From positions 62,001-114,146 of the forward strand of contig JAWLHK010000013.1 in NCBI GenBank assembly GCA_041690355.1: a stretch of 52,146 nt of DNA, written 5' to 3'. The stretch's first letter is position 1. The number at the start of each line of letters is the position of its first letter. The notes beneath the pieces are model-generated. The model saw only the letters and a list, made by a program, of their open reading frames with translations. It was not told the origin of the DNA and made no database searches. The DNA is from a bacterium (GTDB taxonomy: Bacteria; J088; JAWLBW01). The position numbers were made by a program, and so were the translations under genes. Below are positions 1 to 52,146 of this stretch, piece by piece.

Positions 1-1
1 C

Positions 2-442
2 TCCATTCTCGCCAAGCGCGAGGCGGTCGCGCTCGGCTATGACGAAGCGCTCATGCTCGACGCCGAGGGCTTCGTGGCCGAGGCGAGCGGCGAGAACATC
101 TTTCTCGTCAAGAACGGCGTCATCAAAACGAGCCCGCTCACGTCGGTGCTCAAGGGCATCACGCGCGATTGCGTGCTGACCATCGCCGAAGAGCTGGGCT
201 ACCGGGTCATCGAAGAGCGTTTCACGCGCGACGACCTCTACGTCGCCGACGAGGCCTTCTTCACGGGAACCGCCGCCGAGATCACGCCGATTCGCGAAGT
301 CGACGACCGCAGAATCGGCTCCGGCGGGCGCGGGCCCGTGACGAAAGCCGTCCAGGAGCGGTACTTCGCCATCGTCAAGGGCGAAGAGCCACGGCACCAC
401 AACTGGCTGACCTTCGTGCCGCCCGAGCCGGTCCGGTCCTGA
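2..442 (+). CDS. ilvE: Branched-chain amino acid aminotransferase (class IV), 5'-truncated by window edge
   Basis: Motifs EASGENIF, LKGITR, ADEAFFTGTAAEITPIREVD typical of fold-type IV PLP aminotransferases; frame open from window start. Confidence 0.92.
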   Translation, partial: SILAKREAVALGYDEALMLDAEGFVAEASGENIFLVKNGVIKTSPLTSVLKGITRDCVLTIAEELGYRVIEERFTRDDLYVADEAFFTGTAAEITPIREVDDRRIGSGGRGPVTKAVQERYFAIVKGEEPRHHNWLTFVPPEPVRS

Positions 443-1155
443 TGGCCGGCCGCTCGTACGACGCCTTTTCCATTCTCTATCGTCAGGCCGGATTTCAGCA
501 GTTTGCCGATCGCATCGGCCGGCGCATCGCCTCGCAGTGGAAGCGCACGGTACCCGCAGGCTCGCGCGTGCTCGACCTCGGCTGCGGTACCGGCGGCGCG
601 GTTCCCGCTCTGCGGGACGCCGGATTCCGCGTCGTGGGTGTCGATTTGAGTCTAGGCATGCTGCGCGCCTATCCGGCCCTCGCCATCCAGGCCGATATCC
701 GGAAGTTGCCGCTGCTGGGACCCTTCGGGGCGGCGCTCGCCTTGTACGACACCGTCAACCATCTCCCGCCCGGGTCGCTGCCCGAGTTCTTCGCCGAGGT
801 TGCCCGCGTTCTGCCGGCGGGGGCCCCCTTCGCCTTCGACGTGAATACGCTGGAGGGCTCGACGATGTGGGTCGACGACAGCTACGAAGTCCGGCGGCGG
901 GATGCGCGGCTCACGGTCACGTCGCGCTTCGATGCCGAAACCCGGCGGCTCGAAAACCACGTGCGCGGTTGGGTGCAGAATCCGGGCGGGCGCGAGACGA
1001 TCGAAGAGACGATCGTCGAGTGGTATCATCCCGAAGAGCCGCTGCTCGCCCTGGCACAAGCAGCCGGATTCACCCTGGTCGACGAGGATCCGCTCTTCAT
1101 GGACGACGAGCGCCCCGAAACGCCCAGCAAATGGCTGTTCCGCCTGATCCGCTGA
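442..1155 (+). CDS. Class I SAM-dependent methyltransferase
   Basis: ATG overlaps ilvE stop (TGATG); VLDLGCGTG motif I, GVDLS, DTVNHL, FAFDVNT. Confidence 0.88.
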   Translation: MAGRSYDAFSILYRQAGFQQFADRIGRRIASQWKRTVPAGSRVLDLGCGTGGAVPALRDAGFRVVGVDLSLGMLRAYPALAIQADIRKLPLLGPFGAALALYDTVNHLPPGSLPEFFAEVARVLPAGAPFAFDVNTLEGSTMWVDDSYEVRRRDARLTVTSRFDAETRRLENHVRGWVQNPGGRETIEETIVEWYHPEEPLLALAQAAGFTLVDEDPLFMDDERPETPSKWLFRLIR

Positions 1156-1158
1156 GGG

Positions 1159-4095
1159 TCAGAACGCGTACCCGTGCAGCACGAAGTAGGGGGCGAGACC
1201 GTTGCGCTCGGCCGCCGGTGACACGGGGAGGGCAGCGCCGATGCCGAGCGACAGCGGGAAGAGGTAGCCGATCGTCAGATCGACGATGAACTCGCCGCCG
1301 ACCGCGGCGCGCCAGACCGGGCTGTCGATCCAGGCGCTCCCCCCTTCGGCATACAGGGCCCCGTGGAGCTGATCGACGAGGAGCGGAAATGTTCCCCAGG
1401 CCGGGATGCCGCGTTTGAGGAAGAGCAGGGGAAAGCGGTATTCGAGGCTCGCCTTGGCCACGCGGCTCCCCTGCTGGAGGCTCGTGGTTGCGAATCCGCG
1501 AAGGGGAATTCCCTCGGCTGTGCCGAGCGAACTCTGCTCTTCGAGCCCCCCCAGGCGAAAGGGGCCTCCGAAGCGGGCGTTCGACGCGATGCCGCCGACC
1601 CCCTGCACGGCGAGAACCTGACGGGCCGGGAGACTCCAGTAGTAACGCAGGTCGGCGACGGCGCTGTGATTCGTATAGGTCGCCCCGAGCCAGGGCGCGA
1701 TGGCCCGGCCGGTGAGCGAAAAGCGGGCGCCGTCTTCGATGCTGATGCTGTTCGTGTAGTGGCGCGCCGAACCAAAGGTGAACTGCAGGGCCGCGCCGGC
1801 GCTGCGCCGGCTGAGGCGGATGCCGTCGCCGGCGATCATGCCGATTTCCCGCTCATGCACCAGACTGTACTCTGCCGTGAGTCCGGCGGCCGAGCGCAGG
1901 CCGGGAAAGGGAAAGAGAACGCTCGCGGCGGCCCCTTGAGCCCGCACTCCCGTCTCGGCATCGGGTTCGGCTCCGGCGTGCAACGTGTCGAGGCGCGGGG
2001 CGTCGAGGGCTGCCAGGCCCAGTGTCGGCGTCCACCCGTCCCACTGGTACCCGAAGGCAAATCCGGGACGGTCGAGCAGGGTGTGGTAAAACCCCGTCAG
2101 CTCGTAGGCGTGCATTCCGAGCACATCCTCGCCCGTGAGGGAAACGCCCGCCTCGGCCCATCCCCCCGAGCCCAGCAGGCTCTCTGCCGTCAGGTAGGGC
2201 ATCCACTGACGCGGCCAGAGGGTCTCTGCTGCGCGGTAGTCGCGCTCGGGGCCCGACCAAGGCGCCGAGCGGTCCTGCCACGCAGCGCGGTCGATGCGCC
2301 AGGCGACGGCCGGCGAGGTGACCGGACTCAGGGCGATACGCGCCGGATAGAACCCGCGCCCATCATAGGCGGCCGCGACCACGCGCCCCGCGTGCACGTC
2401 GGATTCGAAGAATCCGAAAGGCGTGTGGGTCATCTGCACCATCTCTTGCGCGACGGCTGTGGCGGGCGCGGGGGAACCGGCGGGCACGGTGTAGAGGTTG
2501 TAGATCCCCGTCCGGTCGCTGCTGAAGAGGAGGGTATCGTCGTCCAGAAACACCGGCGCGAGATCGAGGTGCCGGTCGGCGGTCAGCCGCCGTTCGCCGC
2601 CCTGAAGATCCGTGACGTAAAGATCGATGAATCCCCCTCGGCTCCAGGCGGCGTAAGCGAGGCGCGAGCCGTCGGGCGAGAAACGCGGCGTGTCGAAGAT
2701 GCGGTCTGCGCCGCCGGCCAGCGTGCGCGGTGCGCCAGGTCGCCCCGCTTCCATCGGATAGAGCATCAGCCGCTGCTCGCTCACGTCATTCTGCACGGCG
2801 GCCAGCCAGCGCCCGTCAGGCGAGACGTCGAGCGAGAGCAGGCGCGCCCCCGTCGTGAGCCGCTCTACCGTGCCCGAAGCGAAGTCATAGCGAAAGGCGT
2901 CGCCGTAGACGTTGAAGCGCTCGTATACCGCGCCCTGGACGAAATACAGGTACCGGCCGTCTGCCGACGGGGCGAGATTGCCGAGCGCGAGATCGTGCTC
3001 GAAGAGAACCCGTTCGACGCCGGTGCCCAGATCGACTGCGCGGACGTGCGGATAGGCGGTCGCGTTCTGAACCGTGAAGTAGACCGTGGCACCGTCGGGA
3101 GAGAACCGCGGACGGCGCGTCGACCAGCGCTCCTGCGTCAATGCTTCGGCCCGCGTGAAGGGCGCATGGGCACGCAGGCTGCGGCGCAGCGCACGGGACT
3201 CCCGGATCAGGTTGCGCTGCCAGGCTTCCCACTCGCTCTCGAGCGACGCGCCCAGCTCCATGACCGCGGCGGCCGAAGGGAGCAGCGGCGAGAGTCCGGT
3301 CGCGTAGGCATGGTACATCGCGTTCAGCCGCTCGCGGCCGTACTTTGCCGAAAGGTAATCGAGAAACGCCTCGCCGTACAGGTAGCGGAACGCACCGCCC
3401 GGCCATTCCCCCTCATCCCCGTTCCCCTTATCGAGCGGAAACAGCGTGCCCTGCAGCGCGGCCGTGCGCAGGATCATGGCCGTGTAGCTGCTGTCGCCGC
3501 GGCCGGCTGTCGTGTGCTCGGTTTCGTCGAGGGTGGCATACCCTTCGACCATCCAGAGGGGAAGAAAGAGGTTCGGAAACGGGAGTACGGGCACCGGAAT
3601 GCCGTTGATGCCGGCAATCGCCGCCCGGCCGAGCATGTCGCGGGCCGCCTTGGCGGGGCCGAACGCCTGATCGAGGTGGAGAATGTGGTTGTATTCGTGC
3701 GTGAACACGAGGCGCAACCAGTCGTCCTGGTCGCCCAGCGCCGACGCCGGCGCCGGCGGGGTCGTATAGATCTGAATCGCGTTATGCGGCGAGGGGGTCG
3801 CCGAGCCGTTCGTGAGATCGAGATAGTCGATGAGCACGATGTGCGTGCGCTCTTCGGGCGTCCACCCGATGGCGCGTGTGAGGCGGTCGTGAATCGGTTC
3901 TACCATACCGGCGAGCCGCCGGGCGACCGCCGCGCTGCGCGCGGGGAAGTGGATGAGGAAGTGGCTCGTCTCCAGCGTCTTCCACGAGATGTCGGGCGGA
4001 TGCGCCGCAGCGCTCGCCGCACCCGGGAGCGCGGCCGTCGCGAAGAGCACCGCGAGAAAGAGCCGGCCGAACCGCCGGCAGGCTGCGAGAAGCAT
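1159..4095 (-). CDS. Outer-membrane protein: signal peptide, HExxH metallopeptidase-like domain, TolB/PD40-like beta-propeller, Omp85/BamA-like C-terminal barrel
   Basis: HEYNH...WMVEGYA zinc motif; repeated FSPDG/SPDG blades; ADLRYY, PLRGF, SLEYRFPL and terminal Phe (HGYAF). Confidence 0.82.
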   Translation of the reverse strand: MLLAACRRFGRLFLAVLFATAALPGAASAAAHPPDISWKTLETSHFLIHFPARSAAVARRLAGMVEPIHDRLTRAIGWTPEERTHIVLIDYLDLTNGSATPSPHNAIQIYTTPPAPASALGDQDDWLRLVFTHEYNHILHLDQAFGPAKAARDMLGRAAIAGINGIPVPVLPFPNLFLPLWMVEGYATLDETEHTTAGRGDSSYTAMILRTAALQGTLFPLDKGNGDEGEWPGGAFRYLYGEAFLDYLSAKYGRERLNAMYHAYATGLSPLLPSAAAVMELGASLESEWEAWQRNLIRESRALRRSLRAHAPFTRAEALTQERWSTRRPRFSPDGATVYFTVQNATAYPHVRAVDLGTGVERVLFEHDLALGNLAPSADGRYLYFVQGAVYERFNVYGDAFRYDFASGTVERLTTGARLLSLDVSPDGRWLAAVQNDVSEQRLMLYPMEAGRPGAPRTLAGGADRIFDTPRFSPDGSRLAYAAWSRGGFIDLYVTDLQGGERRLTADRHLDLAPVFLDDDTLLFSSDRTGIYNLYTVPAGSPAPATAVAQEMVQMTHTPFGFFESDVHAGRVVAAAYDGRGFYPARIALSPVTSPAVAWRIDRAAWQDRSAPWSGPERDYRAAETLWPRQWMPYLTAESLLGSGGWAEAGVSLTGEDVLGMHAYELTGFYHTLLDRPGFAFGYQWDGWTPTLGLAALDAPRLDTLHAGAEPDAETGVRAQGAAASVLFPFPGLRSAAGLTAEYSLVHEREIGMIAGDGIRLSRRSAGAALQFTFGSARHYTNSISIEDGARFSLTGRAIAPWLGATYTNHSAVADLRYYWSLPARQVLAVQGVGGIASNARFGGPFRLGGLEEQSSLGTAEGIPLRGFATTSLQQGSRVAKASLEYRFPLLFLKRGIPAWGTFPLLVDQLHGALYAEGGSAWIDSPVWRAAVGGEFIVDLTIGYLFPLSLGIGAALPVSPAAERNGLAPYFVLHGYAF

Positions 4096-6275
4096 CAGTC
4101 TACGCCGGCGGGCTGGAACTGGGCGGTGAGAAACCCGGTGGGGAGCTGCACCTCGGGCGCATAGAGATAACGATAGCGAATGAGACTCGTCGTTACCTTC
4201 TTCACGTAGCGCCGGGTTTCGAGGTATGGGATCTGCTCGACGAACTCGTCAAGCTCGAGCCCCGGACGCTCCCGCATCCACCGGTCGACGTTGTGGGGGC
4301 CGCCGTTGTAGCCGGCGAACGCCAGGAAGAGATTGTCGTTGTAGTTGCGCACCAGCGAATGGATATAGGCCGTGCCGAGCGCGATATTCAGCTCGGGCTG
4401 ATAAAGGTCGCGCGGCCCGGGGGCCGGAAGCTTGAGGCGTGCGGCGACGCGGCGCGCCGTGGGCACGATGAGCTGCAGCAGCCCGTAGGCGTCGGCCGGG
4501 CTCGAGACATCGGGTTGAAAACGGCTTTCTTCGCGCATGAGCGAAAGCACGACGTGCGGGTCGATGCCATGCTCGACGGCGCGGGCGCGCACGAGGTCGG
4601 CGAATGCCTCGGGATACGCCAGCTCCCAGACGTCGGTGTAAAAGACATCGTTGCGCTGCAGCTCGGCGCCGAAGTTGTTCCAGGCCAGACGCTGGGCCGC
4701 CGTGTAGCGGCCGATCGAGATGAGCGCCTGCGCGATGGCATGCGCGTGCGCCTGGCCGCTGTCGAGCTGATAACCGGCCATGAACTCGGTTTCGGCCTCG
4801 TCCGGCCGGCCCAGCGCGGCGAGCACGTCACCGCGTTCGAGATGAAAGCGCACCTCGGCGTTGGCGGCGTAGCTGGCATCGGCGGCGAAGAAGCGCGCGC
4901 GTTCGGGCTTGAAGAGCGGTTCGTCAGGCAGGCGGGCTGCCGCGAGAAAGCCATAGTAATGCAGCGGCATCTCGCGGGCGATGGCCTGATAGGCGGCACG
5001 GGCGACCTCGACCGCGCCGAGCCGTTCGTCGCAGCGGGCCATCCAGTAGCGGGCGGCTGCTCCCGACTCATCGGCGAACCGGGCCCGCTGCTCGAAGGCC
5101 TTGCGCGCTTCGGCGAATCTGCCCTGATGGTAGCGCGCCCAGGCCAGGCCCCAGAGCGCGTCCTGGCGGAGTTCGTGATTGCCGAAGCGATCGAGAAAGA
5201 CCTGGAATTCCTTTTCGGCGCTCGCGTCGTTTTCTTCCTGCAGGTGAATGAGGGCGACTTTGAACTGCGCCTGCGCACCCCAGGCGGCGGCTGCGGGAGT
5301 CTTGCGCGCGAGTTCGACGAGTTTGCGGTACTCGGCCAGCGAGCGTTCGGGACGCCCCAGGCGGCTCTGCGTGTAGGCGAAATAGTATTGGGCGCGCCAT
5401 GCGTTTTCGGTGCCGGCGGGCGTCCGGGCGGCTGCGAAGATATCCTCGGCGTCTGCGTAGGCGCGGCGATTGAACCGCGCGATGCCCCGTTGCACGTGAA
5501 GGTGCTGGCGCGTAGCCGGGTCCTTGGTCGTGCGCAGCAGCTCGGCGTACATCCCGGCGGCGGCGTCCCAGGCGCGCACGCCGAAGTACCGATCGGCCCG
5601 CATCCGCTGTTCAGCCGGCGTGAACGGAGCGGTCGCGATACCCGCGGCCGCCAGAGCCCGGAGGCGCTCTTCGGCGGCGAGCGCGCTTGAAGAGGCGGGG
5701 AAGAGCAGCATCATGTCGCGGTAGAGCGAGGCGGCTTCGGTGACCCGGCCGGCCGATTCGAAAAGAGAACCCAGAATCATGCGCCGCCGGTTGCGCTCTG
5801 AGGCCGAGTCTGTCTGGTCGGCCCAGCGCTCGGCTTCGGCAGCCACTTCGGCCGCGCGGCCGCCCACGAGGCGGGCGTGAAGCAGCCGCTCTTCGGCGTC
5901 GTCGGCGAATACCGAAAGGGGTATGTCGCGTACGATCTGCTCGTAATGCGTGGCCGCTGCCGTGACGTCGCCCGCGGCTTCGAGCGCGCGTCCGCGCAGG
6001 TAGTACCGGTAATCGGCAAATTCGGGCCAGGCCCAGCCGGTGGCTTCGAGCACGGCCGGCCAGCGCTGTTCGTCCGCGGCTCGCAGCGAGTAGGCGAGCG
6101 CGTCGCGCCACTGGCGGCGGATGTCGGCGGCCGGGAGGGCGTCGGCGCGGTCGGCCGGCGGCGCCGCGGGCTCCATGCGCGCGTGTCCGGGCGTGCAGGC
6201 GGCGCCGAAGAGAAGTCCGAGCGCCAAGCCGCTCCTGAGCAGGGTTGAGCGGTGGGACATGCGGGTGAGGTTCAT
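4095..6275 (-). CDS. TPR-repeat soluble lytic transglycosylase (Slt70-like), possible lipoprotein
   Basis: MREESRF, GLLQL, AGYNGG, ETRRYVKKV SLT motifs; helical TPR region; FGAAC lipobox-like sequence. Confidence 0.9.
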   Translation of the reverse strand: MNLTRMSHRSTLLRSGLALGLLFGAACTPGHARMEPAAPPADRADALPAADIRRQWRDALAYSLRAADEQRWPAVLEATGWAWPEFADYRYYLRGRALEAAGDVTAAATHYEQIVRDIPLSVFADDAEERLLHARLVGGRAAEVAAEAERWADQTDSASERNRRRMILGSLFESAGRVTEAASLYRDMMLLFPASSSALAAEERLRALAAAGIATAPFTPAEQRMRADRYFGVRAWDAAAGMYAELLRTTKDPATRQHLHVQRGIARFNRRAYADAEDIFAAARTPAGTENAWRAQYYFAYTQSRLGRPERSLAEYRKLVELARKTPAAAAWGAQAQFKVALIHLQEENDASAEKEFQVFLDRFGNHELRQDALWGLAWARYHQGRFAEARKAFEQRARFADESGAAARYWMARCDERLGAVEVARAAYQAIAREMPLHYYGFLAAARLPDEPLFKPERARFFAADASYAANAEVRFHLERGDVLAALGRPDEAETEFMAGYQLDSGQAHAHAIAQALISIGRYTAAQRLAWNNFGAELQRNDVFYTDVWELAYPEAFADLVRARAVEHGIDPHVVLSLMREESRFQPDVSSPADAYGLLQLIVPTARRVAARLKLPAPGPRDLYQPELNIALGTAYIHSLVRNYNDNLFLAFAGYNGGPHNVDRWMRERPGLELDEFVEQIPYLETRRYVKKVTTSLIRYRYLYAPEVQLPTGFLTAQFQPAGVD

Positions 6276-7114
6276 CGCGCCCCCCCGCTCTCCAGCGCCG
6301 CGAGAAAACGCTCGGCCACCTGCGGGGCCACTGCATGCGTGCCGAGGGGCATCTCGCGCGGCGTACCGTGCCAGTCACTGCCGCCCGTCGTGAGCAGGCC
6401 CCGCTGGCGCGCGTCGTCGTAGAGCCTGCCGGCCGTGTCGCGGCGTCTGAAGTTGTGCGTCTCGACCCCGTCGAGACCCGCATCGAGCAGCGGTTCGAGA
6501 AAACGCCCGTACTCTTCGGGCCGGGGATGGGCCCAGACGACGAGGCCTCCCAGGGCATGCACCTTTTCGGTCACCGTCGCGGGAGGGATATCGAGGTTGG
6601 GAATCCGGGCCCGCCCCGGATTGAGAATCCGCCCGAAGGCCTGGTCTTCGGTGCGCGCATACCCGGCGCTTACCAGCGCCTTGGCCAGATGCAGCCGGGT
6701 CAGGCTGTCGGGACCGTCCATGGGCAGGTCCGATTCGGTCAGAAAAATGCCGCGAACGCGAAGCTCGCGCACCGCCTTGCGCATGCGCTCGCGCCGCTGG
6801 AGCTGCACATCGTCGAGAAACCCGGTCAGCTCGGCGGCCTCGGATTCATCGGGCAGGCGGCGAAAATAGGCGAGCAGGTGGAGTTCGTGCCCGTCGAGGC
6901 CGGCGGTCATCTCGACGCCGGGAATGAGCCGGACACCGACCTCCCGGGCCGCCTGCGCCGCCTCGGAGAGCCCCCCCACCGAATCGTGGTCGGTGATGGC
7001 GATGGTATCCAGGCCGCCGGCGTGCGCCCGGCGCACGACTTCGGCCGGGCTGAGCGACCCGTCAGACCGGTCTGTGTGCATGTGAAGGTCGGCGCGAATC
7101 TGCTTTCTCCTCAA
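6272..7114 (-). CDS. PHP-domain phosphoesterase (TrpH/YciV-like); start uncertain (TTG 7114 or ATT 7099)
   Basis: DLHMHT, AITDHD, IPGVE, AHP, GGSDWHG motifs. Confidence 0.9.
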   Translation of the reverse strand: MRRKQIRADLHMHTDRSDGSLSPAEVVRRAHAGGLDTIAITDHDSVGGLSEAAQAAREVGVRLIPGVEMTAGLDGHELHLLAYFRRLPDESEAAELTGFLDDVQLQRRERMRKAVRELRVRGIFLTESDLPMDGPDSLTRLHLAKALVSAGYARTEDQAFGRILNPGRARIPNLDIPPATVTEKVHALGGLVVWAHPRPEEYGRFLEPLLDAGLDGVETHNFRRRDTAGRLYDDARQRGLLTTGGSDWHGTPREMPLGTHAVAPQVAERFLAALESGGAR

Positions 7115-7216
7115 CCACTTAGGCTATGTTCATTCTAGCCGGTGGCTCCCGGCCCCGTCAACGCGATGGGCCTCTTTCAGATGCCCGTCGCCCCGGTCGC
7201 AGGGTACACTGGGGCG

Positions 7217-8101
7217 ATGCTTTCGGAACAGGTCGATCTCTATCTGGACCACCTCCGGGCCGAACGGGGGCTGAGCCGGCATTCGCTCGAGGCGTATGCC
7301 CGCGATCTGCAGTTCTATCTGCGCGCCGTCGAGGGGCGGGGCGAGCCCGACGCCGCCGACCTGCGGGGGCTTCTCGATGCGGCGGCCGAGTCCGGTCTCG
7401 GGGCGCGCTCGCGGGCCCGCATGCTTTCGGCCCTGCGCGGCTTCTACCGTTTTCGCCTGCGCGAGGGGATGATCGTCGCCAACCCCGTCGATCTGCTCGA
7501 CGCTCCGAAACTGAGCCGCCACGTCCCCCGCGTCCTTTCCGAGGCCGAAGTCGATCGTCTGCTTTCGGCGCCTTCGGGCGACACGGCGCTGGGCCTGCGC
7601 GACCGGGCCATGCTTCAGGTGCTCTATGCCACGGGTCTGCGCGTGAGCGAACTCGTGAACCTCGAGCTGACCGGGCTGCGGCTCGACGAGGGATACCTGA
7701 TTGCCTTCGGCAAGCGCGCCAAGGAGCGACCCGTGCCCCTGGGCCGCGATGCGAATGCGGCCGTGCGCGACTATCTCGCCGGGTCGCGCGGAGAGATCCT
7801 GCGGGCGCACCAGAGCCCCCACGTATTCGTCACGGCGCGCGGCGGGCCCATGACGCGCCAGGCCTTCTGGAAGCTGCTCAAGCAATATGCCGTGAAGGCC
7901 GAAATCCGCACCCCCTTCAGTCCGCACACGCTCCGCCACAGCTTCGCCACCCACCTGCTGGCCCACGGGGCCGATCTGCGCAGCGTGCAGCTCATGCTCG
8001 GTCACGCCGATCTGACGACGACGCAGATATACACGCGCGTGGCCCGCGAGCGCCTGAAGCGCCTCTACGACGAAGCCCATCCCCGGGCCCGCCGCGTCTG
8101 A
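7217..8101 (+). CDS. xerD: Site-specific tyrosine recombinase XerD
   Basis: LYATGLRVSEL, MTRQAFWK, SPHTLRHSFATHLL, DLRSVQLMLGHADLTTTQIYT, C-terminal HPRA. Confidence 0.93.
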   Translation: MLSEQVDLYLDHLRAERGLSRHSLEAYARDLQFYLRAVEGRGEPDAADLRGLLDAAAESGLGARSRARMLSALRGFYRFRLREGMIVANPVDLLDAPKLSRHVPRVLSEAEVDRLLSAPSGDTALGLRDRAMLQVLYATGLRVSELVNLELTGLRLDEGYLIAFGKRAKERPVPLGRDANAAVRDYLAGSRGEILRAHQSPHVFVTARGGPMTRQAFWKLLKQYAVKAEIRTPFSPHTLRHSFATHLLAHGADLRSVQLMLGHADLTTTQIYTRVARERLKRLYDEAHPRARRV

Positions 8102-8214
8102 TGGGGAAATCTTCGCGGGCGGTCTGCAGAGTTGCGGCCGGCGAAAAGTCCCGGTAACGTATCGATGCGATCTTGTTGTCGTTGCCCCCGCGGCAGACCG
8201 TCCAGGAGAATCCC

Positions 8215-9681
8215 ATGAAGAAGCAGGACCGACCCGCTCTGAACCTCACGCGCCGCGATGCGCTGAAGAATCTGGCCGTGGCCGCCGGCGCCGCCAGCGT
8301 GCCCGCGTGGCTTGCCGCCTGCGGCGAACCGTCTGCCGAAGAAATCGTGAAGCGCGGGCCGCTCACGGGCGACGAGACCCGCGGTCCGCTCACGCGTGAC
8401 GAGGTGCCCATCGACACCGTCGTCGTCCTCATGATGGAGAACCGGTCGTTCGACCACTACTTCTCGTCGCTGCGGATAGACGAAGGACGCACCGACATCC
8501 GCGCGATGACGGCCGAGACCTTCAATGAAGATTTCGACGGCAACCGTTACCATCCGCAGCTGGCGACGCGCATGTGCGTCGAAGATCCGCCGCACGGGTT
8601 CGGTGCGGGCCACACCCAGTATGCCGGCGGCACCAACGCCGGGTTCGTCAAGGCCCATCTCGAAGAGGCGCACGGGGGCGAAGCGCTTCCGCAGACGGTC
8701 ATGAGCTACCACAATCGCGCTCAGCTGCCGCTCTTCTACAATCTGGCCGACGACTATACGCTCTGCCAGCAGTGGTTCTGCGCCATGATGGGCCCCACCT
8801 GGCCGAACCGCTGGTATGCCCACGGCGCCCAGTCGAACGGCGAAGTCGGCAACAACTTCGGAGGCGACTACTCCTTCGAAATGATCTACGATCGCCTCGC
8901 CGACAAGGGCCTGACGCACCGGTACTACTATGTGGACCTGCCATTTCTGAACATCTCCTCGCGTTACGGTCAGGATCATCCGCGCACAACGAGCCTGATC
9001 TCCAGATTCTTCCAGGACGCCGAGGAGGGGACGCTGCCCAACTACTGCTTCGTGGATCCCGGCTTCAACCTCAACGACGATCATCCGCCCCACCACGTCG
9101 GCCTGGGGCAGCAGTTCGTCTCGAGCATCTATCATGCGCTCGCGAAGAGCCCGCAGTGGGATCGTACGATTCTCTTCGTCACCTACGACGAAAACGGCGG
9201 ATTCTTCGATCACGTCGCGCCCCCGGCGGTCGAGGACGACTGGAAGAGCGTCGGCATCGACAAGCTCGGCTTTCGCGTGCCGGGTTTCGTGGTGGGACCC
9301 TGGGTCAAACAGCAGGTCTCCGACGTTCAATACGACCACACGTCGATGCTCGCCTTCACCGAGTGGCTGTTCGACCTGAAGCCGCTCACCAAGCGCGACG
9401 CGGCGGCCAACAACTTCGTCGACGACGTGCTCGACGCAGCCCGTATCCGCAGCCGCGACCCGCGCAAGCCCAAAGAGTACGCGCCGGTGCTCGTGCCCGA
9501 CTCCGAGATCACCGACGCCTGCCGGTACAGCGCGAGCTTCGCGGGGCAGCAGCACGACGTGCACATGGCGGCGAACCTGGGGCTCATCCCCCGCGAGCTC
9601 GACAAGCGCGAGTTCCGCCTCGACATGCTGCGCATGATTGCCCGCCGCGAGGCCGCCCGCGCCGGAATCCGCCTGTATTAG
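8215..9681 (+). CDS. Phosphoesterase / non-hemolytic phospholipase C family, Tat-exported probable lipoprotein
   Basis: SD AGGAG; TRRDALK twin-arginine motif and LAAC lipobox; MMENRSFDHY, GPTWPNR, TYDENGGFFDHV, LGFRVP, YDHTS. Confidence 0.9.
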   Translation: MKKQDRPALNLTRRDALKNLAVAAGAASVPAWLAACGEPSAEEIVKRGPLTGDETRGPLTRDEVPIDTVVVLMMENRSFDHYFSSLRIDEGRTDIRAMTAETFNEDFDGNRYHPQLATRMCVEDPPHGFGAGHTQYAGGTNAGFVKAHLEEAHGGEALPQTVMSYHNRAQLPLFYNLADDYTLCQQWFCAMMGPTWPNRWYAHGAQSNGEVGNNFGGDYSFEMIYDRLADKGLTHRYYYVDLPFLNISSRYGQDHPRTTSLISRFFQDAEEGTLPNYCFVDPGFNLNDDHPPHHVGLGQQFVSSIYHALAKSPQWDRTILFVTYDENGGFFDHVAPPAVEDDWKSVGIDKLGFRVPGFVVGPWVKQQVSDVQYDHTSMLAFTEWLFDLKPLTKRDAAANNFVDDVLDAARIRSRDPRKPKEYAPVLVPDSEITDACRYSASFAGQQHDVHMAANLGLIPRELDKREFRLDMLRMIARREAARAGIRLY

Positions 9682-9721
9682 GGAGTGCCGTGAAGGGGGG
9701 CGGTGCGTTATCCTGATGGGT

Positions 9722-12358
9722 ATGCCTGCTGCTCGCCCCCGTACGCTGCTTGCTACGCACACGTCGTCGGATCTCGACGGCTTCGCCGCCCTCGTCGCGC
9801 TTCGCCCCCTGTTTCCGGAGGCGCGCATCCTGGTCGCCGAGCGCGTGCAGGAGTCGGTGGCCGATCTGCTTCACGAGCTGGCCGGCGCCGAATACCTGCT
9901 GCGCGAAGCCGATCTGGATCCGTCGCGCATCGAGCGGCTCGTCGTCGCCGACACGGCCGACCTGAGCCGGCTGGGCCGATGGACGGCTGCGCTGCCGGCC
10001 ACGGCACGTCTGCTCGTGTTCGACCACCACCCCCCCGAAACGCGCAACCTGCCGCAGGGGGCCGAGCTCGACCTGCGTCATGGCGAAGTGGGCTCGGTCT
10101 GCACGCTCGTGACCGAATACCTCCAGGCGCAGGCGGCCGACGTCGAGCCGCGAACGGCCACGCTCCTGCTCGCGGGGCTCTTCGAAGACACCGGCCAGCT
10201 GGCCTTTCGCTCGACGCGGCCGCGCGACTTCACGGCGGGAGCCGCGCTGCTGAGCTGGGGGGCCGATCCCGCGCTGGCCGCCCGCTACCTCCAGCGTCTC
10301 TGGGATGCGCGGCGCATCGCGCTGGTCGCCGATCTCCGGGAGAACGCGCGCCTGGTTTCCTGGGGCAACCTGCGGGCCCTGCTGGCCCAGCTCACCCTGC
10401 CGTACTTCGTCGCCGACGTCGGGGGCCTTGCCTCGGAGCTCACGGCCGAAGGGGCCGACGCGGCCTTTCTGCTGGCGGCCGTTCCCGACAAGGTCTTCAT
10501 CGTCGGGCGGTCGCTCAGCCCGGGGGTTTCTGTGGCCGAGGTCATGCAGGAGCTCGGCGGCGGCGGACACGAGACGGCCGCCTCGGCGGTGCTCACCGAC
10601 ACGACGCTCGTCGAAGCCGAGGCTGCTCTGCGCCGCGCGCTCGATCATCGGGCCGCGCCGCTCCTGGCCGCCCGCGACATCATGAGCCGGCCGATTCTCT
10701 CCGTCGATGTTGCCGCACCGATTGCAGACGCGCACCGCAAGCTCTCCGCGTTTCGCATCGGCTCGCTCGTGGTCACCGAGAAGGGGGCACCGGCGGGCAT
10801 CATCGATGCCGATGCCGCCGCCCTGGCCGTCGAGCATGGAGTTCACGCCGAGCCGGTGCGCGACTACGCGCGCGCGCTCCCCGATCCGGTCGACGTTGCG
10901 ACGCCTCTGCATGAACTGCGGGCGCTGCTCTACCGCACCCACGAACGCTTTTTCGTGGTCTACGCCGAGGGCGAGCCGGCCGGGGTCGTCACCCGCCGCG
11001 ACGTGCTGCGTGCCGTCTACGAGCAGGCGGCGCCCCCGGTGCGCGGCGCGGGGGGCTCGACCGCTCCGGCGCGCCACCTCGGGGGTGAATTCAAACCGCA
11101 ACTGGGCGCTACGGTGGCGGCGCATCTGCGGCAGGTGGGCGCGTGGGCGGGAGAGGGGGGCTGCCGCACCTTTCTGGTCGGCGGGGGCGTGCGCGACCTC
11201 GTACTGCGACGCAAGCCGACCGATCTGGATCTGGTCGTCGACGGCGAGACCGGGGCGCTTCTCGATCGCCTGCGCGATGCGGGGGCCGAGGTCAAGGTCT
11301 TCGGCCGCTACCACACGGCGCACGTCGCGTTCGCCGACGGCACGGCCTTCGATCTGGCCCGCGCCCGCCGCGAGACCTACGCGCGTCCGGGCGCCCTCCC
11401 CGAGGTCGTGCCCGGGAGCCTCGAACAGGACCTTTTTCGCCGCGACTTCACGATGAACGCGCTGGCCGTCGACCTCTCTCCCGATCGGTTCGGCCAGCTG
11501 TTCGACCGCTTCGGCGGCCTGTCCGATCTCAAGCACGGACGCATTCGCGTGCTGCACAGCCTGAGCTTCGTCGAAGATCCGACGCGCGCCTTCCGGGCCA
11601 TGCGTCTGGCCGTACGCTTCGGCTTTTCGCTAGAAGACCAGACGCGCCGTCTGCTCGAGCGGGCGGTGGCCCTCGACCTGTTCCGCGAGAGCGAGGGGAC
11701 CCGTCTGCGGCGCGAGCTGGTGCTCATCTTCGAAGAGCGTGACCCGCTGGCCGTGCTCCACGCGCTCGAGGAGCGCGGCATCCTGCGCGCCACGGGCGGG
11801 CTCGCGTTCGGTCCCGAGGAGGAAGCGCGCATGCGGGCGGCCTTGGAGTGGATGGACTGGTACCGGGTACAGTTCGGCGGGCCGCCGCGCTACGGCGAAA
11901 CGCTCATGCTCGGCATGCTGACCGCCGGCATGTCGCCCGAGCGGGGCCGCACCGCGCTCGAAGGCTGCAAGGTGCCCGGCGTCGAAATCGAGCGCTGGGA
12001 AGGTTTCAGGCAAGGGGCCCGCGACCTTGCCCGTTTTCTGGGTGCGGATGCGCACGTACCCTCGGCAGTCGCCCGCCGGGTCGAGCAGGCTGCTCCCGAA
12101 ACGCTTCTCGTGCTGGGGATGCTGCACGGCGAGCACCGCGAAACGGTGACGGCCGCGCTGACCCGCTGGCCCGGCGTCCGCCCGGGCCTCTCGGGCGACG
12201 ATCTCATGGCGCTGGGGATTCCCCGCGGGCCGGAGCTGAGCGCCTGGACCCGCCGCATCCGCGACGCGCTGCTCGACGGCAGACTTCAGCCGGGGCCTGA
12301 AACCGAGCGGGCCTGGGTGCGCGAGCGACTGGCTTCAGGCGCCTCGAAAGACGGCTGA
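9722..12358 (+). CDS. tRNA nucleotidyltransferase with N-terminal DHH/DHHA1 and CBS domains (A-adding type architecture)
   Basis: DLDG, FDHH, EDTG, GGGH; CBS pair; VGGGVRD, DLDLV, RRDFTMNAL, SFVEDPTR; alternative start 9716. Confidence 0.9.
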   Translation: MPAARPRTLLATHTSSDLDGFAALVALRPLFPEARILVAERVQESVADLLHELAGAEYLLREADLDPSRIERLVVADTADLSRLGRWTAALPATARLLVFDHHPPETRNLPQGAELDLRHGEVGSVCTLVTEYLQAQAADVEPRTATLLLAGLFEDTGQLAFRSTRPRDFTAGAALLSWGADPALAARYLQRLWDARRIALVADLRENARLVSWGNLRALLAQLTLPYFVADVGGLASELTAEGADAAFLLAAVPDKVFIVGRSLSPGVSVAEVMQELGGGGHETAASAVLTDTTLVEAEAALRRALDHRAAPLLAARDIMSRPILSVDVAAPIADAHRKLSAFRIGSLVVTEKGAPAGIIDADAAALAVEHGVHAEPVRDYARALPDPVDVATPLHELRALLYRTHERFFVVYAEGEPAGVVTRRDVLRAVYEQAAPPVRGAGGSTAPARHLGGEFKPQLGATVAAHLRQVGAWAGEGGCRTFLVGGGVRDLVLRRKPTDLDLVVDGETGALLDRLRDAGAEVKVFGRYHTAHVAFADGTAFDLARARRETYARPGALPEVVPGSLEQDLFRRDFTMNALAVDLSPDRFGQLFDRFGGLSDLKHGRIRVLHSLSFVEDPTRAFRAMRLAVRFGFSLEDQTRRLLERAVALDLFRESEGTRLRRELVLIFEERDPLAVLHALEERGILRATGGLAFGPEEEARMRAALEWMDWYRVQFGGPPRYGETLMLGMLTAGMSPERGRTALEGCKVPGVEIERWEGFRQGARDLARFLGADAHVPSAVARRVEQAAPETLLVLGMLHGEHRETVTAALTRWPGVRPGLSGDDLMALGIPRGPELSAWTRRIRDALLDGRLQPGPETERAWVRERLASGASKDG

Positions 12359-12410
12359 AGTCGGCTCCGCCGACATGTCCCTCAAGTAAGTTCTCGGTCC
12401 ATCCGAGGGA

Positions 12411-12426
12411 AGTGATTGAGATCACA
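12411..12426 (+). promoter_or_regulatory. CRP/FNR-family-like binding site
   Basis: AGTGA-ttgaga-TCACA, 9/10 match to TGTGA-N6-TCACA, centred about 42 bp upstream of the inferred start site. Confidence 0.6.
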
Positions 12427-12445
12427 GGCGCCTTTTTGACAGCTG

Positions 12446-12454
12446 TGGTAGAAT
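12446..12454 (+). promoter_or_regulatory. Extended -10 promoter of the DUF11 operon
   Basis: TGgTAGAAT upstream of SD (AAGGGAG) and GTG 12489. Confidence 0.6.
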
Positions 12455-12488
12455 CTAACCCCACGGAAGTCTAAGGGAGAAACCGCTC

Positions 12489-12938
12489 GTGACTCGCATC
12501 GCCATCGCACTGTATCTGCTTGCCCAGGCTGCGCCCGCGCAGACGGCGCCCGACATGCAGGGAAAAGTGCGCGTCTTCATCAAGGATCCGGACGTCAAAG
12601 AGGGGTGGCGGGAGTCTGAGGTGGTGCGTCCGGGAGATACCGTCCGGTACCGGCTCGAATACCAGAACAAGGGTACCGGACCGGCCGTCGGGTTCACGCT
12701 CCAGAACGAGATTCCCGAGGGGACGCTCCTGCTCGAGCGTCCGACGGCGCGTAACTGCCGCCTCGAGTTCTCCCATGACGAGGGGCGCACGTATGCCGAG
12801 AATCCGACCCGCAAGGTGAACGGAAAAACGGTTCCCGTGCCGCCCGCCGAATTCACGCACCTGCGCTGCCGGCAGACGCCGCCGCAGATTGCACCCGGCG
12901 AGCAGGTTGCCGCCGAGTACCTGGTTCTGGTGAAGTAA
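12489..12938 (+). CDS. Small secreted single-domain DUF11-like protein (candidate chaperone/cap)
   Basis: Signal peptide; VRPGDTVRYRLEYQNKG, EFSHDEGRTY; ends AEYLVLVK without the N-x-A strand. Confidence 0.8.
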   Translation: MTRIAIALYLLAQAAPAQTAPDMQGKVRVFIKDPDVKEGWRESEVVRPGDTVRYRLEYQNKGTGPAVGFTLQNEIPEGTLLLERPTARNCRLEFSHDEGRTYAENPTRKVNGKTVPVPPAEFTHLRCRQTPPQIAPGEQVAAEYLVLVK

Positions 12939-13005
12939 GCCGCTTTACGTTCGTCGACTGCATTTTATGTCCGGGAACAAGTCGTTCCACGAGGAGGAGG
13001 GAATC

Positions 13006-15447
13006 ATGAATCGAGTCCGTTTGCTCGCGTTTGCCGTGCTGGCGCTGCTGGTTTCGGCGACCGGGGCGCAGGCCGCCGGTACGCCGGTAGGCACCGTCAT
13101 TTCGAACCAGGCCTCGGCCACCTACGAAGATTCGACCGGCAATACCTACAATGCCTTGTCGAACCTCGTCCAGATCACGGTCGAGCAGGTCTATTCGGTG
13201 ACGATTACCCCGCTGACCGCGACCGATCAGGGCGTGGCGGGCGGTATCGTCTACTACGCGCACGAAGTGCAGAATACGGGCAATGGCGGAGACTCGTTCA
13301 GCTTTTCGAGCTCCGACTCGCAGGCCGGCTTCACGTCGACCATCTATGAAGATGTCAACGGCAACGGCATCCTCGAAGGGGGCGAACCGGTTCTCGCCAG
13401 CCCCTTCGCGCTGGCGGCCGACGCCACCGTGCGCATCATCGTCGCCGTCCAGATTCCCCCGGCCCCGCTCGCTTCGAACGACACGACGGTGCTCGTGACT
13501 TCGGTGGGTGACAATACCCAGACCGCGACGGCCACGGATACGACCAATATTTCGACCGGCCCGGTGCTGAACGTGACCCTGTCGCATGCGCCGGCCACGG
13601 TCAATCCCCTCGACATCCTGACGCTCACGGCGACAGCCGACAACAACGCCGGCGTCGACGATGCCGACAACGTCGTGCTCGTGCAGGCCGTTCCCGCGAA
13701 CACCGTCCTTCAGACCGGGACGACGGTCGTCGGCGGAACGTACGGCGGAACCTTTACCGTCGAGTACGACGACGGATCGAATACGTGGGCCCTTGGCGAC
13801 TCGGCTTCGGCCACCCAGGTGCGCGTGACCCTGACCCAGGTCGGCGGCGACATCCCGGTCTCGGGCACCGTGACCCTGGCCTTTGACGTGCAGGTCCAGA
13901 CGACCGCGCCGGCCGGTACCCCCGGCGTGACCCAGACGGCCACGGTCGATTACACGAATACGGCGGCGGTCGCGCAGACCCCCGACTCGGCCACGAACGA
14001 CATCACGGTCAACCAGGCTGCGGCGGTGACCCTGACGAACGACACCGGCCCGAGCCAGTCGACGCTGCCCGGGACGGCGGCCGACTACGTCTACACGATC
14101 ATCAACACCGGCAACGGAACCGACACGTTCGACCTGACCGTGAACGCTGTGCCCGGTTTCACGGTCGAACTGCTCGACGGCGCCCTGAACCCGATCGTCG
14201 CCTCGCCGGCGCTTGCCGCGGGCGCCAGCTACTCGTTCACCGTGCGCGTGACGCCGAATGCGAACGCGGCCGACACGACGCTGGCCGCCGGTGCGGTGCA
14301 CACCGTGGTCGCCACGAGCCAGTTCAACAATACCGTCAATGACAGCGACACGGCCACGACGACGGCCGACCGCAACACGCTGGTGACGGTGAGCTCGGCC
14401 GCCCCCAGCCTGACCGGCGTCGTCGGCGGAACGATCGTTTACACGGTCACCGTCACGAACGACGGCGACGCCCCCGACGCCTTCGATCTGGCGGTCAGTG
14501 ACGTCGGCGGCACCTACGCCGGCGCCACGAACCCGTGGAACTACGTGCTCTCGGCCGTGCAGACGGCGGTTCTCGCGCCGGGCGCTTCGGAAAACATCAC
14601 GGTCACCGTCACGGTGCCGGCCGATGCCGACCCGAACATCCCCGACACGGATATCATCCGCGTGGCCGCCACGCCGGTCTATGACGACAACGGCGTGCCC
14701 GATGCGACGAATTTCGTCGACTTGACGAGCACCGTGCAGGCCAACTTCGCCCATACGCTGACGGTGGTCGGACCGGCCAACCTCGACGCCGTTTCGGGCG
14801 GCTTCGCCACCTACCAGCTCGACCTCGCCAACACCGGCGACGCCGACGACAGCTACGACCTGAGCGTCGCGGCGAGCTCGCAGGGCTGGACCTGGACGTT
14901 CTACCTCGACAACGACCTCAGCGGCACGGTGAACGCCGGCGACACGAACGTCTCGGCGACCCCGGTGGCCGTGGCCGCGGGCGGCACGGTTCGCCTGCTC
15001 GCGCGCATCACGGTTCCGGCCGTGATCCCGCCGGTGCAGGACATCTCCGACATCGCCGCCACCTCGGTGGCCGTGCCGGCGAACGTGGCCACGGTGACGC
15101 TGACGACCTCGGTCGGCGCCCCCTCGATCTCGCTCAACAAGAGCTACGTCCTGACCGACACCGACGGCAGCGGCGGCCCGACGCCGGGCGACACCGTGAC
15201 GTACACAATCACCTACACCAACACCAGCACGACGACCGACGCGCTCAACGTCGTCATCAGCGATGCCGTTCCGGCGTTCACCACCTATGTGGCGAACAGC
15301 CTGACCCTGAACGGTGCGCCGCAGACAGACGCTTCAGACTCGCCGACCGACGAAGGCGAGGTCGTGGGCGGCAACGTGCAGGTCACGGTCGGAACCGTCC
15401 CGTTCGGGGCGTCCGGCGACGTGTCCTTCAGCGTGCTGATTCAATAA
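13006..15447 (+). CDS. Secreted Ig-like/DUF11 repeat protein, 813 aa (candidate major fibre subunit)
   Basis: Strong SD GAGGAGGAGG; signal peptide ending AQA; repeated Y...NTGN.D modules; C-terminal LNKS...PGDTVTYTITYTN...ISDAVP. Confidence 0.88.
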   Translation: MNRVRLLAFAVLALLVSATGAQAAGTPVGTVISNQASATYEDSTGNTYNALSNLVQITVEQVYSVTITPLTATDQGVAGGIVYYAHEVQNTGNGGDSFSFSSSDSQAGFTSTIYEDVNGNGILEGGEPVLASPFALAADATVRIIVAVQIPPAPLASNDTTVLVTSVGDNTQTATATDTTNISTGPVLNVTLSHAPATVNPLDILTLTATADNNAGVDDADNVVLVQAVPANTVLQTGTTVVGGTYGGTFTVEYDDGSNTWALGDSASATQVRVTLTQVGGDIPVSGTVTLAFDVQVQTTAPAGTPGVTQTATVDYTNTAAVAQTPDSATNDITVNQAAAVTLTNDTGPSQSTLPGTAADYVYTIINTGNGTDTFDLTVNAVPGFTVELLDGALNPIVASPALAAGASYSFTVRVTPNANAADTTLAAGAVHTVVATSQFNNTVNDSDTATTTADRNTLVTVSSAAPSLTGVVGGTIVYTVTVTNDGDAPDAFDLAVSDVGGTYAGATNPWNYVLSAVQTAVLAPGASENITVTVTVPADADPNIPDTDIIRVAATPVYDDNGVPDATNFVDLTSTVQANFAHTLTVVGPANLDAVSGGFATYQLDLANTGDADDSYDLSVAASSQGWTWTFYLDNDLSGTVNAGDTNVSATPVAVAAGGTVRLLARITVPAVIPPVQDISDIAATSVAVPANVATVTLTTSVGAPSISLNKSYVLTDTDGSGGPTPGDTVTYTITYTNTSTTTDALNVVISDAVPAFTTYVANSLTLNGAPQTDASDSPTDEGEVVGGNVQVTVGTVPFGASGDVSFSVLIQ

Positions 15448-15464
15448 TCGACCGGCTGCGACAA

Positions 15465-15493
15465 GGAGGGGCCGCAAGGCCCCTCCCTTTTTT
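15465..15493 (+). terminator. Intrinsic terminator inside the DUF11 operon
   Basis: GGAGGGGCC-GCAA-GGCCCCTCC followed by a T tract. Confidence 0.85.
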
Positions 15494-15501
15494 GGGGTGA
15501 C

Positions 15502-18500
15502 GTGGGCCTGCGACGGTTCAGCTGGATAGGTGTCCTTGCAGCGGTGCTGTGGGGTGGCTACGCATGGACGGCCACCCTCGCAGGGGTACAGATCCGGAAT
15601 CGCGCCGAAGCGGTCTATTACGACGCCGCCGGGCGCGAGTATGTCGCCTACAGCCCCTGGAGCGTTCTTGTCGTCGCTCCGGTGCTCTCCTTTTCGATTT
15701 CACCGTCGGCCGACCAGACCCGCGAGGGTACGGCGGGTACGTTCGTCACCTTTCCCTACCTGCTCGCCAACAGCGGCAACGTCACAGCCACGCTCGCCTT
15801 TTCGCTGGCGGGCACCGGGCCGTTCGAGGCGTATGAAGATCGCAACGGCAACGGCGTGATCGATGCGGGCGACGGTCTGCTGCCGTCGAGCGTGGAGCTG
15901 GAACCCGGCGCATCGCTCTCGGTGCTCGTGCTGCTCATCGTGCCGCCCGGCTCGCTGGCGGGCGACCTGTACGCCAACGATCTGCAGATCACCGCCGACT
16001 ACCCCGACAACCCGTTCACGCCCGTCGTACAGACCGTGCGCCAACGCGTCGACGTCGTCGAAGGCTCGCGATTCAGTCTCGGCAAAGGGGTGACGCTGCA
16101 GCAGGATGTCGACGGCGACGGCCGCCCCTCGCGTGGTGACGTACTCGAGTGGTCGGTACGTGCGTTCAATGAGGGAGACGAAGAAATCACTTCGCTCGTC
16201 GTCAGCGATCCGCTTCCGCCGACCGTCGTCTACCGGCCGGGACAGACGCGGCTCGAGCCCTGGAACCTGGCGGGGGGAACCCAGGCGGTGCTCGAATCGA
16301 GCGCCGACGGTTCGGTCTGGCATCCGGGCGAACCGTTGCCGGGGGAACGTTTTCTGCGCGTGCGCATGGATCTCGGCGGCGGCGGGGTCTTTCCGTCCGG
16401 CGCCGGTTTCCGCTTCACCTACCAGACGACCATCACCGACCAGACCTCGTACCCGGCCACCATCACGAACGTGGCCGTCGCAAAGTTCGAAGATCGGTTC
16501 AGTCCGCCGGTGCACACGCATCCGTCCAATGTCGCGTCGGTATTCGTGCAGGCGACGAACGGACTCGACATGCGCCTGCCCGTGCGCACGAGCGGCACGG
16601 CCGGAAGCCGTCTGCGCTGGTCGGCGGCCGTGACGAATACCACGGCCTCTCCCGTTCTCGTGAACTTTTCGGGAACCGGCCTCGTCTGGCCGTTTGTCCT
16701 GTACGATGCCGCGGGTACACCGCTGCCGGATGCCGATAACGACGGCCGCCGCGATCTGATCGCACCGCCGGGCACCACCTATTTCCTGGTCGAAGAAGAC
16801 CTCGCGGGAGCAAACGCCGGCGACATCGGTGACCTGAGCCTGACTGCGCGATCGGCAGTCGGAGCCGTTACGCGGGTGCACCGCACCGAGGTTGTCGGCG
16901 CGGTGCTCACCGCGGCGCCGGATGCGCCGGCGACGCAGGGGGCCGCGGGGACGACGGTCCGCATTCCGGTCACGCTGACGCTGGATGCGAGTTCGAACCA
17001 GCTGGTCACCGTCACGCCGGGCAGTTCGCCCTGGCCGGTGCGCGTCGTCGATGACGCCGGCCGCCCGTTGACCGATCTGGCGCTTTATCCGGGACGGCCG
17101 GTGACGGTCTACCTCGAAGTCGACATTCCCGCCGGCACCCCCGTCGGGGCGACGCGCCTCGTCACGGCGACCGTCGGCTGGAGCGGAACGCCGATTACGG
17201 TGCAGGCGACCGTGCAGACGACGTCGAGTCTGGGGCTTCTTCTCGCCCCCAGCGGGATGCGCCAGCGCGTAAATCCAGGCGGTACCGTCGAGTTCGCGCA
17301 CGTCGTCACGAATGTCGGCACCGTGCCGCTACGGACTTCACTTGTGCTCCGCCGTGAGACCGCCGTCATTGACCCGAAGGCGATCCGGCCCCAGACCGCT
17401 TCTGCCGCCGCAGCCACCCGTGCCCAGACGGCGCGCTGGCGTTTCGATTTTCTTTCGGGCGATCGGCCCATGGTCGATGATGACGGTGACGGGTATCCTG
17501 ATTTCGGCGTGGTCCCTCCCGGCGAAACACGGCGGTTCGTCGTCCGGGTGCGCGCGCCGCTCGAGGCCGCCCTGGGCACGGTTCAACCGTTTCGCATCGT
17601 CGGGCGGGCTGTCGGATACAACGACGTCGAGATTGCAGACGAAGTCGTCGTCGGCGGCGTCCCGCGGTTCGAGGCCGAGAGCAGCCGCAAGAGCGTGTCA
17701 CCCGCCGGCCGGGTCGAACCGGGCATGACGCTGCGGTACGCCGTACGCGTACGCAACGTGGGCGAGACCGCGGGCACCGAAGTCACCATCCGCGATCCGC
17801 TCCCCCAGGGGCTCGAGACGCCGAGCATCGTGCACGGCGAGGGTGCCTGGGATGCGCAGAGCCGGACCCTGACGTTTGCGCGCCCCCGCCTGGAACCGGG
17901 CGAAGAATGGGAAGTCGCCTTCGACGCCGTGGTGGCGTCCGACGCCCCGGTCGACGAAGAGCTGGTCAACCGCGCCTTCATCCAGACGGCCGAAATCTCG
18001 CCGTTCGAAACGAACGCCACGCGCACGCTGGTGCTCGAACGCGCCTTGCGGCTGGTGAAGACCGTCGACGAGAAGACGGCCGAAACCGGCGATTTCACGC
18101 ACTGGAACCTGCTGGTCGAGAACAGCTCGCGCCGGATGCCGCTTTTCGACGTGCAGGTGACCGACCGGCTCCCCCCCGGCCTGAGCTATGTCGCCGGAAG
18201 CGCGCGCGTCGACGGGCGGAGGCTGGCCGATCCCGAACGTGACGGTTCACTGCTGGTCTGGACGCTCGACGAGCTGGCGCCGGTCACGCGGCGCAAAATC
18301 ACTTTTCTTGCCACCGTCGATCCGCTGCGCACCGGGCGGGATCGGGAGAATATCGCCTGGGCGGCGGCCCGCACGCCCAACGGCCATGCGATCGACTCGG
18401 CCCGCGCGCGGGCCGTCGTGCGCATCGTCGAGGGGCTCTTCACCGACCGCGGCACGATCATCGGACGCGTCTTCTACGATGCCGACGAAAACGGCCGCTT

Positions 18501-21500
18501 CGACGGAAACGACTTCGGCATCCCCCAGGTGCGCGTCTATCTCGACGACGGCAGCTGGGCGCTCACCGACGGCGCCGGGCAGTATCACCTCCCCGACGTC
18601 GTCGACGGGACGCATGTCGTGCGGCTCGATGCCGCGACGCTTCCCGACGGCGTGAAGCCGCGGGCCCTCGACATGCGCTTCGGCAGCCGCGAAGACAGTC
18701 AGCTCCTCTTCCTCCCCCCGTCGGGAATGGCCAAGGCCAACTTCCGCGTGGTGGGCGTGCCCGAGCGGGTCGGCACGGTGCCCCTGTTCCCCATGGAGCG
18801 GCGGGTGGCCGGGGCGGTGCGCGCTTCGCTGCAGCTTGCCGGGGTCGAAGCGGCGGCGGGGAGCGCGAGCGCGGGGCGCCTGATTCCGTACCCCGATCTT
18901 GCGGGCGCCAAACCGCCGGCGACGAGGCTTCTCGGCTGGCTGGAGGGGCTGCAGGGGCGTTCGCTCGTGCTTGACGGAACCACCGGGGCCGCCTACCTGG
19001 CGCGCAAACGCGAATTCGAGCGCGCGGGCTTCCGCGTGTCGCTGGGCGATCCGTCGGCCGTGCCGGCCATCCGGGTGCTCGGCGCCGACACGAACGGGGC
19101 CGATCTGGTGCACTTCCGCCTGATGGCCGAGGCCGAGACGACGGCGACCGTCGAACTTCAGATTCCGCCCGAGCTGGCCGTTCTGGCGCCGGAAAGCGGA
19201 TCGCTGCGCCCCGCCGGCGATCGCTGGCTGATGACGATCCCCCCCGGTTCGGCGCCGGGCACCTTTACGGCGCGCGTCCGCCCGGGTACGCCCGCCGGAA
19301 GCTATCCCGTCGTGGCCGTCGAGCGATCGACGGGGCTTGCCGTGACGGCCGAGACCGTCGTCGACGACGGTGCCGTCTGGTTGACGGGTACGCTCGGCGG
19401 CACGCAGTTCGAGGCCGGGAGCGACCGCTTGAAAGAGGCCGCTGTGGTCGAGCTGACCGTGCTCGGCGATCTGCTCGCCGCTCATCCGGATCTTGAGATC
19501 ACTGTTCTGGCGCGCGTCGACGGCAACGGCTTCGATCGCAGCGCGTTTCCCACGAATGCCGCGCTCGCCGAAGCGCGTGCCCGCGCCGTCGCCGCCGTGA
19601 TCGAGGCGCGCGGAGTCGACGCCGCGCGCCTGGCGACGGCCGGGGAGGGGAGCGAAGAAGAAGGACTCGACGGCTTCACGCTCGTCGGGCGCAATCGGAA
19701 CCAGCGGGTCGACATCCGGGTTGTCGATCCCTCGCTCCCCCCCATCCGCGTGCGCGCCGGCCGTCCGGGCGAGGCTTCGCTCAGCCGGACGTCCGAAGTC
19801 ATCCGCGGGTGGATGGCCACCGGCGCTGTCGCGCGCGACGCCGTGAAGCTGCGCTTTTCCGTTCCGGACGCCGAGCGGGCCCCGCGGCCGACCGTCGAAG
19901 TGAACGGTCTGCCGCTCGCATCGCGGGCGATCACGTCGGATACGAGCGGCTGGTATTTTCCGGCCGTCTCGGGCTCGACCTTCACGGTGCTCTACGAGAC
20001 CCCGGCATCCACGGCGACCGTGCATGTCTTCGACGTGCCCCGCGTCGGCCTCGTGAGCCGGACCGACACCGAAGTGGATCGCCTGAATCTGCAGGGTATT
20101 CTGAGCGGCTCGCAGCTTCCGCCCGGCGGCGCCGTCCCGCCCGTGCGCGACGCGACCGTGTTCCGCGCCCTGGTGCTCCCGCCCGCCGCGGGAGATACCG
20201 CCGAGGCGGTGGCGTTGCCGCCGACACTCGCGGCACCGGCGCCGCTGACCGATGCCGTGGCCGATCCGACGCCGCGCCTGATCTTTCCGCCTGCAGACGG
20301 CGTGGCAAGCCGCGCCTCGCTGCGCGTGCAGGCCGTCGTGCACGCGGCGACGACCCCGCAGCTTACGATGAACGGAGAACCGGTCGCGGCTTCGCGACGC
20401 GCGCTGCTCATCGAAGACAAGGCGCAGCAGCGCACGGCCATGGAGTGGCTCGGCGTTCCGCTCGTGACGGGAAAGAATACCTTGCTGCTCGAGGCGCGCG
20501 ACCAGTTCGGCATCGTGCGCCAGCGTGATGAGCGCACGATCTGGCTGCCCGGAGAGATCGCCCGGATCCGCGCCGCGGCCTCTCCCGCGACCCTCCCGGC
20601 CGACAGCCGCAGCATCGCCACCCTGCGCTTCGACCTGTTCGATCGGCTGGGGCTGCAGCCGGCGGATACCCGGTACGTGACCCTCGCCTTCGAAGGGGTC
20701 GAGCCTGTCGATCCGGATTTCAATCTGCTCGAGAACGGCTACCAGATTCCTGTTACGGCGGGCCGCGGGGTCGTGCGCGTGCGTGCGCCGGGCGCCGTGC
20801 GCGAAGCCTGGGTGACGGCACGCCTGGGAGCCCTGTCGACGAAACTCGACATCGGGGTCGTGCCTCAGATGCGCGACTGGATCGTCGTCGGCTTCGGCGA
20901 GGGGACCGTCGGCTACAAGAGCTTCGTGAGTCACCTGGAACCGCCCGACGGCAGCGAGACGTTCGCCAACGGCGTGTTCATCGACGGCAAGACCTCGTTC
21001 TTTCTCCGCGGGCGGATCCTGGGGGAATATCTGTTGACGGCGGCGGCCGATACCAAACGGCATGACGATTTGACCCTCTTTCAGGGGATCGAGCCCGACC
21101 GCTATTACCCCGTTTACGGCGACGACAGCGTCGTCGGCAAGGACGCGCCGACGTCGGGACCGCTCTACGTCAAGCTCGAGAAGGGAAAATCGTATCTGTT
21201 CTGGGGCGATTACAACACGTCCTTCAACGATACGGTGCTCACGGCCTATAACCGCGTCTTCAACGGTCTTGCCGCGCGCTACGATTCGCCGGGCCTGATG
21301 GCAAAGGGCTTCGTGAACTACGGCAACCAGGCGCGGGTTGTCGAGGAGCTGCGCGCCAACGGCACGAGCGGCTATTACTTTCTCTCGGCCGGTCCGATAC
21401 TCGAGGCCTCGGAGCGCCTCGAAATCGTCGTGCGCGATCGCGCCAACGAAGAATTCATCGTCTCGGTCAGGCAGCTCGTGCGCGGGGCCGACTACGACAT

Positions 21501-23289
21501 CGACTATCAGGCGGGCACCATCCTGTTTCGCGAGCCGCAGCCGGCGCTCGATCCTGACCTGAATCCGCGTTTCATCCGCGTTCTCTACGAGGTGCGGGGC
21601 GGCGATACGAAATTCTGGACGTTCGGCGGCAGGGTTCGTGCGCGGCCCACGGACTTCCTTGAAGTCGGCGCCACCGAGGTGCGCGAGCAGCGGCTGGGCG
21701 ACGCCTACAATCTCGCCGGCGTCGACGCCAAGGTCGCGCTGCCGCTGCGCACGATTGTGGGGGCCGAACTGGCGCGCTCCGACACGGTCCTGAACGGTAC
21801 CGGAACGGCCCAGCGCTACCTGCTCGAATCGAACCCGGTGGGCCCGCTCGAAATCCACGGCGACGCCTACCGGCTCACACAGCGCTTTGAAAACGAGTTT
21901 TCGCTGCTCCATCCGGGAACGACCGGCGCGCGGCTGAATGGGTTGTACCATCTGACGTCGAACGTCGATGTCGTCGCCGCCCAGACACTCGAGAAACGCG
22001 AAGGGCCGCCCGAGAGCCTCGTGAGCGCCTCGACGCTCGCCACGCGCCTCAACTGGGAACGCCAGCAGATCGAGGTGCGTTACCTTCACATCGAGAGTGA
22101 GGTCGCCGACGAGAACGAGGCCGACGATACGCTGCGCCTGAGCGGGCGGGCCCCGATTTACGACAAGCTGAGCGGAACCGTGTTCGGCGAGCAGAGCTTC
22201 CATCTGTTGCGGGCCAACGCCTTCGGGGCCGGACTCGACTACCAGCTCCTCAATTCCACCCGCGTCTACACGAAGTACGAAAACCGCAGCCGCGAGCTCT
22301 TTCTCGTGAGCGACAGCAACCTGACACAATCGCTCCCCACGGCGCTGCAGACGCAGTCGGGCCGGCAGAATCTCTTCACGCTCGGCGTCGACACGCAGCT
22401 CGAATACGGCTTCACTGCCTATTCGGAATATCGCGGCACCTATACGCCCGAGGAGCCGCTCGACCAGATCGGCTCCGGGGTGCGCAACCGCTACCCGATC
22501 ACGACCCGCTGGACCCTGAACGGGTTTGCCGAGCGGGTCGAAACGCTGCGCGGCGATCCCGACACCGAGCACTGGGCCTTCGGCGCCGGCGGCGATTACC
22601 TGTGGTCTGGCCGGGCGAAGGGGACGCTGCGGAGCGAGTACCGCATCGGCGCCATCGATCGTTCGCTCCTTTTCGTCGAGGCCTTTGCATTCAAGGCGCT
22701 CGACAGCCTGACCCTGGTCGAGAAGAACATTTACTACCGGACGTTCGACTTCGTCGAGCGCTTCTCGAACCGGTCCATGCTCGGCGCGGCCTGGCGGCCG
22801 GCCGCGCAGGATATCTTCCAGACGTTCACGCGGCTCGAGTACAAGCGGGAGCGCGCCATTCGCACGGCGACGGAAGATCGCACGGTCGGCCTCGGGGCCG
22901 TCGAGCTGTTCTTCGAGCCGGTACCCGAACTCGAGCTCGACACCAAGTTCGGGGCCAAGCGGGTGCGGGAGCTCGATCTGCCCGGCATCCCGCCGCTGAA
23001 CACCTACCTCGTGGCCGGGAGCCTCTGGCTGCAGTTTCTGCCGCATTTCGCCGTCGGGTACCACGAGCGCGATCTCTTCACCCCCGGGCTGGCGAAACAC
23101 GATGCCTCGCGCGGCCTCGAACTCGGGTGGAATGCCGTCGACGACGCCTGGTTCAACATCGGCTATAACTGGCGCGGCTTCGAAGACCGCGATTTCTCGG
23201 GCAACAGCTATTGGAGCCAGGGCCCGTACCTGCGCGTACGCTTCAAGTTTGACGAGCGCAGCCTCGACAGGGTGATCGGCCATGACTGA
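15502..23289 (+). CDS. Giant outer-membrane protein: DUF11/Ig repeats, SdrD-B-like domain, OmpA-like domain, large C-terminal beta-barrel (candidate assembly platform/anchor)
   Basis: Signal peptide; three complete K/D/N DUF11 modules; IIGRVFYDADENG; QFEAGS...NAALAEARARAV...NQRVDI; about 800 aa C-terminal region rich in amphipathic beta strands ending GPYLRVRFKFDE. Confidence 0.85.
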   Translation: MGLRRFSWIGVLAAVLWGGYAWTATLAGVQIRNRAEAVYYDAAGREYVAYSPWSVLVVAPVLSFSISPSADQTREGTAGTFVTFPYLLANSGNVTATLAFSLAGTGPFEAYEDRNGNGVIDAGDGLLPSSVELEPGASLSVLVLLIVPPGSLAGDLYANDLQITADYPDNPFTPVVQTVRQRVDVVEGSRFSLGKGVTLQQDVDGDGRPSRGDVLEWSVRAFNEGDEEITSLVVSDPLPPTVVYRPGQTRLEPWNLAGGTQAVLESSADGSVWHPGEPLPGERFLRVRMDLGGGGVFPSGAGFRFTYQTTITDQTSYPATITNVAVAKFEDRFSPPVHTHPSNVASVFVQATNGLDMRLPVRTSGTAGSRLRWSAAVTNTTASPVLVNFSGTGLVWPFVLYDAAGTPLPDADNDGRRDLIAPPGTTYFLVEEDLAGANAGDIGDLSLTARSAVGAVTRVHRTEVVGAVLTAAPDAPATQGAAGTTVRIPVTLTLDASSNQLVTVTPGSSPWPVRVVDDAGRPLTDLALYPGRPVTVYLEVDIPAGTPVGATRLVTATVGWSGTPITVQATVQTTSSLGLLLAPSGMRQRVNPGGTVEFAHVVTNVGTVPLRTSLVLRRETAVIDPKAIRPQTASAAAATRAQTARWRFDFLSGDRPMVDDDGDGYPDFGVVPPGETRRFVVRVRAPLEAALGTVQPFRIVGRAVGYNDVEIADEVVVGGVPRFEAESSRKSVSPAGRVEPGMTLRYAVRVRNVGETAGTEVTIRDPLPQGLETPSIVHGEGAWDAQSRTLTFARPRLEPGEEWEVAFDAVVASDAPVDEELVNRAFIQTAEISPFETNATRTLVLERALRLVKTVDEKTAETGDFTHWNLLVENSSRRMPLFDVQVTDRLPPGLSYVAGSARVDGRRLADPERDGSLLVWTLDELAPVTRRKITFLATVDPLRTGRDRENIAWAAARTPNGHAIDSARARAVVRIVEGLFTDRGTIIGRVFYDADENGRFDGNDFGIPQVRVYLDDGSWALTDGAGQYHLPDVVDGTHVVRLDAATLPDGVKPRALDMRFGSREDSQLLFLPPSGMAKANFRVVGVPERVGTVPLFPMERRVAGAVRASLQLAGVEAAAGSASAGRLIPYPDLAGAKPPATRLLGWLEGLQGRSLVLDGTTGAAYLARKREFERAGFRVSLGDPSAVPAIRVLGADTNGADLVHFRLMAEAETTATVELQIPPELAVLAPESGSLRPAGDRWLMTIPPGSAPGTFTARVRPGTPAGSYPVVAVERSTGLAVTAETVVDDGAVWLTGTLGGTQFEAGSDRLKEAAVVELTVLGDLLAAHPDLEITVLARVDGNGFDRSAFPTNAALAEARARAVAAVIEARGVDAARLATAGEGSEEEGLDGFTLVGRNRNQRVDIRVVDPSLPPIRVRAGRPGEASLSRTSEVIRGWMATGAVARDAVKLRFSVPDAERAPRPTVEVNGLPLASRAITSDTSGWYFPAVSGSTFTVLYETPASTATVHVFDVPRVGLVSRTDTEVDRLNLQGILSGSQLPPGGAVPPVRDATVFRALVLPPAAGDTAEAVALPPTLAAPAPLTDAVADPTPRLIFPPADGVASRASLRVQAVVHAATTPQLTMNGEPVAASRRALLIEDKAQQRTAMEWLGVPLVTGKNTLLLEARDQFGIVRQRDERTIWLPGEIARIRAAASPATLPADSRSIATLRFDLFDRLGLQPADTRYVTLAFEGVEPVDPDFNLLENGYQIPVTAGRGVVRVRAPGAVREAWVTARLGALSTKLDIGVVPQMRDWIVVGFGEGTVGYKSFVSHLEPPDGSETFANGVFIDGKTSFFLRGRILGEYLLTAAADTKRHDDLTLFQGIEPDRYYPVYGDDSVVGKDAPTSGPLYVKLEKGKSYLFWGDYNTSFNDTVLTAYNRVFNGLAARYDSPGLMAKGFVNYGNQARVVEELRANGTSGYYFLSAGPILEASERLEIVVRDRANEEFIVSVRQLVRGADYDIDYQAGTILFREPQPALDPDLNPRFIRVLYEVRGGDTKFWTFGGRVRARPTDFLEVGATEVREQRLGDAYNLAGVDAKVALPLRTIVGAELARSDTVLNGTGTAQRYLLESNPVGPLEIHGDAYRLTQRFENEFSLLHPGTTGARLNGLYHLTSNVDVVAAQTLEKREGPPESLVSASTLATRLNWERQQIEVRYLHIESEVADENEADDTLRLSGRAPIYDKLSGTVFGEQSFHLLRANAFGAGLDYQLLNSTRVYTKYENRSRELFLVSDSNLTQSLPTALQTQSGRQNLFTLGVDTQLEYGFTAYSEYRGTYTPEEPLDQIGSGVRNRYPITTRWTLNGFAERVETLRGDPDTEHWAFGAGGDYLWSGRAKGTLRSEYRIGAIDRSLLFVEAFAFKALDSLTLVEKNIYYRTFDFVERFSNRSMLGAAWRPAAQDIFQTFTRLEYKRERAIRTATEDRTVGLGAVELFFEPVPELELDTKFGAKRVRELDLPGIPPLNTYLVAGSLWLQFLPHFAVGYHERDLFTPGLAKHDASRGLELGWNAVDDAWFNIGYNWRGFEDRDFSGNSYWSQGPYLRVRFKFDERSLDRVIGHD

Positions 23290-26200
23290 CGCGCGCCGCA
23301 TCCCGTTCATTTCAAGTCTTGCTCGGGCTCTTTTGCCGGGTCTGCTCGGCCTTCTCTGTGTCCTCGCGTGGCCGGAGACGGCGCTCGCCGCGTGGCCGGC
23401 TGATGCCGACTGGATCGCAGTCAATCAAGGGGGTTCTTCGCAGGCTGACGGCACGCTCGACGAGAATACGGATTACCGCAACGTCGTCGGCGATGCATCC
23501 TACCCGGCGACCTACTGGTACAACGACGGGGTCCACCTCTCCTTCCGCATGCGGCTCGACGGCAGTCCGCAGGGGGGCGGCGGGCAGAACCTGCTCAAGC
23601 CGTTCGGCTGGGGCGTGCTCATCGATACCGACGGCGACTGGAGCGACTACGAGTTTTCGGTCATCGCCAACGGCATTGACGAGAGCGTCACGTTCTACCA
23701 GAACACGTCGCAGAACACGGCGTACGATGCGAGCGATCCGCCCGAGGTAACGCTGGCCGTATACGACACGGCCACGAACGCCAGGGTCTCGCTTGCCGAC
23801 TCGAGTTTCAACGGCACGCCAGATTACTATGTGGACTTCCAGGTCTCGTGGGCGACCTTCATGGCGGCCTCGGGCCTGAATGAAGCGAGCGCGCTGTCTT
23901 TCGTGTTCGGGACATCCAACAACGGCACGACCCTGGGCAGCGACATCAGCGGCAGTACGAACCTGGACATGGGGCAGGGGGGCGGCGACCCCGTTTATCC
24001 CAGCGTCGCCGACATGTCGTTGACGAAATCGCACGCCGCAAACTTCGCCGTCGAAGACACGGGCGTCTATACGCTCACCGTCTCGAACGCCGGCCCGTCG
24101 AACATTGCCGGTCCGATTACGGTGACCGACAGCCTGCCCGCAGGGCTGACCTTCGTGTCGGCCACGGGGAGTAACTGGAACTGCGCGGCGGCCGGGCAGG
24201 ATGTCACGTGCACCCACCCCGGCCTGCTCCTTTCGGGCGCGAGCCTTCCCCCGATCACCCTTACGGTGACCGTCGACGCGGCTGCCTGGCCCTCGGTTAC
24301 GAACACCGCCTCGGCGAGCGCGAACACGACCGATGAAGACCTGACCAACAACACCGCGTCAGACTTCACCACGGTCGAACGCCGCAGCGATCTGGCCATC
24401 GCGAAGACCGACGGGCAGGCCACGGCCATCCCCGGATCTGCCATCGCCTACACGATTACGCTCACCAATCTCGGCCCGACGAGCGTGACCGCGGCCACGG
24501 TGAGCGACACGCTTCCGGCCGCGCTGCTGGGTCCCCTCTTTGCGCCGTCTGCCGGCGCCTACGACGCGGGGAGCGGCCAGTGGACCGGCCTTGCCCTGGC
24601 GGCGGGCCAGTCGGCGACGCTCACGCTGACGGCAACTCTCGACCCGGCGGCGACCGGAACGCTCACGAACACGGTGAGCGTCACGCCCCCGCCCACGTGG
24701 ATCGATCCCGCGGCGGGAAATGACTCCGCTTCGGATACGGATACGCTGACGCCGCAGGCCGATCTGGCGATCGCGAAAACGCAGGACGGCTCCTTCACGG
24801 TGGGCGAAAGCGGAACTTTTACGATTCAGGTCGAGAACCTGGGCCCCTCGGATTCCAACGGCACCATCACGGTGACCGATACGCTCGCCTCGGAGCTTGC
24901 CTACGTCGGGGCCGCCGGCGCCGGATGGACCTGTTCGGTTTCGGGCGCGACCGTCACCTGCACGCGCGCCGGCACGGTGCCGCCGGCGACGATGCTGCCG
25001 GCCATAACGCTCACGGTGCTGCCGGCCGAGGCCGCCGCTGGGGCCTGGGTCACGAACACGGCGTCGCTGGGCGGCGCGACCCCGGATCCCGACGGCGCCA
25101 ACGATACGTCGACGATTCCCGTCCTGGTCGGGCGCCGGATCAGCGGCACGGTGTATGCCGACGCCGATCACTCGGGAACGCGCGACGGCGGCGAAGCCGG
25201 CCCGGGGGTTCCCGTCTACGCCAAGCTCGTCTCGGGGGCCGTCGTCACGCAGAGCGTCCTGGTCGACCCGGTCACCGGGGCCTACGTGCTGCGCGGGGTG
25301 CTCGACGGGTCGTACACGGTCTTCCTCGACGACAACGGCAGCCTCGCCGATGCGTCGCCGACGCCGCCGGCAGGGTGGATCGCCGTCAGTCCTGCATCGC
25401 TTTCTCAGTTCGCCGTCATGGCGGGCGCGAACGTGTCGGGGGTCGACTTCGGATTGTTCAGCGGAAGCCGCGTCGACGGGCTTGTCTTCTTCGACGATGG
25501 CGCGGGCGGCGGCGTCGCGCACGACGGTGTTCAGAACGGCGCAGAAGCCGCGCGAGCAGGCGTGTCGATCGAATTGACCGACGCCGGCGGGACGACCGTG
25601 CTGCAGGCGACGGCCACCGACGGCGCGGGGGCATTCGGGTTCTGGCTTCCCGCTTCCCTGGCCGGACAGACGGTACGCATCCGCGCGAGCGACGGCTTCG
25701 GATTCCGCTCGGCCTCGGGCAGCCCGGGAACGACCGGCGGCAGCTACGATCCGGGAACCGACGAGCTGACCTTCGTCGTCGCCGCCGGCAACGCATATAC
25801 GGGGGTTACGTTCGGCGACGTGCCCGAGAGCGAGTTCTCACCTTCACGCGCGGGGACCGTTCTCGCGGGGGGAACCATCGTTTACGCCGCGTCGTTCACG
25901 GCGGGCACCGCGGGCGATCTGGCTTTCGCGGTCGCGTCGGCCTGGCCGGCCACGGTGTATCTCGACGCCGACGCCTCGGGGACGCTCACCGCCGGCGATA
26001 CGGCCCTCGGCGGTTCGCTGGCGGTCGTGGGCGGAAACGTCTATCGCCTGCTGCTCGAAGTGTCCGTCCCCGCGGCCACGGCCGCCGGCAGCGTGGATGT
26101 CGCCACGTGGACGGCCGCGCTGACCTACGCGGGGACGGCGGTGGTGGAGTCGCACGCGGTACTCGATACGACCGCCGTCGCGCCGTCGCTCGATCTCGTC

Positions 26201-26467
26201 AAGGAGATGTCGATCAACGGCGGGGCGTTCACGTCGAGCCCGCTCGGCGCCGTTCCCGGCGATCTGGTGACCTACCGGGTGACCTATACGAATCCGAGCG
26301 CGCTCACCTTTCAGAACCTGGTCGTAAGCGATCCCATCCCACCCGCGACCACATTCGTGAGCGCGAGCGGCGCGCCCACGCTTTCGGCGGGCGTGCTCAA
26401 CTGGTCGCTCGGCGCGCTGGGGCCCGGCGCGAGCGGAACCGTGGAGTTCACGGTGCAGATTCAGTGA
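23282..26467 (+). CDS. Secreted DUF11/SdrD-B repeat protein with unique N-terminal beta domain (candidate tip adhesin)
   Basis: Overlaps upstream stop by 8 nt; signal peptide ending ALA; three complete DUF11 domains, ISGTVYAD and VDGLVFFD modules, truncated C-terminal DUF11 ending VEFTVQIQ. Confidence 0.85.
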   Translation: MTDARRIPFISSLARALLPGLLGLLCVLAWPETALAAWPADADWIAVNQGGSSQADGTLDENTDYRNVVGDASYPATYWYNDGVHLSFRMRLDGSPQGGGGQNLLKPFGWGVLIDTDGDWSDYEFSVIANGIDESVTFYQNTSQNTAYDASDPPEVTLAVYDTATNARVSLADSSFNGTPDYYVDFQVSWATFMAASGLNEASALSFVFGTSNNGTTLGSDISGSTNLDMGQGGGDPVYPSVADMSLTKSHAANFAVEDTGVYTLTVSNAGPSNIAGPITVTDSLPAGLTFVSATGSNWNCAAAGQDVTCTHPGLLLSGASLPPITLTVTVDAAAWPSVTNTASASANTTDEDLTNNTASDFTTVERRSDLAIAKTDGQATAIPGSAIAYTITLTNLGPTSVTAATVSDTLPAALLGPLFAPSAGAYDAGSGQWTGLALAAGQSATLTLTATLDPAATGTLTNTVSVTPPPTWIDPAAGNDSASDTDTLTPQADLAIAKTQDGSFTVGESGTFTIQVENLGPSDSNGTITVTDTLASELAYVGAAGAGWTCSVSGATVTCTRAGTVPPATMLPAITLTVLPAEAAAGAWVTNTASLGGATPDPDGANDTSTIPVLVGRRISGTVYADADHSGTRDGGEAGPGVPVYAKLVSGAVVTQSVLVDPVTGAYVLRGVLDGSYTVFLDDNGSLADASPTPPAGWIAVSPASLSQFAVMAGANVSGVDFGLFSGSRVDGLVFFDDGAGGGVAHDGVQNGAEAARAGVSIELTDAGGTTVLQATATDGAGAFGFWLPASLAGQTVRIRASDGFGFRSASGSPGTTGGSYDPGTDELTFVVAAGNAYTGVTFGDVPESEFSPSRAGTVLAGGTIVYAASFTAGTAGDLAFAVASAWPATVYLDADASGTLTAGDTALGGSLAVVGGNVYRLLLEVSVPAATAAGSVDVATWTAALTYAGTAVVESHAVLDTTAVAPSLDLVKEMSINGGAFTSSPLGAVPGDLVTYRVTYTNPSALTFQNLVVSDPIPPATTFVSASGAPTLSAGVLNWSLGALGPGASGTVEFTVQIQ

Positions 26468-26753
26468 CCCTGCGGGGCTGTTTCAGAAATCCTTACAAAT
26501 TTCTTTTGCTTCCCGTTGACTTCCTGTATACTGTAGCTTCGCCTCGCTTCAGGCAGGTGAAGCTTTACTGGCTTCCCGGATAGCGACTGCACTGCAGGTA
26601 GCGCTCGTTCGGGGGGACGTAAAATCGGATCGCCCGTACCGAATCCTTCGGGCTCGCAAAAAGTTTTTTCAACCTTTTCGCGGTCAGCTCCCGCGTCGCC
26701 GCTGCGTTTTGAGTCGTGCGCGCGCGGTTGCAGCGACCGAGGAGTTACAATTC

Positions 26754-29700
26754 GTGGCCGTCGACAAAGACGCGGTCATGCGTCTTCTCACCGAGAAGAC
26801 CTACCGCCCTTTGACGCGATCCGAGCTGGAATCGCGTCTTTCCGTCCCTGAAGCAGACCGGGCAGCCTTTTCAACGCATCTCGACGAGTTGATCCACGCG
26901 GGTCAGATCGTAGCCTTGCGCGGCGACCGCATCGGTCTTCCCAACAAAATGAACCTCCTGACGGGCGTGCTCCAGGCGCATCCGAACGGGTTCGCCTTTC
27001 TCGTCCCCGACAAGCCGGGCGAGCGTGCCGCCGATGTCTTCATCGGTCGCAACGACACCGGCGACGCCATGCACGGCGACAAGGTGGTTGTGCGCATCGA
27101 GCGCATGGGCCGCTCCGGACGTCCCGAGGGGCGCGTCATCCGCGTGCTCGAGCGGCGCGTGCGGCGGGTCGTCGGCGAATTTCAGCAGGGGACCGGCTTC
27201 GGCTATGTCGTTCCCGAAGAAGGGCGCCACCTGCATCACATCTACATCCCCCGCGGACGCGACAAGCGCGCCCTCGCCGGCCAGATTGTGGTCGCTGAGA
27301 TCCGCAAGTATCCCGAGGGCAACCGCGACCCCGAAGGCGAAGTCATGCGCGTCATCGGCAGCCGCAAGGATCCCGGCGTCGACCGCGAAGTCGTCGTCGA
27401 GCGCCACGGGCTGTCGAGCCGGTTTCCCACCGAGGTGCTGACCGAGGCCAAGCGGGTTCCGACGGAAATCGATACGGTCGAACTCGGCCTGCGGGTCGAT
27501 CTTCGCGGCCTCAAGGTCTTCACCATCGACGGCGAGAAGGCGAAGGATTTCGACGACGCCGTGGCCATTCAGCGGCTGACCGACGGGCGTTTCCGCCTGT
27601 GGGTGAGCATCGCCGACGTGGCCCACTACGTGAAGCCGGGAACCGATCTCGACAAGGAAGCGCGGGCGCGCGCGACGAGCGTCTACTTCGCCGACAGCGT
27701 CATCCCGATGCTTCCCGAAGAGATCTCGAACAACATCTGCTCACTCGTGCCGCATCAGCCGCGCCTGACCATGACGGCCGAACTCGAGTACGACAGCGAA
27801 GGCAAGCTGGTTCGCAGCCAGTTCTATGACAGCGTCATCGTCTCGAAGGAGCGCCTGACCTACACGCAGGTCAAGCAGATCCTGACCGATCGGAACGAGG
27901 ACCTGCTGGGCCGCTACCGCTATCTCGAAGACGACCTGCGCGCCATGCAGGAGCTGGCCCTCAAGCTCAAGTCACGGCGCGATGAGCGCGGATCGCTCGA
28001 CTTCGACCTCCCCGAGCCCGATCTGCTGCTCGACCTCGAGGGAAACATCGAATCGATCGTGCGCGCCGAGCGCAACATCGCCCACCGCATCATCGAAGAG
28101 TTCATGCTGGCGGCCAACGAAGCCGTGGCCGATTTTCTGCAGAAAGAAAACGTCCCGGGCCTCTACCGCTGCCACGACGAGCCCGATCCGGCCAAGATCG
28201 AAGACCTCCGCCAGTTCCTGCACAACCTCAACGTGCGCGTCGATCAGCGCATTACGCCGAAGGCCCTGCAGCGTATCCTGCGCCAGGTGCAGGGTAAGCC
28301 GCTCGAGAAGCTCGTGAATGAAGTCGTGCTGCGCACGATGAAGCATGCCTACTATTCGCCGCGCAACACCGGGCACTTCGGCCTGGCCAGCGAAACGTAC
28401 CTGCACTTCACGAGCCCGATCCGGCGCTATCCCGATCTGGTCACGCACCGCAGCCTGAAAGCGGTGCTCGAGCGCGGGGGCATGAGCGAGCGTCAGCGCG
28501 AAGAACTGCGCGCGACGCTCGGCGAAACCGCTTTGCACTGCTCCGAACGCGAGAAGAACGCCGAGCGTGCCGAGCGCGAAGTTCTGGCCGCCAAGAAAGT
28601 CGAGTTCATGCGCCGCTTCGCCGGCGAAGAGTTCGACGGCTACATTTCGGGCGTCACGTCGTTCGGCTTCTTCGTAGAGCTGCGCGACCTGTTCGTCGAC
28701 GGCCTGGTGCACGTCTCGAACCTCGGGGACGACTACTACGAGTTCCGCGACCGCGAACATTCGCTCGTCGGCACCGCCACCGGGCGCCGGTTTCAGCTGG
28801 CCGACCGGGTGCGCGTGCGCGTGGCCCGGGTCGACGTCGAAAAGCGGCACATCGATTTCGAACTCGTCAGCGAAGTCTTTCGCGAGGCCCTCGTCCAGGA
28901 AGAGGCCGTCGCGCAGCGCGGACGTCCCGTGCCGCAGGTCGCCGCCGAACCCGCCCATCCCGAAACGGGGGACGGCCGCGGACGCGGCCGGCGACAGGCG
29001 CCGGTGCCGCGCAGCGGCATTGTGCGCACGGCGCGCCCCGAAGAGTCGCCCGATGAAGATCGGCGCCGGCGGGCACGCGGCCGCAAGGAGCGCGCGGTCG
29101 AGCCGCGCCGCGGTCAGGAGGAGGCCCGTGCCGAAGGGCGCGAAGCGCGCGAGCCACGTGCGAAGCCCGAGCGGCGTGAGCGCGCCGCCGTGCGTCCTGC
29201 CGCGCCCGAACTCGAAGCGCCTCCCGTGAACGAAGAGAGCCCCACGGTGCCGCCACCGATGGCAGAGCATCCCGAATCGTTCCTCACGCCGCCCGCCGCC
29301 GAAGAGGGCGGCGCGGATGAAGCGGCGGGCCGCCGCCGCCGTCGCCGCCGGGGTGGCCGGGGTCGACGCCGCCGGGGCGCCGAAGACGGCGTGAGCGCCG
29401 ACGGGCAGGGCGCTGAAGGCGAATTCGAAGGGGAAGAATCGGAGGAGGAAGGCGAAAACGCAGCGCGGCCTGCGCCTCTTGAAGGCGCCGAGGGCGAACC
29501 TGCCCTGGCGGCCGCCGAAGCGCCCACAGCCGAGCCCGCGCTCGAGGGTGAAGCGCCGGTGCGCGGTCGCCGGGAGCCCCGCCCCCGCCGCGGTCGCGGC
29601 CGTCGGCCCGAAGGGGATACCGAGGGCGAAGCGCAGTCTGAGACGCCTGCGCGCGAAGCCGCCACACCGGCGCCGTCCGAAGCCACCGCGTCAGCGGTTT

Positions 29701-29933
29701 CAGAAGGTTCCGCGCAGACGGCCGCCGAATCCGACGGCACTGTGAGCGCCGAGGCCGGTGAGCCGACCGGCGAGGAGCATGAGAGCGAGCTCGCCTTCGT
29801 CGCCAAGCGGCGCCGTCGCCGCCGCGGCGGACGCAGCCGGCGCCGTCCGGGTGCGGCCGGCGGATCCGAGGCCGGAGGCGGCGAAGCCGATGAGGGGGAC
29901 TCCGAGGCCGGCCACGGCGAAGCTGAAGAGTGA
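26754..29933 (+). CDS. rnr: Ribonuclease R with long low-complexity C-terminal extension
   Basis: SD GAGGAG before GTG; HPNGFAF, FTIDGEKAKDFDDA, IEEFMLAAN, HFTSPIRRYPD, S1 domain. Confidence 0.95.
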   Translation: MAVDKDAVMRLLTEKTYRPLTRSELESRLSVPEADRAAFSTHLDELIHAGQIVALRGDRIGLPNKMNLLTGVLQAHPNGFAFLVPDKPGERAADVFIGRNDTGDAMHGDKVVVRIERMGRSGRPEGRVIRVLERRVRRVVGEFQQGTGFGYVVPEEGRHLHHIYIPRGRDKRALAGQIVVAEIRKYPEGNRDPEGEVMRVIGSRKDPGVDREVVVERHGLSSRFPTEVLTEAKRVPTEIDTVELGLRVDLRGLKVFTIDGEKAKDFDDAVAIQRLTDGRFRLWVSIADVAHYVKPGTDLDKEARARATSVYFADSVIPMLPEEISNNICSLVPHQPRLTMTAELEYDSEGKLVRSQFYDSVIVSKERLTYTQVKQILTDRNEDLLGRYRYLEDDLRAMQELALKLKSRRDERGSLDFDLPEPDLLLDLEGNIESIVRAERNIAHRIIEEFMLAANEAVADFLQKENVPGLYRCHDEPDPAKIEDLRQFLHNLNVRVDQRITPKALQRILRQVQGKPLEKLVNEVVLRTMKHAYYSPRNTGHFGLASETYLHFTSPIRRYPDLVTHRSLKAVLERGGMSERQREELRATLGETALHCSEREKNAERAEREVLAAKKVEFMRRFAGEEFDGYISGVTSFGFFVELRDLFVDGLVHVSNLGDDYYEFRDREHSLVGTATGRRFQLADRVRVRVARVDVEKRHIDFELVSEVFREALVQEEAVAQRGRPVPQVAAEPAHPETGDGRGRGRRQAPVPRSGIVRTARPEESPDEDRRRRARGRKERAVEPRRGQEEARAEGREAREPRAKPERRERAAVRPAAPELEAPPVNEESPTVPPPMAEHPESFLTPPAAEEGGADEAAGRRRRRRRGGRGRRRRGAEDGVSADGQGAEGEFEGEESEEEGENAARPAPLEGAEGEPALAAAEAPTAEPALEGEAPVRGRREPRPRRGRGRRPEGDTEGEAQSETPAREAATPAPSEATASAVSEGSAQTAAESDGTVSAEAGEPTGEEHESELAFVAKRRRRRRGGRSRRRPGAAGGSEAGGGEADEGDSEAGHGEAEE

Positions 29934-29942
29934 GCTTCTGCG

Positions 29943-29972
29943 GCCCCGCCGCCGTTCCTGCGGCGGCGGGGC
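29943..29972. terminator. GC-rich hairpin after rnr
   Basis: GCCCCGCCGCCGT-tcct-GCGGCGGCGGGGC, 13-bp stem; no clear U tract. Confidence 0.55.
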
Positions 29973-30000
29973 GTCGAAAAACCCTTGCGCGTTCAAGGGG

Positions 30001-30030
30001 TTGCCTTGCAAGCGAAGCGGTGGGTATGAT
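30001..30030 (+). promoter_or_regulatory. Putative sigma70 promoter
   Basis: TTGCCT-18 nt-TATGAT. Confidence 0.45.
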
Positions 30031-30108
30031 AGGCTGAAGCCCGCTCGATGGGGCGTCGGCCGCCTGGCCGTGCGCAGTTGAAAACTACGAACCAAGCAGC
30101 AAGAGTCG

Positions 30109-31335
30109 ATGAGTTCGAACGACAAGTCCAAGAAGGGTGGGGAATCGTCTGATATCTGGGAACTTCCCGAAGCTGACGATACCGCAGAAACCTTCGAACT
30201 GGCCGATGACGACGTCATTGAAGAGATAGACCCTGCTGAGCCCGCGAGCGAGGACGTCGGCTCCTTCAGCGATGTCTTCGCAAGCTTCGCTGAATCGAAC
30301 CCGCCGGCCCCCGCCGCGCCCGGCGAGCCGGAGAGCTTTGACATGGCGGATTTCGACGCGCCTGCCGACCCCGCGGCCGACGCGGCGGGCGACGCGTTCG
30401 AAGCCTTCGACGCCTCGGACGAGGACGTTGCGGCTCCGGCGCAGGCGCCCGGCATGTTCGATGATTTTGCGCCCGAAGCCGCCGAGGTCGAGGACGCGCC
30501 CGCCTTCGACGCCATGGAGCCGGGCGAGGCCACTTCGCCGCCGAATCCCGAATCGCTGTTCGGAGAAGAAGTCGAAGCGGCCGAGGCCATGGAGCTGCCC
30601 GAAGCGGCCGCCGTGCCTTCGACCCCGTCGCGCGCCATGACGTTCAAGACCGCCGAGACCGGCGGCCGCAAGGGGCTGTGGGTTGGCCTCGGCGCCGTCG
30701 TCGTGGTTGCCGGCGCCGCCGGCGCATTCTTCCTCTTCGGGATGCCCGGGTCAGAGCCCATCGAGCCGGCGCCCGTGGCCGCGCAGCTCCAACCCGCGCC
30801 CGCGCCGGCAACCGGGGCCGCCGAGGCGGCAGGCGCTACGGCAGCTGCCGAGCCCGCAACCGCGGAGGTAGCGGCAGATGCGGCCGCCGCGGAGCCCGTG
30901 GCCGAACCCGCCGCGACGCAACCCGAGCCGCAGGTCGAGACGGCCCCGCCGCCGGCCCCCGTGCCTGCGCCGGCGCCGAAGCCGGTCGCGCAGAAAGCTG
31001 CCCCCGCGTCTGAGCCGGCCCCCAGCGGGCCCGCCTCGCGCGTGCTCGCGGTCGAGACGACCGCCGACGGCGTCGTCATCCGCGGCGACGGCGCGTTCGA
31101 GCGCGTCAAGTACTTTACGATGGGCAAGCCGAACCGCATCATCATCGATGCCTACGGCGTCAAGCGCGCCTACAGCGGCCTGAACTTCAGCGGTTCAGGC
31201 GCCGTCGCCAAGGTGCGCACCGGCGAGCACAAGGGCAAAATCCGCTTCGTGCTCGACCTCAAGAAAGCCAAGGGCGCCGCCCCCGCCTACGAGGTCGACC
31301 GCGAAGGTGACCGCATCGTCGTGCGCGTACGCTGA
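30109..31335 (+). CDS. Bitopic membrane protein: acidic disordered N-terminus, one TM helix, Pro/Ala linker, C-terminal AMIN domain
   Basis: GLWVGLGAVVVVAGAAGAFFLF TM; KYFTMGKPNRIIIDAYG...KVRTGEHKGKIRFVLDL AMIN signature. Confidence 0.8.
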   Translation: MSSNDKSKKGGESSDIWELPEADDTAETFELADDDVIEEIDPAEPASEDVGSFSDVFASFAESNPPAPAAPGEPESFDMADFDAPADPAADAAGDAFEAFDASDEDVAAPAQAPGMFDDFAPEAAEVEDAPAFDAMEPGEATSPPNPESLFGEEVEAAEAMELPEAAAVPSTPSRAMTFKTAETGGRKGLWVGLGAVVVVAGAAGAFFLFGMPGSEPIEPAPVAAQLQPAPAPATGAAEAAGATAAAEPATAEVAADAAAAEPVAEPAATQPEPQVETAPPPAPVPAPAPKPVAQKAAPASEPAPSGPASRVLAVETTADGVVIRGDGAFERVKYFTMGKPNRIIIDAYGVKRAYSGLNFSGSGAVAKVRTGEHKGKIRFVLDLKKAKGAAPAYEVDREGDRIVVRVR

Positions 31336-31351
31336 TATCGTAACTGCCCCG

Positions 31352-31374
31352 AAAGCCGCTTCCCACGCGGCTTT
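31352..31374. terminator. Hairpin terminator
   Basis: AAAGCCGC-ttcccac-GCGGCTTT. Confidence 0.55.
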
Positions 31375-31399
31375 GCGGCGACCCCTCGCTATGTTTTCC

Positions 31400-31428
31400 T
31401 TGACATAGCCTCAGGGATTTGGTATCAA
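31400..31428 (+). promoter_or_regulatory. Sigma70 promoter for tRNA-Val
   Basis: TTGACA-17 nt-TATCAA with TG extension; alternative TATACT at 31436-31441. Confidence 0.55.
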
Positions 31429-31451
31429 GTATGGATATACTTTGATTACGC

Positions 31452-31526
31452 AGGCGCGTAGCTCAGTGGGAGAGCACCACCTTGACACGGTGGGGGTCGT
31501 TGGTTCAATCCCAATCGCGCCTACCA
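31452..31526 (+). tRNA. tRNA-Val(GAC)
   Basis: Cloverleaf: AGGCGCG/CGCGCCT acceptor, CCACC-ttGACac-GGTGG anticodon arm, GGTTCAATCC T arm, encoded CCA. Confidence 0.97.
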
Positions 31527-31535
31527 TTTTTGTTC

Positions 31536-31562
31536 GGGCATCCCCGCGGGTGCCTTTTTTTT
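31536..31562 (+). terminator. Intrinsic terminator after tRNA-Val
   Basis: GGGCATCC-loop-GGGTGCCT plus T tract. Confidence 0.75.
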
Positions 31563-31635
31563 GTAGGATGCGCCGGTTCGTCGTTCCCCGGAAACAGGGG
31601 AGCCATAGAGCCGGTGTGTCCGTTGGTACGCAGTC

Positions 31636-33567
31636 GTGCTGAAGGAAGGCCACATCACTGTCACGCTCCCCGACGGGTCGCAGCGCGAGATCCCGGCCGG
31701 TTCCACCGGAGCCGACCTCGCGGCGCAGATCGGTCCGCGGCTTGCCCGCGAAGCGCTGGCGATGAAGATCGGCGATTCCGTGTACGACCTGTCGCGTACC
31801 CTCGACGGCGATGCGCGGGTCGAGTTCGTCATGCCCGACAGCGACGCGGGGCTCGACGTTCTGCGCCACTCCACCGCGCACCTGCTCGCCATGGCCGTGC
31901 AGGAGCTGTATCCCGAGGCCAAGGTCACCATCGGCCCGGTCATCGAGAACGGCTTCTACTACGACTTCGAGCGGCCGACCCCGTTCAGCGACGAAGATCT
32001 GGCAAGCATCGAAGCCCGCATGGCCGAGATCGTCAAGCGCGATCTGCCCGTCTACCGCGAAGTCGTTGCCCGCGACGAAGCCGTGCGCCGCTTCGAGAAG
32101 CTGGGCGAACACTTCAAGGTCGAGATCATCCGCGAGTTGCCCGACGGGCCGATTACCGTCTACGGCCACGGCGACTGGTTCGATCTGTGCCGCGGCCCCC
32201 ACGTGCCGTCGACCGGCCGCCTGGGGGCCTTCAAGCTGCTCAGCGTCGCCGGCGCATACTGGCGGGGCGACGAGCGCAATCCGCAGCTGCAGCGCATCTA
32301 CGGTACGGCCTGGGCCAGCAAGAAGGAACTCAAGGCCTACCTCGATCAGATCGAGGAGGCCAAGAAGCGCGATCACCGCAAGCTCGGCCGCGAACTGAAT
32401 CTGTTCACCTTTCACCCCGTCGCGCCCGCGAGCCCCTTCTTCCACCCGAAGGGGGCGACCGTCTACAATCTGCTCGTCGAGTATATCCGCGCGCTGTATT
32501 TCAAGCACGGCTACGACGAGGTGATCACCCCGATGGTCGCCGATCTCGAGTTGTGGAAGAAATCGGGGCACTACGACAATTTCGCCGAAAGCATGTACTT
32601 CACGAAGGTGGAGGAGCGCGATTTTTCGGTCAAGCCGATGAACTGCCCGGGCCACTGCGTCATGTTTGGCGCGCAGGCCTGGTCCTACCGCGATCTGCCC
32701 GTGCGCATGGCCGACTTCGGCCGGCTGCACCGCTTCGAGCGTTCGGGCGTGACCCAGGGGCTTACCCGGGTGCGCTCCTTCTCGCAGGACGACGCGCACA
32801 TCTTCTGCGCCCCCGAGCAGATGGAGGACGAGATCCTCAAGTTCATCGACCTGCTCTACGAAGTTTACGGCGTGTTCGGCTTCGGCGACGTCCGGGTCGC
32901 CATCGCCACCCGGCCGGCCCGCTCGCAGGGGACCGACGAACAGTGGAAGCTGGCCGAAGACGCGCTCGAGAGCGCCCTGCGCCGCCGCAACATCGCCTTT
33001 CACCTCAATCCCGGCGAAGGGGCCTTCTACGGGCCCAAAATCGAGTTTCAGGTCCTGGACGCCTTGCGCCGCCCGTGGCAACTTGGCACGATTCAGGTAG
33101 ACTATTCTATGCCGACCCGTTTCGGGCTCTCTTACCGCACCAGCGAGGGGACCGAGGCGGTGCCGGTCATGCTGCACCGTGCCATGCTCGGATCGATTGA
33201 GCGGTTCATGGGAATCCTCATCGAACACTGCGCCGGCGCGTTTCCCGTCTGGCTTGCGCCCGTGCAGGCCGCCGTGTTGACGGTGAGCGAAAAGAGCGTG
33301 GCCTACGGCGAGCGAGTGACCGCGCAACTGCGTGCTGCGGGGATCCGGGTCGAATTCGACCAGGGCGACGAGAAGATCGGCGCCAAGATCCGCCGCGCCC
33401 AGCTGCAGAAGATTCCGTATATGCTCGTGCTCGGTGAGCGCGAGGCGACCGACCAGACCGTGGCGGTGCGCACCCGGACCGGCGAGCAGATGCCGCCCGG
33501 CCCGGTAGAACAGTTCATCGAACGGGTCTCCGAAATTACGCGGACCCGTTCGGCGGTTTTATTGTAA
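31636..33567 (+). CDS. thrS: Threonine--tRNA ligase
   Basis: TGS domain TLPDG, RHSTAHL, DLCRGPH, RDHRKLG, KPMNCPGH, GAFYGPK, HRAMLGSIERF. Confidence 0.98.
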   Translation: MLKEGHITVTLPDGSQREIPAGSTGADLAAQIGPRLAREALAMKIGDSVYDLSRTLDGDARVEFVMPDSDAGLDVLRHSTAHLLAMAVQELYPEAKVTIGPVIENGFYYDFERPTPFSDEDLASIEARMAEIVKRDLPVYREVVARDEAVRRFEKLGEHFKVEIIRELPDGPITVYGHGDWFDLCRGPHVPSTGRLGAFKLLSVAGAYWRGDERNPQLQRIYGTAWASKKELKAYLDQIEEAKKRDHRKLGRELNLFTFHPVAPASPFFHPKGATVYNLLVEYIRALYFKHGYDEVITPMVADLELWKKSGHYDNFAESMYFTKVEERDFSVKPMNCPGHCVMFGAQAWSYRDLPVRMADFGRLHRFERSGVTQGLTRVRSFSQDDAHIFCAPEQMEDEILKFIDLLYEVYGVFGFGDVRVAIATRPARSQGTDEQWKLAEDALESALRRRNIAFHLNPGEGAFYGPKIEFQVLDALRRPWQLGTIQVDYSMPTRFGLSYRTSEGTEAVPVMLHRAMLGSIERFMGILIEHCAGAFPVWLAPVQAAVLTVSEKSVAYGERVTAQLRAAGIRVEFDQGDEKIGAKIRRAQLQKIPYMLVLGEREATDQTVAVRTRTGEQMPPGPVEQFIERVSEITRTRSAVLL

Positions 33568-33581
33568 ATCCGAGGAGGTCA

Positions 33582-34142
33582 ATGGCCCTACCACCGAGAG
33601 CTCGACGTGATCCGCGACAGCGCGAAACCGACCGTACACCCGTCAACGAACGCATTCGTTCCCGGGAGGTCCGGGTCGTCGACGATGAAGGCAACCAGCT
33701 TGGCATCATGCTGACGGCGCAGGCGCTCGACCTTGCGCGTGAGCGCGGGCTCGATCTGGTGGAAGTGGCGTCCAACTCGACCCCGCCCGTAGCGAGAATT
33801 CTCGATTACGGCAAGTACAAGTACCAGCTGAAGAAAAAGCAGCAGGAAGCCAAGAAGAAGCAGACGATCGTTGTCGTGAAGGAAATCAAACTGCGTCCGG
33901 CGACTGACCAGCACGATTTCGACTTCAAGTTCAAGCACGCACAACGGTTTCTCGAAGAAGGCGACAAGGTCAAGATTGAAATCCGGTTCCGCGGCCGTGA
34001 AATTGTTCACGTCGACGTCGGCCGGGAACAGATGAGCAAGATGGTCAAGGCGCTCGAACCCTACGGCATCGTCGAAAGCCCCCCCAAGATGGAGGGGAAG
34101 GCGATGATCGCCATCGTGGCATCGAAGTCGTCGAAGCACTGA
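33582..34142 (+). CDS. infC: Translation initiation factor IF-3
   Basis: NERIR, LDLVEV, DYGKYKY, KEIKLRP, GDKVK, FRGRE; SD GAGGAGG. Confidence 0.97.
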
Positions 34143-34183
34143 CACAGGACGGGGGGCCCGCAGGCCGCCCAGGAGTCGTAGAC

Positions 34184-34384
34184 ATGCCCAAGATGAAGAG
34201 CAACCGCGGCGCCGCCAAGCGTTTCACCATGACGGCCAGCGGCAAGGCGAAGTACAAGAAGATGAACCGCCGGCACATCCTGACCAAGAAGGCGCAGAAG
34301 CGCAAGCGCCACCTGCGCCAGGACGGCATCATCTCGAAGGCCGATCAGCCGAACATCGATCGGATGCTTCCGTACGGCGCCTGA
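34184..34384 (+). CDS. rpmI: 50S ribosomal protein L35
   Basis: [14 protein letters not shown]...RHILTKK. Confidence 0.97.
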
Positions 34385-34501
34385 AAATTGATATCCGGTG
34401 CCCTGCGGGGCGCCATTCACTGGACGGCTGCAGGCCGTCGCGCACCTGAAGTAGAGGCGGAACGAACCGACCTCTCGCGTAAAAGAAACTGAGGAACGAT
34501 C

Positions 34502-34858
34502 ATGCGTGTCAAACGCAGCGTGCCGAGCCGGGCTCGGCGCCGCAAGATGCTGAAGATGGCGAAGGGCTACCGCGGCCCGCGCCGTAAACTGTTCAAGAAC
34601 GCCAAGGAAACGGTCGAGCGCGCGCTCCAGCACGCCTATATCGGCCGCAAGCGCCGCAAGCGCGACTTCCGTTCGCTTTGGATTATCCGCATCAATGCTG
34701 CCTGCCGCGAAAACGGCATCAGCTACAGCAGGTTCATCCACGCGCTGAAGACCGCCAACATCGGCCTCGACCGCAAGTCGCTCGCGTACATCGCCCTCAC
34801 CGACGGCGACGCATTTACGAAGATTGCGGCTGAAGCGGGAGTCAAGGCCGGCGCGTAA
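34502..34858 (+). CDS. rplT: 50S ribosomal protein L20
   Basis: [31 protein letters not shown]. Confidence 0.97.
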
Positions 34859-35983
<1,125 letters not shown>

Positions 35984-36058
35984 TGGTCTGCTTTTTTTCT
36001 TTTCCGGCGGATGGAATCGCGCCTTCCCGTGGTTCAGCCGCCCTGACGGTTTAGCAAT

Positions 36059-38410
36059 ATGCGTGCAAGTCTGAAATGGATTCGTGAGTTCATCGACCTC
36101 GCCGGCGCCGGCAACCTGGCGCACCGGCTCACCATGGCCGGCATCGAGGTCGAGGGCATCGAGAAACCGGGCGCCGGCAACGAGCGCCTCGTGATTGCCG
36201 AGGTCCGCAATGCGGAACCGGTAGCCGGAAAGTCGCTGCTCTTCTGCCGCGTCTTCGACGGCGCCGCCGAGCAGGAGGTCATCTGCGGCGACACGACCAT
36301 CCGCGCGGGCGAACGGGTGCTCTACGCGCCGCCGGGGAGCTTCGTGAACAGCCGCGACATCGGCCGCCGCAAGTTCGGCGACATCGAGAGCGCCGGCATG
36401 CTCTGCAGCCTCGAGGATACCGGTCTCGTCGACAAGAGCGACGCCGTGCTGCGTGTCGAGGCCGAGCCGGGAACGCCCTTCGAGAAGCTCATTGATCTGC
36501 AGGACGAGATCTGGGAGCTGAACATTACGCCGAACCGCGCCGACTGCCTTTCGCAGTGGGGCGTGGCCCGCGAGCTCGCCGCCATTTTCGAGCGCGAAGC
36601 TACGCTTCCCCCGCTGGAACTCGTGGCCACCGGCAAGGCCGAGGCGCCGTCGGTGACCCTCGAGGATGCCGATGCCTGCCCGCGCTACACGGCGCGCATC
36701 CTGCGCGGCGTGAAGATCGGCCCGAGCCCGCTCGCCGTGCGCATGCGGCTCGAGCGCTGCGGTGTGCGCGCCATCAACAACGTGGTCGACGCGACGAACA
36801 TCGTCCTGCTCGAGCTCGGGCAGCCCCTGCACGCCTTCGACCTGCGCAAACTCGCCGGCGGCCGCATCGTCGTGCGCCGCGCGAAAGCGGGCGAGATCCT
36901 GCGCACGCTGGATGACGTGGAGCGCAAACTGACCGGCGAGGATCTGATCATCGCCGATGCCGAACGGCCGGTGGCGCTGGCCGGGGTCATGGGGGGCGGT
37001 GACTCGGAAGTGAGCGAAGAGACCGTCGATATTCTGCTCGAGAGCGCGTGGTTCAACCCCGTCGTCGTGCGCAAGGGGGCCAAGCGCCACGGTATGCACA
37101 CCGAGGCGTCGCACCGCTTCGAGCGCGGCGTCGATCCGGCCATGGTGCGTCGCGCCAGCGATCGCTGTGCCGAGCTGATTCTCGCGTGGGCGGGCGGCGA
37201 GGCGGATCAGGCGATTGCCGAGGCGGGCCCCGGCGTCCCCACGCACGGGCCGGTGACCCTGCGGCTCGCGCGCCTCGAACGCATCCTCGGGATCGCCGTG
37301 TCGCCCGAGCGGGCAGCGGAACTCCTTCGGGGACTCGGCTGCGCCGTCGGCGAGGGCGGGGCAGGAGAGCTTTCGGTCACGCCGCCGACGTGGCGTCAGG
37401 ACCTGCACATCGAAGAAGACTTCATTGAAGAGGTCGTGCGCCTCTACGGCTACGACAAGCTCCCGGCTGGCGCGGGCGCGACGCCCCTCTCGCACGTTCC
37501 CGCGTCGCCGATCACACCGGCCGATCGCGTGCGCGACCTGCTGCGCGATGCGGGCTTCGGCGAAGTCATCGCCTACAGCTTCACGTCGCCGCAGAACCTG
37601 GCGTCGCTGGGCCTGAGCGATCACCGCGCGACGCCCATCGAGCTCGACAAGCCGCTGACGGTCGAACAGTCGGTCATGCGCACGACGCTGGCCGTGAGCC
37701 TGCTCGAGGCGGCCTCGCTGAACCACCGCCGCGGCAACACTCGCCTGCGTCTCTTCGACGTGAGCCGCGTCTTTCTCGCCGGCGATCCGCACGCTGAACC
37801 GGTGCACGCCGGCGCCATCGCCGTCGGTGAGTGGGACGCCTCTCTCTGGGGCGCGCGCGACCGCAAGGCCGACTTCTTCGATCTCAAGGGGATCGCCGAG
37901 GAGCTGATTGCGTCGTTCGGCGCCCGCGCGCGCTGGGAGCGCAGCACCGAACCGTTTCTGCACCCGGGCATGTCGGCCGATGTCTACCTCGGCGATGAGA
38001 AGGTTGGATGGGTCGGCGTGCTTCATCCGCGGGTGCTTCGGCACTTCGACCTTCCCGATGCGGTGGCCTTAGAGCTGAACGTCGACAAGCTGCCGGTCCG
38101 CGCGCGCAAGGCCATCGAAGCGCCCAGCCGGTTTCCCGCGGTCATGCGCGACGTGGCGTTCCTCGTCGACCGCAAGGTGCCGGCCGCCGGGCTCGAGGCG
38201 GCCCTCCGTTCGGCCGCGCCCGCGTGGCTGATCGACGTTGCCCTTTTCGACGTGTACGAGAGTGAAGCCCTCGGCGACCGGCGGAATCTCGCGTTTCACC
38301 TGCATTTCCAGTCGGTTACGGGAACGCTGCGGGATGAGGAGGTCGACGGAGCCGTCCAGGCCATGGTCGACGCCTGCACCCGGAAGACCGGGGCCGAGCT
38401 GCGCGCCTGA
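36059..38410 (+). CDS. pheT: Phenylalanine--tRNA ligase beta subunit
   Basis: ESAGMLCS, ITPNRADCLS, NNVVDATN, GQPLHAFD, RFERGVD, SRFPAVMRD. Confidence 0.97.
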   Translation: MRASLKWIREFIDLAGAGNLAHRLTMAGIEVEGIEKPGAGNERLVIAEVRNAEPVAGKSLLFCRVFDGAAEQEVICGDTTIRAGERVLYAPPGSFVNSRDIGRRKFGDIESAGMLCSLEDTGLVDKSDAVLRVEAEPGTPFEKLIDLQDEIWELNITPNRADCLSQWGVARELAAIFEREATLPPLELVATGKAEAPSVTLEDADACPRYTARILRGVKIGPSPLAVRMRLERCGVRAINNVVDATNIVLLELGQPLHAFDLRKLAGGRIVVRRAKAGEILRTLDDVERKLTGEDLIIADAERPVALAGVMGGGDSEVSEETVDILLESAWFNPVVVRKGAKRHGMHTEASHRFERGVDPAMVRRASDRCAELILAWAGGEADQAIAEAGPGVPTHGPVTLRLARLERILGIAVSPERAAELLRGLGCAVGEGGAGELSVTPPTWRQDLHIEEDFIEEVVRLYGYDKLPAGAGATPLSHVPASPITPADRVRDLLRDAGFGEVIAYSFTSPQNLASLGLSDHRATPIELDKPLTVEQSVMRTTLAVSLLEAASLNHRRGNTRLRLFDVSRVFLAGDPHAEPVHAGAIAVGEWDASLWGARDRKADFFDLKGIAEELIASFGARARWERSTEPFLHPGMSADVYLGDEKVGWVGVLHPRVLRHFDLPDAVALELNVDKLPVRARKAIEAPSRFPAVMRDVAFLVDRKVPAAGLEAALRSAAPAWLIDVALFDVYESEALGDRRNLAFHLHFQSVTGTLRDEEVDGAVQAMVDACTRKTGAELRA

Positions 38411-38484
38411 CCGCGGGGTAGCCTCAGGCCCTCCGGAGAGCGGACGTCGCCTCTTTGGCGGGTCCAGGGGTCGGTCCCCGTGAC

Positions 38485-38530
38485 GAAGCTTTTGATTTTG
38501 TTTGCCTTTTTCCGGTTTCTGGGGTAAACT
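38485..38530 (+). promoter_or_regulatory. ihfA promoter with adjacent IHF-like site
   Basis: TTGCCT(38502)-17 nt-TAAACT(38525); bottom-strand AATCAA-aagc-TTC at 38485-38497 near-matches WATCAANNNNTTR. Confidence 0.55.
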
Positions 38531-38561
38531 CCCCTTGAGCTGTCAGTTAGAAGGCCTGCCC

Positions 38562-38924
38562 ATGGGAAACACGGTTACCAAAGCAGACATCATCGAAGCC
38601 ATCAATCAGCGAATCGGTTACTCGAAGAAAGAGTCGGCCGAAATCGTCGAAGCCTTGCTGGAGTCGATCAAGGACTGCCTGGGACGCGGAGAAAAGGTGA
38701 AAATCTCGGGGTTTGGCAACTTCGAGGTCCGATCCAAGAATCCGCGCATCGGCCGCAACCCGCAGACCAAAGAAGAAATTGAGATCTCGGCCCGCCGCGT
38801 GCTCACCTTCAAGCCCAGCCAGGTCATCAAGAAGCTCATGAACGGCGGGCGCGACGTCGACGGCGACCTCGGTGACGATACCGAAGCCACCGACACCGAC
38901 ATCAAGGTTGAGCCGGTCGCCTGA
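38562..38924 (+). CDS. ihfA: Integration host factor subunit alpha
   Basis: [32 protein letters not shown]; canonical position after pheT. Confidence 0.95.
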
Positions 38925-38932
38925 GCCGCCGC

Positions 38933-39349
38933 ATGTCGAAGCCGGCGATCCCCGACAAAATGTTCTTTAAAATCGGCGAGGTGGCGAAGATCACCGGCGT
39001 CAAGCCGTATATTCTTCGCTACTGGGAAACCGAGTTTCCGCACCTGAAGCCGAGCAAGGGGCGCTCGCAGCATCGCCTCTACCGCCGCCGCGACGTCGAA
39101 GACATCCTGCGCATCAAGCAGCTGCTGTACGAAGAGAAGTTCACCATCGCGGGCGCCAAGCAGGTGCTGCGCCATGGTCCCGACGAGGTCGAACCCGTCG
39201 TCGCCCCTGCGCCGCCCGTCGCGGCCGCCCCCGCAGCGCCCGTTCCCACGCCGACCGCGGTCGGCCCGGCCGCATCGATGGACCCGCAGCGCAAGGCCCG
39301 CTTGCGCAGCGAGCTGCTGGCCATTCGCGAGCTGGTGACGCGGCTCTGA
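38933..39349 (+). CDS. MerR-family HTH regulator
   Basis: [34 protein letters not shown]; conserved pheT-ihfA-merR-tRNA-Pro synteny. Confidence 0.92.
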
Positions 39350-39368
39350 CCTCACCCGCGTTCTGAGA

Positions 39369-39424
39369 CCTCACCCCCGTCGACGCTTTGCGTCGTCGGC
39401 CCCTCTCCTTCGCAAGGAGAGGGG
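39369..39424. repeat. REP-like palindromic element (CCTCACCCC...CCCTCTCC/GGAGAGGG type)
   Basis: CCTCACCCCC, GACGC-ttt-GCGTC hairpin, then CCCCTCTCCTT-cgc-AAGGAGAGGGG. Confidence 0.55.
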
Positions 39425-39451
39425 GATCTGTGAATCTTCTCCTTGCAGGCG

Positions 39452-39493
39452 GACAGGCGACTGCGGACGGATGACTGTCGACTGATGACCGCC
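39452..39493. repeat. Degenerate heptamer tandem array (GACNGNN x6)
   Basis: gacaggc gactgcg gacggat gactgtc gactgat gaccgcc. Confidence 0.6.
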
Positions 39494-39502
39494 GGTTTTC
39501 CC

Positions 39503-39531
39503 GTGACAGAACCCCGGGTTCCTGCTACACT
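39503..39531 (+). promoter_or_regulatory. Sigma70 promoter for tRNA-Pro
   Basis: GTGACA-17 nt-TACACT with TG extension. Confidence 0.65.
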
Positions 39532-39554
39532 GATGGATTCTTGCGTGATTCAGT

Positions 39555-39631
39555 CGGGGCGTAGCGCAGTCTGGTAGCGCACACGTCTGGGGGGCGTGTG
39601 GTCGTGGGTTCAAATCCCGCCGCCCCGACCA
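39555..39631 (+). tRNA. tRNA-Pro(GGG)
   Basis: CGGGGCG/CGCCCCG acceptor, CACGT-ctGGGgg-GCGTG anticodon arm, GGTTCAAATCC, encoded CCA. Confidence 0.97.
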
Positions 39632-39636
39632 TCTTG

Positions 39637-39676
39637 AAAGCCTCAGGAGACCTGGTTCTCCTGGGGCTTTTGTTTT
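39637..39676 (+). terminator. Terminator after tRNA-Pro
   Basis: AAAGCCTCAGGAGA-loop-TCTCCTGGGGCTTT plus T tract. Confidence 0.8.
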
Positions 39677-39792
39677 GTCGGCTGGCCGACCGTGTTCTCG
39701 GTGCAGACTCGCGACGGTTTCTCCGTGGATAACAAGCGTCACAAACCGGCGCTCGAGGCGTATGCGGACGATAGTCGCAGCCGCAGGCGTCG

Positions 39793-40278
39793 CTATACCG
39801 GTTTGGCGTCTTGGGGAAGGGAGAGAAGTTCCTCCAATCGATCAAAGAACGCCCGCTTCCAGTATGGGATTCCAAAGGTCTTCGTGAGCCAGGCATAGAG
39901 CGGTTTCAATTTGGTGTACCGCACCGTGACGATGTATGTATATTGAACGCGCGTGCCTTCGGGATCATCAAGAAGCAGGAGCTCCTCTTCGCCGGTTGTG
40001 TTGAACGTGATATTGTGCGTGGCGCATCGGTACCCCTGTCCGGGCAGGAGCTCAGCTTCGATGTTCACCCTGACATCGGGAAATATTTTTCCGAACGACG
40101 CAGCCAACGCCTCGATCGTCAGCCGGTTTCCGTCCCGCTTTACGATCTTGATGTCCCGGGCAACTTTGGGAAACCGCTCCGGAAATCGCTCCCAATCTGA
40201 AACGATTGCGTAGACGTCTTCCCGCTTCGCCTTCAGTACCCAGCTGCCTTTCACTTCCACTTGATTCGACTTCTGCAT
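39793..40278 (-). CDS. SRPBCC/START-like (polyketide cyclase) family protein
   Basis: LKAKREDVYAIVSDWERFPERFP N-terminal SRPBCC pattern, GTRVQY, C-terminal helix. Confidence 0.72.
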   Translation of the reverse strand: MQKSNQVEVKGSWVLKAKREDVYAIVSDWERFPERFPKVARDIKIVKRDGNRLTIEALAASFGKIFPDVRVNIEAELLPGQGYRCATHNITFNTTGEEELLLLDDPEGTRVQYTYIVTVRYTKLKPLYAWLTKTFGIPYWKRAFFDRLEELLSLPQDAKPV

Positions 40279-40569
40279 AGGTTCTCTCTGGTTAACCGAT
40301 CGTTCTTCAGGAAAGCGGCGTCCCATGTCCAAGGGCTGGGCACTTGGACAGTCGTGCACGACTTATGTAGTAGCCCCGATAATGAGGTTGATCTCGTCCG
40401 TACGGCCTGACGCCATGTTCGCTGTTCCTCTTTCAACGGCACGACACGCGCGACTCCATGGAGAAACGGAAAACTCGCGGTGGGCACACGGGCTGAACCG
40501 TCAACTTATTGTGCCACGTCGGGCGTTTGCCAGCTTCAGGCGTGAGTACGGCGCTTTCCGACTGATTGA

Positions 40570-40630
40570 GGTTCAAATCCCGCCGCCCCGACCCTCTTGA
40601 AAGCCTCAGGAGACCTGATTCTGGGGCTTT
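40570..40630 (+). repeat. Direct repeat of tRNA-Pro 3' end plus damaged terminator
   Basis: ggttcaaatcccgccgccccgacc(c)tcttgaaagcctcaggagacctg...ctggggcttt. Confidence 0.9.
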
Positions 40631-40866
40631 CGTTTTTTCGCAGGCGCCGGCTCTCGTGAACGGCGCTCCTCCAGGATGGCATCGGACAGCGAAGGTCCCT
40701 TGCCAATCAGTTTTGGACCCGGCTGTTTCCATGCCGGCGTCCTTGGCGGACCAATATACGCGATCACTTTCCCGTGGCGTTGAAGGGCGAGCGTCTCGCC
40801 TTGCTCGACCTGCCGGAGAATGCTGGACATGTGACGGCGAAAATCGGTGAGGGAACAGGTTTTCAT
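40606..40866 (-). CDS. Phd/YefM-family antitoxin, orphan, reading through into the att repeat
   Basis: MKTCSLTDFRRHMSSILRQVEQGETLALQRHGKVIAYIGP; SLSDAILEER tail. Confidence 0.8.
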   Translation of the reverse strand: MKTCSLTDFRRHMSSILRQVEQGETLALQRHGKVIAYIGPPRTPAWKQPGPKLIGKGPSLSDAILEERRSREPAPAKKRKPQNQVS

Positions 40867-41010
40867 ACAAGCAGAATAGCCTATTCTTCCACGTGTTCTG
40901 CGGGGAGACCGGGCGGGTGCCATCGCCGAAGTGGCATAGCACCAATCCCACCCCTACCTCCCTCAGGCCGCTCCCTGCTACACTCAAGCTTTTCCCTCCT
41001 GGAGGAGATC

Positions 41011-41577
41011 ATGGCTGTGGCCAAGAAGAAATTAGTGAAGAAGTCCGTGAAGACCGCGAAACCCGCTGCGCGCAAAGCCGCCAGGCCGGCCCCGAAGGCC
41101 AAGGCGGCCCCAAGGAAACCGGTGCAGAAACCGGTGACGAAGCCGGCGAAGAAGACCGCCGTGAAACCTGCGGCCAAGAAGAAGGCTTTCGCGAAAGCGA
41201 AACCGGCGAAGATCGTGCGCAAGCTGATTTCGTCCGGTTCCGCGTGGGAGCCGAAGCTGGGCTACTCGCGTGCCGTGCGCGTGGGGAACGTCATTCACGT
41301 TTCGGGCACGACCTACGGCGGCGCGAGCGACGTGTATGGCCAGGCGAAGGGGGCCATCGACACGATCCTCTCGGCCGTGGCGCCTGAAGGGGGCCGCGCG
41401 GAACATGTGGTGCGCACGCGCATCTACATGACCGACATTTCGCAGTGGCAGGAAGTGGCCCGCGCCCACGGCGCAGTGTTCGGGGAGATCCGCCCGGCGA
41501 CGGTCATCGTCGAGGTCTCGAAGCTCATCGATCCGAGCCTGCACGTGGAGATCGAAGCCGAGCTGGTCCTCGGGTAG
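41011..41577 (+). CDS. RidA/YjgF-family protein with Lys/Ala/Pro-rich N-terminal extension
   Basis: SD GGAGGAG; SGSAWEPKLGYSRAVRVG, VSGTT, VVRTRIY, IRPA, VEIEAE. Confidence 0.9.
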   Translation: MAVAKKKLVKKSVKTAKPAARKAARPAPKAKAAPRKPVQKPVTKPAKKTAVKPAAKKKAFAKAKPAKIVRKLISSGSAWEPKLGYSRAVRVGNVIHVSGTTYGGASDVYGQAKGAIDTILSAVAPEGGRAEHVVRTRIYMTDISQWQEVARAHGAVFGEIRPATVIVEVSKLIDPSLHVEIEAELVLG

Positions 41578-41637
41578 GGGGCCGATCGCCAAGCGCTGAG
41601 CACTGAGCGCTGACCGGCAAGGGCTGTGCATTCACCG

Positions 41638-41672
41638 AAGGGCGAGGGAATCACCTCGCCTTTTTCTTTTTT
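41638..41672 (+). terminator. Intrinsic terminator
   Basis: AAGGGCGAGG-gaatca-CCTCGCCTTT plus T tract. Confidence 0.8.
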
Positions 41673-42003
41673 CCTTTACGACTCAATTACTGTCCAAGAT
41701 CGGGCACACGAGCTGTTGGGAGCCGTGAGACTTCGCTTCCGGTCTTCATTCATAGCAATTAGGTTGGCACTTTTATGGTCTGCCGGAAACCGTTCGCCCC
41801 GAGCAGGTCGAGGGGCCAGAGTGTCTGCGCGACCTTGCTCGTGGCATGAGTCAATTGTCCTCGAACACGGTGTTCACGCGACGCTGGGCCTTCGAGACGC
41901 CGGTGACGTTACCCTTGGGATACCATGCCGCCGAATTGACTCCTGATTCTCAAGGCCCGGCTCCTCAGGCCGAACGGTCACCACCTGAATCTATTTTGGA
42001 CAA

Positions 42004-42038
42004 GACTGACGACTGCTGACTGCAGACTGACGACTGAC
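42004..42038. repeat. Heptamer tandem array (GACTGNN x5)
   Basis: gactgac gactgct gactgca gactgac gactgac. Confidence 0.8.
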
Positions 42039-42332
42039 TCACGCCCCCTCCACCGCCTCCCGCAGCTCCAGATACTCCTGCAGCACCTCCCGGTACAACT
42101 CGCTGATCGCTCCCGGATCGGACCACCGGGCCACCATTCGCGTCGCCAGGAGCACGGTTTCGAGCAGATACAGTCTGCGCAGCTGCTGCACGCGAAGGGG
42201 GACGGCCGGACCGTGCAGCGCGGCGGCAAGTCCGCTCCGCGCCATGCGCCAGACGTGCAGCGGATACAGATAGATGCGGGCCAGGTGGAACACGAATAAC
42301 ATGCGCGACCTCCGGGGAAGCAGGGACAGCAT
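42039..42332 (-). CDS. Small hypothetical helical protein
   Basis: GC3-biased codons, protein-like composition (LRRLYLLETVLL...LYREVLQEYLELRE); start uncertain. Confidence 0.5.
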   Translation of the reverse strand: MLSLLPRRSRMLFVFHLARIYLYPLHVWRMARSGLAAALHGPAVPLRVQQLRRLYLLETVLLATRMVARWSDPGAISELYREVLQEYLELREAVEGA

Positions 42333-42676
42333 AGCGCGTAAATCGGACAAGGGCTGTCCGCGACCTGCGACCCTGCATTCCCTGAAAGACCCGCCGCCGG
42401 AGGCCCTGGGAAACCCGGGCGCACGTCCCCCCGAAGCAGCGCGAGGGGGCTATCCTCGTGCACCGTTGCACCGCTCGCCGGAATTGGCCCCCTGAGTGCC
42501 GGAGCGCTCCGAGCTCGCCGCACGCCCTGGGAATCGAGGGTAAACCGGCGGCGTCCACGCGACCGACGGTGCACTCTGGTTTTGGGTCCCCCGGCCGGGG
42601 GACGACAGGGGGGCCTTTGAGCGGACGACCCAAGGCCTTTCCGCTACAATAACCCTTTTGTCCGCGAGGTTTCCCG

Positions 42677-43720
42677 ATGGCCCATCGCTTCCTTCAGGCC
42701 TGTTTCCGCCAGCCCGTCGACCGCGTCCCCGTGTGGATGATGCGCCAGGCCGGCCGCTACCTGCCGGAGTACCGCGCCGTACGCGCGCAGCACACCTTTC
42801 TCGAGATGTGCAAGAAGCCCGAAATCGCCACCGAGGTGACCCTGCAGCCCATCGACATCCTCGGCGTCGACGCGGCCATCCTCTTCAGTGACATCCTCAT
42901 CCTGCCCGAAGCGATGGGAATCGAGCTTCGCTTCCGCCCCGACCACGGCCCCGAGTTCCCCACCCCCGTGCGCACGGCCGCCGACGTCGAACGCCTGCAC
43001 GTCCCCGATCCGCGTAAGGACGTTCCCTTCGTGCTCGAGGCCATCCGCCGGATCCAGGACGGGCTGCGCGGACGCGTTCCCCTCATCGGCTTCGCCGGCG
43101 CTCCGTTCACGGTCGCGAGCTACATGGTCGAAGGGGGCGGCAGCAAGGACTATCGGAACATCAAGACGATGGCGCTCGCCGAGCCCGAAACCTTCGACCG
43201 GCTCATGACCAAGGTCACCGACGCGACCATCGCCTACCTCAACGCGCAGATTGAAGCCGGCGCGCAGGCCGTACAGCTCTTCGACACCTGGGCGGGCGCG
43301 CTTCCCGAGTGGCTGTATCTGGAACGCGTGTTCCCCCACGTCCAGCGCATTTTCGCCGCCCTCACGCGCGAGCGGAATGGAGAGCGGATCGCGACCATTT
43401 ACTTCGCCAAAGGGGCGGGGCAGTGGTTCTCGAAAGTCGTTGGTGCGGGGGCCGACGTGCTCGGCGTCGACTGGACGCTCGATCTCGGCCACGCCCGAAC
43501 CATCGTCGGCGAGCGGGTGGCGCTGCAGGGGAATCTCGATCCGGCCACGCTGCTCGCGCCGCCCGAAGTCATCCGGCGTGAAGTCCGGCGCGTGCTCGAT
43601 TCCTACGGCGACGCACCCGGCCACATCTTCAACCTCGGCCACGGCATCACCCCCGAGGTGCCGCCTGCGCACGCGAAGGCGATGATCGAGGCCGTGCACG
43701 AATTCGGCACGCGCGGATAA
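42677..43720 (+). CDS. hemE: Uroporphyrinogen decarboxylase
   Basis: PVWMMRQAGRYLPEY, AAILFSDIL, LIGFAGAPFT, LQGNLDP, IFNLGHGI. Confidence 0.98.
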   Translation: MAHRFLQACFRQPVDRVPVWMMRQAGRYLPEYRAVRAQHTFLEMCKKPEIATEVTLQPIDILGVDAAILFSDILILPEAMGIELRFRPDHGPEFPTPVRTAADVERLHVPDPRKDVPFVLEAIRRIQDGLRGRVPLIGFAGAPFTVASYMVEGGGSKDYRNIKTMALAEPETFDRLMTKVTDATIAYLNAQIEAGAQAVQLFDTWAGALPEWLYLERVFPHVQRIFAALTRERNGERIATIYFAKGAGQWFSKVVGAGADVLGVDWTLDLGHARTIVGERVALQGNLDPATLLAPPEVIRREVRRVLDSYGDAPGHIFNLGHGITPEVPPAHAKAMIEAVHEFGTRG

Positions 43721-43729
43721 GAGCGAACC

Positions 43730-44686
43730 ATGAAAGCGGTCGTGCTCTTCAACCTCGGGGGACCCGATGCGCCGGAAGCGGTCGAGCCGTTTCTTGCGAA
43801 TCTCTTCGGCGATCCCGACGTCATCCGCTTTCCCGCGTGGCTGCGCTGGCTGCAGCCGACCTTCGCGCGCCGCATCGCCAGAAAGCGCGCCCCCGAGTCG
43901 GCCGGGAACTACGCGAAGATCGGCGGGCGCAGTCCGCTGCTGCCGAATACCGAAGCGCAGGCGCGCGGGCTCGAGCAACGGCTCGGATCCGAATACCGCG
44001 TCTACATCATCATGCGCTACTGGCACCCGCGTGCGGCCGAGGTGCTCGAGCAGATCCGCGTGGCGGATCCGGAAGAGCTGATCTTCCTTCCGCTCTATCC
44101 CCAGTACTCGATCAGCACCACGGCGGCGAGCGTGAACGAGGTGGAAAAAATTCTGGCGGAGATGGACTGGAATCCACGGCGCCGCCTGATTCACCACTGG
44201 CATGACCGGCCAGGCTTCGCGGAAAATGTGGCCGCGACCATCCGCGAGTCGCTGGGCGATCGCGATCCCGCCGGCGCCCACCTGCTCTTCAGCGCCCACG
44301 GCGTGCCCGTCTCCTACGTGACGAAGTACGGGGATCCCTACCAGCAGCATGTGGAAGAGACCGTGCGGGCCGTGATGGCCCTGCTTCCGCCCGCGCTCGA
44401 GCATTCGCTGTGCTATCAGTCGCGCGTGGGTCCCGTGAAGTGGCTGCAGCCCGACATCGCCGACGAGCTGGAGCGCCTGGCCGCGCTCCCGGAGCGAAAG
44501 ACGGTGCTTCTCTATCCGGTCAGCTTCGTCTCAGAGCACATCGAGACCCTGTTCGAACTCGACATTCTCTATGGCGACCTTGCGCGCGAACGCGGGCTCG
44601 ACTACGTTCGCGTTCCCGCGCTGGGCGAACGCCCGGAATTCCTCGATTTCCTCGCCGGCGTCGTGTGCGCCCCGGAGGAATCCTGA
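43730..44686 (+). CDS. hemH: Ferrochelatase
   Basis: NLGGP, IGGRSPL, MRYWHP, PLYPQYS, FSAHG, YQSRVG, FVSEHIETLFELD. Confidence 0.96.
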   Translation: MKAVVLFNLGGPDAPEAVEPFLANLFGDPDVIRFPAWLRWLQPTFARRIARKRAPESAGNYAKIGGRSPLLPNTEAQARGLEQRLGSEYRVYIIMRYWHPRAAEVLEQIRVADPEELIFLPLYPQYSISTTAASVNEVEKILAEMDWNPRRRLIHHWHDRPGFAENVAATIRESLGDRDPAGAHLLFSAHGVPVSYVTKYGDPYQQHVEETVRAVMALLPPALEHSLCYQSRVGPVKWLQPDIADELERLAALPERKTVLLYPVSFVSEHIETLFELDILYGDLARERGLDYVRVPALGERPEFLDFLAGVVCAPEES

Positions 44687-44846
44687 TGCGCCTTTCCGTA
44701 TTCGGCATGCCGTCCGAATTCCGGATGCGATCCGTAGCCGACCTCGGGTTCCCGTTGGAATCGAGTCCCGGAGGGACGGCTCTGGGTTTCCCGGGACGGA
44801 AGTCCCGGGGTCGGCGTGTTCCGCGCGAGCACCGGAGGAACCCCTG

Positions 44847-46181
44847 ATGCGCGTCGCCGTCATCGGAGCCGGGGCCACCGGGCTCGCCGCCGCCCGCGAG
44901 CTGCACGCGCGCGGCATTTCCGTCGTCGTCTATGACGCCCAGGAGCGCGTCGGCGGCACGGCGTGGACGATCCGCGACGGCGGCTGGCAGGCCGAGTGGG
45001 GCCCGAACACCCTGGCAGCCGGCGACGACGTGGTCGAACTGCTGCGCGGCTTCGGCGTCGCCGAGCTGCTCGTCGACGCCGCGCCGGATGCGACCCGGCG
45101 CTTTCTCGTGCGGAAGGGCCTTCCCCGGGAAGTCCCCACCAAGCCGCCGAAGCTGCTAGCGTCCTCATTGTTCCCGCTGGGGGCCAAGCTGGCCCTCGTG
45201 ACCGAGCCGTGGCGGCGGCCGCGTTCCGCCGAGGCGCCGGAAGAGACCGTGGCCGACTTCGTGCGCCGCCGGCTGAATGACGAGTGGCTGCAGCAGGCCG
45301 TCGGCCCCTTCGTGTCCGGGGTCTACGCCGGCGATCCCGAGAAGCTGAGCCTCCCCGAAGCGTTCCCCCGCATGCAGGCCCTGGAGCAGACCTACGGGAG
45401 CCTCATCAAGGGGGCCGTGAAGCTCGGGCGCACCGGCGCCCTCCGGCGCATGCTGAACGCGCCCGGCGGAATCGGTTCGCTCATGACCGCGCTTGCTGCG
45501 CCGCTCCCCGAGATGCGCTTCGGTTCGCCCCTCGCCGCGCTCAAACGCTCCGGTTCCGCCTGGCGCGTGCGCACGGTCGCGGGCGAGGAGGACTCTTTCG
45601 ATCAGATCGTGCTGACCGTTCCCGCCCATCCGGCCGCCGCCCTGATCCGCCCACTCGATGCGGAACTGGCGGCGCGACTCGAGGCCGTCGATTATCCGCC
45701 CATGGTGGTCGTGCATCACGGCTACGCACGCGACCACGTTGCGCATCCGCTGAACGGATTCGGCGTCCTGATTCCCCGCCGCGAGGGGATCCGCACGCTG
45801 GGCACGCTGTTCCCCTCGAGCATGTTCGCCGGGCGCACCCCCGCCGGCCACGTCCTGCTCACGTCGTACATCGGCGGCGCGCTCGATCGCGACATCCTTT
45901 CCGCTTCTGACGCGGACGTGCTCAGCATCGTCCTCGCCGAGAACGCGTGCCTGTTCGGCATTGGAAGTCCGCCCGCGTGGACGCGCGTCATCCGCGTCGA
46001 ACGGGCCATACCGCAGTACAACCTGGGGCACGGCGGCGTTCGCCAGGCCGCACGGAACACGGAGGAGCGCCTTCGCGGACTCTTCCTGCGCGGAAATTAC
46101 ACCGGCGGCATCGCGCTTGGCGACCGCCTGCTCGCCGGCGTGCAGGCCGCCCGGGATCTGCTATCTTCGGAGACCGCATGA
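44847..46181 (+). CDS. hemG: FAD-dependent proto/coproporphyrinogen oxidase (HemY-type)
   Basis: VIGAGATGLAAA, EWGPNT, SGVYAGD, GFGVLIP, AIPQY; SD GGAGG. Confidence 0.92.
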   Translation: MRVAVIGAGATGLAAARELHARGISVVVYDAQERVGGTAWTIRDGGWQAEWGPNTLAAGDDVVELLRGFGVAELLVDAAPDATRRFLVRKGLPREVPTKPPKLLASSLFPLGAKLALVTEPWRRPRSAEAPEETVADFVRRRLNDEWLQQAVGPFVSGVYAGDPEKLSLPEAFPRMQALEQTYGSLIKGAVKLGRTGALRRMLNAPGGIGSLMTALAAPLPEMRFGSPLAALKRSGSAWRVRTVAGEEDSFDQIVLTVPAHPAAALIRPLDAELAARLEAVDYPPMVVVHHGYARDHVAHPLNGFGVLIPRREGIRTLGTLFPSSMFAGRTPAGHVLLTSYIGGALDRDILSASDADVLSIVLAENACLFGIGSPPAWTRVIRVERAIPQYNLGHGGVRQAARNTEERLRGLFLRGNYTGGIALGDRLLAGVQAARDLLSSETA

Positions 46182-46663
46182 TTCGCATCGTCAACGCCCA
46201 GGGAACCATCATGCTCACGAACGCCGGGGGGGTCGCCTTTCAGATGCCCATGGCGCTTGCGCGGGAGCTTTTCCGCAAGCCGATCGATCAGGTCGAGGAC
46301 CTGCGCCGCTTTCTGGAATTCTGGGGCGGCGACCCCGACGGCATTCGTGCTCTCCTGGAGGACGAGTTTCTCCCCGCCGACCTCGAGAAGGGGATCGAGG
46401 GGCTCGGCCTCGCCCTGGAGACGCTCGTGGATCTGGAACAGGAGCGCACCTTCTTCCGCGACAGCCGCGAACGGGAACCGGCGGAACTCGTCCTGCACCC
46501 CGGCGAGCTGGGGACGCTGGCGAAGATGCTGGGCGAAGAAGGGTACATCGAGAACAATCCCCTGCGTCCCATGCGCGACGAAGCGGGCCGCAAGTATCTC
46601 GAGGGGGCGTTCGGCGTTCCGGTGCGCACCGACGCGACGGTGAAGGTCGGCGGGTTTCGCTGA
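46178..46663 (+). CDS. Hypothetical protein (161 aa) coupled to hemG
   Basis: ATGA overlap with hemG stop; host-like codon usage. Confidence 0.7.
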   Translation: MIRIVNAQGTIMLTNAGGVAFQMPMALARELFRKPIDQVEDLRRFLEFWGGDPDGIRALLEDEFLPADLEKGIEGLGLALETLVDLEQERTFFRDSREREPAELVLHPGELGTLAKMLGEEGYIENNPLRPMRDEAGRKYLEGAFGVPVRTDATVKVGGFR

Positions 46664-46850
46664 GACCGCACTCTACCGGGTGCACAACGGCGGGTGTGCG
46701 CCCCTGACGCTGCCGTCCGGTATCTTCCTACATTTTTGTGCGGATCGATTGGCGCGCGCCTGCCGCACTTTCGTGCACGCGAGAGAACAATTGCGTCGCA
46801 AAAGCGCGTTCGGCCTGGCGGGGCACGTGTCGCCCGCGGCTCCGCCGGGT

Positions 46851-46865
46851 TGGCACGATTGTTGT
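46851..46865 (+). promoter_or_regulatory. Sigma54 (-24/-12) promoter
   Basis: TGGCACG-attg-TTGT versus consensus TGGCACG-N4-TTGC. Confidence 0.6.
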
Positions 46866-46947
46866 GAGGGGAGCTGATGCAAACCATCCACAGGAGTTAC
46901 CCATGAACTGGACGGGTTTGATCACCAACCGAAAGACTGGAGTGCCC

Positions 46948-48126
46948 ATGCGAAACCTATTCGCGCTTCTCGCCGTGACCGTGCTTGCCGGATCGCCCAC
47001 ACTCGCCTTCGCGCAGGACGAAGGGATCCGGGACGATGCCGAAAGCCCGAAGACAGCCGAAGAGCTGCCCGCCGAAACCATGGGCGGCCAGACCGAAACC
47101 CCCGTTGCCGCCCCCGAAGCGGCCCCGGCCGAAGAACCGAAGTTCCCCGAACACGAGTTCAACGGCTGGGTCGACACCTCGTTCGTCTACGACCAGCAGA
47201 GCAACGTCATCGGCTACCAGATGGCCCAGGTCGGCCTGCGCATGGGACACCGCATCAGCGAAAACTATGGCGGCTTCGTGCAGCTCAACGGCTTCAGCAC
47301 GGGAAATGACCTGACGGTGCGCGCCCGCGAAGCCTACGGCTACTATCAGACCGATGAAGGCGGATTCAAGCTGCTTGCCGGCAAGTACTACGCGCCCATC
47401 GGGTTCGAACTGGCCGATCCGCCGGATCTGTACCAGTTCTCGAACAGCCTCGTGTTCACCAACCTGATTCCCACCGAGCTGGTCGGGGCCATGGCGGTGT
47501 TCGGCCTCGGCGACTTCGGCGACTTCAAGCTCTACACCTCGGGCCCGTGGGACAACGATCTCGGCGCGCTCACGATGGGCACGAAGAACTTCGGCGGACG
47601 CCTGGGCATCTCGCTCGGCGATCTGGGCGGCATCGGCCTGAGCGCCGTCGGCGGACCGCAGGTCGACGAAGGCCTGCTGCGCATCGCCTATGACCTGGAT
47701 GCGGCCATCCAGGCCACTGACAAGGTGCTCATCGGCGCCGAAGCGAACCTGAACATGGTCGAAGGGCGCTACGTGGATGCGGCCGGCGCCCCCGCCACCG
47801 GCTTCGCCATGCCCCTCGGCTTCCTGGTCATGACCAACATCGCCTTCACCGACCTCTTCAACCTCACCCTGCGCTACGACATGGTGAAGGATGCGGCCTT
47901 CGACGACGGCGGCGTGCAGTTCCTCGCGTTCGACTATGCGGGTGACGGCCAGACCGACGTGACGTTGAGTTCGATCACGGTGGGCCCGAACTTCCACCTG
48001 GCCGACGGCTGGGACGTCTTCACGGAAGTGCGCTACGACATGGCCAGCGAGCCGCTGTTCACGATCGACGGCAACGCCGAGAAGGGTTCGATGTCGGCCG
48101 CCGCGGAACTGATCTATCAGTTCTGA
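46948..48126 (+). CDS. Outer-membrane beta-barrel porin (putative BBP2/OmpL-like type)
   Basis: Signal peptide AFA; GWVDTSF, AGKYYAPIGFE, LYQFSNS, TLRYD, TEVRYD; terminal IYQF. Confidence 0.8.
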   Translation: MRNLFALLAVTVLAGSPTLAFAQDEGIRDDAESPKTAEELPAETMGGQTETPVAAPEAAPAEEPKFPEHEFNGWVDTSFVYDQQSNVIGYQMAQVGLRMGHRISENYGGFVQLNGFSTGNDLTVRAREAYGYYQTDEGGFKLLAGKYYAPIGFELADPPDLYQFSNSLVFTNLIPTELVGAMAVFGLGDFGDFKLYTSGPWDNDLGALTMGTKNFGGRLGISLGDLGGIGLSAVGGPQVDEGLLRIAYDLDAAIQATDKVLIGAEANLNMVEGRYVDAAGAPATGFAMPLGFLVMTNIAFTDLFNLTLRYDMVKDAAFDDGGVQFLAFDYAGDGQTDVTLSSITVGPNFHLADGWDVFTEVRYDMASEPLFTIDGNAEKGSMSAAAELIYQF

Positions 48127-48153
48127 GCGGGAGCAAAACTAGAGGTATGACAA

Positions 48154-48185
48154 CCCGCCCGGGAGTTTCCCGGGCGGGCTATTTA
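48154..48185. terminator. Hairpin between convergent genes
   Basis: CCCGCCCGGGA-gtt-TCCCGGGCGGG. Confidence 0.7.
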
Positions 48186-48214
48186 CATTTGGGGACATGC
48201 GGAGATCCGCCGTC

Positions 48215-48976
48215 TCACCCGCCGCGCTGAGTCATGAAGCAGGCCATCAGCTCGGCGCGGCTCTTGACCCGGAAACGGCGGTAGATTTTTTCCGTGTACT
48301 TGTGCACCGTGCGGGGGCTCAGTTCGAGCGCCTGAGCGATGGCCCGCTCCGTCTTCCCCGTCAGCAACTGGCGCAACACGTCGTCGAGGTGCTTCGGCAG
48401 CGTCTGCGCGCCCCGGTATTCGTCCTGCGCTTGGCTCAGGATCGCCTTTTCTGCGAGGGCCAGGCTCTTCAACATCGGGTCGAGCATCCGCGCATGATCA
48501 CTGGTGAAGGGGCGATCGAGGCCGCGGCGAAACAGCAGGATGAGCGCGACGACTTCGCCATTTATCGACAGCGGGCATCCCATGACCCCGTTGATATTCT
48601 CGGGGAAGACCAGGTCGGCATAGAACGCCTTCGCGCGACGCTCGGTCGTGGAGTAGACGTCGGTGTCGATAACGGCCCTGTCGCCATGCGAAAGCTGGCA
48701 CCAGGTGGTGATGTCGGGACGGTAGAAATCGGACCGGCGAGTGTACTCGTCCGTGAAGGCCTGGTCCTCATTGAGAAAATAAGCTGGTGCGCCGCCGGTC
48801 CACCGTCCGCCGGGACGGATGGCCGCGCTGTCGCATCCGACAAGTGCCTGCAGGCCGCGCAGGAGTTCTGCGTGAAACTCGTCGCGCGTGGCGGATTGCG
48901 TGGCGTTATCGACCACTTCGGAAATGTATCGTTCGCTGCGCATCGGGGGAATTCGGTCTTCGCGAAAGTTTCGCAT
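48215..48976 (-). CDS. GAF-like sensor plus LuxR-type HTH regulator (start 48976 or 48943)
   Basis: GKTERAIAQALELSPRTVHKYTEKIYRRFRVKSRAEL; GCPL...LILLFR...FT GAF-like segment. Confidence 0.85.
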   Translation of the reverse strand: MRNFREDRIPPMRSERYISEVVDNATQSATRDEFHAELLRGLQALVGCDSAAIRPGGRWTGGAPAYFLNEDQAFTDEYTRRSDFYRPDITTWCQLSHGDRAVIDTDVYSTTERRAKAFYADLVFPENINGVMGCPLSINGEVVALILLFRRGLDRPFTSDHARMLDPMLKSLALAEKAILSQAQDEYRGAQTLPKHLDDVLRQLLTGKTERAIAQALELSPRTVHKYTEKIYRRFRVKSRAELMACFMTQRGG

Positions 48977-49176
48977 ATTCCGGCGGGCAGAGCCAATCGC
49001 ATGACGTGTCGCGGCGTCCTTCCGGCGGCCTCATTGATGTGTAAGTGTCGGTAATTACAAAGTATTAAGTGTGAGGTAGCCGAACGGCTATCTTGAAGAG
49101 CTCTTGGAGAAATCGGTACCATTCGGCCCAAATACCGGCGCCGCATTGCGGCCCGTCCGATTTTTGAGGTAGCACG

Positions 49177-51480
49177 ATGAAACATTTCCTGCGCGGTCGC
49201 GCATTTCTATTCCTGGGTCTTTTCTGCGCGACGGTTACCTGTGCCGGCGAGGATCCTGCCGCTCCCACTACGGGTGAGCTGAAGCTCACGCCCGGCGGCG
49301 ACGGATTCGCGGCCGCCGTGCTCGTCACCTCGTCGAACGTCACCCTCGAGTGGGCTGCGGCCGACGATGATCGTACGCCTCGCGAGAGACTGGAATACCG
49401 GGTTGTCCAGGCGTCGAACGCGACCGCCCTCACGGCCGAGCAACTGCTTGAGGATGGCGAACCCGTCACCGAGTGGACCGCCGCAGTTACCGGCGCGGAG
49501 ATCGGCGGACTGACTCCGCTGGCGAGCTATACCTTCAACGTCGTCGTTCGGGACGAAGACGACAATCTGGCGAGCTACCGGCCCGTGACCGTGTTCATGC
49601 TCGCCGACGACGCGCCGCGCGTGGGTGGTGACGGCGTCCTCACGATCTCCGCCGGAACGGCGAGCGGCTTTCAGCTCGATTGGCAGGCGGCCTCCGACGG
49701 CGAAACGCCTGCGGCCGATCTGGAATACTCGGTGGTTCTCTCGACGACGGGAGCCGTCGATACCGTGGAGCACGCCCTGGCCAACGGCGATCCGGTCCTG
49801 GATTGGACGCCGAACACGACTTCGTACACCGTCGGCGGCCTGGGCGAAGCGCAGGCGTATGCCGTGAACGTACTCGTTCGCGATGCGACGGGGAACATTG
49901 CAGCCTACCGTTACAAGGCCGGGTCGACGCCCGATGTCACGCCGCCGTCCTTCTCCGCGACGCCGCTGGGGTTCAGGAACGTGCGGTCACGGCAGGTCAC
50001 GTTGACCTGGCCGGCGGCCACCGATAACGGAACGCCTGCGAACGAACTTGCATACCGTGCCTTCGTGTCTGACCGGGATGATCTCTCCAGCCTTGCCGCG
50101 GCCCAGACGAACGGCCGCGAAATCACGGCCGGATGGACGACGTCCATCGCCGAGGCGACGGCTTTCGGACTCTCGTCTGAAGTCACGTACTTCTTCAACG
50201 TCTTCGCGCGCGATGCGGCGGGTCTTGTTGCCGCGGCCACGGCCGTGTCGGCGACCACCCTTTCTCTCGAGGCACCCACCCCGGGCGCCGGCGGCACCGT
50301 GTGGCTGGTCGAGGCGGCGAGCTACTCCTTGTCGGTCACCTTCGCCGCCGCGGCCCCGGGCGACGATGTCCTTGGGAACCGGTATCGCGTGTATTATGCG
50401 GCCGGCTCAACCGTGCCCATGGACACCGTCGCCGATGTGCTTGAAAACGGAACGCCGGCGACCGACTGGTCCCTGGATGTGACGTCGGCTGAAATTTCTG
50501 GCCTTGATAGCGGCGCTACCTATCGGATCAACGTGCTCCTCAAGAGCGGCGCCGACGAAATGGCCGCTTACAACGCGATCGTCGCGGGCACGCTCGACCT
50601 TTCACCCCCGACCGTTACGGATGCGACCCTCACGCTCACCGAGGTGACGCCGGGTTGGCTGAAAGTCGAGTGGGTGCCGGCCACGGACAACGTCACGATC
50701 GACCTCGAGTATGCCGTCATGGTTTCAACAGAAAGCGGCACGGTCGCCTCCTGGCCCGTGGGCTCGGACGCCATCGCCGGCTCCTCGGGATGGCTGATGG
50801 CGCAGGCGGATGACGTCAAGTCCCTCTTTGCCGGCCAGACCTACTACGCCAATGTTTTCGTGCGTGACGCCGCCGGAAACGTTTCTGCGTACGGCGTGCA
50901 ATCAGCGACCTTGAGTTCGGCGACGTCGATTATGCTCTACAAGCTCACGGCCGGCGTAGCCACTGTCGAAGGGGGCCTGCGGCGCTCGCGGATGGATCTC
51001 GATAACCTGTGCGGCCTCGATCCCTATTATTTCGCACAAGCTCCCGCGGGATGCATGAGTGGGACGACACGCGGTTTTATCAGCGACAGTGTCGAGGATA
51101 CCGTCCGAGGCATGGCTGCGATGTACGGCTACCCGGGCAATGTGCCGGTGACGAGTTCGAGCGGTGTTGTGGTCGCGACCTCCTGGAGCGCCCTGTTCTC
51201 ATCCAACCTCCAGTCTACGATTGACGCGGCGGGAATCGCCTCGACACGGTATTGGACGTTCTCGCTTGCAACCGGCGAATACGACACCAACACATGCCCT
51301 TCCTCGATACCTGCCGGCTATTGCCACCCCCTCGAACCCTATTGTTCAGGCCCGGACATTCCGGTTACAAGTGTGAAGGGAAGTCCGACCGCGCTCGACG
51401 GCTTTTTTCTTCGTGATGATGGCGCCGCGGAGATCTGCGCTCATGATACCAACCATCTCTGTGTGTGCATTGTGCAGTGA
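49177..51480 (+). CDS. Secreted/lipoprotein with five FN3-like repeats and Cys-rich C-terminal domain
   Basis: Repeats of L.W.AA.D...L.Y...Y.FNV..RD..GN..AY; C-terminal LDNLC...GFISD...YWT...C...HLCVC. Confidence 0.8.
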   Translation: MKHFLRGRAFLFLGLFCATVTCAGEDPAAPTTGELKLTPGGDGFAAAVLVTSSNVTLEWAAADDDRTPRERLEYRVVQASNATALTAEQLLEDGEPVTEWTAAVTGAEIGGLTPLASYTFNVVVRDEDDNLASYRPVTVFMLADDAPRVGGDGVLTISAGTASGFQLDWQAASDGETPAADLEYSVVLSTTGAVDTVEHALANGDPVLDWTPNTTSYTVGGLGEAQAYAVNVLVRDATGNIAAYRYKAGSTPDVTPPSFSATPLGFRNVRSRQVTLTWPAATDNGTPANELAYRAFVSDRDDLSSLAAAQTNGREITAGWTTSIAEATAFGLSSEVTYFFNVFARDAAGLVAAATAVSATTLSLEAPTPGAGGTVWLVEAASYSLSVTFAAAAPGDDVLGNRYRVYYAAGSTVPMDTVADVLENGTPATDWSLDVTSAEISGLDSGATYRINVLLKSGADEMAAYNAIVAGTLDLSPPTVTDATLTLTEVTPGWLKVEWVPATDNVTIDLEYAVMVSTESGTVASWPVGSDAIAGSSGWLMAQADDVKSLFAGQTYYANVFVRDAAGNVSAYGVQSATLSSATSIMLYKLTAGVATVEGGLRRSRMDLDNLCGLDPYYFAQAPAGCMSGTTRGFISDSVEDTVRGMAAMYGYPGNVPVTSSSGVVVATSWSALFSSNLQSTIDAAGIASTRYWTFSLATGEYDTNTCPSSIPAGYCHPLEPYCSGPDIPVTSVKGSPTALDGFFLRDDGAAEICAHDTNHLCVCIVQ

Positions 51481-52146
51481 CGGCTTCGGTCACCTCCCGC
51501 TCCCAGACGGCGGTCACCGGTTTTCTGGCGGTCTTTCTCTGTGCAGTTTGTGCCCGGTTGGTCTTCGTCGCAGCCTTCCGTGCGCACCTTCCTGATGGTG
51601 TGCCATCGTTCGCGACGCTCGCGCACCTGACGGCCGTCGCGCTGTCGTTCGATGCCGCTTATGCGTTGGCGGCGGCGGCGCCGCTCGCGATGGTGGCCGC
51701 GTTCCGCCTGGATCGCTTGGAGCCGTTTGCGTTGGTGTGGCGTGACGCGCTGGCCATCGTCTTCGTCTTCCTGGCGACCGCCGAGATCGGCTATTTCGGC
51801 TACTACGGCAACCGGTTCAACAGCGTCGTGTGGGATGCCTTTCTCGACCGTGAGAGTCTGCGCATCGTCGTCTTGAGCCTGGCCGACGAAGTGCCCCTCG
51901 GTGCACTGTTCCTGGCGACGGCAGTTGCCGGCACGCTTGTCGTGTTCGTGCTTCGCCTCGGCACCCCCAAGTGGCATGCCGGCCGATTGGGGACCGCACT
52001 TGCGCTCTTTCTCGCGGTTGCCGGGGCTTTCGCCATGCCCCGCCTGGCCGGCGAGATCTACCGGCCCTTCGTGACGCGTAACTACTTCCTCAATTCCGTG
52101 CCCGACAATCCGGTCTTTGCGCTTGCACGGGGCTATCATGCCAGGC
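51477..52146 (+). CDS. LTA-synthase/sulfatase-family membrane protein, N-terminal TM region, 3'-truncated (absent from ORF track)
   Basis: GTGA overlap with upstream stop; translation gives TM helices with LSFDAAY, AEIGYFGYYGNRFN, FLNSVPDNPVF. Confidence 0.7.
   Translation, partial: MTASVTSRSQTAVTGFLAVFLCAVCARLVFVAAFRAHLPDGVPSFATLAHLTAVALSFDAAYALAAAAPLAMVAAFRLDRLEPFALVWRDALAIVFVFLATAEIGYFGYYGNRFNSVVWDAFLDRESLRIVVLSLADEVPLGALFLATAVAGTLVVFVLRLGTPKWHAGRLGTALALFLAVAGAFAMPRLAGEIYRPFVTRNYFLNSVPDNPVFALARGYHAR

Follow-up and report, generated by a model that had tools for sequence, protein, structure and literature searches.

The window, meaning the whole 52,146-nucleotide stretch of bacterial DNA that was analysed, carries four successive genes on one strand, encoding what we call the small protein, the shaft, the base and the tip (Table 1). 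All four reading frames, with the terminal strings quoted in an earlier sequence-only reading, were found where that reading had placed them. TIGR01451 matches all four proteins (for the small protein in the NCBIfam search), and PF01345 matches the shaft, the base and the tip.

Table 1. Genes and predicted features of the operon, numbered from the first letter of the window
Feature	Position	Strand	Remarks
Small protein gene	12489..12938	+	149 aa, ends ...EYLVLVK; one CLIPPER/DUF11-like beta-sandwich, stopping after the F-strand; Asn at the catalytic Asp position
Shaft gene	13006..15447	+	813 aa from M14 (database form), ends ...SFSVLIQ; alternative upstream ATG at 12967 gives 826 aa; signal peptide, donor hairpin, Ig-like domains, terminal acceptor domain
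Shaft donor hairpin	13078..13197	+	GTPVGTVISNQASATY...SNLVQITV; Asn47 (826-aa numbering) is the predicted isopeptide Asn
Shaft acceptor, incomplete C-terminal CLIPPER	15070..15444	+	Lys725, Asp766 (826-aa numbering)
Base protein gene	15502..23289	+	2595 aa; signal peptide, donor hairpin, Ig-like/CLIPPER/SdrD_B stalk, OmpA-like domain, giant C-terminal beta-barrel; no acceptor end
Base donor hairpin	15571..15705	+	ATLAGVQIRNRAEAVY...SPWSVLVV; donor profile E 4.2e-6, ORF residues 42-86
Base OmpA-like domain (peptidoglycan-binding type)	19408..19701	+	Between stalk and barrel; PF00691 E 5.8e-9, residues 1303-1400
Base C-terminal outer-membrane beta-barrel module	20902..23286	+	795 aa, ends ...YLRVRFKFDE
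Tip gene	23282..26467	+	1061 aa, ends ...EFTVQIQ; signal peptide, variable N-terminal part with three complete CLIPPER copies, conserved C-terminal ~450 aa, terminal acceptor; no donor
Tip acceptor, incomplete C-terminal CLIPPER	26171..26464	+	DUF11 positions 13-84 of 114, ending at residue 97 of 98

Judged by profile coordinates, three of the proteins (149, 813/826 and 1061 aa) end within a DUF11 (CLIPPER) domain, about 30 profile positions early. Against the 114-position DUF11 profile the last residue falls at 62 in the 813-aa shaft and at 84 in the 1061-aa tip; against DUF7927 it falls at 94 of 132 in both, against DUF7507 that of the tip falls at 75 of 105, and the DUF11 match of the 149-aa protein is limited to positions 11-51. 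Three internal DUF11 copies from the same proteins were tested, of which two reach 109 and 113 of the 114 positions and the third 98. At their N-termini, the 813-aa and 2595-aa proteins carry strings that can be aligned with the two strands closing a complete copy. Truncated DUF11 ends with the missing strands at partner N-termini were precisely what the sequence-only reading had claimed, and the profile coordinates and alignments bear it out; its assignment of a donor-only base, a shaft with both donor and acceptor, and an acceptor-only tip is likewise kept in relatives, the donor/acceptor pattern being conserved among homologues. A profile built from the window's five complete copies matches the solved CLIPPER domain 9IFR (9ifr_A, E 3.7e-7), and in this alignment the bonded Asn806 falls on the N of the 'TNTAS' motif, which corresponds to the N of the donor 'ISNQAS' (donor N10). 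The bonding position lies on the first donor strand (N-x-A) and not on the final S/T-N strand.

Among the matches listed for the 813-aa protein, 117 of 120 homologues have the hairpin motif in the N-terminal 120 residues. Over 62 non-redundant homologues the shaft donor hairpin reaches a mean column identity of 76%, against about 30% for the whole protein, and I8, N10, Y16, D18, S28 and N29 are invariant; the shaft acceptor domain stands at 36%. Such conservation of the donor is expected if it must suit both tip and shaft acceptors. When the whole 4.64-Mb genome was searched, the donor profile (E < 1e-2) matched only the shaft and base proteins, and the terminal-acceptor profile only the 813-aa and 1061-aa proteins. 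The tally for the genome closes, with two donor ends, three acceptor ends and one barrel, all within the operon. As far as can be told from sequence, this pattern of truncations and hairpins is not attributable to chance.

A synteny search, one of the checks proposed with the sequence-only reading, was run on 79 loci with a complete shaft gene (the window included), and the order small protein, shaft, barrel-base, tip repeats across about ten phyla. The small gene lies upstream of the shaft in 76 of the 79 loci by a positional filter, the remaining three being seen in the gene listing, and a barrel gene follows the shaft in each of the 57 loci whose flank exceeds 6.5 kb. In the gene after the shaft a donor was detected by profile in 60 of 76 loci and recognised by eye in the remaining 16; next to it, a tip with a terminal acceptor was found in 20 of the 28 loci having at least 4.5 kb of room. 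According to record titles, the hosts include Beta- and Gammaproteobacteria, Verrucomicrobia, Acidobacteria, Eisenbacteria, Bacteroidota, Desulfuromonadales, Thermodesulfovibrionales, Latescibacterota, Marinimicrobia and Thermaceae. The barrel profile retrieved 2727 representative clusters at E 1e-30 or better, and the system was found in 34 of 401 sampled genomes, and among the carriers are lineages from soil, fresh water and groundwater, e.g., Polaromonas, Thiobacillus, Acidobacteria and Verrucomicrobia. Shaft homologues are named only generically in the sources, e.g., 'DUF11 domain-containing protein'. We found no curated family or paper on a split-CLIPPER fibre system; the split-domain design occurs in many environmental bacteria yet has apparently not been described so far.

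The AF2 model of the barrel is all-beta (pLDDT 75.2, pTM 0.60), with 32 long strands from residue 222 onwards plus earlier ones. Fold comparison returned only generic large-barrel matches, FimD (Z 12.9, rmsd 6.2, 321 aligned) being tied with porins and TonB-dependent receptors, and pointed to no translocon family in particular. No Pfam family matched the barrel module, and the usher family PF00577 was found neither in the barrel nor anywhere in the genome. A classical autotransporter (type Va) was rejected, there being no PF03797 match and more than 30 long strands over ~700 residues instead of 12. Base residues ~1300-1700 are covered by no other locus in the comparison, and none of the three other base proteins scanned has an OmpA match; as far as these alignments go, the OmpA-like insertion is specific to the window's lineage.

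In the tip, only residues ~620-1061 are common to many loci, and the protein matches TIGR04226 (RrgB_K2N_iso_D2, E 2.7e-12). A 72-row family alignment shows that 67 of the 72 homologues of the small protein carry a hydrophobic residue (L, V, I or M) in place of the Asp, and that the family has no conserved Lys. Modelled alone, the small protein forms a confident sandwich (pLDDT 90.6), which suggests, at the level of a model, that a truncated domain is not necessarily unstable. The sequence-only reading had cast this protein as a chaperone; that role stands as only one of two readings, the other being a distal cap.

Complex prediction for the N-terminal 40 aa of the shaft with its own truncated C-terminal domain, another of the proposed checks, gave a score of 0.65, against 0.02 for the best of three controls. 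Among solved complexes 58 of 80 attain the 0.65 mark, as do 2 of 110 mismatched pairs; these figures apply only approximately here because our analysis used its own alignments. The runs agreed in at least 98% of contacts, the partner pLDDT was at least 79, and the predicted interface takes in the acceptor strands bearing K24 and D65 as well as donor residues 8-19 and 26-31. Nevertheless, the model speaks for shape complementarity, not for binding in the cell; the pass may also merely reflect the rebuilding of a known, complete 9IFR-like domain from two pieces.

The reading that we consider probable, though by no means settled, is a tip-shaft-base fibre on the diderm surface, held together without sortase by trans-complementation of split CLIPPER domains, its junctions probably locked by Lys-Asn bonds, and anchored by a large outer-membrane barrel. 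The shaft N-terminal hairpin would enter the C-terminal domain of the tip, further shaft copies may join head-to-tail, and the base hairpin would fill the last shaft acceptor; how an acceptor escapes the donor of its own chain remains unexplained. At each junction an autocatalytic Lys-Asn bond between the chains would then probably form, as in a natural counterpart of SpyTag/SpyCatcher. The base barrel would sit in the outer membrane, probably as conduit plus anchor, with the OmpA-like domain as an extra tie to peptidoglycan in the window's lineage. The small protein, mostly lacking the Asp and any conserved Lys, may bind donor hairpins without a covalent bond, whether to hold them in the periplasm or to serve as a minimal cap at the distal end. 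The support for this assembly (split, conservation, synteny and the passing complex model) is in silico, and no fibre, ladder or cross-link has been observed; polymerisation, assembly order, covalency, topology and an adhesion function are all inferred only.

Polymerisation of the shaft is inferred only, and an assembly of 1:1:1 fits the data equally well. The operon might encode a fixed three-part adhesin in which the single shaft acts as an adaptor between one base and one tip, with shaft-on-shaft addition rare or absent. Base and tip are already long multi-domain stalks, each genome has a single shaft gene beside one base and one tip gene, and no computed result separates one shaft copy from many. 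We nevertheless hold this rather unlikely: the shaft's own donor and own acceptor yield the passing complex model, the shaft donor is the most conserved part, and the spread of shaft lengths among relatives, from 279 to ~980 aa, suits a repeating unit.

The covalent part of the proposed fibre rests on the Lys-Asp-Asn triad. The crystal structure of the DUF11/CLIPPER domain 9IFR has a Lys715-Asp748-Asn806 isopeptide, an intrachain bond in the stalk of an adhesin that consists of a single polypeptide, and the CLIPPER survey, in the portion available to us, covers intramolecular bonds only (PMC12617251). The domains of the operon belong to the same family and have the triad at the same positions, in agreement with the bond suggested by the sequence-only reading; aligned to 9IFR, however, the triad is split, with Lys and Asp in the acceptor domains and Asn in the donor hairpin. 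No terminal copy meets the full triad within one domain, since each ends before the Asn strand, and the partner Asn is found at an N-terminus, either that of another protein or that of the same protein, ~680 residues off. Because the terminal copy is split over two polypeptides, the bond, if formed, would join subunits.

Both K24 and D65 of the shaft acceptor are conserved in at least 90% of the sequences (Lys 75/80, Asp 78/80), and two of the five Lys misses are alignment gaps in which the Lys is visible by eye. Every tip ends directly after the F-strand, with Lys and Asp present in 31 of 31 acceptors, and the Asn of the shaft donor is found in 62 of 62. The base donor has it in 60 of 69, the other nine having S (6), A (2) or L (1), so at least the base junction is not always covalent. 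Losses are paired in two loci: in L027 the shaft acceptor lacks Lys and Asp and the base donor lacks Asn, and in L082 the Lys and the base-donor Asn are both gone; in L042 both Lys and Asp are missing. By eye, the internal shaft copy of the window has H, Q and Q at the three triad positions. With Lys and catalytic Asp on the acceptor and Asn on the donor, a Lys-Asn isopeptide bond probably forms autocatalytically between the two chains and locks each junction; covalency is inferred here, without cross-link data.

It could still be argued that the subunits only complement one another in trans, without any bond, as in chaperone-usher pili, and that Lys, Asp and Asn are structural relics of a CLIPPER ancestor. 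The nine base donors without Asn fit this idea, as do three shaft acceptors without Lys whose cassette is still kept; in the accessible parts of the literature, moreover, the triad is absent from many DUF11 copies (PMC12617251), and strand exchange alone gives SDS-resistant oligomers of BsaA (bioRxiv 10.1101/2024.11.04.621531). Against it, the triad is near-invariant exactly at the expected junctions (shaft donor, tip, shaft Asp) and gone where a bond is unneeded (the small protein and the window's internal shaft copy), and the losses in L027 and L082 coincide on both sides; we therefore regard purely non-covalent assembly as unlikely. That there is no assembly at all, the four being independent DUF11 surface or periplasmic proteins whose hairpin folds back on its own chain or first domain and whose C-terminal domains are stable unaided, draws some support from the confident lone model of the small protein and the merely generic names of shaft homologues, but is very improbable given the strictly kept gene order, the homology of the hairpin to the missing strands and the gap between complex and control scores, and completion in cis fails to explain a base with a donor and no acceptor, or a tip and small protein with an acceptor and no donor.

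The proposed fibre was compared with known systems. Its cell is diderm, since the genome encodes Omp85 proteins. A sortase-dependent pilus was rejected: the protein ends (...LVLVK, ...SVLIQ, ...TVQIQ) come right after a beta-strand without an LPXTG-type C-terminal signal, and a search of the genome, whose marker-gene completeness is 100%, gave no sortase (PF04203). Type V pili (FimA/Mfa1) were also rejected, as the signal peptides lack, around the cleavage site, the Cys of a lipoprotein precursor, and the donor sits at the N-terminus and not at the C-terminus. The four proteins match neither the PapD-like chaperone families PF00345/PF02753 nor usher or fimbrial Pfam families, and the genome has no usher match; the single, marginal PapD_N match in the genome (24.5 bits, cut-off 23) lies on another contig, unlinked to the operon. 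TasA and Peptidase_M73 gave no Pfam/NCBIfam match in the four proteins, and no SipW-type signal peptidase was seen among the neighbouring genes, covered upstream by Pfam and downstream by reading the translation, not genome-wide. From the window's side, no other conserved neighbour able to supply an assembly factor was found.

With chaperone-usher pili (FimA-FimH, FimC/PapD, FimD/PapC) the operon shares an acceptor-only tip, a donor-only last subunit, an outer-membrane barrel base and a compact layout with a small periplasmic partner; it also shows, though only in silico and with a donor of two strands, an incomplete subunit fold filled by a neighbour's N-terminal extension. Unlike in those pili, the donor is a hairpin and not a single strand, the completed fold is a CnaA-like CLIPPER, the barrel forms one chain with the terminal subunit and apparently has far more than 24 strands, the small protein has a groove and no donor strand, and the junction probably turns covalent. 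Sortase-assembled Gram-positive pili (SpaA, RrgB) are likewise covalent fibres of CnaA/CnaB-type isopeptide domains, but the link proposed here would form autocatalytically once the domain is reconstituted, and not by transpeptidation onto a pilin-motif Lys. SpyTag/SpyCatcher is an engineered split CnaB2 in which Lys and the catalytic acid lie on one piece and the partner residue, an Asp, on a single-strand tag, and the pieces reconstitute and bond spontaneously; the split in the operon, by contrast, is natural, in a CnaA-like CLIPPER fold, with the Asn on a two-strand hairpin. Related in principle are Clostridium perfringens BsaA (TasA family) and the Sulfolobus threads, in which, according to the parts of the reports available, an N-terminal strand enters the next subunit and an autocatalytic isopeptide bond follows without sortase (bioRxiv 10.1101/2024.11.04.621531; PMC9715654). 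These come, however, from a Gram-positive bacterium and an archaeon, have an unrelated fold (the BsaA triad being N-E-K) and no outer membrane component, and are without a base barrel, a dedicated acceptor-only tip gene or an acceptor-type small protein.

We put forward more tentatively, as possible but short of probable, that the operon represents an unrecognised, widespread class of Gram-negative pilus, polymerising by split CLIPPER domains without sortase or PapD-type chaperone, locked by Lys-Asn bonds, using a dedicated giant barrel, fused to its last subunit, as both export route and anchor, and served by a catalytically dead acceptor as a 'reverse' chaperone holding donor hairpins. If true, the system would offer protein engineers natural, orthogonal ligation pairs made from split domains, and would pose the testable question of how folded, cross-linked subunits pass the outer membrane. 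It would also account for many proteins labelled just 'DUF11 domain-containing' or 'beta strand repeat-containing'. Furthermore, it would unite strand complementation, known from Gram-negative pili, with the isopeptide cross-linking of Gram-positive pilins, two principles mostly separate until now, through components unrelated to either pilus type, and would add another class of diderm pilus or fibre beside chaperone-usher, type IV, type V and curli.

The cassette belongs to the CLIPPER domain family (formerly DUF11), with the terminal copy of the domain split between chains: an acceptor, i.e., a C-terminal domain without its last hairpin, on one protein, and a donor, the N-terminal two-strand hairpin, on another. 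The four genes lie closely packed on one strand of the window, the start of the tip gene overlapping the end of the base gene by 8 bases, and the database copy of the shaft is the 813-aa form. Signal peptides could be read at the N-terminus of all four proteins, and Pfam and NCBIfam place DUF11/TIGR01451 matches in each of them, SdrD_B matches in the base and the tip, and a match to TIGR04226, the model of an RrgB-type isopeptide domain, in the tip.

Genes of the cassette and the named insert of the base protein
Feature	Position in the window	Product or residues	Source
Small protein gene	12489-12938	149 aa	
Shaft gene	12967 or 13006 to 15447	826 or 813 aa	
Base gene	15502-23289	2595 aa	
Tip gene	23282-26467	1061 aa	
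OmpA-like domain	19408-19701	base residues 1303-1400	Pfam/NCBIfam match

Only generic pieces of the cassette proteins are detected by these two collections, and none of their curated families spans the whole small protein or the final ~1200 residues of the base; Pfam matches neither the barrel nor base residues 1401-1800, nor the two 45-residue hairpin pieces taken alone, even at E up to 10. The Atlas clusters for the cassette are unnamed or generic ones, and a phmmer search of the tip against PDB sequences gave no match at E 0.01 or better, so that a profile was required. The flanking genes are housekeeping genes, unrelated to the cassette. The upstream neighbour is a DHH-CBS-poly(A) polymerase-type nucleotidyltransferase (9638-12358; 906 aa, TTG start), in which DHH/DHHA1, two CBS domains and a poly(A) polymerase/CCA-adding head are fused, and the downstream one (26709-29933) is an RNase R-like protein, named by reading its sequence without a domain scan, with a C-terminal low-complexity tail of ~350 residues rich in Arg, Glu, Ala and Gly and carrying several RRRRR runs. 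BLAST of the window's open reading frames of at least 120 aa against 80 cassette loci revealed, from the window's side, no further conserved neighbours beyond the four genes. On the minus strand, a 1029-aa open frame contains a weak Omp85-family match (1408-1935; E 9.1e-4, under the cut-off).

The terminal strings on which the sequence-only reading was built were all found in the translated open reading frames, and its claim that the C-terminal domains are truncated was borne out by profile coordinates. On the DUF11 model of 114 positions the shaft stops at 62 and the tip at 84, the DUF7927 match stops at 94 of 132 in the terminal domains of both, and the DUF7507 match at 75 of 105 in that of the tip, the terminal-domain profile matches finishing no more than one residue from the last residue of the shaft and the tip. 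Internal copies reach 109/114 and 113/114 in two of three tested, and 98 in the third. The missing strands had been assigned to the N-termini of the shaft (GTVISNQASATY...SNLVQITV) and the base (GVQIRNRAEAVY...SPWSVLVV), and these hairpins do align with the last two strands of the complete copies (motif ...TNTAS...N(N/D)(T/S)A...V). Within the genome (4.64 Mb, 100% complete by marker genes) donor and acceptor ends are restricted to this operon: the donor-hairpin profile at E < 1e-2 matches the shaft and the base only, the terminal-acceptor profile the shaft and the tip only, and the barrel profile the 2595-aa protein only. The small-protein profile finds the 149-aa protein (2.4e-25) far ahead of all others, its weaker stretches lying in further proteins with DUF11 (the best, at 5.7e-8, in the tip).

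The name CLIPPER was given to DUF11 in a 2025 survey (PMC12617251), which describes, in the solved domain 9IFR, an intramolecular isopeptide bond between Lys715 and Asn806, with Asp748 as the catalytic residue, in a CnaA-like fold. A profile made from the window's five complete copies matches 9ifr_A at E 3.7e-7, aligning Lys715 to the K conserved in the first strand, Asp748 to the D in 'D-x-L-P' and Asn806 to the N in 'T-N-T-A-S'. In the motif originally proposed, the N of N-x-A is by this alignment the bonding residue, and that of the final S/T-N is not. The triad, too, is divided: the acceptor holds Lys and Asp (Lys725 and Asp766 of the shaft), and the donor hairpin carries the Asn in its first strand (Asn47; 826-aa numbering).

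Across 62 non-redundant sequences the shaft donor has a mean column identity of 76%, with I8, N10, Y16, D18, S28 and N29 invariant; the mean is 36% for the shaft acceptor domain and about 30% for the whole shaft. Lys is present in 75 of 80 shaft acceptors (two of the five misses are alignment gaps, with Lys there by eye) and Asp in 78 of 80, and both are found in all 31 tip acceptors; of the 69 base donors that could be aligned, 60 have the Asn, and the others have Ser (6), Ala (2) or Leu (1) in its place. The real losses cluster. In L027, one of the loci in other genomes, the shaft acceptor lacks Lys and Asp and the base donor lacks Asn; L082 has lost the Lys of the shaft acceptor together with the Asn of the base donor, and L042 both Lys and Asp. 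In some lineages, base and shaft may be joined without a covalent bond. Seven loci (L011, L014, L039, L040, L055, L070 and L073) have Ala or Ser in place of the isopeptide Asn of the base donor and keep the Asn of the shaft donor, and close relatives within Polaromonas differ there among themselves (Ala in L011, Asn in L021). Of 72 small-protein homologues, 67 have L, V, I or M where the Asp would be and only 2 have Asp itself, and the first strand has no conserved Lys; a subgroup (the window, L015, L082) retains a Lys, and L015 and L082 retain the Asp as well, the window's copy having Asn at that place. Read by eye, the triad positions of the window's internal shaft copy are H, Q and Q. That copy (13550-13950, shaft residues ~195-330) is a complete CLIPPER-like one, and its homologue consensus has K, D and N. 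On the strength of these acceptor, donor and small-protein counts, therefore, the triad is retained at the expected subunit junctions and lost elsewhere.

For prediction of the complex, the shaft acceptor (last 125 aa, 62-row alignment) was combined with the shaft donor (40 aa; 60 of the 62 rows used). The pairing anticipated in the sequence-only reading passed, with a score of 0.65 against 0.02 for the best of three controls. That mark is attained by 58 of 80 solved complexes, and also by 2 of 110 mismatched pairs, a calibration which is only rough because our own alignments were supplied. Contacts agree between runs to at least 98%, and partner pLDDT is at least 79. In the model, donor residues 12-17 pair with acceptor residues 58-65 and acceptor L22 contacts donor A12 and A26; K24 would lie beside N10, with D65 adjacent, as judged from the contact list without coordinates. 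Since a complete CLIPPER domain has already been solved, the pass may reflect likeness to that structure. According to the model, donor and acceptor fit together as one domain; binding in the cell is not thereby shown.

A word-indexed search for shaft relatives, with a threshold of E 1e-5, gave 227 proteins. The source names among the best 120 of the 227 are limited to 'DUF11 domain-containing', 'beta strand repeat-containing' and 'uncharacterized repeat protein (TIGR01451 family)', and the JGI name for some relatives is 'trimeric autotransporter adhesin'; of these same 120, 117 carry the hairpin motif within the first 120 residues and nearly all end no more than a few residues from a ...TFGV(K/R)I-type strand. 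When a single genome was scanned for each species, with a 10-row alignment as query, 474 encoding stretches were detected, from which 80 loci were kept. Their record titles name, in the Betaproteobacteria and Gammaproteobacteria, Polaromonas, Ramlibacter, Rhizobacter, Thiobacillus, Uliginosibacterium, Steroidobacteraceae and Moraxellaceae, and elsewhere Verrucomicrobia, Acidobacteria (Candidatus Angelobacter, Terriglobia), Candidatus Eisenbacteria, Bacteroidota, Desulfuromonadales, Thermodesulfovibrionales, Latescibacterota, Marinimicrobia and Thermaceae. Polaromonas aquatica and Thiobacillus denitrificans are among the carriers that can be cultured.

The suggestion that the four genes form a cassette was upheld by a synteny scan with our own profiles for donor, acceptor, barrel and small protein: the gene order recurs across the 79 loci with a complete shaft gene (the window counted; L015 and L087, with the shaft cut by the contig end, are extra). 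A positional filter places the small gene upstream of the shaft in 76 of 79, and in L024, L032 and L056 it is visible in the locus listing despite the filter miss. Directly downstream of the shaft comes the barrel gene in all 57 loci whose flank exceeds 6.5 kb. The next gene after the shaft carries the donor hairpin by profile (E < 1e-3) in 60 of 76, and each of the remaining 16 has, by eye, an x-N-x-A-type hairpin right behind the signal peptide, the Asn position being Leu in L027 and Ser in L082. A tip gene with a terminal acceptor occurs in 20 of the 28 loci having at least 4.5 kb of room, and in several of the other eight the gene runs past the locus end. In a Marinimicrobia variant (L084, 151-12437) the base is divided between one gene for the stalk with the donor (2005 aa) and another for the barrel (1050 aa); the shaft of this variant has 561 aa, with two small or acceptor-ending genes upstream. 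Another phylum encodes a 279-aa 'mini-shaft' composed of hairpin, one middle domain and acceptor (L008/L002, G029:C104). The mini-shaft gene (L002 1492-2331) stands directly behind a bacterial sugar-transferase-like gene, the gene after it is unrelated to the barrel, and no barrel was found with the barrel profile on its 19.9-kb contig.

The number of representative clusters matched by the barrel profile falls from 4950 at a cut-off of E 1e-3 to 3966 at 1e-10 and 2727 at 1e-30. Among the best 150 clusters, 109 had at least 1400 aa and a Met start, and a donor was found in 76 of these by profile and in 19 more by a loose motif only, 14 having neither. In a sample over several hundred families, 34 of 401 genomes carried the barrel at E 1e-10 or better. 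The model of the barrel module is all-beta (pLDDT 75.2, pTM 0.60), with 32 long strands from residue 222 on, plus earlier ones, and a conserved ...RLRFKFDE motif at the C-terminal end. Foldseek matched it to LptD, SlpA, MtrB, TonB-dependent receptors and FimD (TM 0.17-0.32 among the matches listed), and VIA-align gave Z 10.8-13.4 with no family outstanding; because the modelled barrel resembles generic large barrels only, no family was assigned. An autotransporter reading was dropped, the barrel being far too large and without a PF03797 match. The block of highest conservation (residues ~150-240 of the 795-aa piece; window ~21350-21620) might be plug-like, as in ushers. This block has R-D-R, D-Y and several invariant G and P, and small strands between long barrel strands. 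The OmpA-like insert and its surroundings (base ~1200-1700; window ~19100-20600) obtained BLAST coverage in none of the 80 loci, and three other base proteins scanned had an Invasin_D3-like domain or no named domain ahead of the barrel. In this comparison the insert is peculiar to this lineage, and it suggests a periplasmic position for the segment ahead of the barrel, with the N-terminal stalk threading outward.

The small protein is modelled as a confident beta-sandwich (pLDDT 90.6), for which a fold search against the PDB gave no match at E 1e-3 or better; 9IFR ranked 41st (E 0.04, TM on target 0.52). The catalytic residues are absent from it in most lineages, and it may hold donor hairpins reversibly or cap fibres without a tip.

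The system is like chaperone-usher pili in its complementation logic and polarity, has a parallel in the 'exchange and lock' of BsaA and archaeal threads, and has isopeptide-domain subunits in common with sortase pili; the cassette fails the membership tests of all three. Pfam finds no PapD-like protein in the operon and no autotransporter barrel, the genome has no match to an usher and no sortase, the sorting signal is absent from the cassette proteins, Pfam/NCBIfam find no TasA fold in the four proteins, and the sequences show no lipoprotein precursor among them. The genome's single PapD_N match (G000:C6:163198-163533; 24.5 bits, cut-off 23) is in a 300-aa open frame unlinked to the operon. 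A type V pilus reading was also dropped, as there is no lipobox and the donor is N-terminal. In the literature on DUF11 with isopeptide bonds the CLIPPER survey (PMC12617251) alone was relevant, and it was also the one paper found on CLIPPER by name; none was found on DUF11, isopeptide and outer membrane together, and the literature searched gave no account of the cassette. Titles and abstract starts on covalent Gram-negative pili disclosed none on this cassette, and DUF11/CLIPPER is unmentioned in the first 300,000 characters of a 2026 review. Because no paper or curated model of the cassette was found, with supplements (that of PMC12617251 could list truncated terminal domains) and subscription-only papers outside the search, we regard it as a variation on fibres that are assembled by donor-strand complementation and then locked covalently; the components are unrelated to those of the known examples.

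All of the evidence is computational, and it is by inference that we speak of polymer length, covalency, order of assembly, topology and biological role. The bookkeeping of ends is closed, with two donors and three acceptors: the base donates only, the tip and the small protein accept only, and the shaft does both. The sole consistent arrangement has the tip distal, its C-terminal domain filled by the N-terminus of a shaft. The C-terminal domain of each shaft would be filled in turn by the next shaft or by the base. As the polarity is that of chaperone-usher pili, one would naturally guess that the fibre grows tip-first, at the base. Each filled junction would rebuild a full CLIPPER domain and may form its Lys-Asn bond by itself, an inference from the chemistry of 9IFR and the conservation pattern. 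The barrel of the base would anchor the fibre and perhaps pass folded subunits, for which, judged solely by its strand count of over 30, it should be wide enough; and a role in adhesion is suggested solely by the variable distal half of the tip.

What the first reader, a model, noticed from the sequence alone, without database searches (positions are those of the whole stretch)
15502..23289. 2595-aa fusion of fibre stalk, peptidoglycan-binding-like domain and very large barrel: candidate usher-like platform
Seen: donor strands (N33 in IRNRA), several Ig/DUF11 modules with intact K/D/N, an SdrD-B-like module, a divergent OmpA-like domain (about 19390-19725; GHTD replaced by ARVD but Asp and the N..L...RA Arg retained), further Ig-like domains, and about 800 aa rich in amphipathic strands (about 20870-23289) that do not end in the usual terminal aromatic residue. 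Inference: one polypeptide serves as pore, wall anchor and basal terminator. This poses a topology puzzle: the stalk is N-terminal to a presumably periplasmic OmpA domain and would have to thread through the barrel.
Basis: partly seen in the sequence, partly recalled or inferred. Interest (0 to 1): 0.75.

Follow-up and report, generated by a model that had tools for sequence, protein, structure and literature searches.

The report
Giant-barrel anchor of split-domain fibre
This 2595-residue protein looks like the membrane anchor and last subunit of an undescribed, widespread bacterial surface fibre whose subunits appear to click together by lending each other the missing strands of a cross-linking domain.

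Summary
The barrel module is a large unnamed family (3151 cluster representatives). New here: the three neighbouring genes (149, 826 and 1061 aa) all end in a DUF11 domain cut off before its last two strands. The 826-aa protein and the 2595-aa protein begin, right after the signal peptide, with a hairpin resembling those missing strands, including the isopeptide Asn (N33). This pattern recurs in related loci from several phyla, and a complex prediction with controls supports the fit (0.73 against 0.00). I read it as tip, shaft and anchor/terminator of a donor-strand fibre, perhaps locked by an intermolecular isopeptide bond. The wall-anchor and terminator roles have in-silico support. The pore (usher-like) role is inferred only, and the barrel is not an usher homologue. 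I found no description of the system in the papers searched.

The parts
12489..12938 (+). 149-aa secreted single truncated DUF11-like domain (acceptor-only, no catalytic Asp): candidate cap or chaperone
   Evidence: Own DUF11 HMM matches positions 13-50 and the ORF ends like the other truncated domains. This family lies upstream of the big gene in 33 of 41 long-form loci. 0 of 37 members have Asp at HMM position 42.
12967..15447 (+). 826-aa candidate shaft subunit: signal peptide, donor hairpin, Ig-like stalk, truncated DUF11 acceptor domain
   Evidence: Pfam FixG_C and DUF11. The family lies upstream in 34 of 41 long-form loci. In alignment A5 the donor residues I45 N47 A49 A51 T52 Y53 and the acceptor residues K725 D766 are invariant in 24 of 24 sequences.
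13075..13200 (+). Donor hairpin of the 826-aa protein (residues 37-78, 'GTVISNQASATY...SNLVQITV')
   Evidence: Family consensus AAPxAGTxIGNQASATYTDxSxxxRTATSNxVxTxVQQV. It resembles DUF11 HMM positions 90-117, but the HMM score is weak (1.0 bit).
15112..15444 (+). Truncated C-terminal DUF11 (acceptor) domain of the 826-aa protein (residues 716-826)
   Evidence: It ends at own-HMM position 86 of 118 on the last residues. The predicted interface with the big protein's N-terminus covers residues 718-727, 757-772 and 825-826.
15465..15486 (+). Terminator-like hairpin between the shaft gene and the big gene
   Evidence: 9-pair stem (8 G-C) followed by CTTTTTT. The number of such sites in the region is not above the shuffles (10 against 9.3).
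15502..23289 (+). The 2595-aa ORF: donor hairpin, stalk, OmpA-like domain, Ig-like pair, giant barrel
15502..15570 (+). Signal peptide (residues 1-23, read by eye)
   Evidence: MGLRRFSWIGVLAAVLWGGYAWT read directly. Homologues show a signal-like stretch directly before the donor motif. No signal-peptide predictor was run.
15571..15684 (+). N-terminal donor hairpin (residues 24-61, N33)
   Evidence: 34% identical to the 826-aa protein's N-domain, E 4e-14. 26 of 45 long homologues hit a donor HMM, with Asn in 23 of those 26. All interface contacts on the big protein lie in residues 24-61 and 93.
15685..18378 (+). Stalk of DUF11-like Ig modules (residues 62-959)
   Evidence: Two strong DUF11 domains at 736-842 and 849-959, and weaker ones at 74-168, 204-247/297-335 and 584-612. 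Pfam DUF11 in 3 stretches.
18466..18657 (+). SdrD_B-like module (residues 989-1052)
   Evidence: 22.9 bits, below the cut-off of 29.7. The block 849-1085 is conserved by tblastn in most loci. SdrD_B was found in 20 of 22 long homologues.
19408..19701 (+). OmpA-like peptidoglycan-binding-type domain (residues 1303-1400)
   Evidence: Pfam 36.6 bits against a cut-off of 27.2. YiaD 2k1s E 3.3e-6. Asp1340 and the RA motif are retained.
19687..20208 (+). Low-confidence segment (residues 1396-1569), possibly a linker
   Evidence: pLDDT about 30 in model 2.
20224..20862 (+). Two Ig-like domains directly before the barrel (residues 1575-1787)
   Evidence: pLDDT 85-96. Conserved before the barrel in many loci ('big_mid' hits). 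The profile matches GH2 Ig-like domains and, weakly, invasin.
20878..23250 (+). Giant beta-barrel module (residues 1793-2583)
   Evidence: AF2 pLDDT 84, pTM 0.78; 32 strands in unbroken hairpin succession plus 7-8 earlier long strands. Foldseek matches MtrB, SlpA, LptD, FimD and SprA at TM 0.16-0.31. 3151 family representatives.
21103..21129 (+). Conserved 'YYPVYGDDS' loop of the barrel module (Y90, Y93, G94, D95 invariant)
   Evidence: Y90 Y93 G94 D95 are invariant in 58 of 58 sequences and P91 nearly so. The loop lies in a low-confidence stretch (module residues 77-100).
21364..21540 (+). Small beta domain inserted in the barrel module (residues 1955-2013, 'GTSGYYFL...DYDIDYQAGTILF')
   Evidence: Short strands at module residues 179-230. 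G175, S191, D218 and Y219 are invariant; S177 and G178 nearly so.
23254..23277 (+). C-terminal helix after the last strand (residues 2585-2592)
   Evidence: Helix at module residues 806-813. Consensus KFDExLF.
23282..26467 (+). 1061-aa candidate tip subunit: unique N-terminal head, DUF11 x4, SdrD_B, truncated acceptor domain, no donor hairpin
   Evidence: Pfam DUF11 215.6 bits in 4 stretches and SdrD_B 35.6 bits. The head (residues 37-245) matches no Pfam family. The start overlaps the big gene's stop by 8 nt.
26174..26464 (+). Truncated C-terminal DUF11 (acceptor) domain of the 1061-aa protein (residues 965-1061)
   Evidence: Pfam DUF11 positions 13-84 of 114, ending at the protein's end. Own-HMM positions 10-86 of 118. 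41% identical to the 826-aa protein's C-terminal domain, E 1e-13.

Best explanation
The 2595-aa protein is the outer-membrane anchor and chain-terminating subunit of a four-gene surface-fibre system built on a split DUF11 (CLIPPER) domain. The 1061-aa protein (tip), the 826-aa protein (shaft) and the 149-aa protein each end in a DUF11 domain that lacks its last two strands; this is the acceptor. The shaft protein and the 2595-aa protein each start, right after the signal peptide, with a two-strand hairpin that supplies those strands; this is the donor, and it includes the Asn of the domain's Lys/Asp/Asn isopeptide triad. Head-to-tail complementation would give tip-(shaft)n-anchor. The anchor has a donor but no acceptor, so it ends the chain. 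Its C-terminal giant barrel holds it in the outer membrane and its OmpA-like domain ties it to peptidoglycan. Shown in silico: the domains, the truncation, the conserved donor motif, the synteny and a predicted donor-acceptor complex. Inferred: an intermolecular Lys-Asn bond locks each joint; the barrel is the conduit through which the fibre, and finally the anchor's own stalk, reaches the surface; and the 149-aa protein, which lacks the catalytic Asp, is a non-covalent cap or chaperone.
For: Domains. Barrel: AF2 pLDDT 84, pTM 0.78; the Foldseek matches are giant OM barrels. Truncation: the C-terminal domains of both neighbours stop at position 86 of a 118-position HMM built from 119 complete domains, whereas an internal domain covers 2-117. 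Pfam agrees: 13-84 of 114 against 1-113 of 114. Across 80 loci plus the window, 62 of 202 + strand ORFs with DUF11 end within 4 residues of a domain cut at HMM 82-89, and 0 end in a complete domain. Donor: the big protein's N-domain is 34% identical to the shaft's (E 4e-14). The shaft family's N-terminal motif is its most conserved part. 26 of 45 long homologues hit a donor HMM, with Asn in 23 of 26, against 0 of 30 short forms. Triad: K8 87%, D42 92%, N94 91% in complete domains; acceptors keep Asp (tip-like 29 of 29, shaft 38 of 41) and lack position 94. The DUF11 triad was shown experimentally to form an isopeptide bond in PDB 9IFR (PMC12617251, passages read). Complex: ipSAE 0.73 (runs 0.75, 0.73, 0.73), best of 3 controls 0.00; the runs share at least 99% of contacts and the partner's pLDDT is at least 85. 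That mark was reached by 116 of 157 solved complexes and 2 of 215 mismatched pairs, counts that hold only roughly because my own alignments were used. The interface joins shaft residues 718-727 and 757-772 to anchor residues 24-61. Synteny: shaft family upstream in 34 of 41 and small family in 33 of 41 long-form loci. OmpA module internal, after the barrel, or in a separate adjacent gene. Stalk and barrel are split into two genes in Stenotrophomonas-type loci.
Against: Everything is computational. The donor hairpins alone score only about 1 bit, or not at all, against the DUF11 HMM, so calling them the missing strands rests on motif likeness and on the complex model. That model may simply re-create a known fold from memory of intact DUF11 domains, and the tool warns that a pass supports binding but does not show it. 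The listed contacts do not show K725 touching N33. The pairs given put K725 and D766 in register with A35, two residues from N33. Only 16 of 33 long-form loci with 8 kb or more downstream hold a complete downstream ORF with a truncated domain. Geobacteraceae loci L001-L003 lack the shaft and small genes and carry His-Asp in place of the Asn. An OmpA-like domain lying between the stalk and the barrel means the chain would have to thread its own pore, which has no precedent that I know of. Short forms with only OmpA plus barrel (for example P0260) show that the barrel family also works without any fibre.
Confidence: 0.55

Rival explanations
1. The donor/acceptor fibre is real and the 2595-aa protein is its anchor, but the barrel only anchors. 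Subunits leave the periplasm by another route, or polymerise from the base outwards after secretion.
For: No result shows passage through the barrel. Donor/acceptor logic alone allows growth at either end. The family includes stalk-less forms that must have another role.
Against: The conserved cluster holds no other outer-membrane or secretion component: only the small, shaft, big, tip and sometimes OmpA genes recur. The anchor's own N-terminal stalk must still cross the outer membrane somehow.
Confidence: 0.2
2. A self-contained, autotransporter-like fibrillar adhesin. The barrel exports and holds only its own N-terminal stalk, and the neighbouring DUF11 proteins are independent adhesins.
For: The order N-terminal passenger then C-terminal barrel recalls type Va secretion (recalled). 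Fibrillar adhesins with DUF11 stalks and an OmpA-like anchor are described (PMC12617251, passages).
Against: No autotransporter family appears among the Pfam or NCBIfam hits. The barrel has roughly three times the strands of an autotransporter barrel (the 12-strand figure is recalled). This reading does not explain why all three neighbours end in a truncated DUF11 domain, why shaft and anchor share the N-terminal motif, or the predicted complex.
Confidence: 0.13
3. An outer-membrane-to-wall tether or giant porin like Deinococcus SlpA, with all N-terminal domains in the periplasm.
For: SlpA/SDBC structures are among the best Foldseek matches (8agd_A TMq 0.31, 8ae1_A 0.27). An OmpA-like domain is present. 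Homologues with only OmpA plus barrel exist.
Against: About 1000 residues of isopeptide-type stalk modules, as found in surface adhesins (PMC12617251), would be far longer than a periplasm is wide (inference). The donor motif and the acceptor-bearing neighbours with variable heads point outwards. 22 of 22 other long forms tested have no OmpA domain at E<=1e-4.
Confidence: 0.08
4. A TonB-dependent-receptor-like importer, as NCBI names some cyanobacterial and rhizobial homologues.
For: 'TonB-dependent receptor' is the source name of several homologues. TonB-dependent receptors appear among the weaker Foldseek matches.
Against: No Plug or TonB-dependent receptor family appears among the window protein's Pfam or NCBIfam hits at E<=1, or in the precomputed Pfam lists of the homologues shown. 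TM-scores are 0.15-0.19.
Confidence: 0.02

Closest known systems
Chaperone-usher pili (FimD/PapC usher, PapH-type terminator)
   Same: The logic is the same: a tip with acceptor only, a shaft with donor plus acceptor, and a terminator with donor only. Incomplete Ig folds are completed by an N-terminal extension of the next subunit, with one outer-membrane barrel in the operon (usher biology recalled and from PMC11821415, passages). FimD is among the Foldseek matches (9fy9_D, E 9.3e-7, TMq 0.29).
   Different: There is no sequence relation. No PapD-like chaperone gene was found among the operon's proteins. The donor is a two-strand hairpin of a DUF11 domain, not a single strand. Terminator and barrel are one polypeptide. 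The barrel has roughly 38-40 modelled strands against the usher's 24 (recalled). The isopeptide triad is split between subunits.
BsaA (TasA family) 'donor-strand-exchange-and-lock' fibres of Clostridium perfringens, and archaeal threads
   Same: An N-terminal donor strand carries an Asn that bonds to a Lys of the next subunit, catalysed by an acidic residue of the recipient: N35/K74/E56 in BsaA (bioRxiv 10.1101/2024.11.04.621531, abstract and passages). Archaeal threads combine donor strands and isopeptide bonds (PMC9715654, search listing only).
   Different: The fold family differs (TasA-like, not DUF11) and those organisms are monoderm or archaeal with no outer-membrane component. Here the bond is only inferred from a split K/D/N triad.
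DUF11/CLIPPER intramolecular isopeptide domains of fibrillar adhesins (PDB 9IFR)
   Same: The same domain family and the same Lys/Asp/Asn triad (Lys715, Asp748, Asn806). Stalks of Gram-negative adhesins, one of them with an OmpA-like anchor (PMC12617251, passages). 9IFR is matched by the family profile.
   Different: The passages I read present the bond in these domains as intramolecular. Here the terminal domains are truncated and the Asn strand comes from another chain.
Giant single-chain outer-membrane barrels: SprA (T9SS translocon), SlpA, LptD, MtrB
   Same: These are the best structural matches. SprA passes folded substrates and, at 36 strands, is called the largest known barrel (bioRxiv 10.64898/2026.03.07.710327, passage).
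   Different: TM-scores are only 0.16-0.31 and the profile finds none of them by sequence. This module forms its own large family with no Pfam model.

Membership tests
Usher (PF00577; FimD/PapC) | Sequence match to the usher family | tested here: not met
   Pfam gave no family for residues 1780-2595 at E<=1. A profile of 58 family members against all PDB sequences found no usher at E<=10.
Usher (PF00577; FimD/PapC) | 24-strand barrel with plug, N-terminal domain and two C-terminal domains | tested here: inconclusive
   Foldseek FimD TMq 0.28-0.29. The model has more strands. The usher's features are recalled.
Usher (PF00577; FimD/PapC) | PapD-like periplasmic chaperone encoded in the operon | tested here: not met
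   No chaperone family among the Pfam hits of the window's neighbouring genes. The 149-aa protein is DUF11-like.
OmpA-like peptidoglycan-binding domain (PF00691) | Profile match above the curated cut-off | tested here: met
   36.6 bits against 27.2, residues 1303-1400; 37.9 bits on the sub-fragment; YiaD 2k1s E 3.3e-6.
OmpA-like peptidoglycan-binding domain (PF00691) | Conserved Asp and Arg that hold the diaminopimelate (roles recalled) | tested here: met
   D1340 in 'ARVD' and the RA of 'NAALAEARARAV' read directly. Binding itself was not tested.
DUF11 / CLIPPER isopeptide domain (PF01345) | Profile match and Lys/Asp/Asn triad | tested here: met
   88.2 bits. Three modules with K/D/N. Triad as in 9IFR (PMC12617251).
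SdrD_B (PF17210) | Profile match above the curated cut-off | tested here: not met
   22.9 bits against 29.7 in the window protein. 18 of the 20 homologues with an SdrD_B hit score above the cut-off, so this is probably a divergent member.
Donor-strand-complemented fibres (general kind) | Subunit fold incomplete on its own | tested here: met
   Terminal DUF11 domains stop at HMM position 86 of 118. 62 ORFs in related loci do the same and none ends in a complete domain.
Donor-strand-complemented fibres (general kind) | An extension of the next subunit completes the fold | tested here: inconclusive
   The prediction supports it (0.73 against 0.00), but it is a model, and only the anchor-shaft pair was tried.
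Autocatalytic intermolecular isopeptide lock | Covalent Lys-Asn bond between subunits | not testable with these tools
   K725 and D766 are invariant in acceptors and the Asn is invariant in shaft donors. The bond needs mass spectrometry or a structure.
Type V autotransporter | Autotransporter beta-domain family match | tested here: not met
   No such family among the Pfam or NCBIfam hits.
TonB-dependent receptor | Plug domain and receptor barrel family match | tested here: not met
   Neither appears in Pfam or NCBIfam at E<=1.
SprA / LptD / MtrB barrels | Sequence or close fold relation | tested here: not met
   No family hit. Foldseek TM 0.16-0.24.

The most novel reading that the evidence does not exclude
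This is a new class of surface fibre in diderm bacteria that needs neither sortase nor a chaperone-usher pair. Subunits polymerise by lending a two-strand hairpin to a split CLIPPER/DUF11 domain, and each joint is then locked by a spontaneous intermolecular Lys-Asn isopeptide bond, a natural tag-and-catcher pair. The last subunit is fused to a barrel of about 38-40 strands, larger than SprA, through which the whole fibre and finally the anchor's own stalk are threaded.
Probability: 0.3. Interest if true: 0.9.

Novelty: new variant of a known kind. Interest (0 to 1): 0.8.

Why it matters
If true, it adds a widespread and so far unnamed way of building covalently linked fibres on Gram-negative cells. 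The barrel module alone has 3151 cluster representatives and occurs in Pseudomonadota (including Stenotrophomonas, Acinetobacter and Variovorax), Geobacteraceae, Verrucomicrobiota and Acidobacteriota. It would explain what many giant 'DUF11 repeat', 'OmpA family' and mis-named 'TonB-dependent receptor' proteins do. It offers a natural split-domain ligation pair for protein engineering. It also points to a single-chain barrel at or above the largest size known.

Tried and rejected
(1) PDB sequence search with the whole protein found only the OmpA-like domain. (2) The ESM Atlas on the barrel module and on the 149-aa protein gave only unnamed or DUF11 clusters. (3) The first locus scan with the 58-row alignment was not run because it had no conserved stretch; a 12-row alignment worked. 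(4) My local OmpA HMM found the domain in only 5 of 80 big proteins. Variovorax relatives are named 'OmpA family' by NCBI, yet Pfam at E<=1e-4 found none in L047, so OmpA absence is uncertain there. (5) The second AF2 model (residues 1396-2595) and its Foldseek search added only the Ig-like pair and a disordered stretch. Without coordinates it could not show whether the Ig domains plug the barrel. (6) The DUF11 HMM does not significantly recognise the donor hairpins on their own. (7) Sigma-70 promoter scan: none found. (8) Paper searches that found no description of this system: DUF11 with outer membrane and usher, TIGR01451, DUF11 with beta-barrel, pilus and Gram-negative, DUF11 with donor strand, DUF11 with isopeptide, intermolecular isopeptide with donor strand and pili, CLIPPER domain and PF01345. 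The library lacks most subscription journals. The 'DUF11' matches in the tafi paper were DUF1102.
Full report
THE OBSERVATION. The ORF 15502-23289 (+) exists as stated: GTG start, 2595 codons. The window is about 67% G+C. PheS is 71-76% identical to unnamed proteins and 61-62% identical to those of Pseudomonadaceae. The source is therefore an uncultured diderm near or within the Pseudomonadota.

Pfam finds DUF11 (88.2 bits, three stretches), DUF7507, an OmpA domain at residues 1303-1400 (36.6 bits, cut-off 27.2) and a sub-threshold SdrD_B match at 989-1052 (22.9 against 29.7). NCBIfam and PDB sequence searches agree on the OmpA-like domain.

The last 816 residues match no Pfam family. With a 58-sequence alignment, AlphaFold2 models them at pLDDT 84.0 and pTM 0.78 as an all-beta structure. 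It has 32 strands in unbroken hairpin succession (module residues 243-804), 7-8 earlier long strands, and a small inserted beta domain. The Foldseek matches are the giant single-chain outer-membrane barrels MtrB, SlpA, LptD, FimD and SprA, all at TM 0.16-0.31. It is therefore a very large barrel without a close solved relative. I could not obtain coordinates, so strand number (about 38-40), closure, lumen and plug are unmeasured.

The chain does end without an aromatic residue. However, the last strand ends in F2583 and a conserved short helix follows; the family consensus is YLRLRxKFDExLF.

THE FAMILY. The barrel module has 3151 representatives at E<=0.001 among 50%-identity clusters and 1253 at E<=1e-30. 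It mostly sits at the C-terminus of proteins of 1000-2700 residues, and sometimes stands alone at about 800-900 residues. Source names are 'hypothetical', 'DUF11', 'OmpA family', 'Ig-like' or 'TonB-dependent receptor'. A pattern scan of species genomes confirmed 644 of 668 candidate stretches. The 80 loci kept come from Geobacteraceae, Verrucomicrobiota, Beta- and Gammaproteobacteria (Stenotrophomonas, Variovorax, Acinetobacter dispersus) and Acidobacteriota.

THE SURROUNDINGS. The gene sits in a four-gene cluster between housekeeping genes:
- a 149-aa secreted DUF11-like protein (12489-12938);
- an 826-aa fibre-like protein (12967-15447);
- the 2595-aa protein;
- a 1061-aa protein with four DUF11 and SdrD_B modules (23282-26467), whose start overlaps the big gene's stop.

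The cluster is conserved. Among long-form loci with enough flank, the 826-aa family lies upstream in 34 of 41 and the small family in 33 of 41. A complete downstream ORF of the tip type is present in 16 of 33, and some other downstream ORFs run off the locus end.

THE KEY FINDING: A SPLIT DOMAIN. The C-terminal domains of the 826-aa and 1061-aa proteins are 41% identical (E 1e-13). The N-terminal domains of the 826-aa and 2595-aa proteins are 34% identical (E 4e-14).

Both C-terminal domains are DUF11 domains that stop early. Pfam aligns the 1061-aa protein's last domain to profile positions 13-84 of 114, ending at the protein's end, while an internal domain covers 1-113. An HMM that I built from 119 complete domains (118 positions) ends at position 86 on the last residues of both proteins. 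In the 80 loci and the window, 62 of 202 + strand ORFs with DUF11 end within four residues of a domain cut at positions 82-89. None ends in a complete domain.

The missing part is the two-strand end of the domain ('gtltNtAti...dpnpaNNtasatv'). It holds the Asn of the Lys/Asp/Asn triad; K8, D42 and N94 are conserved at 87%, 92% and 91%. That triad forms an intramolecular isopeptide bond in the crystal structure 9IFR (PMC12617251, passages read).

The 826-aa family begins, directly after its signal peptide, with AAPxAGTxIGNQASATYTDxSxxxRTATSNxVxTxVQQV. This is the best-conserved part of the protein, with I45, N47, A49, A51, T52 and Y53 invariant in 24 of 24 sequences. K725 and D766 in the acceptor are also invariant.

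Long forms of the big protein begin the same way. A donor HMM hits 26 of 45, with Asn in 23 of those 26; several of the 19 misses show the motif by eye or have over-extended starts. It hits 0 of 30 short forms. The invariance of N33 in alignment A4 comes from how I chose the sequences and is no evidence.

Tip-type proteins have variable N-termini without the motif. The small family keeps the truncated fold but has no Asp at the catalytic position in 0 of 37 members, mostly Leu.

A caveat: on their own, the donor hairpins score about 1 bit or nothing against the DUF11 HMM.

THE TEST. I folded shaft residues 620-826 with anchor residues 24-190, each with its alignment. The score was 0.73 (runs 0.75, 0.73, 0.73) and the best of three controls was 0.00. 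The runs share at least 99% of contacts and the partner's pLDDT is at least 85. The mark was reached by 116 of 157 solved complexes and 2 of 215 mismatched pairs, and these counts hold only roughly with my own alignments.

The interface is the one predicted. Anchor residues 24-61 lie between the shaft's first strand (718-727, with K725) and the strand 757-772 (with D766). The model supports binding but does not show it, and it may re-create the intact DUF11 fold from memory. The listed contacts place K725 and D766 in register with A35, two residues from N33, so the bond itself remains inferred.

HOW IT PROBABLY WORKS. Tip (acceptor only), shaft (donor and acceptor) and anchor (donor only, fused to the barrel) would assemble head to tail, N-termini distal. 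The logic is that of chaperone-usher pili with an added covalent lock. Such a lock has been described for BsaA of Clostridium perfringens, with N35, K74 and E56 (bioRxiv 10.1101/2024.11.04.621531, abstract and passages).

The anchor ends the chain because it offers no acceptor. The 149-aa protein, an acceptor without the Asp, could cap donors non-covalently; this is inference. A strong terminator-like hairpin lies between the shaft gene and the anchor gene (15465-15486). It would fit a higher dosage of shaft subunit, but the scan as a whole is not above chance.

THE TOPOLOGY PUZZLE. In this window the OmpA module lies before the barrel. In Geobacteraceae it lies after the barrel (73.1 bits at 1737-1832 of 2007). 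In 29 loci it is a separate gene directly downstream (54.9 bits in L029). It was not found in 22 of 22 other long forms at E<=1e-4. Both barrel ends thus face the wall, as in ordinary barrels.

In Stenotrophomonas-type loci the stalk (2745-3144 aa, 16 SdrD_B stretches in L044) and the barrel protein (about 1120 aa, with its own signal peptide) are separate genes. The stalk is therefore a tenant of the barrel rather than a fixed part of it.

The simplest reading is that the stalk passes through the lumen and that the Ig-like pair and the OmpA domain stay beneath. This is inferred, not shown. The rival reading, that the barrel only anchors, remains open.

COMPARISON WITH KNOWN SYSTEMS. The barrel is not an usher by sequence, and the window's operon encodes no PapD-like chaperone. 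It is also not an autotransporter, a TonB-dependent receptor, LptD or SprA by any family model. Its size approaches or exceeds SprA's 36 strands, called the largest known (bioRxiv 10.64898/2026.03.07.710327, passage).

Seven full-text searches found no description of a split DUF11 domain, of this operon or of this barrel family. The library lacks most subscription journals, and the supplements of PMC12617251 were not read.

VERDICT. The split-domain fibre is a new variant of donor-strand assembly, possibly a new pilus class. All of it awaits biochemistry.

Noticed in passing
window 15465-15486 (+): Strong terminator-like hairpin (9 pairs, 8 G-C, then CTTTTTT) between the 826-aa gene's stop and the 2595-aa gene's start. 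It might set a high shaft-to-anchor ratio.
   Followed up: partly
L042-L044, L049, L052-L054, L057, L060-L062, L064, L065, L067, L072, L074, L079 (Stenotrophomonas, Pseudoxanthomonas, Xanthomonas, Silanimonas): Stalk and barrel are split into two genes: a 2745-3144-aa SdrD_B/DUF11 protein ends shortly before a barrel protein of about 1120 aa with its own signal peptide. An OmpA gene follows in most of these loci, and none shows a donor motif or shaft gene.
   Followed up: partly
L001-L004 (Geobacter, Citrifermentans, Geomonas): Variant with the OmpA domain after the barrel, His-Asp in place of the donor Asn, no shaft or small gene upstream, and a sensor histidine kinase-like ORF about 1.2 kb downstream.
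   Followed up: partly
window 12489-12938 and 36 related loci: The small family (149-288 aa) keeps the truncated DUF11 fold and the LP motif but never has the catalytic Asp (0 of 37, mostly Leu).
   Followed up: partly
window 21103-21129: The conserved YPVYGD motif of the barrel module (four residues invariant in 58 of 58 sequences) lies in a loop that AlphaFold2 cannot place (pLDDT under 50). It may be a partner or ion site.
   Followed up: no
window 15502 and 15544: The database copy of this protein (P0002, 2581 aa) starts 14 codons later, which would remove most of the signal peptide. The GTG at 15502 gives a plausible signal peptide.
   Followed up: partly
window 1159-4095 (-): 978-aa protein with a PD40 repeat and a sub-threshold Omp85 match (17.9 bits against 24), next to a TPR-SLT lytic transglycosylase (4095-6275, -).
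   Followed up: no
window 9638-12358 (+): 906-aa fusion of DHH/DHHA1, two CBS domains and a poly(A) polymerase head domain, directly upstream of the fibre cluster.
   Followed up: no
homologues P0321, P0329, P0339, P0341 and others: NCBI names cyanobacterial and rhizobial members of the barrel family 'TonB-dependent receptor', although their precomputed Pfam lists show no plug or receptor domain. This is probably a misnomer.
   Followed up: partly
window 23390-24016: The 209-residue N-terminal head of the 1061-aa protein matches no Pfam family. Heads of tip-type proteins differ widely between loci, as expected for adhesins.
   Followed up: partly
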